Source: Candidatus Undinarchaeota archaeon
GTDB taxonomy: Archaea > Undinarchaeota > Undinarchaeia > Undinarchaeales > UBA543
DNA: 38,839 bases
Direction of reading: 5' to 3'
Assembly (NCBI GenBank): GCA_964567575.1
Contig: CAZMMZ010000010.1
Coordinates: 1-38,839 of the forward strand
In this document: positions 1 through 38,839 of the stretch, piece by piece
How the letters are laid out: each line of letters begins with the position of its first letter
Numbering within the stretch: position 1 is the first letter of the stretch
Notes under the pieces: model-generated
Databases searched by the model: none
What the model was told of the DNA's origin: nothing
Seen by the model: only the letters and a program-made list of their open reading frames with translations
Program-made: the position numbers and the translations under genes

Positions 1-831
1 GTGCTTCACATCCCCTTTTTGATCCTCAGATGTTTTATAGATTGGTTCTTTTCCAACAGCTTCGCCAAGAGCATCAACAAGACCTTTGACAGTTATTGTT
101 TTCCCGCCACCGAGATTGTAAATCCCAAAATCTTTTGAAGATTCACCAGCTGCAATTGTTCCAGCAACAATATCATCAACAAATGTGAAGTCCCGAGATT
201 GTGAACCATCCCCAAACATTTCAAATTCTTTTCCATTCATGATTTTGTGAGTGAAAATATTTATTGCCATATCAGGTCTTTGTTTTGGGCCATAAACCGT
301 GAAGTAGCGAAGCATGTTCGCAGGGATGTTATGAGACTCGTGATAGATTTGAATAAGATTTTCGCAAATAACTTTTGTAACCCCGTAAGGAGAAATTGGA
401 TTTAATTTAGTTGATTCCTTAACTGGCAATTCTTTTGCATCACCATAAACAGAAGATGAGGATGCAAAAACAATTCTTTGCTTTTCTTTTTTGCAAGCTT
501 CAAGAATCCTTTGAGTTGCTATAATATTATTATCCATATACGATTGGAAATGATCCCAGCTGTATCGAACTCCAGCTTGCGCAGCTTCATGATAAACAAC
601 TGAAACTCCTTTAAGAAGTTTTGAAATGTCATAAGTGCACAAATTTTCCTCAATAAATTCAAAATTCTTCTGCTCTTTTAGATTTAGAAGATTATTTTCC
701 TTAATTTTACGAGGATAATAATCAGAAAAGCAGTCAATTCCAATAACATGATAATCTTTTTTGCAAAGCGCTTCAGCTAATGTCGAACCAATAAAACCAG
801 CTGCACCTGTAACTAAAACACGTTCTGCCAT
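1..831 (-). CDS. NAD-dependent epimerase/dehydratase (extended SDR, UDP-glucuronate 4-epimerase-like), truncated at window edge
   Basis: Not in the ORF track because it runs off the left edge. Manual translation from ATG at 831 gives MAERVLVTGAAGFIGS...HEAAQAGVRYS...FASSSSVYG...SPYGVTK...RYFTVYGPKQRPDMA...QKGDVKH; the stretches translated by hand stay in one frame down to base 1. Confidence 0.9.
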   Translation of the reverse strand, partial: MAERVLVTGAAGFIGSTLAEALCKKDYHVIGIDCFSDYYPRKIKENNLLNLKEQKNFEFIEENLCTYDISKLLKGVSVVYHEAAQAGVRYSWDHFQSYMDNNIIATQRILEACKKEKQRIVFASSSSVYGDAKELPVKESTKLNPISPYGVTKVICENLIQIYHESHNIPANMLRYFTVYGPKQRPDMAINIFTHKIMNGKEFEMFGDGSQSRDFTFVDDIVAGTIAAGESSKDFGIYNLGGGKTITVKGLVDALGEAVGKEPIYKTSEDQKGDVKH

Positions 832-855
832 TCTAAAAAGTATGGTTTTATGAAG

Positions 856-893
856 TTTAAATAAGTTAGGAAAGCCCACAAAACTCTTAAATG
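856..893. promoter_or_regulatory. Back-to-back archaeal-type TATA boxes of a divergent promoter
   Basis: TTTAAATA at 856-863 (read on minus) lies 24 nt before the ATG at 831. CTTAAATG at 886-893 lies 20 nt before the GTG at 914. Confidence 0.6.
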
Positions 894-913
894 GTGAAAA
901 ACCACGGTTTAGT

Positions 914-1885
914 GTGGGAGCAAAAGTTTCGATTGTAATTGCTGTAAGAAATGAAGAAAACAATTTACCGAGAGTAATTCCTACACTTGTGAAACAACAT
1001 TATCCTGTTAAAGATTTTGAAATTATTTTTATTGATGGTAAATCCAAAGATAATACTCGTGAAATTATCAAAGAGTGGAAAAAGAAATCAAAAGTGAAGA
1101 TAACTCTGCTTGACAATCCACATAAAGATTCTGGGTCAGGACGGAACATTGGAATCAACGCTGCAAAAGGAAAATACATAATGCAATTGTCCGGCCACAC
1201 GCTTGTTGATAATAATCTTTTGAAAGTTCTTGTAACTAAATTAGATAAACAACCTGAAGAAGTTGCAGGAGTTGGATGCAGGCACAAAGATCCTGCAGAT
1301 TCAACTTCATTCCAAAAAGCTGTTGGAAAAATACTCTACAGCAAAGTTGGAGGAGTTGGAACTTCGCAACAACAAGGAACTGATGATATTTTTGTTGATT
1401 CTGTATCATTTACTTGCTACAGAAAGAAAGCACTGCTTGATGTTGGTTTAAATGATTCTAAATTCAAAATCGGACAAGATGCAGAATTAAATATTAGGTT
1501 ACGGAAAAAAGGATACAAATTATTGTACACTCCGCAAACTTATGTAGAGCAATACAAACGACCAAGTTACACCGGACTTGCAAAGCAAATGTTTTGGTAT
1601 GGATACTCACGACACAAAATGCTAAGAAAACATCCAAGACAATTCAAACTACTTTACCTTGCACCAAGTGCACTCATATTATTTTTCATTGCAAGTTTGA
1701 TATTAATACAATTCACTACGTGGGCTAAACAAATATTATTTGTTGGAGGACTTGCATACAGCGCACCAATTATTTATTCCTGTACAAAACTTGGAGAAGA
1801 TACAAACGAAGGTGCTGTAATGTTTATTGGATATTTAGTTGTGCATTTCAGTTATGGATTAGGATTTTTATTTGGAATAATTTAA
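914..1885 (+). CDS. GT2 glycosyltransferase (ExoA/AglG-like) with C-terminal membrane helices
   Basis: N-terminal VSIVIAVRNEENNL, FIDGKSKDNT, GRNIGINAAKGKYI, GQDAELNIRL and a hydrophobic C-terminus. The usual DxH/DxD position reads LSGH. Confidence 0.88.
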   Translation: MGAKVSIVIAVRNEENNLPRVIPTLVKQHYPVKDFEIIFIDGKSKDNTREIIKEWKKKSKVKITLLDNPHKDSGSGRNIGINAAKGKYIMQLSGHTLVDNNLLKVLVTKLDKQPEEVAGVGCRHKDPADSTSFQKAVGKILYSKVGGVGTSQQQGTDDIFVDSVSFTCYRKKALLDVGLNDSKFKIGQDAELNIRLRKKGYKLLYTPQTYVEQYKRPSYTGLAKQMFWYGYSRHKMLRKHPRQFKLLYLAPSALILFFIASLILIQFTTWAKQILFVGGLAYSAPIIYSCTKLGEDTNEGAVMFIGYLVVHFSYGLGFLFGII

Positions 1886-3175
1886 CTACCAACACAATCC
1901 TTCATAATCAACATCTTTTCTATTTTCTAAAATATTCCTACCATCGAAAACTTTCTTTTCTTTCATTGGAGAGAAATCAACATTCTTGAATTCATCCCAT
2001 TCTGTTACAATCATGCAAAAGTCTGCATCCTTTAAAGCATCAGGAATTGAAGTAGTATAATCAATTTTATCTTTGAAAAATTCTTTTGCATTTTCAGATG
2101 CTTTTGGATCATAAGCTTGAACTTTCACACCAAGTTCTAAGAGTTTGTTTACAACAGGAATTGCGCGAGACTCGCGCATATCATCAGTTCCTGCTTTGAA
2201 AGCGAGACCAAGCACTGCTGCTGTTTTGCCTTTAAGATCTCCGAGTTTTTTCTCAACAAGTTCAACAAGAAGAAGTGGTTGTTTATCATTGAACTTCATT
2301 ACAGATTCAAGAACATCAGTATCATAATCAAGATCATTTTTTGCTTGTGTTATAATTGCTTGCACATCTTTAGGAAAACATGAGCCCCCGAATCCAAGTC
2401 CTGGGCGAAGGAAGTGTTTTGAAATTCTATGATCCATACCCATTCCTTTGGCAACTTGAGTAGTATCAATATTCAATCGCTTGCAAACATTTCCGATTTC
2501 ATTAATGAAAGAAATCTTTGTTGCAAGGAATGCATTGCTTGCATATTTTATCATTTCTGCAGTTCGCAAATTAGTTACAAGGAATTGCTTATCTTTAGTT
2601 TCATGAATTTGTTTTGCAACTTTCTTTGAAGCTTCATCCAAAGCTCCAATAATAACACGATCAGGATTTAAGAAATCCTCAACTGCGCGACCTTCTCTGA
2701 GGAATTCAGGAGTCATACAAACTCCAAAATCTGCACCAGCTTTCTTTCCAGATTCTTTTTCAAGAATTGGTATGAGCACATCTTCAGTTGTTCCAGGAAG
2801 AACTGTGCTCTTCATAATTACAACATGATAATCAGATTTTTCTTTAAGAGATTCTCCAATAGATTTTCCAGCGCTTTTAATGTAAGACAAATCAATAGAA
2901 CCGTCATCCTTCGTTGGTGTGCCAACGCAGATGAATGTGAGTTCAGAATCAAGAACAGATTTCTTTAAATCAAGAGTTGCAGTGAATTTCTTTTTTGCTA
3001 GAACTTTTTTCAAAAGTTCATCAAGACCTTCTTCATAAATTGGGGATTCGCCCTTATTGATTTGATCAACTTTTTCTTGAATAACATCAACGCAAGTGAC
3101 TTCATGGCCCTTGCTAGCAAGACCTACTCCGGTGATTAGACCAACGTAACCTGTACCAACTACACTAATTCTCAT
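1886..3175 (-). CDS. ugd: UDP-glucose/GDP-mannose 6-dehydrogenase
   Basis: GTGYVG Rossmann motif, FICVGTP, KSTVLPGT, PEFLREG, KYASNAFLATKISF, catalytic GFGGSCFPKD, GLAFKAGTDDMRES. Confidence 0.95.
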   Translation of the reverse strand: MRISVVGTGYVGLITGVGLASKGHEVTCVDVIQEKVDQINKGESPIYEEGLDELLKKVLAKKKFTATLDLKKSVLDSELTFICVGTPTKDDGSIDLSYIKSAGKSIGESLKEKSDYHVVIMKSTVLPGTTEDVLIPILEKESGKKAGADFGVCMTPEFLREGRAVEDFLNPDRVIIGALDEASKKVAKQIHETKDKQFLVTNLRTAEMIKYASNAFLATKISFINEIGNVCKRLNIDTTQVAKGMGMDHRISKHFLRPGLGFGGSCFPKDVQAIITQAKNDLDYDTDVLESVMKFNDKQPLLLVELVEKKLGDLKGKTAAVLGLAFKAGTDDMRESRAIPVVNKLLELGVKVQAYDPKASENAKEFFKDKIDYTTSIPDALKDADFCMIVTEWDEFKNVDFSPMKEKKVFDGRNILENRKDVDYEGLCW

Positions 3176-3198
3176 GAAAAGAAAACAGCTTGATAACT

Positions 3199-3206
3199 CT
3201 TAAATA
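3199..3206. promoter_or_regulatory. Single TATA-like element centred between two divergent start codons
   Basis: CTTAAATA on plus is 22 nt before ATG 3229. The same bases read TATTTAAG on minus, 23 nt before ATG 3175. Confidence 0.6.
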
Positions 3207-3228
3207 CTTTCTGAAGGAAGCTTCGAAC

Positions 3229-4077
3229 ATGAGCTCATTGCTTCCAGAAAATTATGATTGGGGAATTTGTATCACCCATGATGTAGATCATCTTAGCCAT
3301 AACGAGCACAGTTTATGGGAAATCCTAAAATTCCAAGCAGTTTGCAAAATTGAAACATTTAGATTCAAAAGAAGTCTTTTGAGTTTCATGAAAGTTATAA
3401 AAAATTCTATATTCACAAAAAATGATTCCTGGGATTGTATTGAAGAAATGATAGAATTGGATTTCAAATATGCAATACCAAGCACTTTCTTTTTCGCTAT
3501 GCACCCAGGTCGTGGATTAAAATACACACGCGAACAAGCACGTGAGAAAATAAAGAAAATGCCTGCGAATTTTGAAATTGGAGTGCATGGACAATTTCCA
3601 AACAATGAAGCAGAAATCAAAAACGAATTTGCTGATTTGTACAATATGATTTCAAGACAACCTCGCGGAATTCGAATGCATTATCTGAAAACAAGTGAAA
3701 ACATGCGAGAGTATCTCAAGAATGCTGGTTATACTTACGACTCAACAGAATTTGACAAAAGCGGAGAATTGAAACAGGCTTACAAAACAAAAGAAGGTCT
3801 TGTGGAAATTCCAATTCATTTAATGGACACTTACATGTTCAGCCCATTCTATGATAATCTATCTGTTAAAAAAGCAAAAGCAAAAATGGAAGAATTTATT
3901 GCAAACGCGAAAGCAGAACACAAGATAATCAACATTATAATTCATCAACGATCAATTTCAGAAGACTTGCCACGCCAAAAAGAATTCTATGAATGGTTGG
4001 TTCAGAAAGTTTCTGATGATGTAAAATGCTGGAAAACTAGCTGCAAAGGAATTGCAGATAAATTAAATGGAAATTAA
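3229..4077 (+). CDS. Polysaccharide deacetylase-fold (NodB/CE4-like) protein
   Basis: ITHDVDH motif, STFFF, EIGVHG, RGIRMHYL, YDST, VEIP..LMD. Start moved from the track's TTG 3190 to ATG 3229 to fit the TATA spacing. Confidence 0.75.
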   Translation: MSSLLPENYDWGICITHDVDHLSHNEHSLWEILKFQAVCKIETFRFKRSLLSFMKVIKNSIFTKNDSWDCIEEMIELDFKYAIPSTFFFAMHPGRGLKYTREQAREKIKKMPANFEIGVHGQFPNNEAEIKNEFADLYNMISRQPRGIRMHYLKTSENMREYLKNAGYTYDSTEFDKSGELKQAYKTKEGLVEIPIHLMDTYMFSPFYDNLSVKKAKAKMEEFIANAKAEHKIINIIIHQRSISEDLPRQKEFYEWLVQKVSDDVKCWKTSCKGIADKLNGN

Positions 4078-5020
4078 AACTCTTGAGGAATCAAAAACAA
4101 TTTTAGAAGAATACGCACAGCTAGAAAATTCCACACCATTTCATTCTTATGAATGGTTAAAGTCCCTTGAAAAGAATCTAGGAACACCATGCAGCATTGC
4201 TGTTTTGGACAATGCAATTTGTCCATTGTTCAAAAAGAAAATGGGACCAGCTAAAATAAATTTCTCCCCAATCTTCGGAACTGAGACTGCATATATGGGA
4301 ATTATTTCAAAAGATGAAAACATTGATGGAAAATTAAAAGAATTGAAAAAAGATGGGAATTTTTTTATGATTCTTCCACCAGGAATTAACACAAATTTTG
4401 GAAAATTGGAAAAAGCTCAAACAATTATTACAAAATTCGACAAAGAAAGTTCTGAAGAGCATTTCAAATTAATTACAAAAGGTCATCGTTACTGCGTGAA
4501 CAAAGCAATCAAAGAAGGAGTAACAATTGAAGAAGATTATTCTGATGAAGCAATTGAGGAATACTTTGAACTTTTGAAAACAACATACGAATCAAATGGT
4601 TACACACCTTTACCAAAAGAATTCTACAAAGATATTATTCAAGGACTTCATTCTAAAAATAAAATAAAACTTTTACTAGCAAAACACAATGGGAAAACAA
4701 TAGGCTGCGCTGCATTCCCATACTCTGGTAAAAAGATCTATTACTGGACTGGCGCTTCACTTAAAGGAGAATATTCAAACTTGTATCCAAACAATGCAAT
4801 TCAATGGCACTTAATCAAATGGGCTTATGAAAATGGATTCAAAGAGTATGACATGCTCGGAGCAGGTATTGAAGGCATTCGAAAGTTCAAACTTGGTTGG
4901 GGTGGAGAAATTGTTGATTACACCCGCATTTATTCTAGTGGTTCATTGAAATTCGCTGCAACCATGTATTCAAAAATCGGAAGCGGGTTAAAGAGTAAAA
5001 TACGCTCTGGAATAAGATAG
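4067..5020 (+). CDS. FemAB/BioF2-like GNAT-fold protein
   Basis: RYCVNKAIKEGV, YYWTGAS, YPNNAIQWHLIKWAYENGFKEYDMLG, GIRKFKLGWGG, typical of FemAB-related GNAT domains. Confidence 0.8.
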   Translation: MEIKTLEESKTILEEYAQLENSTPFHSYEWLKSLEKNLGTPCSIAVLDNAICPLFKKKMGPAKINFSPIFGTETAYMGIISKDENIDGKLKELKKDGNFFMILPPGINTNFGKLEKAQTIITKFDKESSEEHFKLITKGHRYCVNKAIKEGVTIEEDYSDEAIEEYFELLKTTYESNGYTPLPKEFYKDIIQGLHSKNKIKLLLAKHNGKTIGCAAFPYSGKKIYYWTGASLKGEYSNLYPNNAIQWHLIKWAYENGFKEYDMLGAGIEGIRKFKLGWGGEIVDYTRIYSSGSLKFAATMYSKIGSGLKSKIRSGIR

Positions 5021-5037
5021 TTTTAGATTTCATTAAC

Positions 5038-5067
5038 TTTAAATAACAAATTTTTGAGTTTTTTAGT
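5038..5067 (+). promoter_or_regulatory. TATA box and 22-nt spacer before gmhA
   Basis: TTTAAATA at 5038-5045, then 22 nt, then ATG 5068. The spacer is nearly identical to the one at 21320-21341. Confidence 0.65.
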
Positions 5068-5616
5068 ATGACAATAGAAGAGCACGCTGAAAAACTATCA
5101 AATCTAGCTAAAGAAGCTGTTGGACTGAAAGAACCGATTATGAAAACTGTTGAGATGATAAAAGAAGCACTAGCAAGCGGGAACAAAGTATTATCCTGTG
5201 GAAATGGTGGAAGTGCTTCAGATTCAGATCATTTTATAGGCGAACTTGTTTGCAAGTTCAGAAAAGATCGCGCTCCTCTTGCAGGAATTTCACTTAATTC
5301 TAACACTGCTGTAATAACAGCAATTGCAAATGATTATGGATATGACAAAGTTTTCGCACGGCAAGTTGAAGCTCTTGGAAAATCAGGAGATGTTTTAATT
5401 GTTATTAGCACAAGCGGAACTTCAGAAAATGTTGTTAAGGCAGCGCAGAAAGCAAAAGAACTCGGAATAAAAACAATTGCACTCACAGGAAATGTAGGAA
5501 CACTAGCTGGAGAATGTGATCACAGTATCGCGATTTCAAGCGACGATGTTCCACGAATTCAAGAATTACATGCATTTACATTGCATGAAATTTGCGAGGC
5601 ACTGGATGAAAACTGA
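5068..5616 (+). CDS. gmhA: Phosphoheptose (sedoheptulose-7-phosphate) isomerase
   Basis: CGNGGSASDSDHFIGEL, TAIANDYGYDKVFARQVEALG, ISTSG, RIQELH...H. Confidence 0.93.
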   Translation: MTIEEHAEKLSNLAKEAVGLKEPIMKTVEMIKEALASGNKVLSCGNGGSASDSDHFIGELVCKFRKDRAPLAGISLNSNTAVITAIANDYGYDKVFARQVEALGKSGDVLIVISTSGTSENVVKAAQKAKELGIKTIALTGNVGTLAGECDHSIAISSDDVPRIQELHAFTLHEICEALDEN

Positions 5617-6514
5617 AGATGTTAATGTTTTGATTATTGGAGATTTAATGCTAGACCGTTATTTAATTGGAGATAATTCTAGAATGTCTCCTGAAGCCCC
5701 AGTTCCAGTTATTAAGAAAGAAGATACAAAAGATGTTCTTGGTGGCGCAGCGAATGTTGCAAAGAATATTGTTGAACTTGGAGCAAATGCAGAAATTATT
5801 GGAGTTATTGGAAATGAAGAAGAAGGAAATGCTTTGAAAAAACTTGCAGACAAAGCTGGAATCAAAACAGATGCAATAATTATTGACAATAACAGACCAA
5901 CAACTGTGAAAAACCGAATTGTCACAAAATCTTTCCAGCAACTTTTAAGAATTGATTCTGAATACACAGAAAGTATCACACCCGCTGATGAAGAAAAGAT
6001 AATCAACACAATTAATGAGAAAGCAAAAGACGTTAGCATCATAGTGCTTTCAGACTATGCAAAAGGTGTTATTACAAAAAATATTGTTGAAGCTGCAAAA
6101 CAAACTGGAAAGAAAGTTCTTGTTGATCCTAAACCAAGTAATGCTGAGCTTTTCAAAGGTGTTGAAATTATTACTCCTAATTTAAAAGAATCGCAAGAAA
6201 TTGTTAAGAGTGATGGTGCACCTGAAGAAATCGGAAAGAAATTAGCAGAACAACTTGAATGTAAAGTTCTGATGACAATGGGAGCTGAAGGAATGATGTT
6301 AATTTCTGATAAAGTTGAGCACATCCCTATTGAAGCAAAAGAAATTTTTGATGTAACGGGTGCAGGAGATACTGTAATCGCTGTATTGAGTGTGGCGCTT
6401 GCTTCTGGTCTTAATGAATTAGAATCAGCTAAGATTGCAAACAAAGCTGCAGGAATTGTAATTGGAAAACGTCGCGTTAATGAAATTAATTTGAAGGAGG
6501 AATTAGGATTATGA
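5606..6514 (+). CDS. hldA: D-glycero-beta-D-manno-heptose-7-phosphate kinase (HldE/RfaE domain I, PfkB family)
   Basis: [58 protein letters not shown]. Likely start is ATG 5606, overlapping the gmhA end; the track's 5516 start is an upstream extension. Confidence 0.9.
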
Positions 6515-6969
6515 AAATCCTTTCACGCGACGAAGCAAAAACAAAAATCGCAGAACTGAAAAGTTCTGGAAAGAAAATTGTTTTCACAAACGGTTGTTTT
6601 GATATTTTACATATCGGACATATTCGTTATTTGAAAGAAGCTAAAGCTCTTGGAGATGTTTTAATTATTGGACTTAATTCTGATGAATCGGTTAAGAAAT
6701 TAAAAGGAGAAGGACGTCCAGTACAATCTGAACAAGAACGAGCAGAAATTCTATCTGCTCTTGAAGTAATTGATTATGTTGTAATATTTAATGAAGATAC
6801 CCCAAAAGAAATCATACTTGAATTAAAACCAGACATCCAAGCAAAAGGCGGGGATTACAAAGAAGATGAAATCCCTGAGAAAGAAGCTCTGGAAAGTTAT
6901 GGTGGAGAACTCAGAATCTTGTCAAAAGTTGATTGTGATTCAACAACAGAATTAATTTCAAAACTTTAA
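6511..6969 (+). CDS. hldC: Heptose-1-phosphate nucleotidyltransferase (HldE/RfaE domain II)
   Basis: [18 protein letters not shown] (HxGH), [20 protein letters not shown]-terminal STT. Confidence 0.93.
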
Positions 6970-6970
6970 A

Positions 6971-8116
6971 ATGTCTAAATTAAAAATCCCAATTCATATT
7001 AGAATATTTGATTTTATTTTTGGGATTAAAGCAAAAGCGTGGGATTTGATTTTCGCTAACCACAAGCCGATTTTCGGACCGTTCCAAAACATTCTTGTAA
7101 TAAATTTAATGGGACTGGGAAATATGATATTCTCAATTCCATTAATGAAAACTTTGAGAAAGAATTACCCAGAAGCTCGAATAACTTTGCTTGCATCTTA
7201 TGCACCAGTGAAAGAATTAATGGCAGAGCACAAAGATCTTGTAGACAATATTATTTTCTTCAACTCAGACGAGCACAAAGGACTTTTCAAAAAAAAGAGA
7301 TTTATGAAAAATCTTGGGAAAAGAAAATTCGATCTTTCAGTTCTGACTTATCCAAGTGGAAAATTCAGTGGAATTGCTGCTTGGTTTATTGGAGCTAAAA
7401 AACGAATTGCTGTTGAACAGAAAATCGGATTGTTCAAAACAGGTGTACTAGCAACGAGCATTGTTAGGTCTAATAGCAAACATTGTGTTGATGTGAATCT
7501 CGATATAATGAAAGCACTTCATGCAAAAGATATTGACAATAGTATTGCTTTGAATGTTCCAGAAGAATCTGTAAAGAATGCAAACGAGTTATTGAAACAA
7601 CGTGGATGGTTGAGTGGTCAGAAACTAATTGGAGTTCATACAGGATCAGTACCAGAGACCTGGTACAAACAATGGAACCAACATGGTTTTGCTGAAGCTT
7701 GCACAACTCTTGCAAAAAAGCACAATGCAAAGATTATGATTGTTGGTGGACCAGATGAACTTCGCGCTGGTGAAAGCATTCACGCAATGATGAATGAGAA
7801 ACCAATTATGTTCTTTAATAAAACAATTCCTGAAACAGCTGCACTGATTAAGAATTGTAATGTTTTCATAAGCACAGATACAGGGCCGGGGCATATGGCT
7901 TCTGCATTAGGAATCCCAGTTGTTAGTATCTTTGGACCAACTGATTCAGAGAAAGCAAAACCATATGGGAAAAATGTTATTGTTGTGCAAAGTAAATTGG
8001 AATGTGTTCCTTGTATTGATTCATTTACAGCGAATTATTTTAAATGCAAAGAAAGAAAATGCCTTGTTGAATTAGAACCTGAGAAAATTGTTGAAGCTGT
8101 TGAGAAAATGATTTAA
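6971..8116 (+). CDS. GT9 family glycosyltransferase (ADP-heptose-dependent heptosyltransferase-like)
   Basis: GLGNMIFSIPLMKTLRKNYPEARITLL, KQWNQHGF, TDTGPGHMASALGIPVVSIFGPT, C-terminal CVPC...C. Confidence 0.88.
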   Translation: MSKLKIPIHIRIFDFIFGIKAKAWDLIFANHKPIFGPFQNILVINLMGLGNMIFSIPLMKTLRKNYPEARITLLASYAPVKELMAEHKDLVDNIIFFNSDEHKGLFKKKRFMKNLGKRKFDLSVLTYPSGKFSGIAAWFIGAKKRIAVEQKIGLFKTGVLATSIVRSNSKHCVDVNLDIMKALHAKDIDNSIALNVPEESVKNANELLKQRGWLSGQKLIGVHTGSVPETWYKQWNQHGFAEACTTLAKKHNAKIMIVGGPDELRAGESIHAMMNEKPIMFFNKTIPETAALIKNCNVFISTDTGPGHMASALGIPVVSIFGPTDSEKAKPYGKNVIVVQSKLECVPCIDSFTANYFKCKERKCLVELEPEKIVEAVEKMI

Positions 8117-9735
8117 CCCTCATGCGCAAGCATTTCGGAAACTTCTTTGTAATCACCGAAATCGTGAATCTCACTCCATCCTTTATTTATTTCAAGTGAA
8201 TTAACTGTCTCACCGTTGTCAATAAGTTTCTGAATTGCAGAAGCCAAACCCATTTTCTTATCTCCAGAATCTTTGTAGACTTGCATGAGCTTCCCCATAC
8301 CGGTTTTTGAGAACAAGGATATTCCAATGAATTCATAATTTGCTTTTTCCCTGTCAAGACCTTTTCCAAGATTCAAAATTTTATTTGTGCGATTAACACT
8401 AACTACTCGGTCACCATTTAATGGTGGTTTTTCGGCAATAACCAATTCAATATCTGAACGCTCTTCTGTTTTTCTAATTGATCGGTCAACCACAATAGTA
8501 ATGTCATCTTCAGTTTTGAGAAGTTTCTCCAAAATTTCATTATCGAAAATAATATCAGCAAAAAGTATGAGATTCTTGTTTGAGTAATTGTCACCAGCTT
8601 TTTCAATTGAATCCATTATGTGGCCTTGCTCATAATTTTCATTTACAATTAAATTAATATCATCAGCAACAATGTGCTCAGCTTTGTAACCGCCAACAAC
8701 AGTGATGTCATCAACACCACAGCGCTTCAATGATTCAACACTTCTTTGCAAAATTGATTTTCCATTAACATCTAACATAGTAAGTGGTCGGTCTTCAAGA
8801 AGTTCTTTCAAAGTTGGTTCAATACTTCTATCACCAGCTGCAGGGATAATTGCTTTAATTGGTTCGTTTGTTCTAACAAATTTATCCTGATCTTCTTTGA
8901 ATTTATCCATTTCCTGTAATGCAAAGAGGTCTTGCACGCTAGCGATTTTAGGTTCAATATTAGCAAGTCCGTTTTCTTTTATTTCTGCAAGAGTTTCATT
9001 AACATGTTTTACAATTGTTCGAATTCCTTGATTAGCATAAATAACAAGTTTCACACCATATTGTTTCATCTGCTCTTCTGTGAACGTTGGATAATTTGTT
9101 GGAACCAGAACAACTGGTTTGTAATTGTCCCAAGCTTTTAGGAAATCTTCAATTTCTTTTGGATCTGATTTCTTTGAATGAATAAAAATTGCATCTGCAC
9201 CAGCATCTGCATAAGCTCTTGCTCTTTTGAGTGCTTCTTCCTGGCCCCAGCCAGCAATCAACGCTTCAACACGAGCAATAACCATAAACTCTTCTGTTTC
9301 CTGTGCATTCTTTGCAGCCATTATCTTTCCAACGAATTCTGCAATTGGTGCAAGTTCTTGTTTCCCGCCTTCAAGCAAACTATTTGCTTTTGGGAATTTC
9401 TTATCTTCAATACAAACTGCAGAAATTCCAGCATCTTCAAATTTGCGAACCATTCTGATTACATTCATTGAATTGCCGTATCCAGTATCACAGTCTACAA
9501 CAACAGGAACTGTTGTTGAATCATTCATTGAAACTGCAGCTGCAAGATGATCAGACATTGTTAGAATATTAGCATCAGGAACTGCATGAGAAGCAGAAAT
9601 TTCTAAACCAGAAGCCCAAACACCATCAAAACCATTAAGCTCTACAAGTTTTGCAGTTAACCCATTGTGAGCTCCAACGATCCGTACCAGATCTTTCTTT
9701 TCAAAAAGTTCACGAAGTTTTTCTGCTTTTCTCAT
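8113..9735 (-). CDS. pepM: Phosphoenolpyruvate mutase fused to a C-terminal nucleotidyltransferase (NTP_transf/LicC-like) domain
   Basis: GAHNGLTA, GVWASG, DCDTGYG, and the diagnostic EDKx5NS motif (EDKKFPKANS) that separates PepM from isocitrate-lyase-family paralogues. From about residue 292: KAIIPAAG...ILQRSVESL...VVGGYK...LFADIIF...EIH. Confidence 0.95.
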   Translation of the reverse strand: MRKAEKLRELFEKKDLVRIVGAHNGLTAKLVELNGFDGVWASGLEISASHAVPDANILTMSDHLAAAVSMNDSTTVPVVVDCDTGYGNSMNVIRMVRKFEDAGISAVCIEDKKFPKANSLLEGGKQELAPIAEFVGKIMAAKNAQETEEFMVIARVEALIAGWGQEEALKRARAYADAGADAIFIHSKKSDPKEIEDFLKAWDNYKPVVLVPTNYPTFTEEQMKQYGVKLVIYANQGIRTIVKHVNETLAEIKENGLANIEPKIASVQDLFALQEMDKFKEDQDKFVRTNEPIKAIIPAAGDRSIEPTLKELLEDRPLTMLDVNGKSILQRSVESLKRCGVDDITVVGGYKAEHIVADDINLIVNENYEQGHIMDSIEKAGDNYSNKNLILFADIIFDNEILEKLLKTEDDITIVVDRSIRKTEERSDIELVIAEKPPLNGDRVVSVNRTNKILNLGKGLDREKANYEFIGISLFSKTGMGKLMQVYKDSGDKKMGLASAIQKLIDNGETVNSLEINKGWSEIHDFGDYKEVSEMLAHEG

Positions 9736-9773
9736 TTTAGTAAATTTAAAGTCCTGATTTCATATTAAAAGAG

Positions 9774-10322
9774 TTATGAAAGGTATTTTCTCATACGTTC
9801 TGTGATTTCCTCTGGAGAAACTTGAACTCTGCCAACTTCTCGCTTGCCTGCTTCAACCATTACGCGGATGAACACAGGTCCTGTGTATTCACTAACTAGA
9901 GCTGATTCAAGTTCTTCAATAGTTTCTGCTTTAACTGTGGTTGTATAACCAGCAGCCTTCGCCACATTCTCAAGCTCGATTGTTGGCGATACTGTTTTCT
10001 GCGAACCAGTTGATTCGTAAACACCATTATCAATTACAATATGAATAAAATTTTCTGGTTTTAGATTTCCAATTGTTGCAAGCGCTCCCATGTTCATTAA
10101 AACATTTCCATCGCCATCAAGAACTACAACTTTCTTTTTTGAATTCAATGCAATTCCTGCGCCAATTGATGGAGCCATACCCATTGATCCAATCATGTAA
10201 AAGTTTCTTTCTGAATCTCCAGTGTCGTGAAGCTCACGACTGATGAAACCATTTGCTGAGATAACAACTTCATCTCCTTTCAAAAGAGATATGATTTTTG
10301 AAACAGCTTCTTGTGTTTTCAT
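9774..10322 (-). CDS. Phosphonopyruvate decarboxylase beta (ThDP-binding) subunit, ComE-like
   Basis: NFYMIGSMGMAPSIG, ThDP motif DGDGNVLM...IDNG, YESTGSQ. Adjacent to pepM. Confidence 0.88.
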   Translation of the reverse strand: MKTQEAVSKIISLLKGDEVVISANGFISRELHDTGDSERNFYMIGSMGMAPSIGAGIALNSKKKVVVLDGDGNVLMNMGALATIGNLKPENFIHIVIDNGVYESTGSQKTVSPTIELENVAKAAGYTTTVKAETIEELESALVSEYTGPVFIRVMVEAGKREVGRVQVSPEEITERMRKYLS

Positions 10323-10798
10323 TCTAAAGACCCCTTCTTGAAAATCAAGGCAACTGGCTTTCCAGTTTCCTCAAGTTCTGTTGTTGCTTTGTCAACATCC
10401 CCAAGTGAGTCGAATATGAAATATGGAACCCCAATTGAATCAAGGAGTTTTGTCATTGACTCGCCCATGACCCAATGCTCTGGAGCATCTTCTTTTGTTT
10501 CTCCGCGCCAACTGATTAACATCAAGATTGGAATTTTGTAAAGCAAGTCAAGTGAAGAAAGAATATTAATTGAATTTCCAAGCCCAGAGTTTTGCATAAC
10601 CATTACTGGCTTTTTACCAGCAAGCTGCGCCCCTGTGCAAAATCCCAGTGCTTCATCCTCGCGAGTGTTTGCAATGTATTTGAAATCTTCTTGTTCTAAT
10701 TTCCTAATTAGAGTTTTGAATATAGAGCACGGTACTCCCGTGTAAAAATTAAATCCTTTTTCTGTAAGCTTAGCGAGAAACTCGCCTGTGTCTACCAT
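10319..10798 (-). CDS. Phosphonopyruvate decarboxylase alpha subunit, ComD-like
   Basis: FYTGVPCSIF, NTREDEALG, MQNSGLGNSIN, LISWRG...DAPEHWVMG. Confidence 0.88.
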   Translation of the reverse strand: MVDTGEFLAKLTEKGFNFYTGVPCSIFKTLIRKLEQEDFKYIANTREDEALGFCTGAQLAGKKPVMVMQNSGLGNSINILSSLDLLYKIPILMLISWRGETKEDAPEHWVMGESMTKLLDSIGVPYFIFDSLGDVDKATTELEETGKPVALIFKKGSLE

Positions 10799-10824
10799 TG
10801 TAAGAAAACTGTTTTGAAAACTGG

Positions 10825-10863
10825 TTATTAAGCTTATGATATAGTATTCATAACCTTAAAATA
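10825..10863. promoter_or_regulatory. Divergent promoter of the phosphonate genes
   Basis: TTATTAAG at 10825-10832 (CTTAATAA on minus) is 26 nt before ATG 10798. ATAAC-CTTAAAATA ending at 10863 is 23 nt before ATG 10887. Confidence 0.55.
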
Positions 10864-10886
10864 CCCAACTCAAACACCTTCTTTTT

Positions 10887-11843
10887 ATGGAACTGTTATT
10901 GCCGAAGCACATTATATTCGAACGAGGTGCACTTAGCAAATTACCAGACTTTGTGAGCGAAGGCAAGACACTTCTAATTACTTCTAAAGGAATGCTGACC
11001 CGATGGCCAGTAGACAAGATCAAAGAGCTCATTAAAGATATTGAAATTTTTTCAGATGTAGAGCCAGAACCAAGTATGGAAACTGTTGAGAAAGCAAAAG
11101 CAATTGGTGCTGACACAGTTATTGGATTAGGTGGTGGTTCAGTTCTTGATGTTGCAAAATATGTTGCAATGGAACTCAATGCAAAGAAAATTATGATTCC
11201 AACAACTGCAGGAACTGGAAGCGAAGTAACTCATGAATCTGTTTTGAAAATTGATGGAAAAAAGAAAGGAATCAAAAATGAGAAACTTTTATCAGATGTT
11301 GCAATTGTAGATCCTGAGCTTAGCTTGACAATGCCTGAGAAACTAACAGCATGCACTGGTATTGATGCGCTCGCTCATGCAGTTGAATGTTACGAATCAA
11401 AGAAAAGTAATATCATGATAAAATTCCTTGCAAAAGAAGCAATTGACATAATCAAATTAAATCTTAAGAAAGCTATTAGCGGAGATGAGCAAGCTCGCGA
11501 GCAAATGGCTTACGCAAGTATGGTAGCTGGAATGGCTTTTGGAAATTCAGGAACTGCACTCGGGCATGCACTTTCTTATCCACTTTCAAATCAAGGAATT
11601 CCACACGGCGAAGCAGTTGCAATTGTTTTACCTTATGCTCTTGACTTTAATGGAACAGATCCTGAACTTTCACAACAAATTAAAACTATAATTAAAGAAA
11701 CTGGATTGGGAGATGTGAAAATTAAAGGAACACCTGAAGAACTTGCAGAAGTTGTATTCCCAGACAAGAGGCATCTTGATAATAATCCAAAAGAAGTTAC
11801 AAAAAAAGATCTTGTTAAAATCTTCACAGAGATATTAAAATGA
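10887..11843 (+). CDS. Iron-containing (group III) alcohol dehydrogenase, probable phosphonoacetaldehyde reductase
   Basis: GLGGGSVLDVAK, IPTTAGTGSEVT, metal ligands DALAH, GHALSY, PHGEA. Divergent from ppd/pepM. The specific function is inferred from context (PhpC/FomC-type). Confidence 0.8.
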   Translation: MELLLPKHIIFERGALSKLPDFVSEGKTLLITSKGMLTRWPVDKIKELIKDIEIFSDVEPEPSMETVEKAKAIGADTVIGLGGGSVLDVAKYVAMELNAKKIMIPTTAGTGSEVTHESVLKIDGKKKGIKNEKLLSDVAIVDPELSLTMPEKLTACTGIDALAHAVECYESKKSNIMIKFLAKEAIDIIKLNLKKAISGDEQAREQMAYASMVAGMAFGNSGTALGHALSYPLSNQGIPHGEAVAIVLPYALDFNGTDPELSQQIKTIIKETGLGDVKIKGTPEELAEVVFPDKRHLDNNPKEVTKKDLVKIFTEILK

Positions 11844-12577
11844 AAGCAGTAATTGTTGCAGCAGGAAAAGGAACTCGGCTTTATGGTAATGATGCTGAAA
11901 TCCCAAAATGCCTTACTGAAATTGCTGATGGAAAAACTCTTCTTGATTTAATGATTGCCAGTTTGAACAAGCACGGAATCACAGACATTGCAATTGTCAC
12001 AGGATGGAAAAAAGAAATGATTCAAGAAAAACTTGGAGATTCTGTAAAATACTTTTTCAATCCTTTTTACAAAACAACAAACAACATGGCTTCCTTCTGG
12101 TTTGCAACAGAATTTGTTGATGGTTCTGACTTTCTTTATTTGCATGCAGATTTGCTTTATGATGATGAACTAATCAAGAAAGCTATGGAAAGTGAAGGAG
12201 ACATTAATCTGCTTACAGACAAAGATGATTTCAATGAAGAAGCAATGAAAGTGAGATTAGATGAGCAAGGAAATTTAATTGAATCCAGTAAAGCAATCCC
12301 TCTTGATGAAGCACATGGAGAATGGACAGGAATTATAAAATTCACTGCAAATGGTTGGAATAATTTACTTCCGGAAATAGAAACTCTGCTTTTTGAAGGA
12401 AAATTCATGGACTACGACACTTCAGCTTTGACAAATCTTGCTGAAAAGAAATTCCCAATCAAAATCACAAGCACTGAAAAACTGCCTTGGATTGAAATTG
12501 ACTTCCCAGAAGACCTTGAAAGAGCGAAGAATAAAATTTATAAAACCCTAATAGGAGATAAACAAGACAATGGCTAA
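11840..12577 (+). CDS. Cytidylyltransferase of the LicC/PntC/IPCT type (NTP_transf family)
   Basis: KAVIVAAGKGTRL, IPKCL, VTGWK, YKTTNNMASFW, YLHADLLYD, EWTGIIKF, WIEIDFPEDLERA. Confidence 0.85.
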   Translation: MKAVIVAAGKGTRLYGNDAEIPKCLTEIADGKTLLDLMIASLNKHGITDIAIVTGWKKEMIQEKLGDSVKYFFNPFYKTTNNMASFWFATEFVDGSDFLYLHADLLYDDELIKKAMESEGDINLLTDKDDFNEEAMKVRLDEQGNLIESSKAIPLDEAHGEWTGIIKFTANGWNNLLPEIETLLFEGKFMDYDTSALTNLAEKKFPIKITSTEKLPWIEIDFPEDLERAKNKIYKTLIGDKQDNG

Positions 12578-14069
12578 GATCTTACTTGTATATGCAAACA
12601 GTTTTATGGATAATTTAATACCGACTGGACTGTCTATCTTATCTGCTTGTTTGAAAAAAGCCGGACATAACACTAAACTTTTTGATACAACTTTTTACAA
12701 AACAGTAGAGCGCACAGGAGATGACGCCAGAATCGAGACCCTGCAAGTCAAAAGCACAAACTTGGGAGAGTATGGTCTTAATGAAAAAAAGACCAACATG
12801 GTTGATGATTTGAAAAAAATGGTTGACGAGTATCAACCAGACCTTATTGGATTATCAATTGTTGAAACAACACAAGAAATTGGATTGAAACTTCTCAATG
12901 GTATAAAAGATTATGATATTCCAAAAATTGTTGGAGGTGTCCAAGTAACAATGGCACCAGATTATATTATTTCACAAGATTGTGTTGACATGATTTGTGT
13001 GGGAGAGGGGGAAGGAGCATTTGTTGAACTCGCAAATGCAATTGAAAAGAAAGAAGATTACACTCATATCAAAAATTTATGGATTAAAAAAGATGGTCAA
13101 ATAATAAAGAACCCACTTAGACCATTAATTGATCTTAACACAGTACCAATGCAGGATTGGACAATTTACGAGGAAAAAAGATTATACAAAGCATTTGGTG
13201 GAAAGCACTGGGTCAGTGGACCAATTGAATTGAATCGGGGATGTGTTCACAGATGCGCTTATTGCTGCAATGCAAAACTTCAAGACTTGCACAAAGGAGA
13301 TAGATTCTATGCAAGAGAAAGAAGTTTGGATAAATTCTTTGAAGAATTAAAATATAGAGTGGACAAATATGGGTTGCAATATCCTTATTTTATTGCTGAG
13401 AATTTCATGCAGGGTGGCCCTGCAAGATTTGAAGAATTCTGCAAGAGATACAAAGAATTTAAATTACCATTTTGGTCACAGATGCGAGTTGAAACAATGA
13501 ACGATGATGTGGCTCGCAAATTAAAAGAAATTGGATGTGAAAGATTAAGCATGGGAGTAGAACATGGGAATTATGAATTTAGAAAAGAAGTGCTTAATAG
13601 AAATATCACAGATGAAACAATAATTAAAGCATTCAAATCCGTGAAAGACGCGGGCTTACTGGTTTTCGCAAATAATATTGTTGGTTTCCCTGGAGAAACC
13701 AGAGAACTTTATTTTGATACTGTTGAATTGAACAGAAAACTTGGAGTTAAAAGCATCATAAATGTTTTCTGTGCATACAGAGGAACACATCTACGAGATG
13801 TTGCAGTTGAGAGAGAATACATGGACAAGGACGCTGTGGCAGGAGATTACAGACGGGATGTTAAATTAAACATGCCGCATCTTACTGCAAAGCAGGTTGA
13901 AGGTTTGCAAAGAACCTTTTTACTTTATGTTAATCTTCCGAGAGAGTATTGGCCAGAGATTGAAAAAGCAGAAAAATTCGACGAAGAAGGAAATGCAACT
14001 TTCCAAAAATTAGCAAAACTGTATTTTGAAAAGTACGAACCAGGAGTTAAAAATGTCGAACAAAACTAA
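12570..14069 (+). CDS. Cobalamin-binding radical SAM protein (class B methyltransferase-like)
   Basis: N-terminal B12-binding-type segment (PTGLSILSACLKKAGH, PDLIGLS, IVGG), RGCVHRCAYC (CxxxCxxC), MGVEHG, NIVGFPGET. Confidence 0.88.
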   Translation: MAKILLVYANSFMDNLIPTGLSILSACLKKAGHNTKLFDTTFYKTVERTGDDARIETLQVKSTNLGEYGLNEKKTNMVDDLKKMVDEYQPDLIGLSIVETTQEIGLKLLNGIKDYDIPKIVGGVQVTMAPDYIISQDCVDMICVGEGEGAFVELANAIEKKEDYTHIKNLWIKKDGQIIKNPLRPLIDLNTVPMQDWTIYEEKRLYKAFGGKHWVSGPIELNRGCVHRCAYCCNAKLQDLHKGDRFYARERSLDKFFEELKYRVDKYGLQYPYFIAENFMQGGPARFEEFCKRYKEFKLPFWSQMRVETMNDDVARKLKEIGCERLSMGVEHGNYEFRKEVLNRNITDETIIKAFKSVKDAGLLVFANNIVGFPGETRELYFDTVELNRKLGVKSIINVFCAYRGTHLRDVAVEREYMDKDAVAGDYRRDVKLNMPHLTAKQVEGLQRTFLLYVNLPREYWPEIEKAEKFDEEGNATFQKLAKLYFEKYEPGVKNVEQN

Positions 14070-14787
14070 AAAGAAAAAGAAAATTGTAATACCCGATAAA
14101 GTGGGAGATCAAGTTATTGCACATGCTATCCATAGAAAATTATCTAATAGGATAACACGGATACTGTATCATACACCAATAACACCAAATCAGGTTTCCT
14201 GGATTGGATTTATTTTATGCGCATTCGCAGCACTAATGTTTGCTTTCGGGAATTACACCTGGCTCGTTATTGGTGCCTTTGTTCTAGAACTAGGAAATAT
14301 TTTTGACATGGTTGACGGGGATTTAGCAAGAGCCAAAAAAATGTTTTCAACATATGGTCACTGGCTAGATAGTACTTTAGATGCTATTTTGGATTTTGGA
14401 ATAATCATTGCAGTAACTTATTCTGTTTGGAGAGCACGACCAGAAATGCACGTATGGTTGCTTGGAATGTTTGCAACATACTTCTTAATAGAATTCTTCA
14501 TTATGTCAAGATTTTTCATTTTGCCATATGATTTACCACATAAAGAATTCAAAAAATCATTTGGGAAAATTGGAAAAAGTAAATTTTACAATCTTTTGTA
14601 TTATACAAGACAATATCACATTAACCTGATTGCAATATTCGCAATCCTGAATCAGTTTTACATATTGCTTTGGTGCTGGGCAATCATAGGAAACCTCTAT
14701 TGGGTGGCCTATACCATCTGGCAACACAAAACAATGAGAAAAGTATTTAAAGTAAAAGAGGGGAAAGGTAAAAATCATGGCAACTAA
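14053..14787 (+). CDS. CDP-alcohol phosphotransferase family membrane protein
   Basis: ITPNQVS and the full signature DMVDGDLAR-x8-G-HWL-D-STL-D, with several hydrophobic helices. Likely start is ATG 14053. Confidence 0.9.
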   Translation: MSNKTKKKKKIVIPDKVGDQVIAHAIHRKLSNRITRILYHTPITPNQVSWIGFILCAFAALMFAFGNYTWLVIGAFVLELGNIFDMVDGDLARAKKMFSTYGHWLDSTLDAILDFGIIIAVTYSVWRARPEMHVWLLGMFATYFLIEFFIMSRFFILPYDLPHKEFKKSFGKIGKSKFYNLLYYTRQYHINLIAIFAILNQFYILLWCWAIIGNLYWVAYTIWQHKTMRKVFKVKEGKGKNHGN

Positions 14788-15598
14788 AAACGAATTATGG
14801 GACACTGAAACACATGCAGATTCATTAGATTATGAAAGTAAGCAAAAGAAAAGTCGAATAAGAAATCGACCTTTGACACAAATTCTGTTTAATCTTTACA
14901 AACCAGGAGATAAAATTCTAGATGGTGGATGTGCAACTGGTGGATACTATATGGTATTAAATGAACAGTTCCCAGGAATAGATTATAGTGGAATTGATTT
15001 GACACCTGCAATGATCAGTAGAGCAACAAAGAATTATCCTGGTGGAAAATTTAAGATATGTAGTATTGCAGAGATAACCTATGAAGATAATACTTTTGAT
15101 ACTGTTTTTAGTAGCGATGTGAGAATGCATTTGAATCAAGAAAATTGCGATAAAAGTTTAACAGAATTATACAGAGTATCTAAAAAGAATCTTGTATTAA
15201 CAACTAGATTAAAAGAAAAGGGAGAAGAAATAGTTGACATAACAAGATCCTATCAAACACAGGAAAGTGGTCACGTAGAATATAATTTGTTCCTTTTGTC
15301 AAAATATATTCAGGACATCAAAAATCTAAAACCAACACCAAAGAAAATAACAATTGTTGGAGAATATAATGTTCCGCATTATGATGTTACTCTACCAAAC
15401 AATGAGAAAAATTATATTCGCGCAGATGTTACAATAGAAAAAGGCGATGGTAGCACAACAGAAACTGTAGTAGACATACAAATAAAAAATAAATTCTTTT
15501 CATTATTGAATGAACAAAGTAAAATTTTCGTAGTGAAGGTATTAAGAAAACTTGGACTGAAACCAACACCACAGAAAATGAAGAAAGAATTGGGGTAG
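14777..15598 (+). CDS. Class I SAM-dependent methyltransferase
   Basis: Motif I KILDGGCATG, YSGIDLTPAMI, YEDNTFDTVFS. Confidence 0.85.
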   Translation: MATKNELWDTETHADSLDYESKQKKSRIRNRPLTQILFNLYKPGDKILDGGCATGGYYMVLNEQFPGIDYSGIDLTPAMISRATKNYPGGKFKICSIAEITYEDNTFDTVFSSDVRMHLNQENCDKSLTELYRVSKKNLVLTTRLKEKGEEIVDITRSYQTQESGHVEYNLFLLSKYIQDIKNLKPTPKKITIVGEYNVPHYDVTLPNNEKNYIRADVTIEKGDGSTTETVVDIQIKNKFFSLLNEQSKIFVVKVLRKLGLKPTPQKMKKELG

Positions 15599-15613
15599 GA
15601 AGATGAGTAGCGA

Positions 15614-17485
15614 ATGGTCAAAAAAACAATAGCGATAATAGATACACAGAAAATAACATTCTCTCATTCAGTAAGAAGAGTATACGATTTTATTAAAGAT
15701 GTTGAAAATGATTTAAAATTTAAATTTATTAAATCAAAACTAAATAATCTTAGGAAGAAATATTCTGAATTTTTACCAATTGCTTTAGATTACAAAACAA
15801 GTCAAGAATTAAAAAAAAGAGGAATATCCCACAAATGCCATTGTGAAATAACAGAAGAATTTCTTGATCAAGAAGCATGGGATAGGGCTTATAAATTTTT
15901 TAAAGAAATGACCCCAGTAATTTCAAGTATTAATGAGATTATGACTTATTCTGGTCAGAAAATATGGGAACTCAATGAGGCCGAGGTATGGCGGTTTTAT
16001 CTGATACCAATCATAAAAACAATTGATTCTGCTTTAAAAATATTTGAAGAGGAAGATGTTGAACGATTAATAATTTATGATAACACTAGCATTTATCAAA
16101 AAACTTTCGAACTTGTAGCTAAAAATTTGGAAATAGAAGTAATTGATAAAACTCCAGCAAAAACAAAAATTGAAAACTCTTTGGAAAGAACTGCAATAAA
16201 TGTTATAACAAAAAAGAGTGGAGATACTTTGTTAGATTTACTTAAACCAGAAGCAAAAGATAAACCAAAATCAACAAAGAAAAAGATTGTGATTTTTTAT
16301 GATCACTGCACATTAAGAAATGTTTTACCATGGGCAAGCCAGATATCTGAAAACCATGATAAGATATGTGTTGGAATTGATTCAAAAGAAAAAGTAGAAG
16401 AAGAAATAAAAAAAGCAGGAATGCCTTATGAAAAATTACAGAATTATGCCACAGAAGAAACTATACAAAAATTAAAACAAATAAAAGAGAAACTAGCAGA
16501 CATTAATGAAAAAGCAAAATTAAGCAATTTCAAATATCGGGGAATTGATTTATGGCCAATTTCAAAAAAGATGTTTTCATTCCTTTTCAATGAACGTTTT
16601 CTAGAAACTTACATAAGAATTGAAACATTCAATAAAATGCTTGAATATGAAAAACCAGATCTTGTAATTACTGTAGATGATTGGAGCAGATACCCAAACA
16701 CATTATTAAAAATTTGCAAGCAGAAGCAAATCAAAACACTTGCTGTTAGATATGGAGTTTATTCTCAAGTACCAAAAGGTTACGAAATAACAGCGGACCG
16801 GGTTTTAGTATATGGAGAAGAATCAAAAAAGATTCTTACAATGTATGGACAAAACATAGGCAAGGCAGAAGTAACTGGACAAGCAGATGCAGATGGAACC
16901 GCAAATGCTCAGAAAGAAATTGAGATGTTTGAAAAATTAGGAATAGACAAAAACAAGAAACTTATTGTTTTTGCAGGAACTTGTGTTCCTGAAAACGGAA
17001 CCTACCACCCATATGATATTTTCTACAAAACAATAAAGAAATATCCAGAAGAACAAATAATAGTAAAAACTCATCCAGCAGAAACTCCGTATCTGCATGA
17101 AAAATTCATAAAGAAATATTCAATAAAAAATGTAAAGATAACAAATGATTATTTATTTGAATTATTGAAAAACTGTGACATGATAATTAATTTAACTTCA
17201 ACTGTCGCCACAGAAGCAATGACTTATGGGAAAAAAATAATTCACATTAATACACTAAAAGCACCAGACTATAGTTTCCCTCCAGAGAATGAAAATTATT
17301 TAAAATTAGTTTCAACTGAGGAAGAGTTGGATAAAACATTAAAGACTTTTTTAGAACAGCCAAATGAGGACAAAGAAGAAATAATTGAAGTATCAAAACA
17401 AACCATAAAAGAAAAGGGAGAACCAGTATACGCCGCCATAGTAAAAAATATAGAAGAGATGCTTGATACGACTCAAATTACATAA
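15614..17485 (+). CDS. Large putative GT-B-fold transferase (capsule-biosynthesis / TagF-like / sialyltransferase-like C-terminal half)
   Basis: EKPDLVITVDD, QIKTLAVRYG, ADRVLVYGE, EVTGQ, IIVKTHPAE, CDMIINLTSTVATEAMTYGKK. HP and S(T)xxxEA motifs resemble CMP/CDP-donor transferases. The N-terminal ~220 aa are unrecognised. Confidence 0.55.
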   Translation: MVKKTIAIIDTQKITFSHSVRRVYDFIKDVENDLKFKFIKSKLNNLRKKYSEFLPIALDYKTSQELKKRGISHKCHCEITEEFLDQEAWDRAYKFFKEMTPVISSINEIMTYSGQKIWELNEAEVWRFYLIPIIKTIDSALKIFEEEDVERLIIYDNTSIYQKTFELVAKNLEIEVIDKTPAKTKIENSLERTAINVITKKSGDTLLDLLKPEAKDKPKSTKKKIVIFYDHCTLRNVLPWASQISENHDKICVGIDSKEKVEEEIKKAGMPYEKLQNYATEETIQKLKQIKEKLADINEKAKLSNFKYRGIDLWPISKKMFSFLFNERFLETYIRIETFNKMLEYEKPDLVITVDDWSRYPNTLLKICKQKQIKTLAVRYGVYSQVPKGYEITADRVLVYGEESKKILTMYGQNIGKAEVTGQADADGTANAQKEIEMFEKLGIDKNKKLIVFAGTCVPENGTYHPYDIFYKTIKKYPEEQIIVKTHPAETPYLHEKFIKKYSIKNVKITNDYLFELLKNCDMIINLTSTVATEAMTYGKKIIHINTLKAPDYSFPPENENYLKLVSTEEELDKTLKTFLEQPNEDKEEIIEVSKQTIKEKGEPVYAAIVKNIEEMLDTTQIT

Positions 17486-17488
17486 AGC

Positions 17489-17496
17489 TTTTAAGT
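17489..17496 (+). promoter_or_regulatory. TATA-like element before the radical SAM/SPASM gene
   Basis: AAAGC-TTTTAAGT followed by 22 nt to ATG 17519. Confidence 0.55.
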
Positions 17497-17518
17497 TAAG
17501 AGAGGAAACCAAATTAAA

Positions 17519-18499
17519 ATGGTTACAAAAGTAGATTCTGCATTTCATCAGATAAAAGAAACTAAACAAGAAGATACTCCGGAGTACAAAGAGTACCGGA
17601 GACGTTGGTATGAAAATCCAAAAACTCATACTGTTGGAGAATTCCCAATACATCTTGACTTAGAGGGAACTCCATCTTGTAATCTGAAATGTGTGTTTTG
17701 CTATCAATCTTTTGATCCACTAGAAAAGGGATTCATGGAAATGGATTTGTTTAAGAAATGTATTGATGAAGGAGTTGAGAAAGGATTATGTTCAATAAAA
17801 TTACAATACAGAGGAGAAACCCTGTTACATCCAAAAGTTGTTGAGATGGTTCAATATGCAAAAGACAAAGGCGTTTTAGAAGTCATGTTCAATACAAATG
17901 GAATGTTGTTAACAGAAGAGCTGTCAAGGAAATTGATAAACGCTGGAATAGATAAAATTATTTTTTCAATAGAAGGAACTGATGCAGAAACATATGAAAA
18001 ACTTAGAATTGGTGCAAAATGGGAAACAGTATTAAATAATATTAAAGCTTTGAAACGTGTGAAAGAAGAACTTGGTTCAGAAAAACCAATAACAAGAGCT
18101 CAGATGGTAGCAACCCCTGAACTTAAGGATAAAGTAGATGAGTATGCAGAATTTTGGAGTCAATATGTTGACAATATTGGAATAGATGAATATCTTGATT
18201 ACAGACAAGACATGAGCACACCAACAATTTCTAAAGAATTTGCATGTCCACAATTTTGGCAAAGACTTATTGTATTCTGGGATGGAACAATTATTCCTTG
18301 CTGTGAAGAGAGACACGGAAAACTCGCAGTTGGAAATGCCAAAACAGAAAGTATTTCAGATGTGTGGAAAGGTCCAAAAATGCAAAAGCTAAGAGAAAAG
18401 CATCTGAGTGGAGAATCTCATACAATACCATCATGTGCCACATGTATTTCAAGGAAACACATTATTGATAATCATATTAACAAAAAAGAGAGCAGCTAG
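17519..18499 (+). CDS. Radical SAM/SPASM (twitch) domain protein
   Basis: CNLKCVFC, RGETLLHP, FNTNGMLL, FSIEG, C-terminal CPQFW..DGTIIPCC..GN..DVW..CATC. Confidence 0.9.
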   Translation: MVTKVDSAFHQIKETKQEDTPEYKEYRRRWYENPKTHTVGEFPIHLDLEGTPSCNLKCVFCYQSFDPLEKGFMEMDLFKKCIDEGVEKGLCSIKLQYRGETLLHPKVVEMVQYAKDKGVLEVMFNTNGMLLTEELSRKLINAGIDKIIFSIEGTDAETYEKLRIGAKWETVLNNIKALKRVKEELGSEKPITRAQMVATPELKDKVDEYAEFWSQYVDNIGIDEYLDYRQDMSTPTISKEFACPQFWQRLIVFWDGTIIPCCEERHGKLAVGNAKTESISDVWKGPKMQKLREKHLSGESHTIPSCATCISRKHIIDNHINKKESS

Positions 18500-18501
18500 A
18501 C

Positions 18502-20058
18502 ATGACTAATGTTAGGGTTATTCCAAGACTTGATATAAAAGGACCTAACTTGGTTAAAGGGATTAGGCTTGAGGGTTTGCGGGTTCTTGGAAAACCAGAG
18601 GATTTTGCACTAAATTATTATAAAAATGGCGCAGATGAATTATTGTATATAGATGTTGTTGCAAGCCTATATGAAAGAAACAACCTCAGAGAAATTGTTG
18701 AAAAAACTGCAAAGAAGCTCCACATACCGATGACTGTTGGGGGAGGGATAAGAACAATAAAGGACATAAAAGAAATTCTTCGCGCTGGAGCCGACAAAGT
18801 TGCGATAAATACTGCTGCTGTAAAGAATCCAAAAATAATAACAGAGGGAGCAAATGCATTTGGATCACAATGTATTGTAGGATCAATTGAAGCTAAGAAA
18901 AAAATAGACGGAACTTATGAAGCATATATTGATAATGGAAGAGAAAAAACAGGGAAAGATGTTTTTGAATGGGCGAAAGAACTTGTAGATCTTGGGGCAG
19001 GAGAGCTTTTAATCACTTCAGTTGATAAAGAAGGAACAGGAAAAGGATACGACAACGAACTGACAGCAAAAATATCTAAGTCTGTCAATGTTCCTGTTAT
19101 TGCCTGTGGAGGAGCAGGAAAAATAGAAGACGTGGTTGATGTAATAAAAAAAGGAAAAGCAGATGCTGTCTGTGCTGCATCTCTATTTCATTATAATTAT
19201 TTGGATTCTCTTAGAAAAGAAGAGGGTTATGATGAAGAAGGAAATGTTGAATTTCTTAAAACAAAGTCACAATTTTTGAAAGGAATGATCACTCCTGCAG
19301 GAATAATGGATGTTAAATCTGAGATGACTAATGCTGGAATAGATTGCAGAATAGATAAGAGAGCAAATGGAACAAAAGATCTGGTAAAAAAGAATACAAA
19401 ACTAAAAGTAGTTGTGATTGATTACGGCCTTTGTAATTTATTCAGCATAGAAAAAGCATTGAAACATATTGGAGTATATCCAATAATAACCGGTGATGAG
19501 AAAATTATAGAAAAAGCAGATCGTTTGATTCTACCAGGAGTTGGGGCTTTTGCAGAAGCCATGAAAAATATGCGAGATAAAAAATTAATTGAACCAATTA
19601 AAAAAGCAGTTGAAAAAGGGACACCGCTTCTTGGTATTTGTCTAGGAATGCAAATTTTGATGGATGAAAGTGAAGAATTTGGAAAGCACCCTGGCCTTGG
19701 ACTTATCCCAGGAAAAGTAATTAGGTTTAAGATGTCTGAAGAAAAAAACAAAGTCAAGATTCCCCAAATAGGATGGAATTCAATTAACGTGCCAGAGAAT
19801 ACCACTTGGAATGGAAGCATTCTTGAAAAAGTGGATCCAGGAGCGTTCTTTTATTTTGTTCACTCATATATTGTTGTTCCAGAAAATAAAAAGAATGTGC
19901 TGGCAACAACATTTTATGGGAAAGATAATTTCTGTTCAGTGGTTAGGAAAAATAATGTTTTTGGGTGTCAATCTCATCCAGAAAGAAGTGGGGAAGTTGG
20001 GTTAAATATTTATAGACAATTCATCTTTGAAAACAATGAGGGAATAAAAAATGACTGA
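18502..20058 (+). CDS. HisF-like cyclase fused to a HisH-like glutaminase (glycan acetamidino-modification paralogue, AglZ/AglY or WbuZ/WbuY type)
   Basis: N-terminal RVIPRLDIKG, PMTVGGGIR, GADKVAINT, LITSVDKEGT. C-terminal IDYGLCN, ILPGVGAF, LGICLGMQ, YFVHSY, QSHPERS. One uninterrupted frame. Confidence 0.88.
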   Translation: MTNVRVIPRLDIKGPNLVKGIRLEGLRVLGKPEDFALNYYKNGADELLYIDVVASLYERNNLREIVEKTAKKLHIPMTVGGGIRTIKDIKEILRAGADKVAINTAAVKNPKIITEGANAFGSQCIVGSIEAKKKIDGTYEAYIDNGREKTGKDVFEWAKELVDLGAGELLITSVDKEGTGKGYDNELTAKISKSVNVPVIACGGAGKIEDVVDVIKKGKADAVCAASLFHYNYLDSLRKEEGYDEEGNVEFLKTKSQFLKGMITPAGIMDVKSEMTNAGIDCRIDKRANGTKDLVKKNTKLKVVVIDYGLCNLFSIEKALKHIGVYPIITGDEKIIEKADRLILPGVGAFAEAMKNMRDKKLIEPIKKAVEKGTPLLGICLGMQILMDESEEFGKHPGLGLIPGKVIRFKMSEEKNKVKIPQIGWNSINVPENTTWNGSILEKVDPGAFFYFVHSYIVVPENKKNVLATTFYGKDNFCSVVRKNNVFGCQSHPERSGEVGLNIYRQFIFENNEGIKND

Positions 20059-21277
20059 AGCATGGTTCGGATCACCAGAGGAAGTGAAATTCTGTAAGAA
20101 GTGCGTAATTTCAAATCAGCGACCTTCTTCTTGTAATGAGTATTTTCATACTCGTGAATCAAAGCACGAAACAATAGAACTTGATGAAGATGGAATTTGC
20201 TATGCCTGCAGGGTAAATGAAGCAAAGGACAAAGATATTGACTGGAAAGACAGAGAGGAACAACTTATTCAACTTCTTGATGAACACAGAAGTAAGGATG
20301 GTTCATATGATGTACTTGTTCCAGGAAGCGGTGGAAAAGACAGCACTTTTCAGGCGCACGTTCTGAAGCACAAATATGGAATGCACCCACTCACAATTAC
20401 TTGGACACCTCATCTGTATACAAACGTTGGATGGAGAAATTTTCAAAGATGGCTTCACAAAGGTGGTTTTGATAATTATCTTTTCACACCAAATCCAATA
20501 GTTCATAGATTGATGACAAAGCTCGCATTTGAAAACTTATTACACCCATTTCAACCATTTATCCTTGGGCAAAAGACCTTTCCTTTGAAAATGGCAAAAA
20601 TGCTCAACATTCCGCTTGTAATGTATGGGGAGATGCCAGGAGAGTATGGGGCGAAAGTTTCTATTAATGAGAAAAAATTCAGCACTGGCAAGGACGGGCA
20701 TTCAATTGATTATCTGCACGGAAAAGATCCGGACGATCTTTACATGGGAGGGGTTCAGGTTAGGGAATTAAAGAGCAAATACGGGCTTAAAGAAGGAGAT
20801 CTTGAAGCATACATGCCTATGAAGCTGGAAGACATACAGGAGAAAGATATAGAATTCCACTATCTTGGGTATTATTTGAGATGGACGCCACAGGAGTGCT
20901 ATTATTATTCTGTTGAAAACATTGGATTTGAAGCAAATCCTGAAAGAACAGAAGGCACATATTCAAAATATAACAGTATTGATGACAAGATTGACGGATA
21001 TCATTATTATACCACATTTATTAAATTCGGAATTGGAAGAGCTACTTATGATGCAGCGCAGGAAATAAGAAACCATCACTTAACAAGAGAAGACGGGATT
21101 GCTCTTGTTAAAAAATATGATGGGGAACTTCCACGAAAATATTTTGAAGAGATTCTTGAATACATGAGTTTGACAGAGAAACAATTCCATGAAATATGTG
21201 ATAAGTTCCGCTCTCCGCACTTATGGGATAAAAAAGACGGAAAATGGAACCTTAAGCATAAAATATGGGAAAAATAA
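20051..21277 (+). CDS. N-acetyl sugar amidotransferase (PseA/PtmG/WbpG/AglX family)
   Basis: CKKCVIS..RP, CYAC, PP-loop VPGSGGKDS, MHPLTITW, HPFQPFILGQK, KFGIGRATYDA. Confidence 0.92.
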   Translation: MTEAWFGSPEEVKFCKKCVISNQRPSSCNEYFHTRESKHETIELDEDGICYACRVNEAKDKDIDWKDREEQLIQLLDEHRSKDGSYDVLVPGSGGKDSTFQAHVLKHKYGMHPLTITWTPHLYTNVGWRNFQRWLHKGGFDNYLFTPNPIVHRLMTKLAFENLLHPFQPFILGQKTFPLKMAKMLNIPLVMYGEMPGEYGAKVSINEKKFSTGKDGHSIDYLHGKDPDDLYMGGVQVRELKSKYGLKEGDLEAYMPMKLEDIQEKDIEFHYLGYYLRWTPQECYYYSVENIGFEANPERTEGTYSKYNSIDDKIDGYHYYTTFIKFGIGRATYDAAQEIRNHHLTREDGIALVKKYDGELPRKYFEEILEYMSLTEKQFHEICDKFRSPHLWDKKDGKWNLKHKIWEK

Positions 21278-21311
21278 TAATTTTAAAAACCCAGAAAACA
21301 GGTAAATAACA

Positions 21312-21341
21312 CTTAAATACGCAAATTTTGAGTCTTTTAGT
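21312..21341 (+). promoter_or_regulatory. TATA box and 22-nt spacer before neuA
   Basis: ATAACA-CTTAAATA at 21312-21319, then 22 nt, then ATG 21342. Confidence 0.65.
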
Positions 21342-22022
21342 ATGAAAACCGAGACTATTTGCATAATTCCAGCCAGAGGTGGCTCTAAAGAGATTCCAAA
21401 GAAAAATATTGTAGATTTAGCTGGAAAACCTCTTATTGCATATACTATTGAAACTGCTAAGCAGAGTGGCGTTTTTGATCATGTTTATGTGTCAACTGAA
21501 GATTCAGAGATTGCTCAAACAGCTAAAGAGTATGGAGCAGAGATAATTGATAGGCCAGCAAAGCTTGCAACTGACGAAGCAGGAACACTATCAGTTCTTC
21601 AGCACGCTGTAAAAGACCGAGATTGTGATATTGTAGTACTAATGCAGGCAACCTCACCATTCACAACTAGTGATGATGTGAAAAAGATGGTTGAGAAGCT
21701 TAAAGAAAGTGAAGCAGATTCAGTTGTAAGTTTGAAAGAAGCTGATTATTCACCTTATTGGATGAAAAAAATTGATGAGAATGGAAAAGTTTCAGAATTT
21801 ATGGAAGGTGGAATAAAGAATTATGTCAGACGACAAGATTTGCCAAAACTTTACCAACTGACTGGCGCAATTTATGCAACCAGAAAAAGAGTTTTAGAAT
21901 CAGGAAATATTCTTGGAGAAAATACACTTTCATATTTGATTCCAGAAGAGAGGTCACTTGATATTGATACAAAATTTGATTTGAAAGTAGCGAGATTATT
22001 GAAAAATGCAGATACAAACTAA
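21342..22022 (+). CDS. neuA: CMP-nonulosonic acid synthetase (acylneuraminate cytidylyltransferase)
   Basis: IIPARGGSKEIPKKNI, GKPLIAYTI, VSTEDSEI, LMQATSPF, RRQDLP, SLDIDT. Confidence 0.93.
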   Translation: MKTETICIIPARGGSKEIPKKNIVDLAGKPLIAYTIETAKQSGVFDHVYVSTEDSEIAQTAKEYGAEIIDRPAKLATDEAGTLSVLQHAVKDRDCDIVVLMQATSPFTTSDDVKKMVEKLKESEADSVVSLKEADYSPYWMKKIDENGKVSEFMEGGIKNYVRRQDLPKLYQLTGAIYATRKRVLESGNILGENTLSYLIPEERSLDIDTKFDLKVARLLKNADTN

Positions 22023-23130
22023 TAGTATGACAATTGGAGAACCAAACAAATGTTTTATTGTAGCTGAAGCAGGAAGCAATCACAATGGAGATATTGAACT
22101 TGGAAAGAAACTAATTGATTCTGCAAAAGAGTGTGGCTGCGACGCTGTAAAGTTCCAGGCATTTAGAACAGAAGAACTTGTAACTGAAAAAGCTGACAAA
22201 GCTGAATATCAAAAAGGAAAAAGTTCTGGAAAAAGTCAGTTTGAAATGTTGAAAGACCTTGAGCTTTCAAAAGAAAATCACAGTGCACTTATTGATTATG
22301 CAAAGCAAATAGGAATTCCACTTTTTTATTCTGTTTTTGATTATTCAAGTTCTGATCTTGTTGATGAACTTGGGATTGAAATTTTCAAATTCGGTGCAGG
22401 AGAATTAACAAACCTCCCATTCCTTGAACACGTTGCGAAAAAAGGAAAACCAATGATTCTTTCAGCTGGTGTTGCAGAAGATTGGGAAATACAAGATGCA
22501 CTTGATGCTATAAAATCACAAGGCAATGACCAGATAATCCTTATGCATTGCACAACTGGATATCCATCAAGATTAGAAGATGCAAATATTCGAAGAGTAA
22601 AATATCTTAAAGAAAAATTCAATGTTTTAGTTGGGCAATCAGATCATACACTTGGAACTGAAGTAATTATATCTGCAGCAGCTCTTGGCGCATGCATTAT
22701 TGAAAAACATTTTACAATTGACAACACTTTACCAGGACCTGATCATTCAATGTCTATGAATCCTGAGCAGATGAAAGAAATTGTTCAGGCAGTAAGACAA
22801 GTTGAAACAAATCCTGTTGAAGAATCACAACTTGTTGAAACTTTAGAGAAACTTGGAAAACCAACATCAGTAGAAGACATTGAAAAGATTCTTGGACAAG
22901 GAAATCGAGCAGTTTCAGAAACAGAACTTAAAGAAAAGATTTGGGTTAGAAAAAGTTTAGTTGCTGCTTCTAATATTAATGCAGGAGATATTCTTGATGA
23001 GAATAACACAGCAATACGAAGACCTGCAGAAGGAATTCTACCAAAGAATGCAGGGAAAACTTATGGGAAAAAAGCAGTGAATGATATTGAGAAAGGAACA
23101 CCAATTAAGGAGGATATGATTAGTGAGTAA
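22006..23130 (+). CDS. neuB: Nonulosonic acid synthase (NeuB/LegI family) with C-terminal SAF domain
   Basis: FIVAEAGSNHNGD, AVKFQ, LMHCTTGYP, GQSDHTLG, IEKHFT, GPDHSMS, RKSLVA, RRPAEGI. Confidence 0.95.
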   Translation: MQIQTNSMTIGEPNKCFIVAEAGSNHNGDIELGKKLIDSAKECGCDAVKFQAFRTEELVTEKADKAEYQKGKSSGKSQFEMLKDLELSKENHSALIDYAKQIGIPLFYSVFDYSSSDLVDELGIEIFKFGAGELTNLPFLEHVAKKGKPMILSAGVAEDWEIQDALDAIKSQGNDQIILMHCTTGYPSRLEDANIRRVKYLKEKFNVLVGQSDHTLGTEVIISAAALGACIIEKHFTIDNTLPGPDHSMSMNPEQMKEIVQAVRQVETNPVEESQLVETLEKLGKPTSVEDIEKILGQGNRAVSETELKEKIWVRKSLVAASNINAGDILDENNTAIRRPAEGILPKNAGKTYGKKAVNDIEKGTPIKEDMISE

Positions 23131-24022
23131 AAAAAGAGTGGTTTTCATAACAAGTATTCGCTGGGGAAAAGCGTGCCTAGAAAAAACCATAGAAAATAAT
23201 AATGCAGAAGTTGTTGCAATTTTCACAACAGAAAAACCTGAGAAATCAGCAGGATACGAACCTCTTGATGATATTGCAAAAAAACACAATATTCCTCTTT
23301 TCAAAATCAAACACATAAATAATGAAATAGAAAAAATAAGAGAACTTAAACCAGATTGGATTTTTGCTCTTGGATGGTCGCAGATTCTTTCTGAAGACTT
23401 TTTCAGTATTCCAACTGGAGGATTAATTGGTGGACATCCAACAATGCTTCCAAAAAACAGAGGACGAGCTCCACTAACTTGGGCAATAATCAAAGGTCTT
23501 GAAAAAACAGGATTCACTTTCTTCCATCTTGCAAAAGAAGTTGATGATGGAGATATTCTTGCACAAGAAGAAATAGAAATTGGACAAGATGATACTGTGA
23601 ATGATCTGTTAGACAAAGTCACAGAAACTGCAGGAAATCTTTTAGAAAAAACATTACCAGAACTTTTCTCAGAAAATCCACCACACATAAAGCAAAACCC
23701 AGAAGAGGCAACGTATTGGCCAAAGCGAACTCCAGAAGATGGAATTATAGATTGGAACAAAACAACAAAAGAACTTGATGCTTGGGTAAGAGCATTAACA
23801 AAACCATACCCTGGTGCTTTCACATTCTATAATGGGGAGAAAATAGTAATCTGGAAGGCAAGTTCAAAAGAATTAAAAGGGAATCCTGGAGAAATATTAG
23901 AAGAAAGTGATGGAAAAATAACTGTTGGAACAAAAGACAGTAGCATACAGATAGAAGAATATGAACCAGAAATAAATGCACAAATTCATAATCATTTTAA
24001 AAATGAGGTATTAGAAAAATGA
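23123..24022 (+). CDS. Formyltransferase (Fmt-like, probable sugar N-formyltransferase)
   Basis: GWSQIL, GGHPTMLPKNRGRAP, TGFTFF, EVDDGDI, KRTPEDGIIDW, VRALTKPYPGAF. GTG start overlaps the neuB end. Confidence 0.88.
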   Translation: MSKKRVVFITSIRWGKACLEKTIENNNAEVVAIFTTEKPEKSAGYEPLDDIAKKHNIPLFKIKHINNEIEKIRELKPDWIFALGWSQILSEDFFSIPTGGLIGGHPTMLPKNRGRAPLTWAIIKGLEKTGFTFFHLAKEVDDGDILAQEEIEIGQDDTVNDLLDKVTETAGNLLEKTLPELFSENPPHIKQNPEEATYWPKRTPEDGIIDWNKTTKELDAWVRALTKPYPGAFTFYNGEKIVIWKASSKELKGNPGEILEESDGKITVGTKDSSIQIEEYEPEINAQIHNHFKNEVLEK

Positions 24023-24672
24023 AAACATTAGTAATAGCCGCACATCCGGACGATGAAGTCCTTGGAATGGGAGGCACAATACAAAAACTTGCAGAAGATG
24101 GTGAAGTTTATCTTTGCATACTGACAGTTGGAACAGAAGAAGTATATGGAAAAGAAGTTCTTGCTGAAAAAAGAAAAGAATGTGAAACAGCAGCAGAACT
24201 TTTAGGTATAACGAAAGGGTTCTACTGCGAATTCCCAACATTAACATTAAATTCTATACCACAAGTAGAAATTAACAAAAAAATAGAGGACATAATTAAA
24301 GAAGTAGAACCAGAACAAGTGTTTACTCATTATTATGGAGACGTAAACAGAGATCACCAAGTTGCATTTAATTGTACACTTACTGCAACTAGACCGCTAT
24401 CGGCCCCTTCAGTAAAGAAAGTTGTTTGTTATGAAGTAATGTCAAGTTCAGAATGGGGAAACCCAGACAAAGGATTTATTCCAAATATGTTTGTTGATAT
24501 TAGCAAATATCTTGATAAAAAAATTGAAGCTCTAAAGATTTACAAAACAGAAGCTAAGGAAAATCCTAATCCAAGGTCACCGGAAAAAGTAAAAGTTTTT
24601 GCACAAAGCAGAGGTGGAATAATTGGTGTTGAAGCTGCTGAAACATTTAAAATTATAAGAGAAATAAAATGA
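24019..24672 (+). CDS. PIG-L/LmbE family N-deacetylase
   Basis: VIAAHPDDEVLGMGG, DVNRDHQ, YEVMSSSEW, KIEAL, AETF. Confidence 0.9.
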   Translation: MKTLVIAAHPDDEVLGMGGTIQKLAEDGEVYLCILTVGTEEVYGKEVLAEKRKECETAAELLGITKGFYCEFPTLTLNSIPQVEINKKIEDIIKEVEPEQVFTHYYGDVNRDHQVAFNCTLTATRPLSAPSVKKVVCYEVMSSSEWGNPDKGFIPNMFVDISKYLDKKIEALKIYKTEAKENPNPRSPEKVKVFAQSRGGIIGVEAAETFKIIREIK

Positions 24673-25847
24673 GAAAAATAGCTATTGTTACAGGAACAAG
24701 AGGAGAATACGGGATTTATACATCTGTGTTAGATGCAATTGACGCGCATCCTGACATTGAATATGAATTAATTGTTACCTGCATGCACCTTTCTGAACAA
24801 TTTGGTCACACTATTGATGAAATTAGAAAAGATGGAAGAAAGATTGGAGCAGAAGTTGATATGCTAAAATATCCAGACACTTTGGCAGGAATGTCAAAAA
24901 ATGCTGGAGTAGCAATTATTGGAATGACTGAAGCCATAGAAAAGATAAAGCCAGATATTGTTCTTGTTCTTGGAGATCGGGACGAGCAACTTGCAGGAGC
25001 AATTGCAGGCGCTCACATGAACATACCAGTTGCACACTTGCATGGTGGGGAAATGACTGGAACATTACTTGATGAAAACATACGACATGCAATAACAAAA
25101 TATTCTCACATTCACTTACCAGCTACTAAAAGAAGCGCAGAATACATTGAAAGAATGGGAGAACCAAAAGAAAATATAATTCTAGTTGGAGCAGCTGGAG
25201 TAGATTCTGTTAAAAGGAAAGGCAAGATGTCAAGAGAAGAACTTGCAAAGCGTTTTGATTTTGATCCTAATAAAAGAATAATTCTTTCACTGCAATATCC
25301 AGTTACAACACAGTATGAAGAAATGAAACAACAAATGGAAGAGGTTATGGATGCTTTGTTAGAACTTAATGAACAAACAGTTTATGTTTATTCAAATTCT
25401 GATGCTGGCCACACTGAAATGATGGAAGTGTTAGAAGAAAAAGTAGGAGCAACAGAAAATAAAATTAAAATTTTCAAATCATTATCATATGAAGTTTATT
25501 TGAGTTTAATGAAAACTGCAGATGTAATGATGGGAAATTCTAGTAGCGGTGTTCTTGAAGCACCATCTTGTGAAACTCCTTATGTGCTTATAGGAACACG
25601 ACAACAAGGACGTGAACAAGCTGCAAGCATACAAGAGATTCCTTGCAAGAAAGAGGATATTCTAAAAGCAGTTGACAAGGCACTGAATGATGAAGAGTTC
25701 AAAGAAATCATAAAGACATGTGAAAAACCATATGATCCCTTCAATGATGATAACTCGGGAAAAAGAATTGCAGAAGCGCTTGCAACATTTGATATTGAAA
25801 AACCGGAATTACTTCAGAAAAAACTTACATACCCATACTTAAAATGA
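24669..25847 (+). CDS. neuC: Hydrolysing UDP-N-acetylhexosamine 2-epimerase (NeuC/LegG family)
   Basis: GTRGEYG, MHLSEQFG, LGDRDE, HLHGGE, DENIRHAITK, GNSSSG, GTRQQGRE. Confidence 0.93.
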   Translation: MRKIAIVTGTRGEYGIYTSVLDAIDAHPDIEYELIVTCMHLSEQFGHTIDEIRKDGRKIGAEVDMLKYPDTLAGMSKNAGVAIIGMTEAIEKIKPDIVLVLGDRDEQLAGAIAGAHMNIPVAHLHGGEMTGTLLDENIRHAITKYSHIHLPATKRSAEYIERMGEPKENIILVGAAGVDSVKRKGKMSREELAKRFDFDPNKRIILSLQYPVTTQYEEMKQQMEEVMDALLELNEQTVYVYSNSDAGHTEMMEVLEEKVGATENKIKIFKSLSYEVYLSLMKTADVMMGNSSSGVLEAPSCETPYVLIGTRQQGREQAASIQEIPCKKEDILKAVDKALNDEEFKEIIKTCEKPYDPFNDDNSGKRIAEALATFDIEKPELLQKKLTYPYLK

Positions 25848-26464
25848 AAAAAATAATTATAATTGGAGCAGGAACAGGCGGAAAAGTAATCGCCGAGATG
25901 TTGAAACAGCAAGGCAGAGAACTTGTTGGTTTTGTTGATGATAATAAAGAAGGAGAAGTAGATGGAATTAACATAATTGGAAAAACAGATAATCTTTCAG
26001 AACTTGATGCAGATTCTTTTGTTATTGGAATTGGAATGAATTTGAAAGCACGAGACTTAGTTTTCAAAAAAGCAATTGACGCTGGACTTGAACCAGTTAA
26101 TGTTATAGATGAAAAAGCAATTATTGACAAAACTGCAAAGATTGGAAAAGGTAACATCATATTAGCAGGAAGTGTTATCGGACACTTTGCAAAAATTGGA
26201 GATAATTGTTTTATTTTTAGCAATAGTATAATCGAGCATAACTGCGAATTAGGAAATAATGTTCAACTTGCACCAGGAGCAAGTCTTGCAGGCTCAATAA
26301 AAATTGGAGATAATACTTTGATTGGAATTGGTGCAAATATTATTGAAGAAATAAAAATTGGAGAGAATTCAATAGTAGGCGCTGGTGCTGTTGTACTCAA
26401 TGATGTTCCAGATAATACAGTTGTTGCAGGAGTTCCTGCAAAAGAATTAAGAAAAAATGAGTGA
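25844..26464 (+). CDS. Hexapeptide-repeat acetyltransferase (NeuD/PglD/LegH family)
   Basis: IIGAGTGG, GFVDD, left-handed beta-helix repeats, IEHNC, VVAGVPAK. Confidence 0.92.
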   Translation: MKKIIIIGAGTGGKVIAEMLKQQGRELVGFVDDNKEGEVDGINIIGKTDNLSELDADSFVIGIGMNLKARDLVFKKAIDAGLEPVNVIDEKAIIDKTAKIGKGNIILAGSVIGHFAKIGDNCFIFSNSIIEHNCELGNNVQLAPGASLAGSIKIGDNTLIGIGANIIEEIKIGENSIVGAGAVVLNDVPDNTVVAGVPAKELRKNE

Positions 26465-27305
26465 AGAAACAAAACTAATGGAGGGAAGACTGTTGTCAAA
26501 AAAGATACTGGAAAGTCTAAAAGAGAAAATACAAGGATTTGAATCAAAACCTATTCTTTCTATTATTTTGTGTGGAGAGGATAAGGATTCTGTACTTTAT
26601 ACTAATATCAAAAAGAAAAGAGGAGAGGAAATAGGAATGCAAGTAGATATCCATAAAGTTTCTTCAGATGTAACACAAGAAAAATTAATTGAAACAATAA
26701 AAGAACTGAACAAAACATCAACTGGATTAATTGTTCAACTCCCACTCCCTTCAGAAATTAATGCAAATGAAATAGTAGAAGCAATTGATCCTGACAAAGA
26801 TGTTGATGGATTAACACCACTGAATTTTGGAAAAACCTTAACTGAAAAAGAAGAATTAGCATCAGCAACTCCAAAAGGAATTATCAAACTTTTAGAAGAA
26901 TATAATATTGAAATTAAAGGAAAAGAAGTAACAATTGTAAATAATAGTAACATTATTGGAAAACCACTAGCAATCATGATGGCTAATCGAGGAGCTACAG
27001 TTACAATTTGTCATAGTAAAACCAAAGACCTTGCTAAAAACACAAAGAATGCTGACATACTGATTACAGGTGTTGGAAAACCTGGATTAATAACTGGAGA
27101 TATGATAAAAGAAGATGCAGTTGTAATTGATGCTGGAATCGCTGAAAACGATGGGAAATGGAAAGGAGATGTTACTTTTGATGAAGTTAAAGAAAAAGTA
27201 AGTTACATTACACCAGTTCCTGGTGGAGTTGGTCCAATGACAGTTGCAATGCTTTTAGAAAATGTAGTAATTGCTTATGAACTTCAAAGGAATAAAAATG
27301 AATAA
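26457..27305 (+). CDS. folD: Bifunctional methylenetetrahydrofolate dehydrogenase/cyclohydrolase
   Basis: YTNIK (YxxxK), GLIVQLPLP, KDVDG, ATPKG, TICHSKT, IDAG, ITPVPGGVGPMT. Confidence 0.95.
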   Translation: MSEETKLMEGRLLSKKILESLKEKIQGFESKPILSIILCGEDKDSVLYTNIKKKRGEEIGMQVDIHKVSSDVTQEKLIETIKELNKTSTGLIVQLPLPSEINANEIVEAIDPDKDVDGLTPLNFGKTLTEKEELASATPKGIIKLLEEYNIEIKGKEVTIVNNSNIIGKPLAIMMANRGATVTICHSKTKDLAKNTKNADILITGVGKPGLITGDMIKEDAVVIDAGIAENDGKWKGDVTFDEVKEKVSYITPVPGGVGPMTVAMLLENVVIAYELQRNKNE

Positions 27306-28422
27306 GATACCACTTGCAAAACCGTATGTAGGCGATGAAGAAATCGCAGCAGTAACTGAAGTAATAAAATCAGGAATGTTAAGTCTTGGACCTAAACTAA
27401 AAGAATTTGAAACAAATTTTGCGCAACTGGTTGGAACAAAACATGCAATTGCTGTAAACTCTGGAACAAGCGGACTTCATCTTTGCCTTAAAGCAATTGG
27501 AATAAAACCAGGTGATGAAGTAATCACAGCGTCATTCTCTTTTGTTGCATCTTCAAACCCAATTATTTTCGAAGGAGCTACACCTATTTTTGTTGATATT
27601 GATGAAAAAACATACAACATGGATCCAGAGAAATTAAAGCAAGCAATTACAGAAAAAACAAAAGCAATTATTCCAGTTCACATGTTTGGACAACCATGTA
27701 ATATGGATGCAATTATGGAAATTGCTAATGAAAAAAACATCCCAGTTATAGAAGATGCTTGCGAAGCTCTTGAAGCAACATGGGATGGAAAGAAAGCTGG
27801 AACTTTTGGAAACTCAGCTGTTGTTGCATTTTATCCAAACAAACAAATGACAACAGGCGAAGGTGGAATAATTTTAACAGATGATGATAATGTTGCAGAA
27901 TTGTGTAAAAGCTATAGGAATCAAGGAAGAGATGAAAGTGGACAATGGCTTAACCACATTCGTATTGGATATAATTATCGGCTTGATGAAATGAGCTGTG
28001 CAATGGGTGTTGAACAACTGAAAAAAGTGGATTTCATAATAAATAAAAGGAAGGAAATTGCCGCTAAATATACAAAGAAACTGGAAGGAATAGAAGGTAT
28101 AATACTACCATATGTAGATCCAAAAGCAGATTCAACATGGTTCGTATATTCACTAAGAACTGCTGAGGGAATTAACAGAAACAAAATGGTTGAGTACCTA
28201 AATGAAAATGGGGTTGGATCAAAAGCCTACTTCTACCCACCAATTCACTTGCAACCAATTTACAAAGAAATGTTTGGTTCCAATGAAGGGGATTTCCCAG
28301 TTACAGAAAAAATAAGCAACACAGCTTTCATACTTCCGTTCTTCACAGAACTAACAGACGAACAAATAAACACTGTTTGCTCTGTTGTGGAAGAAGCAGT
28401 GAGGAAATGTAAAAATGACTGA
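27298..28422 (+). CDS. DegT/DnrJ/EryC1/StrS family sugar aminotransferase (LegC/PglE-like)
   Basis: NSGTSGLHL, AIIPVHMFG, IEDACEA, PLP-lysine motif FYPNKQMTTGEGG, GYNYR. Likely start is ATG 27298. Confidence 0.93.
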   Translation: MNKIPLAKPYVGDEEIAAVTEVIKSGMLSLGPKLKEFETNFAQLVGTKHAIAVNSGTSGLHLCLKAIGIKPGDEVITASFSFVASSNPIIFEGATPIFVDIDEKTYNMDPEKLKQAITEKTKAIIPVHMFGQPCNMDAIMEIANEKNIPVIEDACEALEATWDGKKAGTFGNSAVVAFYPNKQMTTGEGGIILTDDDNVAELCKSYRNQGRDESGQWLNHIRIGYNYRLDEMSCAMGVEQLKKVDFIINKRKEIAAKYTKKLEGIEGIILPYVDPKADSTWFVYSLRTAEGINRNKMVEYLNENGVGSKAYFYPPIHLQPIYKEMFGSNEGDFPVTEKISNTAFILPFFTELTDEQINTVCSVVEEAVRKCKND

Positions 28423-29443
28423 AACAGACTACAAAGGTAAAAGAATACTAATAACTGGCGGAACTGGATCCGTTGGAATGGCTCTTGCAAAGAAACTTGT
28501 TGAGAAGGGCGCTATTGATATTAGAATTTTAGATAATAATGAAAACGGACTTTTCAATGCAATGCAAGAATTAAAATCAGGTGGCCCTGTCAAATTCTTT
28601 GTTGGAGATGTAAAAGATAAAGAAAGAATTAGACGTGCTATGAATGGGGTTGATATTGTATTCCATTTAGCTGCATTGAAACATGTTTGGATCTGTGAAT
28701 ATAATCCATTTGAAGCTGTGAAATCAAATATTCAAGGAATTCAAAATGTTATAGATGTTGCAATGGAAGAAAATGTTGAAAAATTTATTTTCACAAGCAG
28801 TGACAAAGCAGTGAATCCAAGTAATGTTATGGGAACAACAAAACTTATGGGTGAAAAACTAACAACTGCTGCAGATTATTCCAGAGGACATACAAAAACT
28901 ATTTTCCTTTCAGTTAGATTTGGAAATATCCTTGGTTCAAGTGGTTCAGTTATACCAATTTTCCAAGAGCAAATCAAAAATAAAAAACCAGTAACTGTAA
29001 CTGATCCAAAGATGACACGGTTTGTTATATCCATGGATCAAGCTACAAACCTGATATTCAAAGCTGCAGACATTGCAAAGGGTGGAGAAGTTTTCATTTT
29101 GAAAATGGATTCAATTAATATCAAAGATCTTGCAGAAACAATGGTACAAGATATAACTTCAGGTAATGGGACAAAACCTGAAGAAATTGAAATTACAATC
29201 AATGAAGGTGGACCTGGAGAGAAATACCATGAAGACCTTATGACAGAGCAGGAGAATACTAGAGTTATGGAAACAGATGACATGTTTATTATAATTCCAG
29301 AAATAAAAGGGTTAGGAGAAACTGATACGTATGAATATGCAAATGCACAAAAATCAGATAAGAAATGCTACAACTCAGGAGACGTTACGCTGTTGTCAAA
29401 AGAAGAAATAAGCAAACTACTCAAAGAGGAAAAATTGATATGA
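28415..29443 (+). CDS. UDP-N-acetylglucosamine 4,6-dehydratase (PglF/CapD-type catalytic domain, soluble)
   Basis: GGTGSVG, AALKHV, SDKAVNPSNVMGTTK (MxxxK), VRFGNILGSSGSV, MTRF, PGEKYHE. Confidence 0.9.
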   Translation: MTETDYKGKRILITGGTGSVGMALAKKLVEKGAIDIRILDNNENGLFNAMQELKSGGPVKFFVGDVKDKERIRRAMNGVDIVFHLAALKHVWICEYNPFEAVKSNIQGIQNVIDVAMEENVEKFIFTSSDKAVNPSNVMGTTKLMGEKLTTAADYSRGHTKTIFLSVRFGNILGSSGSVIPIFQEQIKNKKPVTVTDPKMTRFVISMDQATNLIFKAADIAKGGEVFILKMDSINIKDLAETMVQDITSGNGTKPEEIEITINEGGPGEKYHEDLMTEQENTRVMETDDMFIIIPEIKGLGETDTYEYANAQKSDKKCYNSGDVTLLSKEEISKLLKEEKLI

Positions 29444-30372
29444 ATGTTCTTGTAACTGGTGGAGCTGGTTTTATTGGAAGGTGGGTTGTTAAAAAACTAC
29501 TTGATCGTGGAGATGAGGTTTTAGTTCTAGATGATTTATCAAATGGGCAAGAAGAAAACCTTGAAGAATTCAAAGGAAATAAAAATTTTAAAGGACTTGT
29601 GAAAGGAGATATTACAAACAAATCCGATATTGAAAAAGCATTTGAATTTTCACCAGAGTTGTGTATACACGCAGCAGCTCAGATAAATGTTCAAGATTCA
29701 ATTGACAATCCTGAAAAGAACAATCGTATAAACATAGAAGGAACTCTTAATATTTTAGATGAGGCAGTTAAACATCAAACAAAAGTTTGTTTGATTGGAA
29801 CTTGTATGGTTTATGACACAAGTGGAGAAAAACCAATAGGAGAGAACCATCCAATTAATACAGCATCACCTTATGCAGAATCAAAAGTACGAGCAGAAGA
29901 AGCTGCATTAGAATACTACAAAACACAGAATTTACCAGTAGTTGTTCTAAGACCATTCAATACTTACGGACCTTTCCAAAAAACGAATATGGAAGGGGGG
30001 GTTGTTTCAATCTTCCTAAATAAAGAACTCGATAATGAGGTTCTGAGTATTTACGGAGACGGCACACAGACCCGAGACTTATTGTATGTTGAAGATTGTG
30101 CTGATTTTATAATCAATGGTGCTTTTTCTGAAAAAGCTGTTGGCGAAGTAATTAATGCAGGAACTGGTAGCGATATTAGTGTAAATGACTTAGCCAAGAA
30201 GATTTGCAAAGACGAGAACAGAATAAAGCATATTGAACATCACCATCCGCAAGCAGAGATACAAAAACTAGTATGCGATCCTTCAAAAGCGACAAACCTT
30301 TTAGGATGGAAACCAAAAGTATCACTTGAGGAGGGGATTGAAAAAACCAAGGAATGGATAAAAAAAGAATAA
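29440..30372 (+). CDS. NAD-dependent epimerase/dehydratase (extended SDR)
   Basis: VTGGAGFIG, HAAAQINVQDS, GTCMVY, YAESK, LRPFNTYGP, QTRDLLYVED. Likely start is ATG 29440. Confidence 0.92.
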   Translation: MNVLVTGGAGFIGRWVVKKLLDRGDEVLVLDDLSNGQEENLEEFKGNKNFKGLVKGDITNKSDIEKAFEFSPELCIHAAAQINVQDSIDNPEKNNRINIEGTLNILDEAVKHQTKVCLIGTCMVYDTSGEKPIGENHPINTASPYAESKVRAEEAALEYYKTQNLPVVVLRPFNTYGPFQKTNMEGGVVSIFLNKELDNEVLSIYGDGTQTRDLLYVEDCADFIINGAFSEKAVGEVINAGTGSDISVNDLAKKICKDENRIKHIEHHHPQAEIQKLVCDPSKATNLLGWKPKVSLEEGIEKTKEWIKKE

Positions 30373-31823
30373 TAGGTTTGCAGATTATATTTTCTTATTT
30401 AATGCTAGGTCTGCAAATAGTAACAGCGCCAATCCTCATAGTATTACTAACTAAATTTTTAACAGTAGCAGAGTATGGTGTTTTTTCTTTGTTTACTGCT
30501 TTTGTTTCAATAAGTTTCTTACTTTTACAATTTGGAATATTCCAGTATTTTTTAACAAAGATACCTGGAAAAGAAAGAGATGATAGACTTAATACATTCT
30601 TACCAATTATTATAATTCACACTATATTCCTTGTAATAATTTTCAGCTTATTTTATTTCAGCAAACTATCAAATATTTTCTTAACTTTTAATAATCTTAC
30701 AGCTTATTCAAAAGAATTTTCTCTTTGTTTGGTTTTAGTAGTATTCTATACAACAAGTAAACTCTTTGATGCATATTTCCAAGCAAAAAAGAAAATCAAT
30801 ACTGCAAATTTTATAGATTTTGTTAGAAACAAAGGATGGGTTGTTCTGATTCCAATTTTGATTTTCTTGAATAAAGTAACATTATTCAATATCCTGTTGG
30901 TTTGGGGAATTGGCATCTTTTTGATATTAGTATTCTATGGCACGAGCTTGCTTGGAGAACTCAAAAAAGTAACTGCATTAAAATTCAATTTTGATCCTAT
31001 ACGCAAAGCAATAAAATTTGGATTGCCATTAATAGCTACTAGTTTGTTTGGATGGATAATTTCCTCAAGTGACAGATACATTTTGAATTACTACATAGAT
31101 ACTGCTTCTGTAGGAATCTATAACTTAGCTTATTCAATAGTTGGCATCATCTTTACAGTTGGAGTGGCAGGAAGCATAGTGGTTATGCCATACTTTGCAG
31201 AAGAATGGAATAAAAAAGGAGATTATAATTGGTTACTGAATTTCTCATTGAAATATGGTTTATGTATTGTATTGCCAGGGATAATTGCAATATCTTTCTT
31301 ACGAGAAGAAGTAATTCTTTTAATTTCAAATATAAATTACATGGCAGCAGCACCAATAATACCGATATTAGCTATCTTCCCTCTCTTTGCATTATTAAAT
31401 GCAATTTTCCAACAACCATTGTTAGTATCAGACAAAACAAAAAAGATTGCAGGAGTATATTTTGTAGGGGCTATTTTGAACGCAGCACTGAATTTAATGT
31501 TAATTCCTAAATATGGAATAAAAAGCGCGGCAATAACTACAGGAATAAGTTATTTCGCAATGGCAGTATTAACAATAATATTTACACGCAAACTAGTAAA
31601 AATTGACTTTGGATTTTTGAGATTAGGTAGAGTGCTTGGTTCAGGAATAGTGATGGGTTTTGTTATATGGCAATTGAAAATATTTTTGAATTTGCATTTA
31701 CTTGTTTTGGTTGGTGTTGGAGGCTTAGTGTACTTAGCACTGTTGTTTGTAACAAGAGCCGTTGAAGTAGAAGAAATAAAAGAAGTTTTGAAAAGGAAAA
31801 AAGAAGATCAAGTAGTGCTATAA
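30354..31823 (+). CDS. Wzx/MurJ-like (PST/MOP) oligosaccharide flippase
   Basis: Strongly hydrophobic multi-pass protein, EYGVFSL, DRYILNYY...VGIYNLAY, NLMLIPKYGIKSAA. Confidence 0.88.
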   Translation: MDKKRIIGLQIIFSYLMLGLQIVTAPILIVLLTKFLTVAEYGVFSLFTAFVSISFLLLQFGIFQYFLTKIPGKERDDRLNTFLPIIIIHTIFLVIIFSLFYFSKLSNIFLTFNNLTAYSKEFSLCLVLVVFYTTSKLFDAYFQAKKKINTANFIDFVRNKGWVVLIPILIFLNKVTLFNILLVWGIGIFLILVFYGTSLLGELKKVTALKFNFDPIRKAIKFGLPLIATSLFGWIISSSDRYILNYYIDTASVGIYNLAYSIVGIIFTVGVAGSIVVMPYFAEEWNKKGDYNWLLNFSLKYGLCIVLPGIIAISFLREEVILLISNINYMAAAPIIPILAIFPLFALLNAIFQQPLLVSDKTKKIAGVYFVGAILNAALNLMLIPKYGIKSAAITTGISYFAMAVLTIIFTRKLVKIDFGFLRLGRVLGSGIVMGFVIWQLKIFLNLHLLVLVGVGGLVYLALLFVTRAVEVEEIKEVLKRKKEDQVVL

Positions 31824-33403
31824 GTTAAAACAAAAAGATCTGTTATTTTTTCACCATGAGACATAAAGGAAGATGATGTGTCACTTACAAAAGTTAGTTC
31901 ATCAGATAAACATTCTTTAAATGGTGAGACGTCTTGATTATCTAATGCATCTCTATGAAGTATAACTGAAATTTTATCAACATTAGAAGGAATTTTGTTT
32001 AAGAAAGAGCAATCATTCAAAGGTTTCATACCCTCATCTGTATAATCCTTAAAGGATATGAGCTCTGAATTAGGAACAACACCTGGTAAAAGATAATATT
32101 TAGAATCCCCTGTGTAGCTATAGTCCAGATTAAAAACATAAACAGCTGGATATATGAGAATAATACTATCCTCATCATCAACTATAGATTCTGAAACAGC
32201 TTCCCAATTTTCCCAATCAGGTCTTTCATTATAATAGGAATAAAGAGAAACTGAATTGAATAACAGAATTAAAATAACAAAAAGCAAAATGATGTTACGT
32301 GGAGAAAATATTTTTGAGAATTTATCAAAGCGTTTAGAGAAAAGAACTATTCCAACAGATATTAAAATATAAAGTAACGGTGAAATAAAAAGAATAAATC
32401 GAGCATAGATGTGTGGTGGTATTATTTTAAAAAACCAAAGAAAAGAAAAGATAAGTGTTGGAACAGAAATTAAAATACATAAGAAAGAAGCGCGACTATC
32501 TTTTATTTTCTTCAGTACTGAAGAGAATGTTATAAAAAAAGTACAGCAGATAAGAGCAAATAATAAAATAAAGAAAGGACTTGAGAAATTTACCTTAAGA
32601 TAACCAGCACTTAGGTGATAAAACATTAATCCAACTCGAACAAATATATTATTGATATTCAAACCAAAACCAAGATCGTGCAGCGGTTCACTTGCTAATG
32701 CTTCCTGTTCTATATTAGTTTTAATAGACATTTGGCCATAAAACATTGGAACAAGTGGTAGAACTAAAACTCCAACTAAAATAAAAAGAAGAAATGTCCT
32801 TAAGAAAATTTGTTTATATTTTTTATAAAAAACTAAAAGGAAAATAAATTCAGCAAGAATTATTAAAAAAGAATAATAATGAAGATACATGCAAATCGCA
32901 GATAAACCTATCCAGAACGCACCGGTTTTCTTAGAAGGTGTATCAAGATAAGAAATGAAATAATAAAGTGATAATGTAACAAAAAAAGTAAGAATACTAT
33001 ATTGTTTGAGTGTTTGAGCATATCTAATATTTGCTTGAGACATTGCAAATATGAAAGAACTCATTAAACCAATTTTATCATTAAATAATTTTTTCCCAAG
33101 TAGAAAACCAATAGGAATCGTAGCTATACTAAAAAGACATGGAAGAAGTCTAAGGAAAAATTTACTAATTCCCCCTATTTTTATCCAGACATTTAAGAGT
33201 AGATAATATAAAGGCGGATGCACATCTCCACTTATTGAATCCCAATAATGTGAAACAGTATCTCCTGCTACAAAAATTGCTCCCCCTTCATCACCGCGAA
33301 TACTTCCAGCACTTAATTGAAAAACACGAAACGCAGAACCAATAAGAATGAAAATTAGTATTAATTGAAAATTCCGATTTTTGATAATACTTTTGAAATT
33401 CAT
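31808..33403 (-). CDS. GT-C fold membrane glycosyltransferase (GT39/PMT_2/ArnT-like)
   Basis: RVFQL..SIRGDEG, DVHPPLYYLLL, LRLLPCLFS, HYYSFLII, many TM helices, soluble C-terminal domain. Likely start is ATG 33403. Confidence 0.82.
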   Translation of the reverse strand: MNFKSIIKNRNFQLILIFILIGSAFRVFQLSAGSIRGDEGGAIFVAGDTVSHYWDSISGDVHPPLYYLLLNVWIKIGGISKFFLRLLPCLFSIATIPIGFLLGKKLFNDKIGLMSSFIFAMSQANIRYAQTLKQYSILTFFVTLSLYYFISYLDTPSKKTGAFWIGLSAICMYLHYYSFLIILAEFIFLLVFYKKYKQIFLRTFLLFILVGVLVLPLVPMFYGQMSIKTNIEQEALASEPLHDLGFGLNINNIFVRVGLMFYHLSAGYLKVNFSSPFFILLFALICCTFFITFSSVLKKIKDSRASFLCILISVPTLIFSFLWFFKIIPPHIYARFILFISPLLYILISVGIVLFSKRFDKFSKIFSPRNIILLFVILILLFNSVSLYSYYNERPDWENWEAVSESIVDDEDSIILIYPAVYVFNLDYSYTGDSKYYLLPGVVPNSELISFKDYTDEGMKPLNDCSFLNKIPSNVDKISVILHRDALDNQDVSPFKECLSDELTFVSDTSSSFMSHGEKITDLFVLTYSTT

Positions 33404-33404
33404 A

Positions 33405-34376
33405 TTAATCCCTAGCTGAGAGTAAGAACTCATTCTCTAGTAAGAATTTTGTAGTTTTGGCAATCCCTTCTTCAATTGTAACTTCCGGTTTCCAATTGAG
33501 TCCTCGGATTTTGTCAGTTGCAAGTTGAACCGTTGGTGCATCGCCAATCCATCCTTTTGCTCCACCAGTAAAGTTGAAGGTTACATCTGTTAAACCCATT
33601 TCTTTGATTATAATATTAGCAACATCTTTGACATTCATGTACTCAACATTACCAAGGTTGAAGATGTTTACTTTTTCATCTGCTTTTTCAATAGCAGTCA
33701 ACATAGCATTAACGCAATCTCCAATATACAAATAAGATTTCTTTTGCTCGCCATCTCCAAGAATCTCAAGCTCTTTTGGATTTTTCTTTAACTTTTTTAC
33801 AAAATCAAAAACAACTCCATGAGTATATCGCTCTCCAATTAAAGAAACAAATCGGAAAATCCATGATTTCATTTCAAATGCTTCGCAGAAAGCTTGGATC
33901 ATTGCTTCGCCTGCAAGTTTTGAAGCACCATACATTGAAGTTTGAATTGGACAATAATCTTCTGGTGTTGGATAAACAGTTGGTTCTCCATACATTGCAG
34001 AAGTTGAGGAAAATGCAATACCCTTTACATTATTCAACCGCATTGCTTCCAGAACATTCCAAGTACCAATTGTATTTTGTTCCAAATCAATTCGAGTATT
34101 AGTAATACCACCTCGAACATCAGCATTAGCTGATAAATGGAATACAAAATCGTGACCTTGCATAGCAGTCTTCAATGCATCTAAATCACAAATATCTCCA
34201 TTAACAAAATTAAACTTAGAATTTTCTTTTGCGTTTTTCAAAAAAACATCTTGACCGGTTTTCAAATTATCATAAACAGTAACTTCACAGCCAAGCTCTA
34301 ACAATTTGTCAGAAAGATGACTACCAACGAATCCGGCTCCGCCAGTTATGAAAACTTTTTTCTTAATTATATCCAT
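33405..34376 (-). CDS. NAD-dependent nucleotide-sugar epimerase (extended SDR)
   Basis: ITGGAGFVG, FHLSANADVR, SSTSAMYG, YGASK, GDGEQKKSYL. Likely start is ATG 34376. Confidence 0.92.
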   Translation of the reverse strand: MDIIKKKVFITGGAGFVGSHLSDKLLELGCEVTVYDNLKTGQDVFLKNAKENSKFNFVNGDICDLDALKTAMQGHDFVFHLSANADVRGGITNTRIDLEQNTIGTWNVLEAMRLNNVKGIAFSSTSAMYGEPTVYPTPEDYCPIQTSMYGASKLAGEAMIQAFCEAFEMKSWIFRFVSLIGERYTHGVVFDFVKKLKKNPKELEILGDGEQKKSYLYIGDCVNAMLTAIEKADEKVNIFNLGNVEYMNVKDVANIIIKEMGLTDVTFNFTGGAKGWIGDAPTVQLATDKIRGLNWKPEVTIEEGIAKTTKFLLENEFLLSARD

Positions 34377-34377
34377 T

Positions 34378-35118
34378 TTAGTTTTTCTTTCCTTTTGGAA
34401 AGTTGACCTCCATCCAAACCCAAACAAGTTCTTTACAAACATCAAGAATTGTTAATGGACTTAGAAGACCATTTACAACTTCGTATAATGGTTCTCCCGC
34501 GCCCCTATTAAAGTGTTGGACGCCAACAGATTTAATTTTATATCCTTTCTTTTTTGCTTTTATTAACATCTCTGTTGTGACTGTTCCGTATCTTGAATGT
34601 AAATTCAAATCTTCAACAACTTTTTTCTTTACAAGACGGAATGCTGTATTAACATCCCATAATTTCATTCGGAAGAAAACTCTAATTAAAAAATTATAAC
34701 TAAAAGAAATTATTTTACGAAGGAACGGATCATTTCGTTTTAATTTGTACCCAGCAATAATATCATAATCATTTATGTACGGCAAGAACTTTTCGAAATC
34801 ATTCAAATCAAATTGATTATCTGAATCTGAATAAAAGATGTTTTCATAGATTGCAGATTTCAAACCAATTCGATACGCCTTGCCAATACCATGATCATCT
34901 TTTTTCTGAATAATAATCCGGATATTCGAATCCTTTTTCATATGCTGGTGTATAATTTCTCTTGTCCGATCGGTAGATCCTTCGTAAAGTACAATTATAA
35001 TTTCATAATTCTTTGCATGCTTTTTCAAAACACTTTGAGCATCTTCAATAACTTTTGCAATATTCCCCTCTTCATTATACGCAGGGAAAAACATTGAAAT
35101 GTTATACTTTTCAGTCAT
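34378..35118 (-). CDS. GT2 polyprenol-phosphate glycosyltransferase (DPM1-like)
   Basis: FFPAYNEEGNI, GSTDRT, GIGKAYRIG, DSDNQF, DVNTAFRL, EMLIKA, HFNRGAG. The usual VDDGS reads LYEGS. Confidence 0.85.
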   Translation of the reverse strand: MTEKYNISMFFPAYNEEGNIAKVIEDAQSVLKKHAKNYEIIIVLYEGSTDRTREIIHQHMKKDSNIRIIIQKKDDHGIGKAYRIGLKSAIYENIFYSDSDNQFDLNDFEKFLPYINDYDIIAGYKLKRNDPFLRKIISFSYNFLIRVFFRMKLWDVNTAFRLVKKKVVEDLNLHSRYGTVTTEMLIKAKKKGYKIKSVGVQHFNRGAGEPLYEVVNGLLSPLTILDVCKELVWVWMEVNFPKGKKN

Positions 35119-35120
35119 GC

Positions 35121-35774
35121 TTATTTGTGCTTCTTTTTGTAATCTTCCCAGAAGTCTAAGAACTCTTGAATTGTTTCTTTGGTTCGGGCGTGCACATGCA
35201 TCTTGTTTAAGATGGCTGGAGGGATTGTAATAATGTGTGCTCCTGCGCGCATTGAATACATTGCATCTGCAACTGAACGGATACTTCCAGAAATAATCTT
35301 AGCTTCGAAGCCAGATCTTTCAAACAAATCAACAGCATCGCTCATTTCGTAAATAGCATCATATCCCATGTCTCCGATTCTTCCGTAGAAAAGTGAAACA
35401 TAAGTTGCTCCAGCTTTTGCAGCTAGAACTGCTTGACTTGAACTCATGCAGCAAGTAACATTTGTTTTAATTCCTTTTTCCTTGCAGATTTTTGTAGCTT
35501 TGAGACCATTTGCATCCATTGGGATTTTAACAACAACATTGTCTCCCCAAGTGGCATATTCAACAGCTTCCTTAACCATTTCGTCAACATCTATTGTAGT
35601 GACCTCAATACTTACTGGGCCTTTGACAATCTTGAGGATTTCCTTCATTCTTGTCTCAAATTCGCAACCTTCCTTTGCAACAATTGCAGGGTTGGTTGTA
35701 CAACCATCAATGATTCCCATATCAATGGCATTCTGAATTTCTTCTAAATTTGCAGTGTCTATGTATATATCCAT
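35121..35774 (-). CDS. tal: Transaldolase (small TalC/FSA-like subfamily)
   Basis: IDTAN, TTNP, SIEV (Glu, transaldolase-type), Schiff-base VVKIP, FYGR (Phe, transaldolase-type), SIR. Confidence 0.9.
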   Translation of the reverse strand: MDIYIDTANLEEIQNAIDMGIIDGCTTNPAIVAKEGCEFETRMKEILKIVKGPVSIEVTTIDVDEMVKEAVEYATWGDNVVVKIPMDANGLKATKICKEKGIKTNVTCCMSSSQAVLAAKAGATYVSLFYGRIGDMGYDAIYEMSDAVDLFERSGFEAKIISGSIRSVADAMYSMRAGAHIITIPPAILNKMHVHARTKETIQEFLDFWEDYKKKHK

Positions 35775-35775
35775 T

Positions 35776-36378
35776 TTATTTTTCCTCTATGTTTTTGATT
35801 ATTAATGCAGCCTCATATAAATCCTTAACCTTGTGGTCAGGATTGTTTGGCTTTTCTGTAATTAAATCACTATGAGTTTCGAGCATTGGATGCTCTACTT
35901 TGATTGTGGTGCAGCCTAGCGAATTTCCAACTTTAATATCTCGCCAGCTATCTCCAATCATGTATGAGTTTTTCAAATCAATGTCAAACTTTTCTTTTGC
36001 TTGCAGAAACATTCCTTGTCCTGGTTTTCTGCAATCGCAGATTTTTGTAAACTCAGGAACTTTTCCTTTACCAGGTTCTGAATGTGGGCAATAATAAACA
36101 CCATCCACATTTGCACCCCGAACTTCAAGATCTTTTATCATTTTTTCGTGGATTTGCTCCACAAGTTCAACAGTTGTTTTTGCTTTTGCAATTGCAGGTT
36201 GATTTGTAACCACAATTGCGAGGAATCCAAGATCATTAATGATTTTGATTCCATCAGCTGCTTTTGGAAGCAGTTTGAATTCCTCTGGTTTCAGAGGACT
36301 GTCAATGTAATTTTTCTCAGTAATGTAAACAGGTTCGTTTATTGTACTATCTCTGTCAATGAAAACTGCGCGATTCAT
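35776..36378 (-). CDS. gmhB: D-glycero-D-manno-heptose-1,7-bisphosphate phosphatase (HAD-IIIA)
   Basis: FIDRDSTI, VVTNQ, zinc motif CPH...CDCRKP, YMIGDSWRD. Confidence 0.9.
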   Translation of the reverse strand: MNRAVFIDRDSTINEPVYITEKNYIDSPLKPEEFKLLPKAADGIKIINDLGFLAIVVTNQPAIAKAKTTVELVEQIHEKMIKDLEVRGANVDGVYYCPHSEPGKGKVPEFTKICDCRKPGQGMFLQAKEKFDIDLKNSYMIGDSWRDIKVGNSLGCTTIKVEHPMLETHSDLITEKPNNPDHKVKDLYEAALIIKNIEEK

Positions 36379-36977
36379 CCTTCGTTCTCAATCTTCTCCT
36401 TGAGTAAGTTTGCAATCAAATGCTCAACTGCAACATGAAGTGATTCTGTGTGAGGTGTGCTTTCAACAGGCACAACAATACAATGATCTGCCATTTGTTT
36501 CATTGCTCCACCATCGAATCCTGCAATACCGATTGCAACTCCACCATTATCTTTTGCATATTGTAATCCTTTGAGTAGGTTTTGTGACCATGCTCCAGCC
36601 TTGTCGCTTCCTGAACCACCGTGAACACTGTAAGCAATTACAACATCCCCAGATTCAAAGAAGTTCTTGAGCTGTTCAACATAAATCTCTCCCCAGCCAT
36701 CATCATTTGTAAGTGCACTTACAAGTGGAATATTGTCAACAAGTGCAGTTGCTTTGAATCGCTTTTTTCCTTCAACAATTGTGCATTTGTTCAAGTCGCA
36801 CATCATGTGTGTTGCTGTGCTAGCTGAGCCACCGTTTCCGATTATGAAAACACGATTTCCATTTTGCCATGCTTTGAAGAGCGCGTCTACTACAGCGCTG
36901 ACTTCCTCAACAGGTATCTTTCCAATTACTTCTTGCATTTCAGAAAAGTACTTCTGAATATACTCTATATTGTCCAT
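36375..36977 (-). CDS. SIS-domain phosphosugar isomerase, divergent GmhA paralogue
   Basis: IGNGGSASTATHMMCDL, SALTNDDG, SVHGG in place of STSG, HTESLH in place of RIQExH. Start at 36977 (ATG) or 36986 (TTG). Confidence 0.82.
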   Translation of the reverse strand: MDNIEYIQKYFSEMQEVIGKIPVEEVSAVVDALFKAWQNGNRVFIIGNGGSASTATHMMCDLNKCTIVEGKKRFKATALVDNIPLVSALTNDDGWGEIYVEQLKNFFESGDVVIAYSVHGGSGSDKAGAWSQNLLKGLQYAKDNGGVAIGIAGFDGGAMKQMADHCIVVPVESTPHTESLHVAVEHLIANLLKEKIENEG

Positions 36978-37031
36978 TATTATCAAAAAAAATGTCAGGA
37001 AAAGTAGTTTTAAAGGTTATGGATTTTAGTG

Positions 37032-37997
37032 TCAGTTAGCTTTGTAGAGCTCTGAAACAACTTTAAAATTCCCATATGCATCTTCAATTGAACTCATAAC
37101 TTCGCGCTTTTCTTTGATTGCTGTTGAGAATTCTTGGTACTCTTTCTTCCAAGAGTCATCTTCATCCCAGCTCCACTCTTGTTTGTCTGGAATTCCCATT
37201 TCTGGTTTCATTTTCCAAAACGTTAATGTCTCTTTACCGTAGCTTTTGCCAAGCCCATTAATTAAAAGCAAACCAGTTTTGCAATGAATTTCAAAACTGA
37301 ATAAATTCTTCCATTGTGTGCAGGATGCAGTTAGGAATGCAACTTTTCCAGAATCGTTTTTCAAAATTGCAAAACCATTATCCTCCACAGGCATATCCCA
37401 GAAGAAAGTTCCAATATGACCTTGAACATCTGTGAAGTTTCCACAGAACCATCGTGCCAAATCAATTAAGTGAGTTCCTTGATCAAGCATCTCTCCACCG
37501 CCAGATTTTTGCGGATCTGCACGCCACTCTTTTTCATATCCAAGTCGACCACCGTGTCCATATCTTCCGCGCACATACATCACTTCACCAATTTCTCCAG
37601 AATCAACAATTTCTCTGGCTTTCAAAAATGAAGGATGGAATCTATGATTATAACCAATCTTAACTGTAACACCATTTGTCTTAGCAATATTCATCATGCG
37701 CTCGTATTCATCAATTGTTCGCGCACCTGGCTTTTCAATAAGACAATGTTTGCCATTATTCATTGCATCAATTGCAATTTCTGCAAGAAATTGATTTGTA
37801 GTTGCAATAATAACAACTTCAACTTCAGAATTTTGCATAACTTCGTGAGAATCTGTTGTGAATTTGCAATTGTGTTTCTCAGAAAGTTCTTTGGCTCGCT
37901 GTTCATTAACATCGGCTACTATAACAAGCTCATCTTCCCCTAAGAAATCCGCCCGCCTGCTGCCGATTAAACCGCAGCCAATTATACCAACTTTCAT
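37032..37997 (-). CDS. Gfo/Idh/MocA family oxidoreductase
   Basis: IIGCGLIG, CLIEKP, GYNHRF, GGEMLDQGTHLID, VEDN. Confidence 0.92.
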   Translation of the reverse strand: MKVGIIGCGLIGSRRADFLGEDELVIVADVNEQRAKELSEKHNCKFTTDSHEVMQNSEVEVVIIATTNQFLAEIAIDAMNNGKHCLIEKPGARTIDEYERMMNIAKTNGVTVKIGYNHRFHPSFLKAREIVDSGEIGEVMYVRGRYGHGGRLGYEKEWRADPQKSGGGEMLDQGTHLIDLARWFCGNFTDVQGHIGTFFWDMPVEDNGFAILKNDSGKVAFLTASCTQWKNLFSFEIHCKTGLLLINGLGKSYGKETLTFWKMKPEMGIPDKQEWSWDEDDSWKKEYQEFSTAIKEKREVMSSIEDAYGNFKVVSELYKAN

Positions 37998-38752
37998 TTA
38001 TTTAGATTCTCCAAAAGACGCTCATCAATACGTCTTAGAGCATACATATCAGAATCTGAAGTTTCAGAAGTCCATTCTTCATAATTATCTTTGATGTGAA
38101 TGAACTTTCCAGTGATTCCATTTGATTTTTCAGAAACAAGGAATAAAATAAGTTTAACAACATCTTCTGGATTTGCCCACTCTGAAGGATGCTCATCAAC
38201 TTTTTCCTTGTCCCAGAGTTTTGTCTTGTGCGCGCCAGGAGCTATAACATTAATATCAGTATTTTTGAGTTCTTGTGAAAGTTCTTCTGTGAAACGAACA
38301 ACGCCTGCTTTTGAAGTTGCATACGCAGAATGTAATGGCCTTGCAAATGCAGCACCACCACCAGAAACGTTTATGATTTTTCCAGGATTAGATTGCTCTA
38401 ATTTACTAGTTGCTGCTTTGCAGCAATTCACAGTTCCGAAAAGATTTACATTAACAACTTGTTCCCAATCACTTACACTTGAATTTGAAAGTGGTTCAGT
38501 TGGTCCGAGAATTCCAGCGCAGTTTACAAGAACATCAATTTGTGGAAGTTCTTTGAAGAATTTTTCAATTGAAAGATAATCAGTAACATTGCATGCAAAG
38601 AATTTTGTATTCTCTCCGATTTCTTTTGCAGCTTGCTCAAGAGCTTCCCCGTGTCGTGCAACAAGAACTACTTGGAAATCAGTATCATGCAACGCTTTTG
38701 CAATGATCTTTCCAATACCCCCTGTTCCACCTGTAACTATTGCTGTTTTCAT
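37994..38752 (-). CDS. Classical short-chain dehydrogenase/reductase
   Basis: VTGGTGGIG, VNCAG, NVSGGGA, YATSK. Confidence 0.92.
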   Translation of the reverse strand: MKTAIVTGGTGGIGKIIAKALHDTDFQVVLVARHGEALEQAAKEIGENTKFFACNVTDYLSIEKFFKELPQIDVLVNCAGILGPTEPLSNSSVSDWEQVVNVNLFGTVNCCKAATSKLEQSNPGKIINVSGGGAAFARPLHSAYATSKAGVVRFTEELSQELKNTDINVIAPGAHKTKLWDKEKVDEHPSEWANPEDVVKLILFLVSEKSNGITGKFIHIKDNYEEWTSETSDSDMYALRRIDERLLENLNK

Positions 38753-38839
38753 TTAAACATTCACCAACACTTTTGAACCGTGGAAATCAAATCCGAATCG
38801 AACTTCACTTAAACCTTGTTTCTCCATTGCAGTTCTTAA
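38753..38839 (-). CDS. C-terminal fragment of an upstream gene, probably a GHMP-family sugar kinase (HddA-like)
   Basis: The minus frame from the window edge reads LRTAMEKQGLSEVRFGFDFHGSKVLVNV*, with the stop directly abutting the SDR start. The F-x-F-D-x-x-G-S tail resembles HddA/galactokinase-type C-termini as I recall them; only 28 residues are visible. Confidence 0.5.
   Translation of the reverse strand, partial: LRTAMEKQGLSEVRFGFDFHGSKVLVNV

Follow-up and report, generated by a model that had tools for sequence, protein, structure and literature searches.

The gene cluster at positions 8113-15598 of the window (the whole 38,839-nucleotide stretch of Candidatus Undinarchaeota DNA analysed here) is, with somewhat more confidence than doubt, a cell-envelope phosphonate tailoring pathway of a marine Undinarchaeota archaeon, in which a CMP-bound phosphonate would be C-methylated and passed on by a CDP-alcohol phosphotransferase. 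As proposed, PEP mutase (PepM) would convert phosphoenolpyruvate to phosphonopyruvate (step 1), a split phosphonopyruvate decarboxylase (Ppd) would yield phosphonoacetaldehyde (step 2), and an Fe-dependent alcohol dehydrogenase (Fe-ADH) would produce 2-hydroxyethylphosphonate (HEP; step 3). HEP would then be joined to CMP by a stand-alone PntC-type enzyme (step 4), and the CMP-bound phosphonate would be modified by a B12 radical SAM enzyme, most likely by C-methylation to CMP-2-hydroxypropylphosphonate, as Fom3 acts after Fom1 (step 5). A membrane CDP-alcohol phosphotransferase may use the CMP-phosphonate as an analogue of a CDP-alcohol, so that the phosphonyl group would pass to an acceptor alcohol at the membrane, a lipid or lipid-linked glycan, and CMP would be released (step 6). 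A class I methyltransferase and a GT-B enzyme may contribute further decoration within a heptose/nonulosonic-acid glycan island. The chemistry of all six steps is inferred, as are the acceptor and the sequence in which steps 4, 5 and 6 follow one another.

In fosfomycin biosynthesis, CMP-HEP is made by the cytidylyltransferase (CyTase) of Fom1 and then methylated by Fom3 (PMC6697681, PMC8158854). The initial annotation of this DNA knew of no described pathway with this gene set in a streamlined archaeon, but the gene set does have precedents: CMP-HEP formation with B12 radical SAM C-methylation is the Fom1/Fom3 logic, the module is shared with at least 16 other loci in several phyla, and the PepM-nucleotidyltransferase fusion is the commonest PepM architecture (PMC6697681). 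In the literature we found no description of a pathway of this type, combining HEP, CMP activation, methylation and attachment.

Genomic setting and gene organization

The contig is archaeal and belongs to the Undinarchaeota (DPANN), which answers the question of placement raised in the initial annotation. This marine host has a small genome, and heptose and nonulosonic-acid genes surround the cluster, in keeping with the streamlined archaeon and glycan island that had been supposed. Within the phylum, PepM is restricted to the host genus (3/3 genomes, versus 0/14 other Undinarchaeota genomes). All eight genes reported around one divergent promoter are present (Table 1), forming two divergent operons with PepM and Ppd on the minus strand and ADH to methyltransferase on the plus strand. 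Their assignments stand, namely PepM with its EDKx5NS motif, both decarboxylase subunits, a group III Fe-ADH, a LicC/PntC-type cytidylyltransferase, a B12 radical SAM protein, a CDP-alcohol phosphotransferase and a methyltransferase, on the domains and motifs given below. These gene identities, motifs and gene order, and the comparative patterns that follow, are established by the analysis.

Table 1. Features of the phosphonate cluster, with positions in the window.
Feature	Position	Strand	Basis
PF12804 nucleotidyltransferase domain, C-terminal in PepM fusion, uncharacterised	8113..8865	-	NTP_transf_3 E 3e-10
PEP mutase domain, residues 1 to about 290 of 540-aa fusion	8866..9735	-	PF13714, TIGR02320, EDKKFPKANS
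Phosphonopyruvate decarboxylase beta, TPP-binding C-terminal subunit	9774..10322	-	TPP_enzyme_C; adjoins PepM
Phosphonopyruvate decarboxylase alpha, N-terminal subunit	10319..10798	-	TPP_enzyme_N
AT-rich divergent intergenic region, presumed promoters of both operons	10799..10886	.	88 bp, sequence read
Group III Fe-dependent alcohol dehydrogenase, candidate phosphonoacetaldehyde reductase (phosphonoacetaldehyde to HEP)	10887..11843	+	Fe-ADH and ADH_Fe_C
PntC/LicC-type cytidylyltransferase, candidate HEP cytidylyltransferase	11840..12577	+	Best PDB match Tde-PntC 6pd1
Cobalamin-dependent (class B) radical SAM enzyme, candidate CMP-phosphonate C-methyltransferase	12570..14069	+	B12-binding and Radical_SAM domains
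CDP-alcohol phosphotransferase family membrane protein, candidate phosphonyl transferase with CMP-phosphonate donor	14026..14787	+	PF01066
Class I SAM methyltransferase	14777..15598	+	Methyltransf_31/25/11
623-aa soluble GT-B fold transferase, uncharacterised family	15614..17485	+	Weak Capsule_synth, Epimerase_2 and GT1 matches

The gap between the two operons contains a TATA-like TTAAAATA about 24 bp upstream of the ADH start codon, and both the gap and this element are presumed to have a promoter role. Successive plus-strand genes overlap by 4 nt (ADH/NTase), 8 nt (NTase/radical SAM), 44 nt (radical SAM/CDP-alcohol phosphotransferase) and 11 nt (CDP-alcohol phosphotransferase/methyltransferase), and the GT-B gene very probably belongs to this unit as well. 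The plus-strand genes head a 20-gene co-directional glycan array that ends at 31823 and encodes a flippase and a GT-C enzyme. Numerous genes for sugar modification and another radical SAM gene (SPASM) are also part of the array. The first four activities are those of the early fosfomycin pathway (PMC6697681, PMC8158854) and could instead lead to a soluble, secreted, antibiotic-like phosphonate. We consider such a product very unlikely, as no FomD-type CMP hydrolase, HppE epoxidase, peptide ligase or exporter was found among the ORFs of the window, while the cluster heads the glycan array with its flippase and GT-C enzyme and a membrane CDP-alcohol phosphotransferase follows immediately.

A probable hydroxyethylphosphonate intermediate

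PepM (8113-9735, minus strand) matches PF13714 (E 3e-60), carries EDKKFPKANS as its EDKx5NS motif, and scores just above the TIGR02320 cut-off (319.9 versus 319.55 bits); the genome search scored it at 322 bits. Its second, nucleotidyltransferase domain had been missed in the initial annotation and brings the cluster to two such domains. This domain has weak PDB matches to LicC and PntC, an AAGDRS signature rather than GxGTRL, and Phe at the position of Tde-PntC Glu104.

The two decarboxylase subunits both match TIGR03297, alpha over model positions 1-156 (127 bits) and beta over 172-360 (200 bits). Alpha also scores 147.2 bits against the sulfopyruvate decarboxylase alpha model (ComD, cut-off 147.95) and beta 192 bits against ComE (cut-off 221.5), near enough to consider a sulfopyruvate decarboxylase in a cluster not, or not solely, devoted to phosphonates. 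This is hardly credible: both subunits remain under the ComDE cut-offs, the adjoining PepM of the same operon is bona fide with its EDKx5NS motif, and PepM is paired with the decarboxylase in 16 other loci.

At 318 aa the Fe-ADH is short, and its score falls far below the cut-off of the Phn_Fe-ADH model (148 versus 423.7 bits). Its Asp/His/His/His metal ligands align with those of TM0920 (1vhd), and 6 other PepM loci contain homologues. Among solved structures, the stand-alone NTase is nearest to Tde-PntC (6pd1, E 3e-13 over residues 2-239), followed by LicC (1jyk). In Tde-PntC, Glu104 contacts the amine of aminoethylphosphonate (AEP) (PMC6697681); His102 of the window NTase aligns with this residue. 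All ADH-linked homologues (five lineages, with the window and locus L004 counted as one genus) have His at the equivalent position, 13/14 aminotransferase-linked homologues have Asp or Glu, and 0/79 other metagenome relatives have His. At the level of sequence, this pattern is a substrate signature separating ADH-linked from aminotransferase-linked NTases.

Every window ORF of at least 150 aa was assigned to another family, and therefore neither an AepZ-type transaminase nor an MpnS/HepD-like protein is among the window ORFs of that size, as had been noted at the outset; genome-wide, the best match to AepZ reached 200 bits, well short of the 360.8-bit cut-off. The likely intermediate is HEP, not AEP or methylphosphonate, because translational coupling links the Fe-ADH to the cytidylyltransferase, neither an AEP transaminase nor MpnS is found in the window, and His replaces Glu104. 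The original preference for HEP is thus retained.

Proposed radical SAM modification and phosphonyl transfer

The Cys residues of the CX3CX2C motif (C225/C229/C232) are invariant, and the AF2 model (pLDDT 91.9) is closest in fold to TsrM, MgmA/QCMT, AprD4, CysS, OxsB and TokK, so that a class B fold can be predicted with confidence. Two further B12-binding proteins are encoded in the host genome, and cobalamin is therefore in use. The enzyme probably methylates activated HEP. Methylases make up 4/6 of its closest solved relatives, its gene lies between the cytidylyltransferase and CDP-alcohol phosphotransferase genes and overlaps both, and Fom3, the sole published enzyme in such a genomic role, is a C-methylase.

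It is also conceivable, if rather unlikely, that unmethylated HEP is activated and transferred while the radical SAM enzyme performs a rearrangement, dehydration, oxidation or glycan-sugar modification. Class B enzymes that are not methylases exist (OxsB, BchE, HpnJ); HpnJ and BchE are the top NCBIfam matches of the window enzyme, and its top PDB sequence match is the core of AprD4, a dehydratase. The second radical SAM gene and the sugar-modifying genes of the array would also suit a role in glycan modification, but the NTase-radical SAM(-CDP-alcohol phosphotransferase) order repeats in other phyla irrespective of neighboring glycan genes. The sister species G017 has the operon of ADH, NTase, CDP-alcohol phosphotransferase and GT-B genes with neither radical SAM nor methyltransferase gene, which would also suit transfer of unmethylated HEP, and no orthologues of these two were found elsewhere in that genome. 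For the proposed route, this natural variant marks radical SAM modification as an optional step inserted after activation and before transfer.

We surveyed the radical SAM family in the window and 80 related genome loci, counting PepM within 10 kb. PepM was present in 17/81 loci, with Fe-ADH in 7 of these and a class V aminotransferase in 6. Most members of the wider family lie instead beside an AP_endonuc_2 TIM barrel (47/81 loci) and a molybdopterin oxidoreductase, which also favors other chemistry, and PepM was not detected in two genomes of the AP_endonuc_2-linked clade. In the tree, however, the window enzyme falls in PepM-linked clades, where nearly all members with sufficient flank carry PepM. 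PepM-Ppd clusters with radical SAM orthologues occur in DPANN, Omnitrophota, Planctomycetota and Methanosarcinales, and some of the PepM loci, among them L006, combine a Fom1-type CTP_transf_like-PepM fusion with an ADH. Orthologues are found in clusters of the ADH (HEP) type as well as the aminotransferase (AEP) type, and therefore the chemistry need not mirror the C2 methylation of Fom3.

C-methylation of CMP-HEP would be followed by transfer. The CDP-alcohol phosphotransferase retains an intact DxxDGxxAR(x8)GxxxDxxxD signature and hydrophobic segments, and may start at the ATG at 14053. Its donor might conversely be CDP-archaeol and its acceptor the hydroxyl of HEP or hydroxypropylphosphonate, giving an archaetidyl-hydroxyethylphosphonate lipid, with the NTases serving other steps. 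The genome encodes a CarS-like CDP-archaeol synthase, archaetidylinositol-phosphate synthase, with the same donor logic, is among the closest named families, and HEP shares its free hydroxyl and terminal phosph(on)ate with glycerol-3-phosphate. We nevertheless judge this arrangement improbable: in the AEP-type clusters L007, L011 and L012, which yield a product lacking a hydroxyl, the radical SAM gene is followed by homologues, a PntC-type enzyme in which one residue correlates with the substrate is encoded two genes upstream in the window, and a separate housekeeping CDP-alcohol phosphotransferase lies on contig C2, the cluster copy being the second in the genome.

In the PDB the methyltransferase best matches phosphoethanolamine N-methyltransferases, with the match confined to the core, and a methyltransferase-like domain also lies 3' of the radical SAM gene in locus L020. 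The GT-B protein, likewise missed in the initial annotation, has partial TIGR04396 and BFO_1060 matches, its orthologues reach borderline Glyphos_transf, and its AF2 model (pLDDT 90) is closest to UDP-GlcNAc 2-epimerases and GT-B transferases. K485, H487 and P488 are conserved. The orthologue in G017 shares 46% identity and the same position; in both variants of the genus the gene is conserved 3' of the CDP-alcohol phosphotransferase gene, in G017 directly so.

Comparison with known systems

The early fosfomycin pathway of Streptomyces consists of Fom1 (CyTase-PepM), Fom2 (Ppd), FomC (Fe-ADH) and Fom3 (B12 radical SAM C-methylase). The window shares five activities with it: an NTase-fused PepM, Ppd, a group III ADH leading to HEP, HEP cytidylylation and, next to the cytidylyltransferase, a radical SAM enzyme of class B (PMC6697681, PMC8158854); the likeness to Fom3 drawn here is one of proposed activity and gene position. 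The fused domain is a C-terminal PF12804 domain here and an N-terminal PF01467 domain in Fom1, and the window adds a stand-alone PntC-type enzyme and an archaeal glycan-island setting. FomD hydrolase and HppE epoxidase are replaced by a CDP-alcohol phosphotransferase, and therefore the CMP-phosphonate is probably used as a donor rather than hydrolysed.

With the Pnt pathway (PntC Ari1348/Tde1415; Rice et al. 2019) the window shares a PepM-PF12804 fusion, a separate LicC-like cytidylyltransferase at a distance of one or two genes, and CMP activation of a phosphonate for surface attachment; Tde-PntC is also the solved structure nearest to the stand-alone NTase. Characterised PntCs use AEP and cluster with an AEP transaminase and LicD-like transferases, whereas the window has an ADH in place of the transaminase, His for Glu104, an inserted radical SAM step and a transferase of the CDP-alcohol phosphotransferase family. 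The methylphosphonate cluster of Nitrosopumilus maritimus (PepM, Ppd, ADH, MpnS) offers an archaeal marine HEP route near polysaccharide genes, thought to give phosphonate esters on exopolysaccharide (PMC9381506). As described, that cluster includes neither a radical SAM nor a CDP-alcohol phosphotransferase step, while the window lacks MpnS/HepD and HEP would therefore not be cleaved to methylphosphonate.

In Glycomyces and Stackebrandtia, HEP is an end group esterified to surface glycans, according to the account of Yu et al. 2014 given in PMC13576164. Those phosphonoglycans are bacterial, whereas the window is archaeal. Neither a methylated HEP head group nor a CDP-alcohol phosphotransferase step is known from the work on them. 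Finally, the closest solved relatives of the window CDP-alcohol phosphotransferase are Archaeoglobus fulgidus AF2299 (4o6m, E 3e-23) and IPCT/DIPPS (4mnd, E 5e-12), which share the full DxxDGxxAR..G..D..D signature and differ in having a cytosolic N-terminal domain. DIPPS is paired with the cytidylyltransferase that makes its CDP-alcohol donor. The donors of the Archaeoglobus enzymes are CDP-inositol and CDP-glycerol, whereas that of the window enzyme is predicted to be a CMP-phosphonate.

Gene content, host genome and early enzymes

The cluster lies on a complete 38.8-kb contig of a 745-kb genome that is 82% complete and includes an archaeal SSU fragment. The nearest related locus, in a Candidatus Undinarchaeota MAG, has the same gene order and a radical SAM protein that is 88% identical, and near-identical DNA was found in 13 metagenome runs (seawater, marine or vent) that belong to at least ten studies, with the probable source not counted; no RNA run was among those listed. 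Every gene named in the initial annotation was confirmed by Pfam and NCBIfam. The absence from the window of an AEP transaminase and of MpnS or HepD, which that annotation had also noted, was borne out when all ORFs of at least 150 aa were assigned to other families; a 408-aa ORF without a Pfam match was considered as MpnS/HepD and rejected as it encodes a WbuX N-acetyl-sugar amidotransferase. The highest-scoring AepZ-like match anywhere in the genome has 200 bits, where the cut-off is 360.8.

Features of the phosphonate cluster and the surrounding glycan genes, in window positions
Feature	Position	Strand	Evidence or remarks
SIS isomerase, PfkB kinase, CTP_transf_like adenylyltransferase, GT9 heptosyltransferase	5068-8116		ADP-heptose-type genes
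PepM fusion	8113-9735	-	Pfam, NCBIfam; EDKKFPKANS
PepM-fused NTase domain	8113-8865	-	PF12804
Ppd beta	9774-10322	-	Pfam, NCBIfam
Ppd alpha	10319-10798	-	Pfam, NCBIfam
Group III Fe-ADH	10887-11843	+	Fe-ADH, ADH_Fe_C; Asp/His/His/His ligands align with TM0920 (1vhd)
Stand-alone NTase	11840-12577	+	NTP_transferase, NTP_transf_3; LicC-like fold
B12 radical SAM protein	12570-14069	+	PF02310 B12-binding, PF04055 Radical_SAM
CDP-alcohol phosphotransferase	14026-14787	+	PF01066, 47.4 bits (cut-off 22)
Class I methyltransferase	14777-15598	+	Pfam
623-aa GT-B protein	15614-17485	+	Confident predicted GT-B fold
SPASM radical SAM enzyme	17519-18499	+
HisF-HisH fusion (WbuZ/WbuY-like), then WbuX	18502-21277	+	Fusion of 518 aa
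Formyltransferase	23123-24022	+
FolD	26457-27305	+	Methylene-THF dehydrogenase/cyclohydrolase
Whole array	up to 31823	+	Also PseF-, NeuB-, NeuC-, PseB- and PseC/LegC-like enzymes, flippase
Second SIS protein, GmhB-like HAD phosphatase, transaldolase	35121-36986		Opposite contig end

The (-) and (+) strand gene sets are separated by an 88-bp AT-rich gap, and successive (+) strand genes overlap by 4, 8, 44 and 11 nt. The latter form the head of a 20-gene co-directional array rich in glycan genes. Within it, the single HisF-HisH fusion followed by WbuX is probably acetamidino-sugar machinery, and the formyltransferase and FolD genes, placed inside a nonulosonic-acid array, suggest an N-formylated sugar with its own formyl-THF supply. 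ADP-heptose genes and a GT9 heptosyltransferase, here in an archaeon, lie upstream of the cluster.

The PepM translation carries the EDKXXXXXNS catalytic motif by which PepM is told apart from the rest of the isocitrate-lyase family (PMC6697681), and scores 319.9 bits against TIGR02320, or 322.2 in a genome search, both barely above the cut-off of 319.55. The initial annotation overlooked that this protein is a 540-aa fusion with a C-terminal nucleotidyltransferase domain, which is the commonest PepM architecture at 33% of Ppm proteins (PMC6697681). The same fusion was found in hundreds of homologues from Nanoarchaeota, Woesearchaeota, Omnitrophota and others. Matches of the fused domain to LicC and PntC are weak, and its signature is AAGDRS in place of the GxGTRL of active LicC/PntC enzymes. 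At the position of Glu104 in the AEP cytidylyltransferase Tde-PntC it has Phe, as do other PepM-linked domains of the fused type (for example in related locus L098). The domain may be something other than a conventional cytidylyltransferase.

The putative Ppd is split, and its halves score 127 bits (positions 1-156) and 200 bits (172-360) against TIGR03297, each below the cut-off of 312.5; sulfopyruvate decarboxylase models score them similarly. The Ppd genes adjoin PepM, and this pairing is kept in 16 other loci. The Fe-ADH, a candidate phosphonoacetaldehyde reductase, is short (318 aa) and retains all four metal ligands; against TIGR03405, the phosphonate-associated Fe-ADH equivalog, it scores 148.3 bits, far under the cut-off of 423.7. 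PepM was present in 3/3 genomes of the window's genus and in 0/14 other genomes of the phylum (72-98% complete), and the cluster is therefore a genus-level acquisition.

Proposed activation by a PntC-like enzyme

The stand-alone NTase is encoded two genes from PepM. Its best PDB match is the PntC domain of Treponema denticola Tde1415 (6pd1, E 3e-13, residues 2-239), with LicC next, and its setting resembles the Pnt pathway, in which characterised PntCs are also separate enzymes beside a PepM-NTase fusion. Two acidic residues of Tde-PntC, Glu104 and Glu196, make contact with the AEP amine (PMC6697681). These acidic amine contacts are not reproduced in the NTase, where Glu104 corresponds to His102 and Glu196 to Asp193, the latter in a poorly aligned stretch. 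Because these residues would fit a substrate other than AEP, we refer to the enzyme as PntC-like rather than PntC sensu stricto.

Homologues were compared at the Glu104 position. His occurs in all Fe-ADH-linked enzymes, namely those of the window and of related loci L004, L015, L006, L019 and L165, which represent five independent lineages, whereas 13/14 enzymes linked to a class V aminotransferase have Asp or Glu (5/6 genome loci and 8/8 metagenome loci). L165 is one of 80 metagenome relatives that form an independent set, and His was found in 0/79 of the others. Most of the 71/80 metagenome relatives linked to neither ADH nor aminotransferase have Asn, Tyr or Asp at this position. No clear pattern was seen across homologues at the poorly aligned Glu196 position. 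The covariation of the Glu104-position residue with the neighbouring ADH or aminotransferase supports a reading in which the NTase would recognize the 2-substituent of ethylphosphonate, and in which its substrate here is likely the hydroxy compound HEP and not AEP. His versus Asp/Glu is a candidate specificity residue by which HEP or AEP use by PntC-like enzymes could be predicted from sequence.

The B12 radical SAM family and its variation within the genus

The B12 radical SAM protein combines an N-terminal B12-binding Rossmann domain with a radical SAM barrel, and its CX3CX2C motif (C225, C229, C232) is invariant. The nearest solved folds to its AlphaFold model (pLDDT 91.9) are TsrM, MgmA/QCMT (9CCB is QCMT; PMC12931638), AprD4, CysS, OxsB and TokK. 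The model thus indicates a class B fold, most solved members of which are methylases; the chemistry cannot be read from the fold by itself. The protein scores 76.7 bits against the PhpK-family model TIGR04479 (cut-off 600), and NCBIfam has no Fom3-specific model. A possible methylation of CMP-HEP is addressed by context: the gene is PepM-linked, lies between those for the cytidylyltransferase and the transferase, and is absent in a sister species. The very small genome encodes two further B12-binding-domain proteins (G000:C1:2045-2422 and G000:C4:38618-38986, where G000 is the window's genome; open frames of 780 and 446 aa), and the cell must therefore obtain cobalamin.

This is a dense family: over 120 cluster representatives reach at least 45% identity. 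Neighbours were scored within 10 kb for PepM in 80 genome loci and the window, and PepM was found in 17/81. Seven loci are of HEP type, with PepM and Fe-ADH (the window, L004, L015, L006, L043, L019 and L050), and six of AEP type, with PepM and a class V aminotransferase by Pfam (L005, L007, L011, L012, L020 and L031). Several HEP-type loci, such as L006, carry a Fom1-type CTP_transf_like-PepM fusion. Loci in DPANN and Omnitrophota repeat the order NTase, radical SAM, CDP-alcohol phosphotransferase, and a Planctomycetia locus has the same set with the NTase 3' of the radical SAM gene. In seven loci from DPANN, Omnitrophota and Planctomycetia (L005, L006, L007, L011, L012, L015 and L020), each PepM cluster has two to four B12 radical SAM genes, the orthologue and distant paralogues at 24-34% identity, a hint that the phosphonate or its carrier could be modified by several radical reactions.

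A quick maximum-likelihood tree placed the window protein in PepM-linked clades (21 rows) in which HEP and AEP contexts are interleaved and nearly all PepM-less rows are short contigs or have truncated flanks. Another 48 rows, from Scalindua and other Planctomycetota, Alpha- and Gammaproteobacteria and Rokubacteria, group apart in a sister clade (support 99) whose genes adjoin an AP_endonuc_2 TIM barrel, often with a molybdopterin oxidoreductase plus LPG_synthase_TM or a 3-hydroxyisobutyrate-dehydrogenase-like protein (loci ranging from L013 to L081; for example L023:9141-11467, L046:4246-12365 and L037:3356-12477). L046 and L058 join this set to PepM-NTase and Ppd. Among five genomes of this clade tested, a bona fide fused PepM was found elsewhere in 3/5 and none in 2/5. 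Given the PepM-linked clades on one side and the AP_endonuc_2 clade, with PepM in 3/5 genomes, on the other, the family is tied strongly, but not exclusively, to phosphonate genes.

Two further sets of neighbours were observed. Three Brocadiia/Planctomycetota loci (L037, L038 and L051) contain a Ppd-like decarboxylase, a class V aminotransferase, an NTase, an NTase-CDP-alcohol phosphotransferase fusion, an isocitrate/isopropylmalate dehydrogenase family protein, an AP_endonuc_2 barrel, the radical SAM protein and LPG_synthase_TM, and PepM could not be detected in G001 or G002, the two genomes tested. Homologues of the SPASM radical SAM enzyme, 41-44% identical (L061, L063, L076 and L087:701-1597), adjoin the B12 radical SAM family in PepM-less Nealsonbacteria and Methanoregulaceae loci and also occur in the sister species.

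Within the genus, one genome (G018, locus L004) has the window's gene order. The sister species G017 (L087, G017:C9:38000-57900; operon at ~6390-10595) has SIS-PfkB-CTP_transf_like-GT9-PepM/NTase-Ppd and ADH-NTase-CDP-alcohol phosphotransferase-GT-B with overlapping junctions, and its operon contains no radical SAM gene and no class I methyltransferase. No radical SAM orthologue was found elsewhere in the G017 genome, the best match being 27% identical. Flanking enzymes of the two variants are 75-90% identical, against 47% for the CDP-alcohol phosphotransferase and 46% for the GT-B protein. Such a pattern would be expected were the radical SAM protein to provide an optional tailoring step, placed after activation and before transfer, and had the transferase adapted to a changed donor or been swapped in with the radical SAM gene. 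The two operons, one carrying the radical SAM gene and one lacking it, form a natural pair that can be compared.

Proposed transfer and pathway, and comparison with known systems

The CDP-alcohol phosphotransferase has hydrophobic segments and a whole signature, DMVDGDLAR(x8)GHWLDSTLD, which aligns to AF2299; the closest solved structures are AF2299 (4o6m, E 3e-23) and IPCT/DIPPS. The genome also encodes a second family member, a 202-aa copy on contig C2, and a CarS-like gene. The class I methyltransferase was considered as a DhpI-like phosphonate O-methyltransferase and this assignment was dropped, the solved structures matched being phosphoethanolamine N-methyltransferase cores, which are uninformative. 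The 623-aa GT-B protein has a conserved K-x-H-P motif, and its family numbers 1,824 representatives. It was tried as a TagF-like CDP-glycerol transferase, for which Pfam support was borderline and confined to orthologues; its predicted fold is nearest UDP-GlcNAc 2-epimerases and generic GT-B enzymes. Candidate donors for this protein are a CMP-nonulosonate or a CMP-phosphonate. A polymer of HEP resembling teichoic acid, poly(HEP), found no support and was set aside.

We propose that PEP would be converted through phosphonopyruvate and phosphonoacetaldehyde to HEP, which the PntC-like enzyme would join to CMP. The B12 radical SAM protein would then act on the CMP-phosphonate, most likely by C-methylation to CMP-2-hydroxypropylphosphonate, by analogy with Fom1/Fom3 (PMC6697681, PMC8158854). 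Taking the CMP-phosphonate as an analogue of a CDP-alcohol, the CDP-alcohol phosphotransferase would transfer the phosphonyl group to a membrane-associated alcohol and release CMP. Alternatively, the HEP hydroxyl could itself be the acceptor for CDP-archaeol; AEP-type clusters hold homologous transferases, which argues against this. Undinarchaeales are thought to rely on outside lipids (PMC7414124), which makes a remodelled phosphonolipid an attractive, though unproven, product of phosphonyl transfer from the CMP-phosphonate; a lipid-linked glycan made by the island around the cluster could equally be the acceptor. It is rather unlikely, though worth stating, that CMP-2-hydroxypropylphosphonate is spent in Kennedy-type fashion on an isoprenoid lipid alcohol, giving this lipid-scavenging archaeon a phosphonolipid with a methylated HEP head group whose methyl is switched on or off among species of the genus through the radical SAM gene. 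If true, this would be the first archaeal phosphonolipid, with a head group not reported in nature. To our knowledge, 2-hydroxypropylphosphonate is known solely as a fosfomycin intermediate; if the methylation is true, this compound would be common as a head group at cell surfaces.

A large part of the dissolved organic phosphorus in the sea consists of phosphonates, with HEP esters among the main forms, and both the producers of marine phosphonates and the steps beyond HEP are poorly known (PMC8931226, PMC9381506). In the literature searched, we found no published phosphonate pathway or description of PepM in DPANN, no description of a radical SAM family of the window type, and no CDP-alcohol phosphotransferase acting on CMP-phosphonates; the module is undescribed there, also in literature covering CMP-AEP and Fom3 homologues in phosphonoglycan or phosphonolipid clusters. 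As a gene set the cluster is well supported, while the proposed chemistry is unproven. It offers a route, concrete enough to test, by which HEP could end up in an envelope-bound product of a DPANN archaeon, and defines a widespread, uncharacterised B12 radical SAM family associated with CMP-phosphonates in HEP and AEP clusters alike.

PepM, Ppd and ADH are held in common with the N. maritimus cluster, where MpnS continues the pathway. The early steps equal those of fosfomycin biosynthesis; here, FomD and HppE are missing and a transferase stands in their stead. The logic of activation equals that of the Pnt pathway, with HEP in place of AEP and an inserted radical SAM step.

Follow-up and report, generated by a model that had tools for sequence, protein, structure and literature searches.

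The locus raises the question of what a cobalamin-binding radical SAM enzyme (rSAM) does among the phosphonate genes of an archaeon. The analyzed window, a stretch of 38,839 nucleotides from a Candidatus Undinarchaeota archaeon, encodes this enzyme next to genes predicted to make and activate 2-hydroxyethylphosphonate (HEP). The first-pass annotation had read the arrangement by analogy with fosfomycin biosynthesis, as methylation of CMP-HEP on the way to a cell-surface polymer. The genes concerned are listed in Table 1; the phosphonate module is embedded in the archaeon's surface-sugar gene island. The overlaps that had been noted between the alcohol dehydrogenase (Fe-ADH), cytidylyltransferase and rSAM genes were confirmed, and the overlapping run comprises four genes, ending with the CDP-alcohol phosphotransferase, whose overlap with the rSAM gene measures 44 nt from a TTG start and 17 nt from the ATG at 14053. 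The genes for the PEP mutase (PepM) fusion and for Ppd, which is split in two, are oriented divergently from this run.

Table 1. Coordinates of the genes in and beside the phosphonate module of the window
Feature	Coordinates	Strand	Remarks
PEP mutase-NTP_transf_3 fusion	8113-9735	-	PEP mutase, residues 1-290; LicC/PntC-like nucleotidyltransferase, residues 294-533
Ppd beta, TPP-binding C-terminal subunit	9774-10322	-	TIGR03297, 200 bits, profile positions 172-360
Ppd alpha, N-terminal subunit	10319-10798	-	TIGR03297, 127 bits, profile positions 1-156
Compact Fe-dependent alcohol dehydrogenase	10887-11843	+	Pfam Fe-ADH plus ADH_Fe_C
PntC-like nucleotidyltransferase	11840-12577	+	4-nt overlap with Fe-ADH gene
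B12-binding radical SAM enzyme	12570-14069	+	8-nt overlap with nucleotidyltransferase gene
CDP-alcohol phosphotransferase, membrane enzyme	14026-14787	+	PF01066 and full signature motif
Class I SAM methyltransferase	14777-15598	+	Pfam; 11-nt overlap with CDP-alcohol phosphotransferase gene

The early genes of the module fit a route to HEP. PepM scores just over the NCBIfam cut-off (TIGR02320, 319.9 against 319.55 bits), and its motif EDKKFPKANS at residue 110 matches the pattern of true PEP mutases, EDKxxxxxNS. Its fused PF12804 nucleotidyltransferase domain has LicC (1jyk) and PntC (6pd1) as closest solved relatives; fusions of this type make up 33% of Ppm proteins (PMC6697681). The Fe-ADH matches the Thermotoga enzyme 1vhd over its full length and reaches 148 bits with the Phn_Fe-ADH model TIGR03405, under the cut-off of 424. 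It is present in place of an AEP transaminase (PhnW/AepZ), none of which was found in the window, and it is probably a phosphonoacetaldehyde reductase giving 2-HEP, the role of FomC or PhpC. The separate nucleotidyltransferase is a putative CTP:2-HEP cytidylyltransferase, with the PntC-AEPT fusion of A. rimae as its best solved relative (6pd1, E 3e-13, full length) and LicC next. Another candidate for a Fom1-type HEP cytidylyltransferase, the CTP_transf_like gene at 6511-6969, was rejected: it is a true HldC, above the TIGR02199 cut-off, and clusters with pepM-adjacent CT genes at just 33-34% identity.

The CDP-alcohol phosphotransferase carries the intact signature DMVDGDLARAKKMFSTYGHWLDSTLD at residue 94 and matches the structures of AF2299 (4o6m, 3e-23) and IPCT/DIPPS (4mnd, 5e-12). 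It would move the phosphonyl group from a CMP-phosphonate onto an alcohol acceptor. This type of transferase suggests a membrane acceptor, a lipid or lipid-linked glycan, and not simply a polymer; the cell-surface polymer proposed earlier thus becomes one of two options, the membrane-bound acceptor being at least as likely. In NCBIfam, the nucleotidyltransferase and the transferase flanking the rSAM find their best matches in the two halves of IPCT/DIPPS (di-myo-inositol phosphate synthesis), the former in the IPCT half, but their scores of 67 and 82 bits stay far from the cut-off of 580, and in the window the two are split by the rSAM inside a phosphonate operon. The class I methyltransferase at the end of the gene set is a possible further tailoring enzyme of uncertain membership; it is not conserved among the other loci compared, and it shares 30% identity over 107 aa with the methyltransferase part of the fusion protein P0121 described below.

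Both domains expected of a cobalamin rSAM were detected above cut-off (PF04055 Radical_SAM, 72.4 bits; PF02310 B12-binding, 46.8 bits). The cluster motif CVHRCAYC begins at residue 225, and C225, C229 and C232 (CX3CX2C) are invariant in 26 homologues. In the AF2 model (pLDDT 92.3), a Rossmann B12 domain packs against the rSAM barrel. Foldseek matched it to the class B structures TsrM, MgmA, CysS, TokK, OxsB and AprD4 (E 1e-17 to 1e-23), with which it shares the N-terminal Rossmann-like B12 domain, the partial TIM-barrel and the CX3CX2C motif, at 13-17% identity; the family of the window enzyme differs in having its own C-terminal helical domain (residues 440-489). TM-scores of 0.62-0.66 were alike for the methylases and for OxsB and AprD4, so the structure search did not separate the reaction types.

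The family searches likewise gave no curated assignment, as every best NCBIfam score fell far under its cut-off. The highest were HpnJ (94.3 bits, cut-off 577.6) and BchE (90.7 bits, cut-off 481), both non-methylase B12-rSAM enzymes, and the best PDB sequence match was the dehydratase AprD4. These matches favor a phosphonate-pathway enzyme with another radical chemistry, either methylation at C1 or a rearrangement, dehydration or O2-independent C-C cleavage, a reading that we consider unlikely but take seriously. Against it, the B12-rSAM family scores differ little from one another, and methylases form the majority of characterized B12-rSAM enzymes as well as four of the six nearest structures (TsrM, MgmA, CysS, TokK). 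It is on this prior that the methylation reading rests. Among the methylases, RiPP C-methylases reached 77 bits, and similarly weak scores with PhpK (TIGR04479, 76.7 bits, cut-off 600) and the Sden_1168 family (54 bits, cut-off 575) are what can be said for P-methylation of the PhpK type to a methylphosphinate. This alternative of the first-pass annotation has become very unlikely, given the missed cut-offs and the lack of any H-phosphinate-making gene (HEPD, phosphonoformate route) among the window ORFs.

To place the enzyme among its relatives, a phylogeny of 81 family members was combined with a comparison set of 80 related loci. The family is widespread and comprises several hundred uncharacterized enzymes; no published description of the window enzyme's clade was found in the literature, and no Fom3 among the family representatives, which reach down to 240 bits only and of which 10 were checked by name. 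The window rSAM falls within a 59-member clade (SH-aLRT 99) that travels together with phosphonate genes, and inside it within a nine-member subclade (support 97). PepM or Ppd lies within 10 kb in seven loci of this subclade; the remaining two comprise one 10-kb contig and one gene at a contig end. The survey of co-occurrence with pepM suggested earlier did reveal an association: PepM above cut-off is encoded in 11 of the 15 tested genomes of the 41-member 'Xyl' part of the 59-member clade, compared with one of ten genomes of the sister clade.

That sister clade bears on a different role for the enzyme. At 42-45% identity to the window rSAM and with the same length and architecture, its members reside in phosphonate-free, sialic-acid-like loci, always with a SPASM rSAM, a CTP_transf_3 protein, an SDR and a 2-hydroxyacid dehydrogenase; a 629-aa protein of unknown function is a further partner, to which a 623-aa protein showed no similarity. 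P0124, a more distant relative, forms a fusion with NeuB and a CMP-NulO synthetase. Since the window encodes homologues of the SPASM rSAM and of CTP_transf_3 3.5-7 kb downstream of the rSAM and no sister-clade rSAM, the enzyme might serve the adjacent legionaminic/pseudaminic-type pathway, for instance by methylating a CMP-nonulosonate or one of its N-acyl groups, a reaction that the sister clade probably carries out. For the window enzyme this is quite improbable. In addition to the branch supports given above, an AU test rejected placement of the window rSAM in the clade from glycan loci (delta lnL 55.8, p 0.0037, for a group defined after tree inspection). Its gene overlaps those of the phosphonate nucleotidyltransferase and transferase, and a locus of the same genus (L006) retains PepM, Ppd, Fe-ADH, nucleotidyltransferase and rSAM as one group. 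A clade of rSAMs from phosphonate-free glycan loci, named beforehand as the grouping that would speak against a phosphonate role, does exist, but the window enzyme stands outside it.

Gene order and gene fusions point in the same direction. In the window, L006 and L012, the gene immediately before the primary rSAM encodes a nucleotidyltransferase, and a CDP-alcohol phosphotransferase adjoins the rSAM in L009, L011 and L012. The full order nucleotidyltransferase, rSAM, transferase is repeated in L012, and likewise in L009 with a second rSAM in between. In the window, the rSAM gene stands in reaction order between the PntC-like cytidylyltransferase and the CMP-releasing transferase, following the Fom1/Fom3 logic without FomD and Fom4. 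Two fusions join relatives of the enzyme to phosphonate proteins outright: a single 874-aa ORF of Ppd, B12 domain and rSAM in L037 (an 884-aa form is P0122), and a single 1059-aa ORF of B12 domain, rSAM, AEP transaminase and methyltransferase in L019 (P0121), named AEP transaminase at NCBI. The domain order of Fom1, CTP_transf_like-PepM, was seen in the sister loci L052, L027 and L041.

The clade-level co-occurrence, the two fusions and the AU test together give good support to the comparative assignment of the window rSAM to the phosphonate module rather than the neighboring sugar pathway, and they disfavor the methylation of a sugar that had been listed as an alternative. An enzyme acting on the acceptor or on the finished conjugate, a lipid or lipid-linked glycan, would also travel with the cassette, through the shared final product only. 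In the 'Xyl' subclade the rSAM follows an IPCT/DIPPS-like bifunctional transferase and lies beside an HpnL-like, flippase-type membrane protein, and some related loci hold two to six B12-rSAM paralogues, as such a role would allow. We consider it improbable, because the fusion partners Ppd and AEP transaminase are soluble enzymes of the early pathway and because in the window's subclade the rSAM gene sits between the nucleotidyltransferase and the transferase.

As the family travels and fuses with phosphonate genes, the rSAM probably methylates a CMP-tagged phosphonate as Fom3 does, and we infer that the window enzyme is a C-methylase of CMP-HEP. For the family as a whole, however, a reaction tied to HEP was not borne out. 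Among close relatives of the window rSAM, AEP transaminase is about as frequent a neighbor as Fe-ADH (L007, L009, L012 and L013; TIGR03301, 443 bits, cut-off 361), and the rSAM tree shows at least four switches between Fe-ADH and AEP-transaminase cassettes. The enzyme is therefore not specific for HEP; it either ignores the substituent at C2 or acts elsewhere on the molecule. Because the clade serves AEP-type cassettes in other genomes, the family is best described as tailoring enzymes for CMP-activated 2-substituted ethylphosphonates.

The same indifference to a hydroxyl or an amino group at C2 lends some weight to the other radical chemistries introduced above. In Mycetohabitans, a module of CDP-alcohol phosphotransferase, PntC, PepM-nucleotidyltransferase and Ppd has a 2OG oxygenase in place of the rSAM, which marks this position as a slot for head-group tailoring. 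PhnY*-type 2OG oxygenases hydroxylate the C1 carbon in the aerobic counterpart of this module, and the occupant of the equivalent slot would be in line with C1 chemistry. Most carriers of the rSAM are anaerobes or belong to uncultured lineages (Woesearchaeota, Omnitrophota, Scalindua, Methanosarcinales), where O2-dependent tailoring would be unavailable. The AEP-type loci speak against an MpnS-like cleavage.

Returning to C-methylation of a CMP-phosphonate, the module as a whole, self-contained within 8113-14787, may operate as follows. By family assignment, the PepM fusion and the split Ppd would convert PEP to phosphonoacetaldehyde, which the Fe-ADH would reduce to HEP. CMP-HEP would then be formed by the PntC-like nucleotidyltransferase, by the PepM-fused one, or by both. 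The rSAM would spend SAM twice, once to supply methylcobalamin and once to generate a 5'-deoxyadenosyl radical that removes hydrogen from one carbon of the CMP-phosphonate's ethyl chain, the same carbon then being methylated. Following the precedent of Fom3, this carbon would be C2 and the product CMP-2-hydroxypropylphosphonate, though C1 would also be allowed. Once methylated, the phosphonyl group would be handed by the CDP-alcohol phosphotransferase to a membrane-associated alcohol (lipid or lipid-linked glycan) with release of CMP, a step that would replace FomD hydrolysis and Fom4 epoxidation. Taken in its entirety, this sequence of CMP-HEP synthesis, C-methylation and transfer to a membrane alcohol seems to us slightly short of an even call.

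The resemblance to the early fosfomycin pathway of Streptomyces (Fom1 CyTase-PepM, Fom2, FomC, Fom3; PMC8158854) lies in a PepM-nucleotidyltransferase fusion, Ppd, Fe-ADH, cytidylylation and a cobalamin rSAM in the same order, and Fom3 itself acts on HEP-CMP and not on free HEP (PMC8158854). In contrast to fosfomycin biosynthesis, where the Fom1 nucleotidyltransferase is an N-terminal PF01467 domain, the window has a PF12804/PF00483 domain fused C-terminally; the module is carried by an archaeon whose genome measures 745 kb, AEP is used in related loci, and a CDP-alcohol phosphotransferase takes the place of FomD and Fom4. Because of this transferase, CMP in the window module would serve transfer and would be no transient handle. 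As the first-pass annotation had stated, neither Fom4 nor FomD is recognizable: no cupin/HppE-type or DUF402 family matched any window ORF of at least 100 aa, and DUF402 was absent from the whole genome (82% complete). Its second expectation, a requirement for cobalamin, also stands, as the genome encodes four B12-domain rSAM genes while CobS and CbiB were not found in it; the cofactor of the rSAM would have to be imported.

The transfer half of the module has its counterpart elsewhere, in the Pnt pathway with PntC (Rice et al. 2019, PMC6697681) and in the 'Burkholderiales_CDP-OH'/Group 1 phosphonolipid cluster family (PMC8942020). These share with the window the PepM-PF12804 fusion, a second LicC/PntC-like nucleotidyltransferase, the CDP-alcohol phosphotransferase and one tailoring enzyme. 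They differ in combining an AEP transaminase with a 2OG oxygenase (1-hydroxy-AEP), where the window has Fe-ADH and a B12 rSAM; neither paper describes a B12-rSAM.

If the proposal is correct, fosfomycin's transient cytidylylation would represent one specialized form of a surface-decoration pathway that is far older and more widespread, and a symbiont-sized archaeon would rely on imported cobalamin for its envelope. Cell-surface phosphonate head groups are common, and their tailoring known to us so far consists of hydroxylation and N-methylation only; the B12 rSAM step would add C-methylation, in an O2-independent manner. It is possible, although on balance we doubt it, that members of the clade produce methyl-branched phosphonate head groups for lipids or glycans, with 2-hydroxypropylphosphonate in the window and 2-aminopropylphosphonate where the cassette is of the AEP type, the hosts being DPANN archaea, Methanosarcinales, anammox bacteria, Omnitrophota and Proteobacteria. 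To our knowledge, such head groups are unreported on cell surfaces. Marine dissolved organic matter reportedly contains, in addition to esters of methylphosphonate and HEP, those of a third phosphonate that yields propylene; should this be right, members of the clade would be candidate producers of it, and the pool would be tied to cobalamin supply. In CMP-HEP or CMP-AEP, the family also gains a defined candidate substrate.

Two features of related loci were set aside. In Brocadiia loci, the rSAM has an isocitrate dehydrogenase as a neighbor; this scores above cut-off as a housekeeping NADP-IDH and was not retained as a pathway enzyme. The 715-aa 'XylTIM-rSAM fusions' (L046, L064, L073) carry an extension without a detectable domain, and these ORFs are therefore probably over-extended in high-GC DNA. 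No B12-rSAM occurred in Streptomyces plasmid pepM clusters, and matches in the plasmid collection were confined to HpnJ, BchE and unnamed Streptomyces rSAMs. Relatives of the rSAM on viral contigs were found in a glycan-type context only.

The gene for the B12-binding radical SAM enzyme lies in a glycan island with a G+C content near 34%, within a source genome of 745 kb (18 contigs, 82% complete), and is surrounded by two divergent transcription units. All five genes of the plus-strand unit overlap adjoining genes, and the diagnostic motifs are unbroken: EDKKFPKANS in PEP mutase (PepM), CX3CX2C in the radical SAM enzyme and the complete CDP-alcohol signature in the phosphotransferase. The first-pass annotation had described overlapping alcohol dehydrogenase, cytidylyltransferase and B12 radical SAM genes lacking a FomD-type hydrolase or Fom4 epoxidase. 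ORF coordinates and family matches bear this gene set out, and neither DUF402 (FomD) nor a cupin epoxidase was detected among the window genes, DUF402 also being absent from the rest of the 82%-complete genome; the original observation is thus confirmed. The Fe-ADH, at 318 aa, is about 40–55 aa shorter than its relatives and still aligns end to end with the solved Fe-ADH 1vhd.

Genes of the phosphonate cassette in the window
Feature	Position	Strand
PepM fused to an NTP_transf_3 domain	8113-9735	-
Phosphonopyruvate decarboxylase (Ppd) beta	9774-10322	-
Ppd alpha	10319-10798	-
Fe-ADH	10887-11843	+
Nucleotidyltransferase, 245 aa	11840-12577	+
B12-binding radical SAM enzyme, 499 aa	12570-14069	+
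CDP-alcohol phosphotransferase	14026-14787	+
Class I methyltransferase	14777-15598	+

An ADP-heptose set with GT9 precedes the phosphonate genes: GmhA, an HldA-like kinase, HldC and the GT9 heptosyltransferase (5068-8116) directly adjoin pepM in this archaeal host, and HldC is genuine (TIGR02199, 203 bits against a cut-off of 181.5). Downstream lies a separate nonulosonate module encoding a 623-aa GT-B-like protein, a SPASM radical SAM protein, HisF-HisH, WbuX amidotransferase, CMP-sugar synthetase, NeuB, formyltransferase, PIG-L, NeuC, PglD, FolD, DegT and a PseB-like enzyme.

The radical SAM enzyme reached no curated NCBIfam family (cut-offs 250–750 bits), its top, sub-cut-off scores being HpnJ (94 bits), BchE (91), PhpK (77) and RiPP C-methylase (77). 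An AlphaFold model built with 26 homologues was confident (pLDDT 92.3) and matched the solved cobalamin radical SAM enzymes TsrM, MgmA, AprD4, CysS, OxsB and TokK about equally (TM 0.62–0.66, 13–17% identity), so the fold is uninformative about the reaction type. Judged by this model, the protein is a genuine class B-type radical SAM enzyme. Relatives comprised 961 word-sharing sequences at 45–88% identity and, in an exhaustive search, 1,932 representatives of 50% clusters (E < 1e-30). Archaeal carriers include Nanoarchaeota, Woesearchaeota, Theionarchaea and Methanosarcinales; bacterial ones include Omnitrophota, Scalindua and other Brocadiia, Rhodospirillales and Gammaproteobacteria. Of 17 genomes from the small phylum to which the window belongs, only 2 have the gene; it therefore moves horizontally together with its cassette.

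To place the enzyme within its family, the 80 best loci from species-representative genomes were sampled, all neighbouring ORFs were clustered and recurrent clusters annotated. FastTree and IQ-TREE were concordant in recovering two main groups. FastTree recovered the glycan-type sister group (about 18–19 rows) as one clade (supports 92 and 99), which the quick IQ-TREE run did not resolve cleanly. Its partners are a SPASM radical SAM protein, CTP_transf_3, an SDR, a 2-hydroxyacid dehydrogenase and a 629-aa protein of no assigned family; none of its loci has pepM within 10 kb. The IMG/VR viral contigs L088 and L091 carry a glycan-type radical SAM gene with SPASM radical SAM, CTP_transf_3 and 2-hydroxyacid dehydrogenase genes. 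The second group, a 59-row clade (SH-aLRT 99), contains every phosphonate-linked locus.

Since the window itself holds SPASM radical SAM and CTP_transf_3 genes, the usual companions of the sister clade, and lacks a sister-clade radical SAM gene, its enzyme might instead act in the neighbouring nonulosonate pathway. We consider this improbable, because an AU test rejected placement inside the glycan clade (delta lnL 55.8, p 0.0037, for a group named after the tree had been seen). The two window genes (17519-18499 and 21342-22022) share about 42–45% and 30% identity, respectively, with the fixed partners of the sister clade.

Within the 59-row clade, the window's subclade (9 rows, support 97) has PepM/Ppd in 7 of 9 loci; of the two exceptions, one is a contig of 10 kb and in the other the gene lies 250 bp from the end of its contig. 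A second subclade combines Fom1-like CTP_transf_like-PepM fusions with sulfatase/phosphodiesterase-type transferases. A 41-row subclade, with an AP_endonuc_2 TIM barrel always directly 5' of the radical SAM gene, has Ppd or PepM within 10 kb in only 5 loci; PepM exceeded the TIGR02320 cut-off in 11 of the 15 genomes tested, and was found in 1 of 10 tested sister-clade genomes, against a background of about 4% of complete bacterial genomes (PMC8942020). These 41 loci (L020-L034, L039, L043-L049 and others), from Scalindua, Brocadiia, Rhodospirillales and Gammaproteobacteria, keep a set of DMSO-reductase-family Mo enzyme, AP_endonuc_2 TIM barrel and radical SAM enzyme, after which comes either an HpnL-like flippase-type membrane protein or a tartronate-semialdehyde-reductase-like dehydrogenase. 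Two to six B12 radical SAM paralogues occur in the phosphonate loci L012 (Woesearchaeota), L013 (Omnitrophota), L007 and L009, where a recurrent second copy stands in tandem with the primary one; this arrangement suggests multiple or iterative radical modifications.

Two gene fusions link the enzyme directly to phosphonate metabolism. Locus L037 (8849-11473) encodes Ppd, B12 and radical SAM domains in a single 874-aa ORF, and L019 (9977-13156) encodes B12, radical SAM, 2-aminoethylphosphonate (AEP) transaminase and class I methyltransferase domains in one of 1059 aa. In the large protein database, P0121 is the L019 protein (NCBI name AEP transaminase) and P0122, 49% identical to the window's enzyme, is an 884-aa Ppd fusion; the tree places the two within the phosphonate clade. 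In P0124, a remoter family member (1097 aa, 35% identity), the enzyme is joined to NeuB and CMP-nonulosonate synthetase, in agreement with a glycan role for the other branch, which probably acts on nonulosonic acids. Gene set, motifs, clade-level association and fusions are all supported by the data.

The 245-aa nucleotidyltransferase aligns over its full length best with PntC, an AEP cytidylyltransferase of solved structure (6pd1, E 3e-13), and next best with LicC, and the domain fused to PepM belongs to the same type; a PepM-PF12804 fusion with a second free nucleotidyltransferase is known from cell-surface phosphonate clusters (PMC6697681). The nearest relatives of the CDP-alcohol phosphotransferase are AF2299 and, in IPCT/DIPPS, the DIPPS half. 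The order nucleotidyltransferase, radical SAM enzyme, transferase is shared by the window and L012, and by L009 with a second radical SAM gene inserted. Reading gene order as reaction order, and taking the substrates of the nucleotidyltransferases and transferase as presumptive, the first enzyme would make a CMP-phosphonate, the second would modify it and the third would transfer it, with CMP as leaving group. By analogy with Fom3, which accepts only cytidylylated 2-hydroxyethylphosphonate (HEP) (PMC8158854), we propose that the modification is cobalamin-dependent C-methylation of CMP-HEP, preceding transfer to a membrane-associated alcohol; that a methyl group is added, to which carbon, and which acceptor follows are all inferred. 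As with Fom1/Fom3, cytidylylation would precede modification, whereas CMP would leave by transfer and not, as in fosfomycin synthesis, through FomD.

Against the Fom3-like reading, the best family and PDB sequence scores belong to non-methylases, by small margins. Moreover, the phosphonate clade mixes Fe-ADH loci (the window, its same-genus relative L006, L008, L015, L018, L037, L042) with PhnW/AepZ loci (L007, L009, L012, L013, L019, L027, L032, L043), and the 13 of them in the tree require at least four switches. The enzyme therefore either accepts OH or NH2 at C2 or attacks C1.

The same module occurs on a Mycetohabitans megaplasmid, as a member of the 'Burkholderiales_CDP-OH' / Group 1 phosphonolipid family (PMC8942020); it comprises a CDP-OH transferase, a PntC-like nucleotidyltransferase, a PepM-nucleotidyltransferase fusion, Ppd and AEP transaminase. 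Its tailoring position is taken by a 2OG oxygenase, whereas the window has the radical SAM enzyme there, which thus fills a recognised head-group tailoring slot. The lineages carrying it are largely anaerobic. Each part has been described before, in the Pnt pathway, in CDP-OH-type clusters and for Fom3. What appears undescribed is their combination, in which surface phosphonate cassettes have a B12 radical SAM enzyme as a constant, sometimes fused, tailoring component. Rice et al. 2019 (PMC6697681) mention neither radical SAM nor cobalamin, the only radical SAM mention in the branch-point inventory (PMC8942020) is an unrelated Campylobacter neighbour, and full-text literature searches gave no account of this clade.

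The cobalamin requirement foreseen in the first-pass annotation agrees with four B12-domain radical SAM genes in the source genome. CobS and CbiB were not found in the 82%-complete assembly, so cobalamin must be imported. Besides the window's enzyme, this genome encodes three B12-domain or radical SAM paralogues (L002-L004; C1:1241-2440, C4:38762-39733 and C3:55713-56315), the first within a 780-aa open frame.

Follow-up and report, generated by a model that had tools for sequence, protein, structure and literature searches.

A genomic stretch from a low-GC marine archaeon (Candidatus Undinarchaeota) carries an operon through which a carbon–phosphorus (C–P) compound is probably made, activated with CMP, methylated and handed to a membrane-bound acceptor. 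We put the chances at about even that this is a phosphonyl-tailoring operon, in which a CMP-hydroxyalkylphosphonate would be the donor for a membrane-associated glycan acceptor. The most likely donor is the CMP conjugate of 2-hydroxyethylphosphonate (CMP-HEP) or of hydroxypropylphosphonate (CMP-HPP), and the most likely destination is a membrane-associated glycoconjugate. The genes present, their intact motifs, the operon structure, the fold, the pattern of conservation and the recurrent linkage are observations; we infer all substrates, the site of methylation and the acceptor. The host has a small genome of ~0.9 Mb and is not a hyperthermophile. The genome is 82% complete, and absences from it are provisional.

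A probable phosphonate operon in a surface-glycan island

The window, the whole 39-kb stretch analysed (38,839 nucleotides), is a surface-glycan island with heptose and nonulosonate genes, glycosyltransferases, a Wzx-like flippase and a Dol-P glycosyltransferase. The features discussed here are as follows.

8113–9735, minus strand: PEP mutase (PepM) with a C-terminal PF12804 nucleotidyltransferase domain, a Ppm–PntC-type fusion (PF13714, PF12804, TIGR02320)
9774–10798, minus strand: two-subunit phosphonopyruvate decarboxylase (Ppd; beta 9774–10322, alpha 10319–10798; TIGR03297 halves)
10887–11843, plus strand: Fe-dependent alcohol dehydrogenase (Fe-ADH), predicted phosphonoacetaldehyde reductase yielding HEP (PF00465/PF25137)
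11840–12577, plus strand: LicC/PntC-type cytidylyltransferase, predicted to convert HEP and CTP to CMP-HEP (PF00483/PF12804)
12570–14069, plus strand: radical SAM enzyme of class B (B12-binding), predicted to be a Fom3-like methylase that acts on the CMP-phosphonate (PF02310 and PF04055)
14053–14787, plus strand: class I CDP-alcohol (CDP-OH) phosphotransferase with six transmembrane (TM) helices, predicted to transfer hydroxyalkylphosphonyl groups from CMP (PF01066)
14777–15598, plus strand: SAM-dependent methyltransferase, accessory (Methyltransf_31/25/11 domains)
15614–17485, plus strand: 623-aa GT-B-like transferase of the TagF/KpsS/LIC12162 kind (weak PF05159, TIGR04396, BFO_1060)

In the ORF coordinates, the ends of the Fe-ADH, cytidylyltransferase, radical SAM, phosphotransferase and methyltransferase genes overlap in turn by 4, 8, 17 and 11 nt, and these five genes therefore form one operon. 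Translational coupling joins the middle three to the Fe-ADH gene ahead of them, which belongs to a complete PepM–Ppd–ADH pathway to HEP. The cytidylyltransferase and phosphotransferase, which the earlier note had paired, are part of this phosphonate pathway. Both enzymes are intact in signature, as that note had claimed, with the PntC catalytic residues kept in the former and the full CDP-OH motif in the latter, and the radical SAM gene is indeed the only gene between them.

In profile searches, the PepM fusion scored 204 bits against PF13714 and 319.9 bits against TIGR02320, and also matched PF12804; it carries an EDKKFPKANS motif at residue 110 and is 88–89% identical in the sister species G001 and G002. 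Its nucleotidyltransferase domain is without GxGTR and reads AAGDRS...DRPLTML, like other such fusions. The Ppd subunits matched the halves of TIGR03297 (Ppyr-DeCO2ase) together with TPP_enzyme_N/C domains. Fe-ADH, encoded between Ppd and the cytidylyltransferase, scored 148 bits against TIGR03405 (Phn_Fe-ADH), under the cut-off.

This arrangement was seen again in two other species of the genus (in one of them, G002, without the radical SAM gene) and in metagenome contigs, and because of this recurrence we conclude that it is not due to chance. Orthologues of the phosphotransferase were found in no species beyond the three of the genus, where they always lie inside the phosphonate module, and ten other genomes of the order have none. 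The orthologue in G001, which has the radical SAM gene, is 79% identical; G002 is without that gene, and there the cytidylyltransferase adjoins a 49%-identical phosphotransferase. Throughout the genus the pair occurs only with PepM. A counterpart of the SAM methyltransferase was not found in G001 or G002, and similar methyltransferases are present in four metagenome loci (L114, L119, L120 and L129). In all three species, and in bacteria, the phosphonate module is embedded in glycan genes.

Predicted activation and modification of the phosphonate

PepM, Ppd and Fe-ADH would produce HEP, which the stand-alone cytidylyltransferase, and possibly also the PepM-fused domain, would convert to CMP-HEP. 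The best PDB match of the stand-alone enzyme was 6pd1 (Tde1415 PntC; 3e-13), followed by LicC. Its R13, K23 and K151 align with R15, K25 and K153, the catalytic residues of Tde1415 (PMC6697681); with this Arg/Lys/Lys set and its gene within a PepM operon, it is of the PntC/LicC type. Where PntC has the amine-binding Glu104, this enzyme has His102, a hint that it may prefer a phosphonate. The substitution tracks with Fe-ADH loci, and so with the HEP branch, across about four independent lineages.

The radical SAM enzyme combines a B12-binding domain with a radical SAM core, the class B domain set of Fom3-type methylases, and has its CxxxCxxC motif as CVHRCAYC at residue 225. It scored above the cut-off of none of the NCBIfam families, with the PhpK and Sden_1168 P-methylase models far below cut-off; from domains and gene context we liken it to Fom3 and predict a methylase role. 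The enzyme would alter the phosphonate while it is bound to CMP, and the simplest change would be a C-methylation like that of Fom3, giving CMP-2-hydroxypropylphosphonate; Fom1/FomC/Fom3 chemistry runs via 2-HEP-CMP (PMC8158854). The family is widespread, with hundreds of relatives at 45–62% identity, and is not phosphonate-specific, since only 15 of its 33 loci of at least 10 kb (~45%) hold PepM/Ppd. A CDP-OH transferase gene follows the radical SAM gene within ~100 nt in six metagenome loci. PepM/radical SAM loci without a close CDP-OH transferase often have LicD or sulfatase-family genes, and one locus (L036) that has no PepM combines the radical SAM enzyme with CDP-OH transferases and a SPASM enzyme.

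Because a search of the 82%-complete genome gave no FomD-type hydrolase, the CMP conjugate would be a donor, used by the six-TM phosphotransferase, rather than a transient intermediate.

The phosphotransferase and its probable acceptor

The phosphotransferase starts at 14026 (TTG) or, more likely, at 14053 (ATG), and has 244 aa. Its signature D85xxDGxxAR(x8)GxxxDxxxD is complete (DMVDGDLARAKKMFSTYGHWLDSTLD, residues 85–110), and it scored 47.4 bits against PF01066 (cut-off 22). The AF2 model (pLDDT 91.8) has an N-terminal juxtamembrane helix and six TM helices, with helices at residues 21–39, 45–65, 68–94, 100–128, 132–159 and 186–238. AF2299 was its best PDB match, ahead of DIPPS and then PIPS, with 27% identity to AF2299/DIPPS against 15–20% to PIPS, which uses a CDP-lipid; Foldseek gave a TM score of 0.69 to AF2299. 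The top NCBIfam match of both the phosphotransferase (80.6 bits) and the cytidylyltransferase (66.6 bits) was NF041135 (IPCT/DIPPS), whose equivalog cut-off of 580 neither reached. AF2299 and DIPPS do not process lipids (PMC4634129). As these nearest solved relatives use soluble CDP-alcohol donors, the analogy with IPCT/DIPPS drawn earlier has a basis in sequence.

We also considered whether the phosphotransferase is simply the housekeeping archaetidyl head-group synthase, the case that the earlier note had set against its own proposal, and rejected this. Its second NCBIfam match, AIPS (NF040950), reached 70.1 bits against a cut-off of 180, its orthologues are confined to the genus, and the genome has a second PF01066 gene (contig C2) and a CarS-like gene (contig C1). 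A UbiA-family prenyltransferase gene, a candidate DGGGP synthase, is also present.

In the reaction that we favour, the hydroxyl of a polar, membrane-associated acceptor would attack the phosphonate phosphorus at the cytoplasmic face, releasing CMP. The most likely acceptor would be a sugar or glycan intermediate that is linked to a lipid and belongs to the surrounding island, and the phosphonate would end on the cell envelope. The genomic context favours such a glycoconjugate destination, which was not among the three outcomes proposed before. Against it, lipid head-group synthesis is the best-known role of the family, phosphonolipids are the predicted product of the closest gene set on record, and the phosphonate might be transferred by the TagF/KpsS-like neighbour instead, leaving another role to the CDP-OH transferase. 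Judged by its sequence, this neighbour is a plausible user of CMP- or CDP-activated donors; its atlas look-alikes are mostly PF04464 (Glyphos_transf), and its gene always adjoins that of the CDP-OH transferase (this genome, G001, G002 and metagenome locus L105). LicD, sulfatase-family and DUF402 genes were not found in the genome (82% complete), so the CDP-OH transferase and its TagF-like neighbour would be the only candidate users of a CMP-phosphonate.

Transfer to archaeol had been proposed. In a broader version, a membrane lipid, whether archaeol or scavenged, would accept the phosphonate of CMP-HEP or CMP-HPP on its free hydroxyl and so gain a phosphonate head group; we judge this unlikely, though likelier than the other rivals. 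The phosphotransferase is membrane-embedded, the CarS-like and UbiA-family genes show archaeal lipid handling, and the enzyme trio matches the ‘Burkholderiales_CDP-OH / Group 1 phosphonolipid’ neighbourhood (PMC8942020; Mycetohabitans locus). Bacterial Group 1 clusters are usually predicted to make phosphonolipids, although none has been characterized from these either (PMC8942020). Lipid-acceptor CPT/EPT members, however, have three to four extra helices, and six-TM members take polar acceptors (PMC4634129). At 244 aa and six TM helices, the phosphotransferase is without the extra C-terminal helices and is not a Kennedy-type CPT/EPT; a PDB sequence search gave no CPT/EPT match to it, Foldseek matches to CPT1/CEPT1 were poor (E 0.09–0.4, TMq at most 0.51), and archaeol as acceptor fits such an enzyme poorly. 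The LPG-synthase-TM partner gene is absent, unlike in Group 1, and glycan genes surround the module in the examples from both archaea and bacteria. To our knowledge, archaeol does not normally occur in free form as an intermediate of the pathway, which also speaks against a lipid acceptor. The roles might instead be reversed, with CDP-archaeol as donor and HEP or HPP as acceptor, giving archaetidyl-hydroxyethylphosphonate, a non-hydrolysable PGP/AIP analogue. HEP mimics the alcohol-phosphate acceptors of AIPS, PIPS, PgsA and DIPPS, AIPS is the second NCBIfam match, a CarS-like gene is present and several PepM-linked examples are of the HEP type. We nevertheless regard this outcome as highly improbable: as first proposed, it overlooked that no cytidylyltransferase would be needed, yet two are kept, and that a radical SAM enzyme acting on CMP-HEP would require the missing FomD-like hydrolase to free HPP. 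By identity and fold the phosphotransferase is also nearer AF2299/DIPPS than PIPS, and in bacterial Group 1 clusters the same three enzymes go with AEP.

We give least credence to a soluble phosphonoester, formed from CMP-HEP and a small alcohol phosphate as a compatible solute or soluble intermediate. This would parallel DIPP or diglycerol-phosphate synthesis, and the nearest characterized relatives process no lipids (PMC4634129). The proposal had overlooked the 39-kb glycan context, a setting repeated in three species and in bacteria; moreover, inositol-1-phosphate synthase (MIPS, PF07994) was provisionally not found in the 82%-complete genome, the host is not a hyperthermophile and the DIPPS model scores lie well under cut-off. 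The chance also seems slight that the cytidylyltransferase and CDP-OH transferase are a phosphonate-independent CDP-alcohol module (CDP-glycerol, for example) that decorates the glycan, with the TagF-like or another enzyme handling the phosphonate. PepM is missing from many relatives in which a cytidylyltransferase and a CDP-OH transferase are paired or fused, and from a Sphingomonas capsule locus with such a transferase; L036 and L185 have no PepM nearby, and the TagF-like neighbour is a plausible CDP-donor transferase. Against this stand the translational coupling from Fe-ADH to phosphotransferase, the His102 that tracks with the HEP branch, the restriction of the pair to PepM-bearing loci in the genus and an operon without a gene for another alcohol phosphate precursor.

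Relation to known systems

The locus varies a gene set that has been catalogued, but never characterized, in bacteria: its host is archaeal and its phosphonate would be of the hydroxy type. The Group 1 neighbourhood was described by Yu et al. 2013 and summarized by Li & Horsman 2022 (PMC8942020), its product being uncharacterized; we used Mycetohabitans rhizoxinica pBRH01 as the example for comparison. Both it and the window have a Ppm–PF12804 fusion, a second, stand-alone PntC, Ppd and a CDP-alcohol phosphotransferase of ~230 aa, so the enzyme trio of fusion, second PntC and CDP-OH transferase is not a novel combination, whereas the archaeal host is new. Also new are the HEP branch, with Fe-ADH where Group 1 has AEPT (AEP), and the widespread Fom3-like radical SAM family, often encoded directly before the transferase. 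AEPT, the 2OG-Fe(II) oxygenase and the LPG-synthase-domain protein of the Group 1 core were not found in the window, which adds the B12 radical SAM enzyme, the SAM methyltransferase and the TagF-like transferase, and differs in its glycan-island setting. The two phosphotransferases share ~30% identity over 108 residues and do not group in trees.

With the early fosfomycin pathway of Streptomyces (Fom1, Fom2, FomC, Fom3; PMC8158854, PMC6697681), the window shares the predicted route from PEP through PnPy, PnAA and HEP to CMP-HEP, after which a class B radical SAM enzyme takes over. It differs in its PepM-fused nucleotidyltransferase (C-terminal PF12804, against N-terminal PF01467 in Fom1) and in having neither the FomD hydrolase nor the Fom4 epoxidase, and its CMP conjugate is predicted to act as a donor rather than to be discarded. 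Archaeoglobus fulgidus AF2299 and IPCT/DIPPS (PDB 4o6m, 4mnd), the best sequence and fold matches of the phosphotransferase, share with it six TM helices plus a juxtamembrane helix and the signature motif. In both cases a cytidylyltransferase is paired with a transferase that takes a soluble CDP-alcohol donor, as predicted for the window. Their fused cytidylyltransferase-like domain is lacking in the window, where the two enzymes are separate and split by the radical SAM gene, and the context is phosphonate and glycan rather than solute synthesis. LicC/LicD and PntC tailoring systems (PMC6697681) likewise CMP-activate a small phospho- or phosphono-alcohol or amine destined for a surface glycan, but with LicD in place of a PF01066 membrane enzyme.

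How CMP-activated phosphonates become attached to molecules of the cell surface has yet to be established for any type of cluster (PMC6697681, PMC8942020). The operon described here is a minimal case, with two candidate donor users in an archaeon of ~0.9 Mb, and sister species with and without the radical SAM step offer natural controls. If the radical SAM enzyme acts like Fom3, many uncultured lineages would decorate their surface with 2-hydroxypropylphosphonate; we know of this compound so far only as a fosfomycin intermediate. Tiny, host-dependent archaea would then be spending phosphorus and B12-dependent chemistry on their surface. A more speculative and quite improbable extension is that the CMP-hydroxyalkylphosphonate serves as donor and, through its free hydroxyl, as acceptor, the phosphotransferase priming a membrane-bound acceptor and the TagF-like enzyme polymerizing CMP-HEP or CMP-HPP into a teichoic-acid-like poly(hydroxyalkylphosphonate) ester chain on the DPANN surface. 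Such a chain would be a new class of C–P polymer, and the HEP-type phosphonate esters of marine high-molecular-weight organic matter might stem from it.

In trees, PepM-linked CDP-OH transferases do not form one clade, which counts against the reading favoured here. In its favour, a PepM–nucleotidyltransferase fusion, Ppd and ADH occur together with a CDP-OH transferase also in Omnitrophota (L019) and Pacificibacter (L083), where the modules lie in GT4/GT9/Wzm–Wzt/Wzy contexts.

Gene content of the phosphonate module and its surroundings

We compiled a gene inventory of the window from gene calls combined with Pfam and NCBIfam scans. The window is one entire contig (C10, 38.8 kb) of a 745-kb source assembly that is 82% complete, with a GC content of ~35%. 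The source genome is small, and its archaeal identity is confirmed by a partial SSU rRNA on contig C2 that matches the archaeal Rfam model best and by a CarS-like gene. The genes of the phosphonate module and its neighbour are listed below.

Phosphonate module of the window (coordinates, strand, product and basis)
8113-9735, minus: PEP mutase (PepM) with a C-terminal PF12804 nucleotidyltransferase fusion; diagnostic EDKKFPKANS motif, Pfam/NCBIfam
9774-10798, minus: two-subunit phosphonopyruvate decarboxylase (Ppd); Pfam/NCBIfam
10887-11843, plus: iron-dependent alcohol dehydrogenase (Fe-ADH), divergent from PepM/Ppd; Pfam/NCBIfam
11840-12577, plus: stand-alone cytidylyltransferase (NT); R13/K23/K151 kept
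12570-14069, plus: B12-binding radical SAM enzyme (rSAM); Pfam/NCBIfam
14053-14787, plus: CDP-alcohol phosphotransferase; signature D85xxDGxxAR(x8)GxxxDxxxD
14777-15598, plus: SAM methyltransferase (MT); Pfam/NCBIfam
15614-17485, plus: 623-aa GT-B-like transferase; weak Pfam/NCBIfam matches

Gene calls and motifs confirmed the pairing of cytidylyltransferase and CDP-alcohol phosphotransferase described in the earlier note, with both signatures intact. Consecutive genes from ADH through MT overlap by 4, 8, 17 and 11 nt and therefore form a single translationally coupled unit.

The rest of the window, outside the phosphonate module, is devoted to surface-glycan biosynthesis. One set comprises ADP-heptose-type genes with GT9, and another consists of legionaminic/pseudaminic-type nonulosonate genes (NeuB, CMP-synthetase, PglD-like, DegT, PseB-like and 2-epimerase), accompanied by formyltransferase, FolD and HisF/HisH genes. 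GT2s, a Wzx-like flippase, an Agl23-like protein and a Dol-P-hexose transferase are also encoded. The heptose genes (5068-8116 and 35776-36986) are bacterial in style, yet their host is archaeal; they comprise two GmhA-like genes, GmhB, HldE-like kinase and adenylyltransferase as separate genes and a GT9 heptosyltransferase, and are kept at 65-84% in sister species.

Family and distribution of the CDP-alcohol phosphotransferase

We placed the transferase relative to AIPS, ASS, PgsA and CPT using HMM and PDB scores as a proxy for a labelled phylogeny. By sequence, its closest solved relatives are AF2299 (2e-22) and DIPPS (7e-12), followed by PIPS, PgsA and PSS. The AlphaFold model (pLDDT 91.8, pTM 0.87), which has a juxtamembrane helix and six TM helices, matched AF2299 (TM 0.69, 26-27% identity), DIPPS and then PIPS, with CPT1/CEPT1 as poor matches (E 0.09 or worse). 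The donor-substituent pocket is hydrophilic in AF2299 and a hydrophobic groove in PIPS. The bifunctional IPCT/DIPPS model, whose cut-off is 580 bits, was the top NCBIfam match of both NT (67 bits) and transferase (81 bits); both are IPCT/DIPPS relatives and not members. A search of the 82%-complete genome for an inositol-phosphate synthase found none.

A deep search identified the transferase as an isolated lineage in a large family, with one match below 1e-30; the wider family includes stand-alone ~230-aa proteins and NT-fused ~440-aa proteins. Trees of 301 and 68 CDP-OH transferases did not recover the deep branching order, PepM-linked members fell in at least five groups, and the trees support no claim of a single origin or donor lineage for these members. 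We also rejected as a long-branch artefact the joining of the genome's second PF01066 sequence with that of L083, a Pacificibacter MAG locus.

This second PF01066 gene (C2:1208-1801) is weakly AIPS-like, and the genome has, besides its CarS-like gene, a UbiA-family prenyltransferase gene (candidate DGGGP synthase). Orthologues of the window's transferase are confined to the genus, where two further species carry them (79% and 49% identity); 10 more genomes of the order and a wider archaeal sample yielded none. The possibility that the phosphotransferase is the housekeeping head-group synthase, which the earlier note had set against its own reading, therefore fails. PepM has an equally narrow spread plus three unrelated archaea (6/151). 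On C2, a 130-nt tRNA match with a probable intron (L187, G000:C2, 987-1116) has the partial 16S rRNA on one side and the second PF01066 gene on the other.

Of the two other species, G001 has PepM-NT, Ppd, ADH, NT, rSAM (88%), transferase (79%) and the 623-aa protein, without MT. G002 (G002:C9, L015/L016) carries the phosphonate module without rSAM or MT, its NT being followed directly by the transferase (47-49% identical) and then the 623-aa protein. This leaves PepM-NT, Ppd, ADH, NT, CDP-OH transferase and 623-aa transferase as the core, to which rSAM and MT are accessory. The greater divergence of the transferase where rSAM is absent is compatible with, though no proof of, an enzyme acting on the modified group, and G002 set beside the window at 12570-15598 provides a natural comparison with and without rSAM.

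Proposed nucleotide activation, radical modification and transfer

NT residues R13, K23 and K151 align with catalytic R15, K25 and K153 of the phosphonate cytidylyltransferase Tde1415, in which Glu104 and Glu196 contact the amine of AEP (PMC6697681); the window's NT has His102 and Asp193 at the two Glu positions. We compared the His102 position across 18 stand-alone NTs (~215-300 aa) from clustered related loci. NTs from loci holding Fe-ADH have His there in all but one case (L137, Ala), the His-bearing NTs with Fe-ADH representing about four independent lineages (the window genus, L107, L123 and L124); where no ADH was seen in the locus, the residue was Asp, Glu or another. This tracking lends weak but independent support to HEP as the NT substrate, and His in this column may be a specificity marker. 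The PepM-fused NT domain (8113-8880) lacks the GxGTR signature. Its motif AAG(D/K)...(L)ADRP..ML(D)(V/I)NGK recurs in the fusions of G001, L123 and L129, out of five further PepM-NT fusions set beside it; the L146 and L139 fusions lack the AAG(D/K)...DRP motif, and L139 has GVGKR.

The rSAM family is large and well conserved compared with the transferase, comprising hundreds of proteins at 45-62% identity, with relatives in Nanoarchaeota, Theionarchaea, Omnitrophota and Scalindua, none bearing a functional name. A metagenome scan with this family yielded 80 loci. PepM/Ppd is encoded in 22 of them, among these 15 of the 33 that reach 10 kb or more, and a CDP-OH transferase in 13. The transferase lies no more than ~100 nt after rSAM, as in the window, in six loci (L105, L115, L122, L145, L151 and L177). 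Fe-ADH, stand-alone NT and PF01467 domains recur, mostly amid sugar genes. In gene context, the rSAM loci agree with the logic of Fom1/Fom2/FomC/Fom3, in which the substrate that Fom3 methylates is 2-HEP-CMP and not free HEP (PMC8158854). In many metagenome loci (for example, L107, L111, L123, L145 and L157-L162), B12-rSAM paralogues stand side by side in groups of two to five, 23-37% identical among themselves, which suggests several successive radical modifications. A role for the rSAM as a PhpK-type P-methylase was rejected, with scores far under the cut-off and no route to a phosphinate.

A search of the 82%-complete genome gave no FomD-type DUF402 gene, so CMP-HPP, if made, is presumably consumed as a donor. 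LicD and sulfatase-family (AlkP) genes were likewise not found in this genome. Among rSAM/PepM loci without a close CDP-OH transferase, LicD occurs in eight and sulfatase-family genes in six, compared with none of seven close-transferase loci. Three related loci with a divergent transferase (L145, L151 and L177) have LicD too, and L083 has a weak LicD-like gene; we therefore discarded strict mutual exclusion. The loosely complementary pattern suggests that it is the transferase which passes the group from donor to acceptor.

The 623-aa protein adjoins the CDP-OH transferase in all three species of the genus, and distant ~600-aa proteins accompany the rSAM family elsewhere. Its look-alikes by features and predicted structure are mostly PF04464 (TagF-type), PF05159 (KpsS/KpsC) or LIC12162. 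By these and by weak Pfam/NCBIfam matches, its likeness is to TagF-type CDP-glycerol glycerophosphotransferases and to CMP-Kdo transferases of the KpsS/KpsC type, and it could act as the nonulosonate transferase, as a further phosphonate transferase or as a polymerase.

Related loci and the probable acceptor

Searching related loci for CDP-OH transferase relatives with a narrow alignment (A2), we found a PF01467 cytidylyltransferase-PepM fusion, Ppd, Fe-ADH and CDP-OH transferase together in two of 80 genome loci, both bacterial. In L019 (Omnitrophota MAG) the set is flanked by GT4, GT9 and methyltransferase genes, and in L083 it adjoins Wzm/Wzt, the LicD-like gene, a sugar transferase and a Wzy_C protein. 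L046, L073 and L185 were dropped as PepM loci, being NT-domain matches only. L185 (G041:C89, 2700-5000), from another archaeal genome, has no PepM visible on its 5.8-kb contig and groups NT, CDP-OH transferase (37% identity) and an Fe-ADH-like gene.

A PLSDB match identified a CDP-OH transferase on a Mycetohabitans megaplasmid, neighboured by a 2OG oxygenase, an LPG-synthase-domain protein, PntC, a PepM fusion, Ppd and AEPT. The arrangement corresponds to the 'Burkholderiales_CDP-OH / Group 1 phosphonolipid' neighbourhood, which, like the window's module, has two PntCs, one of them fused to Ppm, and whose product was never characterised (Li & Horsman, PMC8942020). The enzyme trio is therefore already a known, predicted kind in bacteria.

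We propose that the operon would make HEP and then CMP-HEP, that methylation would occur on nucleotide-bound HEP only in the two species with rSAM, and that the CDP-alcohol phosphotransferase would esterify the phosphonate onto the hydroxyl of a membrane-associated polar molecule in surface-glycan assembly. We give this whole chain roughly even chances. The reported glycerol ester of HEP in Glycomyces glycans plays no part in this estimate. The main rival, a free phosphonolipid, draws on the Group 1 neighbourhood, and we consider it unlikely. AF2299 and DIPPS process no lipids and have a small, hydrophilic donor-substituent pocket, and six TM helices are associated with soluble or polar acceptors, lipid-acceptor enzymes carrying three or four extra helices (Clarke et al., PMC4634129). 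By analogy, the family placement favours a soluble CDP-type donor, of which CMP-HEP would be one, and a polar acceptor group. A reaction of CDP-archaeol with HEP is a minor alternative; the enzyme resembles AF2299 and DIPPS more than PIPS, which uses a CDP-lipid. The kinship with DIPPS would suit a soluble ester, also a minor reading given the surrounding glycan genes.

Another minor reading, a phosphonate-independent module, sits beside a core that includes PepM-NT and Ppd in the genus and draws on loci elsewhere. A 402-aa CDP-alcohol phosphotransferase of the same branch (L189, Sphingomonas taxi plasmid STP1, 7563-8771) lies in a capsule polysaccharide locus with GT1 genes, export proteins and an ABC permease, and with no phosphonate genes or PepM; the transferase family thus extends beyond phosphonates. 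The rSAM family, too, is present without PepM, for example in L125-L136 and L036. In the latter (Nitrospinae MAG, 600-11500), a B12-rSAM 37% identical to the window's lacks a PepM within 19 kb, and the pairing of rSAM and transferase may therefore serve non-phosphonate substrates as well. L036 also encodes two 400-aa CDP-OH transferases bearing N-terminal extensions, a CMP-sugar-synthetase-like protein, a SPASM rSAM, an aminotransferase and a 574-aa DUF6716 protein.

What the first reader, a model, noticed from the sequence alone, without database searches (positions are those of the whole stretch)
33405..38839. Transaldolase-containing higher-carbon sugar operon resembling the lincosamide GDP-octose gene set
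Seen: probable GHMP kinase, SDR, Gfo/Idh/MocA oxidoreductase, divergent SIS isomerase, GmhB, a transaldolase with transaldolase-type Glu/Phe residues, and an SDR epimerase. Established: lincomycin's octose is built by a transaldolase (LmbR), SIS isomerase (LmbN), kinase (LmbP), phosphatase (LmbK), guanylyltransferase (LmbO), epimerase (LmbM) and a Gfo/Idh/MocA protein (LmbZ). The standard GDP-alpha-heptose route (GmhA, HddA, GmhB, HddC) needs neither transaldolase nor redox enzymes. Inference: an octose or a redox-remodelled heptose for a cell-surface glycan. The simpler reading is local sedoheptulose-7-phosphate supply. The nucleotidyltransferase is not in the window.
Basis: partly seen in the sequence, partly recalled or inferred. 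Interest (0 to 1): 0.78.

Follow-up and report, generated by a model that had tools for sequence, protein, structure and literature searches.

The report
Archaeal transaldolase-primed higher-sugar cassette
A tiny marine archaeon carries a widespread but unstudied gene cassette, with its own altered transaldolase and isomerase, that probably builds an activated eight-carbon (or unusual seven-carbon) sugar for its surface glycans, and here the sugar-activating enzyme is fused to a vitamin-B12 radical enzyme.

Summary
The genes are real and form one tight minus-strand operon.

The window is a whole contig. Its end overlaps contig C1 by 55 bp. C1 holds the rest of the GHMP kinase and the missing nucleotidyltransferase, which is fused to a B12 radical SAM domain.

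The transaldolase is the only one found in this genome, but it is not a housekeeping type. It belongs to a distinct subfamily (TAL*) with changed motifs beside the catalytic Phe and the phosphate-binding residues. TAL* travels with an isomerase subfamily (SIS*) that has nine extra residues in GmhA's C7-phosphate loop.
- TAL lay near SIS* in 17 of 35 metagenome loci, and 0 of 23 insertion-less loci.
- TAL* was adjacent to SIS* in 7 of 7 Omnitrophota genomes; 6 also keep a canonical transaldolase.
- A related archaeon has both kinds.

The same window also holds a canonical ADP-heptose set.

I favour a nucleotide-activated octose made as in lincomycin biosynthesis (about 0.5). A modified heptose is not excluded (about 0.3). 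Lmb sequences could not be obtained.

The scan met this cassette before on other DNA (e1-1328485, e1-866751, e1-5305670 and others). It met the fusion in e1-1062700.

The parts
38756..38839 (-). Last 28 codons of an HddA/LmbP-like GHMP sugar-phosphate kinase. The other 298 codons lie on contig C1:1-949.
   Evidence: Searches show the 55-bp contig overlap and the continuous frame. One search finds GHMP_kinases_N and GHMP_kinases_C. One search gives HddA as the best NCBIfam match (180 bits, cut-off 600). One search gives a full-length 326-aa match in the contiguous G002 locus.
37994..38752 (-). Classical short-chain dehydrogenase/reductase (SDR1, 252 aa), paired with the Gfo gene.
   Evidence: adh_short, 161 bits; the SDR-Gfo pair recurs in G001, G002, G004, L161, L170 and L183.
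37032..37997 (-). Gfo/Idh/MocA oxidoreductase (321 aa). Its nearest solved relatives are sugar 3-dehydrogenases.
   Evidence: Pfam domains. DgpA, levoglucosan dehydrogenase, glucuronide 3-dehydrogenase and KijD10 are the closest solved structures; present in most SIS* loci.
36375..36986 (-). SIS*: a GmhA-like ketose-phosphate isomerase with a 9-residue insertion in the loop that binds the C7 phosphate in GmhA. The probable start is the ATG at 36977.
   Evidence: PMC7705670 gives the role of the S-T-S-x-x-S loop. One search finds more than 120 clusters at 60% identity or more, none of them characterised.
35776..36378 (-). GmhB/LmbK-like HAD-IIIA sugar-bisphosphate phosphatase. No second GmhB-like gene was found in the genome with this query.
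   Evidence: PRK08942, 137 bits against a cut-off of 178; no second copy. DxD and Zn-site motifs.
35121..35774 (-). TAL*: a cassette-specific transaldolase subfamily. Catalytic residues are kept, but the motifs next to the Phe and the phosphate-binding residues are altered.
34378..35118 (-). GT2 glycosyltransferase of the polyprenyl/dolichyl-phosphate sugar synthase type (246 aa).
   Evidence: Glycos_transf_2; best NCBIfam matches are dolichyl-phosphate hexose transferase and ArnC, both far below cut-off.
33405..34445 (-). GalE-like extended-SDR NDP-sugar 4-epimerase. The probable start is at 34376.
   Evidence: Archaeoglobus GalE-1 (3EHE), E 3e-90; present in both cassette types.
31808..33433 (-). 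PMT_2-family GT-C membrane glycosyltransferase, the last gene of the operon. It probably uses the lipid-linked sugar outside the membrane.
   Evidence: PMT_2, 39.7 bits; weak Agl23 match; the same position is kept in G001 and G002.

Best explanation
The finding is the 3' two-thirds of a minus-strand glycan operon of a DPANN (Undinarchaeota-like) archaeon. The operon continues on contig C1.

Gene order:
1. Two AglB/STT3 genes
2. A flippase-like membrane protein
3. Nucleotidyltransferase fused to a B12 radical SAM domain
4. GHMP kinase
5. SDR
6. Gfo/Idh/MocA
7. SIS*
8. GmhB-like phosphatase
9. TAL*
10. GT2
11. GalE-like epimerase
12. GT-C

Shown:
- The core is a conserved, laterally spread cassette.
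- Its transaldolase (TAL*), isomerase (SIS*) and kinase are subfamilies distinct from the housekeeping transaldolase, from GmhA, and from the kinases of transaldolase-less heptose cassettes.

Inferred mechanism:
1. TAL* transfers a C3 unit from fructose-6-P or sedoheptulose-7-P to an aldose phosphate. The acceptor is most likely ribose-5-P, giving octulose-8-P as LmbR does.
2. SIS* isomerises the product to the aldose phosphate.
3. The kinase phosphorylates C1.
4. The HAD enzyme removes the distal phosphate.
5. The nucleotidyltransferase domain makes the NDP-sugar.
6. In this genus the fused B12 radical SAM domain modifies that nucleotide-bound sugar, probably by C-methylation.
7. Gfo, SDR and the epimerase reset ring stereochemistry.
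8. GT2 loads the sugar on dolichyl phosphate, the flippase-like protein turns it outward, and the GT-C adds it to an N-glycan or surface protein.

The canonical transaldolase was not found in any of the three genomes of this genus. TAL* probably also serves the pentose-phosphate pathway there.
For: Operon and contig join:
- establish the operon and the join. The contiguous loci in G002 and in metagenome contig L151 confirm the order.

TAL*:
- The transaldolases of other relatives mostly sit next to transketolase. Those of G000, G001, G002 and one of the two in G004 sit in the cassette.
- All SIS*-linked transaldolases share the motifs S-[LI]-F-[YFWL], T-x-x-M and G-S-[IV]-R. Canonical ones have S-P-F-[VI]-G-R-L-D-D, T-L-x-F and A-S-[IV]-R.
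- They form one side of a branch with support 95/83.
- They score 90-223 bits on TIGR00875 (cut-off 246). Transketolase-linked ones score 297 and 313.

SIS*:
- It has a 9-residue insertion in the S-T-S-x-x-S loop. That loop binds the C7 phosphate in GmhA (PMC7705670).
- A transaldolase lies within 17 of 35 insertion-bearing loci, and in 10 of the 12 with at least 5 kb on both sides. It lies in 0 of 23 insertion-less loci.

Coexistence with canonical enzymes:
- In 7 of 7 Omnitrophota genomes with SIS*, a TAL* is adjacent. In 6 of 7 a canonical transaldolase lies elsewhere.
- The same window holds a canonical GmhA, HldE kinase, HldE adenylyltransferase and GT9 set.

Trees by cassette type:
- Kinase and phosphatase trees track cassette type. 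The epimerase tree does not.

Bacterial versions:
- They add a UDPG-dehydrogenase-family gene and a DegT aminotransferase. This completes the enzyme classes listed for LmbR, N, P, K, O, M, L, Z and S in PMC4351081.

The fusion:
- It is present in G000, G002, L151, P0002 and P0003.
- An unfused NTP_transferase-radical SAM-methyltransferase-PMT_2 order occurs in a Chloroflexi MAG.
Against: - No Lmb or Ccb sequence could be obtained. Orthology to LmbR or LmbN is untested, and the match is at the level of enzyme families only.
- The canonical product of a transaldolase is sedoheptulose-7-P, and all catalytic residues are kept.
- TAL* is the only transaldolase found in three genomes of this genus, so it probably still does the ordinary reaction.
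- The single GmhB-like phosphatase must presumably also serve the ADP-heptose route, so it accepts heptose bisphosphate.
- Co-divergence of cassette enzymes may reflect inheritance as a unit rather than a different substrate. The plain group in the trees is small (5-12 rows).
- Two long SIS* loci (L161, L170) show no transaldolase within 10 kb.
- No octose is known from any archaeal or bacterial cell-surface glycan (my own knowledge).
- The radical SAM chemistry is inferred from family membership only. Its best model match is 313 bits against a cut-off of 575.
Confidence: 0.5

Rival explanations
1. The cassette makes a modified NDP-heptose, not an octose. TAL* supplies sedoheptulose-7-P locally. 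SIS* gives a C2 stereochemistry other than manno, for example gluco. The 4-epimerase and the Gfo/SDR pair then yield something like D-glycero-D-galacto-heptose. In this genus the radical SAM domain methylates it.
For: - Best family matches are GmhA, HddA, GmhB and HddC.
- All catalytic transaldolase residues are kept.
- TAL* is the only transaldolase found in genus g1, so it probably has ordinary activity.
- One phosphatase appears to be shared with the ADP-heptose route.
- Heptoses are known in prokaryotic surface glycans, while octoses are not (own knowledge).
- A second isomerase beside GmhA is known from bacteria that run both heptose routes (own knowledge).
Against: - It does not explain why genomes that already have a canonical transaldolase keep a second, motif-altered one glued to SIS*.
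- It does not explain why transaldolase-less heptose-type cassettes use an isomerase without the phosphate-loop insertion.
- All five core enzymes fall below the curated equivalog cut-offs.
Confidence: 0.32
2. The transaldolase is simply the genome's housekeeping pentose-phosphate enzyme that happens to sit in a glycan operon. [quoted passage not shown]
For: It is the only PF00923 match in the genome. Transketolase genes are present on C1 and C4.
Against: - The gene belongs to a clade and motif class found only next to SIS*, across bacteria and archaea, usually alongside a separate canonical transaldolase.
- The usual place beside the split transketolase on C4 is assembled and holds no transaldolase.
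- G004 has both kinds.
Confidence: 0.05
3. TAL* and SIS* act on some other phosphorylated ketose, such as a deoxy, amino or C9 sugar phosphate. Its acceptor would be prepared by the Gfo and SDR enzymes, so the product is neither a plain heptose nor the lincosamide-type octose.
For: - Within this phylum, Gfo, SDR1 and TAL* appear together when the cassettes of G000-G002 and G004 are compared with the simpler cassettes of G003, G007 and G010.
- Transaldolase-family members with changed substrates exist, such as the sulfofructose transaldolase 8BC3.
Against: There is no positive evidence for any particular alternative substrate. The closest solved relatives of the Gfo enzyme act on ring hydroxyls of glycosides, not on acyclic aldose phosphates.
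Confidence: 0.1

Closest known systems
Lincosamide GDP-octose / lincosamine pathway of Streptomyces lincolnensis and S. caelestis (LmbR, LmbN, LmbP, LmbK, LmbO, then LmbM, LmbL, LmbZ, LmbS)
   Same: The enzyme classes match one for one: dedicated short transaldolase, GmhA-like isomerase, GHMP kinase, HAD phosphatase, nucleotidyltransferase, epimerase and Gfo/Idh/MocA-type oxidoreductase. Bacterial versions of the cassette also have a dehydrogenase and a DegT aminotransferase (classes as listed in PMC4351081). As in the antibiotic producers, the transaldolase is an extra copy beside a housekeeping one.
   Different: It sits in a primary cell-surface glycan locus of an archaeon and of many uncultured bacteria, not in an antibiotic cluster. 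The archaeal version has no aminotransferase or LmbL-like gene. It has a classical SDR, a fused B12 radical SAM domain, and a lipid-carrier GT2, flippase-like and GT-C exit route. Sequence-level orthology was not tested.
[quoted passage not shown]
   Same: The same four enzyme families give the best family-level matches.
   Different: That pathway needs no transaldolase, Gfo or SDR. Here all four enzymes score far below the curated cut-offs, and the isomerase has a remodelled phosphate loop. A simpler cassette of this heptose type, with no transaldolase and no insertion, exists in sister families (G003, G007, G010) and in 23 metagenome loci.
Cobalamin-dependent (class B) radical SAM methyltransferases acting on nucleotide-linked or sugar substrates (Fom3 with the Fom1 cytidylyltransferase domain; GenK; PhpK / Sden_1168 family)
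   Same: It has a B12-binding domain and a radical SAM core with the CxxxCxxC cysteines invariant. It is physically coupled to a nucleotidyltransferase, which recalls Fom1/Fom3 logic. The same window holds a separate NTP-transferase and B12 radical SAM pair in a phosphonate cluster.
   Different: I did not find a fusion to a sugar-1-P nucleotidyltransferase of a heptose/octose cassette described anywhere. Only three protein clusters carried the fused form (P0001-P0003, one partial), all from this archaeal group. The score is below every family cut-off, so both the substrate and the reaction are unknown.
Three-component lipid-carrier glycan decoration (GtrA/B/C, ArnC/E-F/T, Haloferax AglD/AglR/AglS)
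   Same: A GT2 polyprenyl-phosphate sugar synthase, a flippase-like membrane protein and a GT-C transferase are encoded with the sugar-nucleotide genes, next to two AglB genes.
   Different: The flippase-like protein is of the LPG_synthase_TM / TIGR00374 type. The acceptor is unknown, and the sugar is a C7 or C8 sugar rather than glucose, aminoarabinose or mannose.

Membership tests
Lincosamide-type GDP-octose pathway | A dedicated transaldolase encoded with the isomerase, kinase, phosphatase and nucleotidyltransferase | tested here: met
   TAL* sits between the HAD and GT2 genes. The kinase and nucleotidyltransferase lie on the adjoining contig. The linkage is conserved in G001, G002, G004, 17 metagenome loci and 7 Omnitrophota genomes.
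Lincosamide-type GDP-octose pathway | The transaldolase is a paralogue additional to the housekeeping enzyme | tested here: inconclusive
   Not met in this genome or genus, where TAL* is the only transaldolase found. Met in G004 and in 6 of 7 Omnitrophota genomes.
Lincosamide-type GDP-octose pathway | Sequence orthology of TAL* to LmbR/CcbR and of SIS* to LmbN/CcbN | not testable with these tools
   No Lmb or Ccb sequence could be fetched.
Lincosamide-type GDP-octose pathway | The transaldolase uses ribose-5-P as acceptor and the product is an eight-carbon sugar | not testable with these tools
   This needs enzyme assays or mass spectrometry of the NDP-sugar.
Lincosamide-type GDP-octose pathway | Tailoring set of epimerase, Gfo/Idh/MocA, dehydrogenase and aminotransferase | tested here: inconclusive
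   The epimerase and Gfo are present here. The UDPG-dehydrogenase-family gene and DegT are present only in bacterial versions such as L155, not in the archaeal operon.
[quoted passage not shown] | Each enzyme reaches the curated equivalog score | tested here: not met
   gmhA 86 bits against 209; HddA 180 against 600; GmhB 137 against 178; HddC 112 against 300.
[quoted passage not shown] | GmhA active site: the Glu-Gln-His triad and the S-T-S-x-x-S phosphate loop | tested here: not met
   His is kept, Glu is replaced by Asp and Gln by Glu. The loop is replaced by S-V-H-G-G-S-G-S-D-K-A-G-A-W-S. Residue roles come from PMC4697000 and PMC7705670.
Classical short transaldolase (TIGR00875 / TalC-type) | Catalytic Asp, Glu, Schiff-base Lys, Thr and the transaldolase-type Phe | tested here: met
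   Asp6, Glu57, Lys83, Thr107 and Phe129 align with those of the Thermotoga, Bacillus and Thermoplasma enzymes.
Classical short transaldolase (TIGR00875 / TalC-type) | Curated family score and the conserved S-P-F-[VI]-G-R-L-D-D, T-L-x-F-S and A-S-[IV]-R motifs | tested here: not met
   223 bits against a cut-off of 246. Transketolase-linked relatives score 297 and 313. The motifs are changed in every SIS*-linked copy.
Cobalamin-dependent radical SAM methyltransferase (class B) | An N-terminal B12-binding domain and a radical SAM core with CxxxCxxC | tested here: met
   PF02310 spans residues 299-424 and PF04055 spans 496-658. C500, C504 and C507 are invariant in 22 homologues.
Cobalamin-dependent radical SAM methyltransferase (class B) | Membership of a characterised methyltransferase subfamily (PhpK/Sden_1168, Fom3, GenK, TokK) | tested here: not met
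   The best match is NF038361 at 313 bits against a cut-off of 575. Solved relatives are only distant (AprD4, 9CCB, TokK, OxsB).
Lipid-carrier (Gtr/Arn/AglD-AglS type) glycan decoration | GT2 synthase, flippase-like protein and GT-C transferase encoded together | tested here: met
   GT2 lies at 34378-35118 and PMT_2 at 31808-33433. The TIGR00374 flippase-like protein lies at C1:3365-4333, scoring 114 bits against a cut-off of 43.

The most novel reading that the evidence does not exclude
TAL* and SIS* define a widespread, unrecognised route to nucleotide-activated octoses for ordinary cell-surface glycans of bacteria and archaea. In this archaeal genus the nucleotidyltransferase-fused B12 radical SAM enzyme then C-methylates the NDP-octose. 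The result would be a nine-carbon sugar delivered through dolichyl phosphate onto N-glycans, while the same TAL* has taken over the cell's pentose-phosphate transaldolase role.
Probability: 0.2. Interest if true: 0.85.

Novelty: new variant of a known kind. Interest (0 to 1): 0.62.

Why it matters
- Eight-carbon aldoses are known in nature almost only from lincosamide antibiotics. If this cassette makes an octose, such sugars would be common building blocks of microbial surfaces, present in DPANN archaea, CPR bacteria, Omnitrophota, Planctomycetota and Chloroflexota. The antibiotic pathway would then look like a recruit from primary glycan metabolism.
- If the product is a heptose, the cassette still defines new transaldolase and GmhA subfamilies with simple sequence signatures. 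Annotation pipelines currently label them as housekeeping enzymes.
- The fusion of the nucleotidyltransferase with a B12 radical SAM domain names a concrete candidate for radical chemistry on a nucleotide sugar.
- The motif pairs give a cheap test. One check of LmbR and LmbN sequences, plus one transaldolase acceptor assay, would settle most of the question.

Tried and rejected
The genomic context of the closest stand-alone radical SAM homologues (58-60% identity, P0004-P0025) could not be seen.
- Attempts to obtain LmbR and LmbN information failed. The two key papers (PMC3486926, PMC3932030) are not held. The reviews give only enzyme classes. No solved structures of Lmb sugar enzymes appeared in the PDB searches.
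It showed a large paralogue-rich family in mixed glycan contexts, not specifically heptose cassettes.
- The ESM Atlas search for SIS* gave only generic 'SIS domain' clusters.
- Literature searches for a transaldolase inside heptose glycan clusters, for Sden_1168 and for Undinarchaeota glycosylation found nothing relevant. A search for sulfofructose transaldolase structure details was unproductive.
- I rejected the idea that the SIS gene is a 6-phospho-3-hexuloisomerase, because no such family matched and all best matches are GmhA.
- I rejected an FSA-type aldolase reading of TAL*, because the transaldolase-type Glu and Phe are kept.
- I considered surveying cassette-bearing genomes for absence of transketolase and dropped the idea as probably uninformative.
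- Structure prediction was not run, because no coordinates or ligand distances would be returned.

Full report
**What is in the window**

Between 31808 and 38839 every long ORF lies on the minus strand. Gaps or overlaps between genes are 54 nt or less. Pfam and NCBIfam give the following:
- a classical SDR (37994-38752);
- a Gfo/Idh/MocA oxidoreductase (37032-37997);
- a GmhA-like SIS protein (36375-36986; 86 bits against the 209-bit cut-off of TIGR00441);
- a GmhB-like HAD-IIIA phosphatase (35776-36378);
- a short transaldolase (35121-35774);
- a GalE-like extended SDR (33405-34445, probable start 34376);
- a PMT_2 GT-C membrane transferase (31808-33433).

The last 84 bases encode the C-terminal 28 residues of another protein.

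**Completing the operon**

The window is the whole of contig C10 of a 745-kb, 18-contig genome estimated 82% complete. The last 55 bases of C10 are identical to the first 55 of contig C1. The open frame runs across the join and gives a 326-residue GHMP kinase. HddA is its best family match, at 180 bits against a cut-off of 600.

Upstream on C1 lie, in order:
- a 771-residue protein made of a sugar-1-phosphate nucleotidyltransferase domain, a B12-binding domain and a radical SAM domain;
- a flippase-like membrane protein (TIGR00374, above cut-off);
- two STT3/AglB oligosaccharyltransferases;
- TruD, PTH2 and a transketolase.

The same gene order is contiguous in a same-genus genome (G002) and in a metagenome contig (L151), so the join is right.

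**Organism and surroundings**

AglB, PTH2, TruD and mevalonate-type GHMP kinases mark an archaeon. Earlier notes of this scan call it a marine DPANN archaeon of the Undinarchaeota. I did not test that myself.

The rest of the window is a glycan island. It holds a nonulosonic-acid set with formyltransferase and FolD and a phosphonate (PEP mutase) cluster with its own nucleotidyltransferase and B12 radical SAM pair. It also holds a canonical ADP-heptose set:
- GmhA at 5068-5616 (184-188 bits);
- HldE kinase domain at 5516-6514 (333 bits);
- HldE adenylyltransferase at 6511-6969 (203 bits, above cut-off);
- a GT9 heptosyltransferase at 6971-8116.

The genome therefore has two GmhA-type isomerases, only about 28-31% identical. 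With the query used, it has only one GmhB-like phosphatase.

**The cassette in relatives**

Kinase, SDR, Gfo, SIS, HAD, transaldolase, epimerase and nucleotidyltransferase occur together in G001, G002 (same genus) and G004 (another family of the order), at 40-85% identity.

A sister family (G003, G007, G010) has a simpler set: nucleotidyltransferase, kinase, isomerase, flippase-like protein and epimerase, with a phosphatase nearby. It has no transaldolase, Gfo or SDR.

**The transaldolase is a special subfamily (TAL*)**

It is the only PF00923 match in this genome. The comparative picture says otherwise.
- Among 40 relatives, the transaldolase mostly sits beside transketolase (18 of the 25 matches, with no cassette gene nearby). 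In G000, G001 and G002 it sits in the cassette. G004 has one of each.
- In G000 the place beside the split transketolase on C4 is assembled and holds no transaldolase.
- The cassette copies keep Asp6, Glu57, Lys83, Thr107 and Phe129. At positions otherwise near-invariant they read T-[CA]-x-M, S-[LI]-F-[YFW]-x-R-I and G-S-[IV]-R. Canonical copies read T-L-x-F, S-P-F-[VI]-G-R-L-D-D and A-S-[IV]-R.
- Seventeen further transaldolases found next to the cassette isomerase in metagenome contigs share these changes, although they are only 30-56% identical to the window's protein.
- In a maximum-likelihood tree the 19 isomerase-linked copies are one side of a branch with support 95/83, or 97/95 without one long branch.
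- On TIGR00875 (cut-off 246 bits) they score 223, 220, 195, 201 and 90. Two transketolase-linked ones score 297 and 313.
- Of 251 Omnitrophota genomes sampled, 7 have the cassette isomerase at 48% identity or more. All 7 have a TAL*-motif gene beside it, within about 600 nt. Six also have a canonical or PGI-fused transaldolase elsewhere.

TAL* is therefore not a housekeeping enzyme that drifted into a glycan operon. In this genus the canonical copy has apparently been lost.

**The isomerase is a matching subfamily (SIS*)**

Compared with solved GmhA proteins and with the window's own GmhA, the cassette isomerase has nine extra residues in the S-T-S-x-x-S loop. It reads S-V-H-G-G-S-G-S-D-K-A-G-A-W-S. 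It has Asp for the catalytic Glu and Glu for the Gln, and it keeps the His. In M. tuberculosis GmhA those loop serines and the threonine are assigned to the C7 phosphate, and mutating them lowers activity (PMC7705670). The Glu-Gln-His triad is described in PMC4697000.

A metagenome scan seeded with four SIS* sequences returned 58 loci.
- 35 loci carry the insertion (47-85% identity). 17 of them hold a transaldolase in the fetched DNA, including 10 of the 12 with at least 5 kb on both sides.
- 23 loci lack the insertion (32-42% identity). None holds a transaldolase.

Counts are not independent events, and two of the loci are near-duplicates. SIS* is common: more than 120 protein clusters lie at 60% identity or more. 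The few that carry organism names come from Omnitrophota, Planctomycetota, Micrarchaeota and other archaea, and none is characterised.

**Which partners follow the cassette type**
- Kinases of insertion-type cassettes form one clade (22 of 23, SH-aLRT 100), apart from those of plain cassettes.
- Phosphatases are also clustered by type (2 changes, 0 of 500 shuffles as low).
- Nucleotidyltransferases are less so (3 changes).
- Epimerases are not clustered at all (4 changes, 163 of 500 shuffles as low). The window's epimerase groups with those of plain cassettes.

The enzymes that must bind the phosphorylated far end of the sugar track the type, and the one acting on the ring does not. This fits a difference at the far end of the substrate. 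It could also reflect co-inheritance, and the plain groups are small.

**Fuller bacterial versions**

In loci such as L155 the order is: UDP-glucose/GDP-mannose-dehydrogenase-family protein, SDR, epimerase, nucleotidyltransferase, kinase, SIS*, phosphatase, Gfo, TAL*, GT2, DegT aminotransferase. These are the classes listed for LmbL, M, O, P, N, K, Z, R and S in PMC4351081. The archaeal operon lacks the dehydrogenase and the aminotransferase.

**The fused radical SAM domain**

The fusion occurs in G000, G002 (92% identical), L151 and two further database clusters. All other homologues of the radical SAM part listed are stand-alone or fused to other domains, at 60% identity or less.
- G001 has the nucleotidyltransferase alone (67% identical) in the same position, and no orthologous radical SAM gene. 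G004 likewise has none. The domain is therefore a recent addition to the cassette.
- The three cluster cysteines are invariant.
- The best family match is the Sden_1168 / PhpK-type P-methyltransferase model, at 313 bits against a cut-off of 575. Solved relatives are distant.
- In the closest genome-collection homologue (a Chloroflexi MAG, 51% identical), the order is UDPG-dehydrogenase, NTP_transferase, radical SAM, methyltransferase, PMT_2. In a Nanoarchaeota MAG a cytidylyltransferase-like gene directly precedes the homologue.

The repeated pairing with nucleotidyltransferases suggests that these enzymes act on nucleotide-bound substrates. Methylation is the commonest chemistry of the class, but it is not shown here.

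**How it most likely works**

Shown: the gene set, its order, its conservation, the two subfamily signatures and their linkage, and the coexistence with canonical enzymes.

Inferred:
1. TAL* makes a ketose phosphate.
2. SIS* isomerises it.
3. The kinase and the phosphatase give the sugar-1-phosphate.
4. The nucleotidyltransferase domain activates it.
5. The radical SAM domain tailors it.
6. Gfo, SDR and the epimerase reset stereocentres.
7. GT2, the flippase-like protein and the GT-C deliver it through dolichyl phosphate to a surface acceptor near the AglB system.

I put about 0.5 on an eight-carbon product (ribose-5-P acceptor, as for LmbR), about 0.3 on a modified heptose, about 0.1 on another substrate and about 0.05 on a purely housekeeping transaldolase.

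Against the octose reading:
- the ordinary catalytic residues are kept;
- TAL* is the only transaldolase found in this genus;
- the single phosphatase appears to be shared with the ADP-heptose route;
- no octose is known from surface glycans.

**Limits**

Relatives are MAGs of 75-98% completeness, so 'not found' is not 'absent'.

**Earlier findings of this scan**

The scan has met this cassette several times on other DNA, with the same unresolved heptose-or-octose verdict (e1-1328485, e1-866751, e1-1292229, e1-4675552, e1-5207814, e1-5305670). It met the archaeal fusion once (e1-1062700).

As far as those short notes show, the following are new here:
- the motif definition of TAL*;
- the phosphate-loop insertion of SIS* and its all-or-none link with the transaldolase;
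- the apparent loss of the canonical transaldolase in this genus, against its retention in G004 and in Omnitrophota;
- the partner-tree control.

I found no paper describing the cassette in the held library.

Noticed in passing
window 5068-8116 (+): A canonical bacterial-type ADP-heptose set in an archaeon: GmhA, separate HldE kinase and adenylyltransferase genes, and a GT9 heptosyltransferase. It has no GmhB of its own. The only GmhB-like gene found is the one in the TAL* operon.
   Followed up: partly
window 8113-15598: A phosphonate cluster: PEP mutase fused to an NTP-transferase domain, split phosphonopyruvate-decarboxylase-like TPP enzyme, Fe-ADH, NTP transferase, B12 radical SAM, CDP-alcohol phosphatidyltransferase and a methyltransferase. 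This scan already reported it (e1-5718060). Its radical SAM is only 28% identical to the fused one.
   Followed up: partly
window 21342-31823 (+): A nonulosonic-acid pathway: NeuB, hydrolysing 2-epimerase, PglD-like acetyltransferase, DegT, PseB-like dehydratase, and a CMP-sugar-synthetase-like ORF. It also has a formyltransferase, FolD and a PIG-L deacetylase, which suggests an N-formylated sugar. It ends in a Wzx-type flippase convergent with the TAL* operon.
   Followed up: no
contig C1:10311-11996 and C4:30776-32708: The genome has two transketolases. One is a one-piece enzyme on C1 near the AglB genes, 58-67% identical to those of distant relatives. The other is the order's usual split enzyme on C4, here without the transaldolase that follows it in relatives.
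   Followed up: partly
contig C1:1001-3316, residues about 236-250 of the fusion: The linker between the nucleotidyltransferase and B12 domains is cysteine-rich (C-T-G-C-S-K-S-G-I-C). It could bind a metal or a cluster.
   Followed up: no
window 17519-20058 (+): A radical SAM/SPASM protein is followed by a fused HisF-HisH-like (imidazole glycerol phosphate synthase-type) protein inside the glycan island. This may be an amidotransferase for an acetamidino sugar.
   Followed up: no
window 4067-5020 (+): A FemX-like aminoacyl/peptidyl-transferase homologue lies just upstream of the archaeal ADP-heptose genes. The preceding ORF (3190-4077) has no NCBIfam match (Pfam was not run on it).
   Followed up: no
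G095:C18:48914-49357 (loci L217, L219): In one Omnitrophota genome the TAL* next to SIS* matches the family in two pieces. It may be frameshifted or split.
   Followed up: no
G013:C29 (locus L132, 4980-9836): A more distant relative of the same phylum has split transketolase, a canonical-motif transaldolase, a GmhB-like phosphatase and a plain SIS gene in one row. This is a possible intermediate arrangement.
   Followed up: partly
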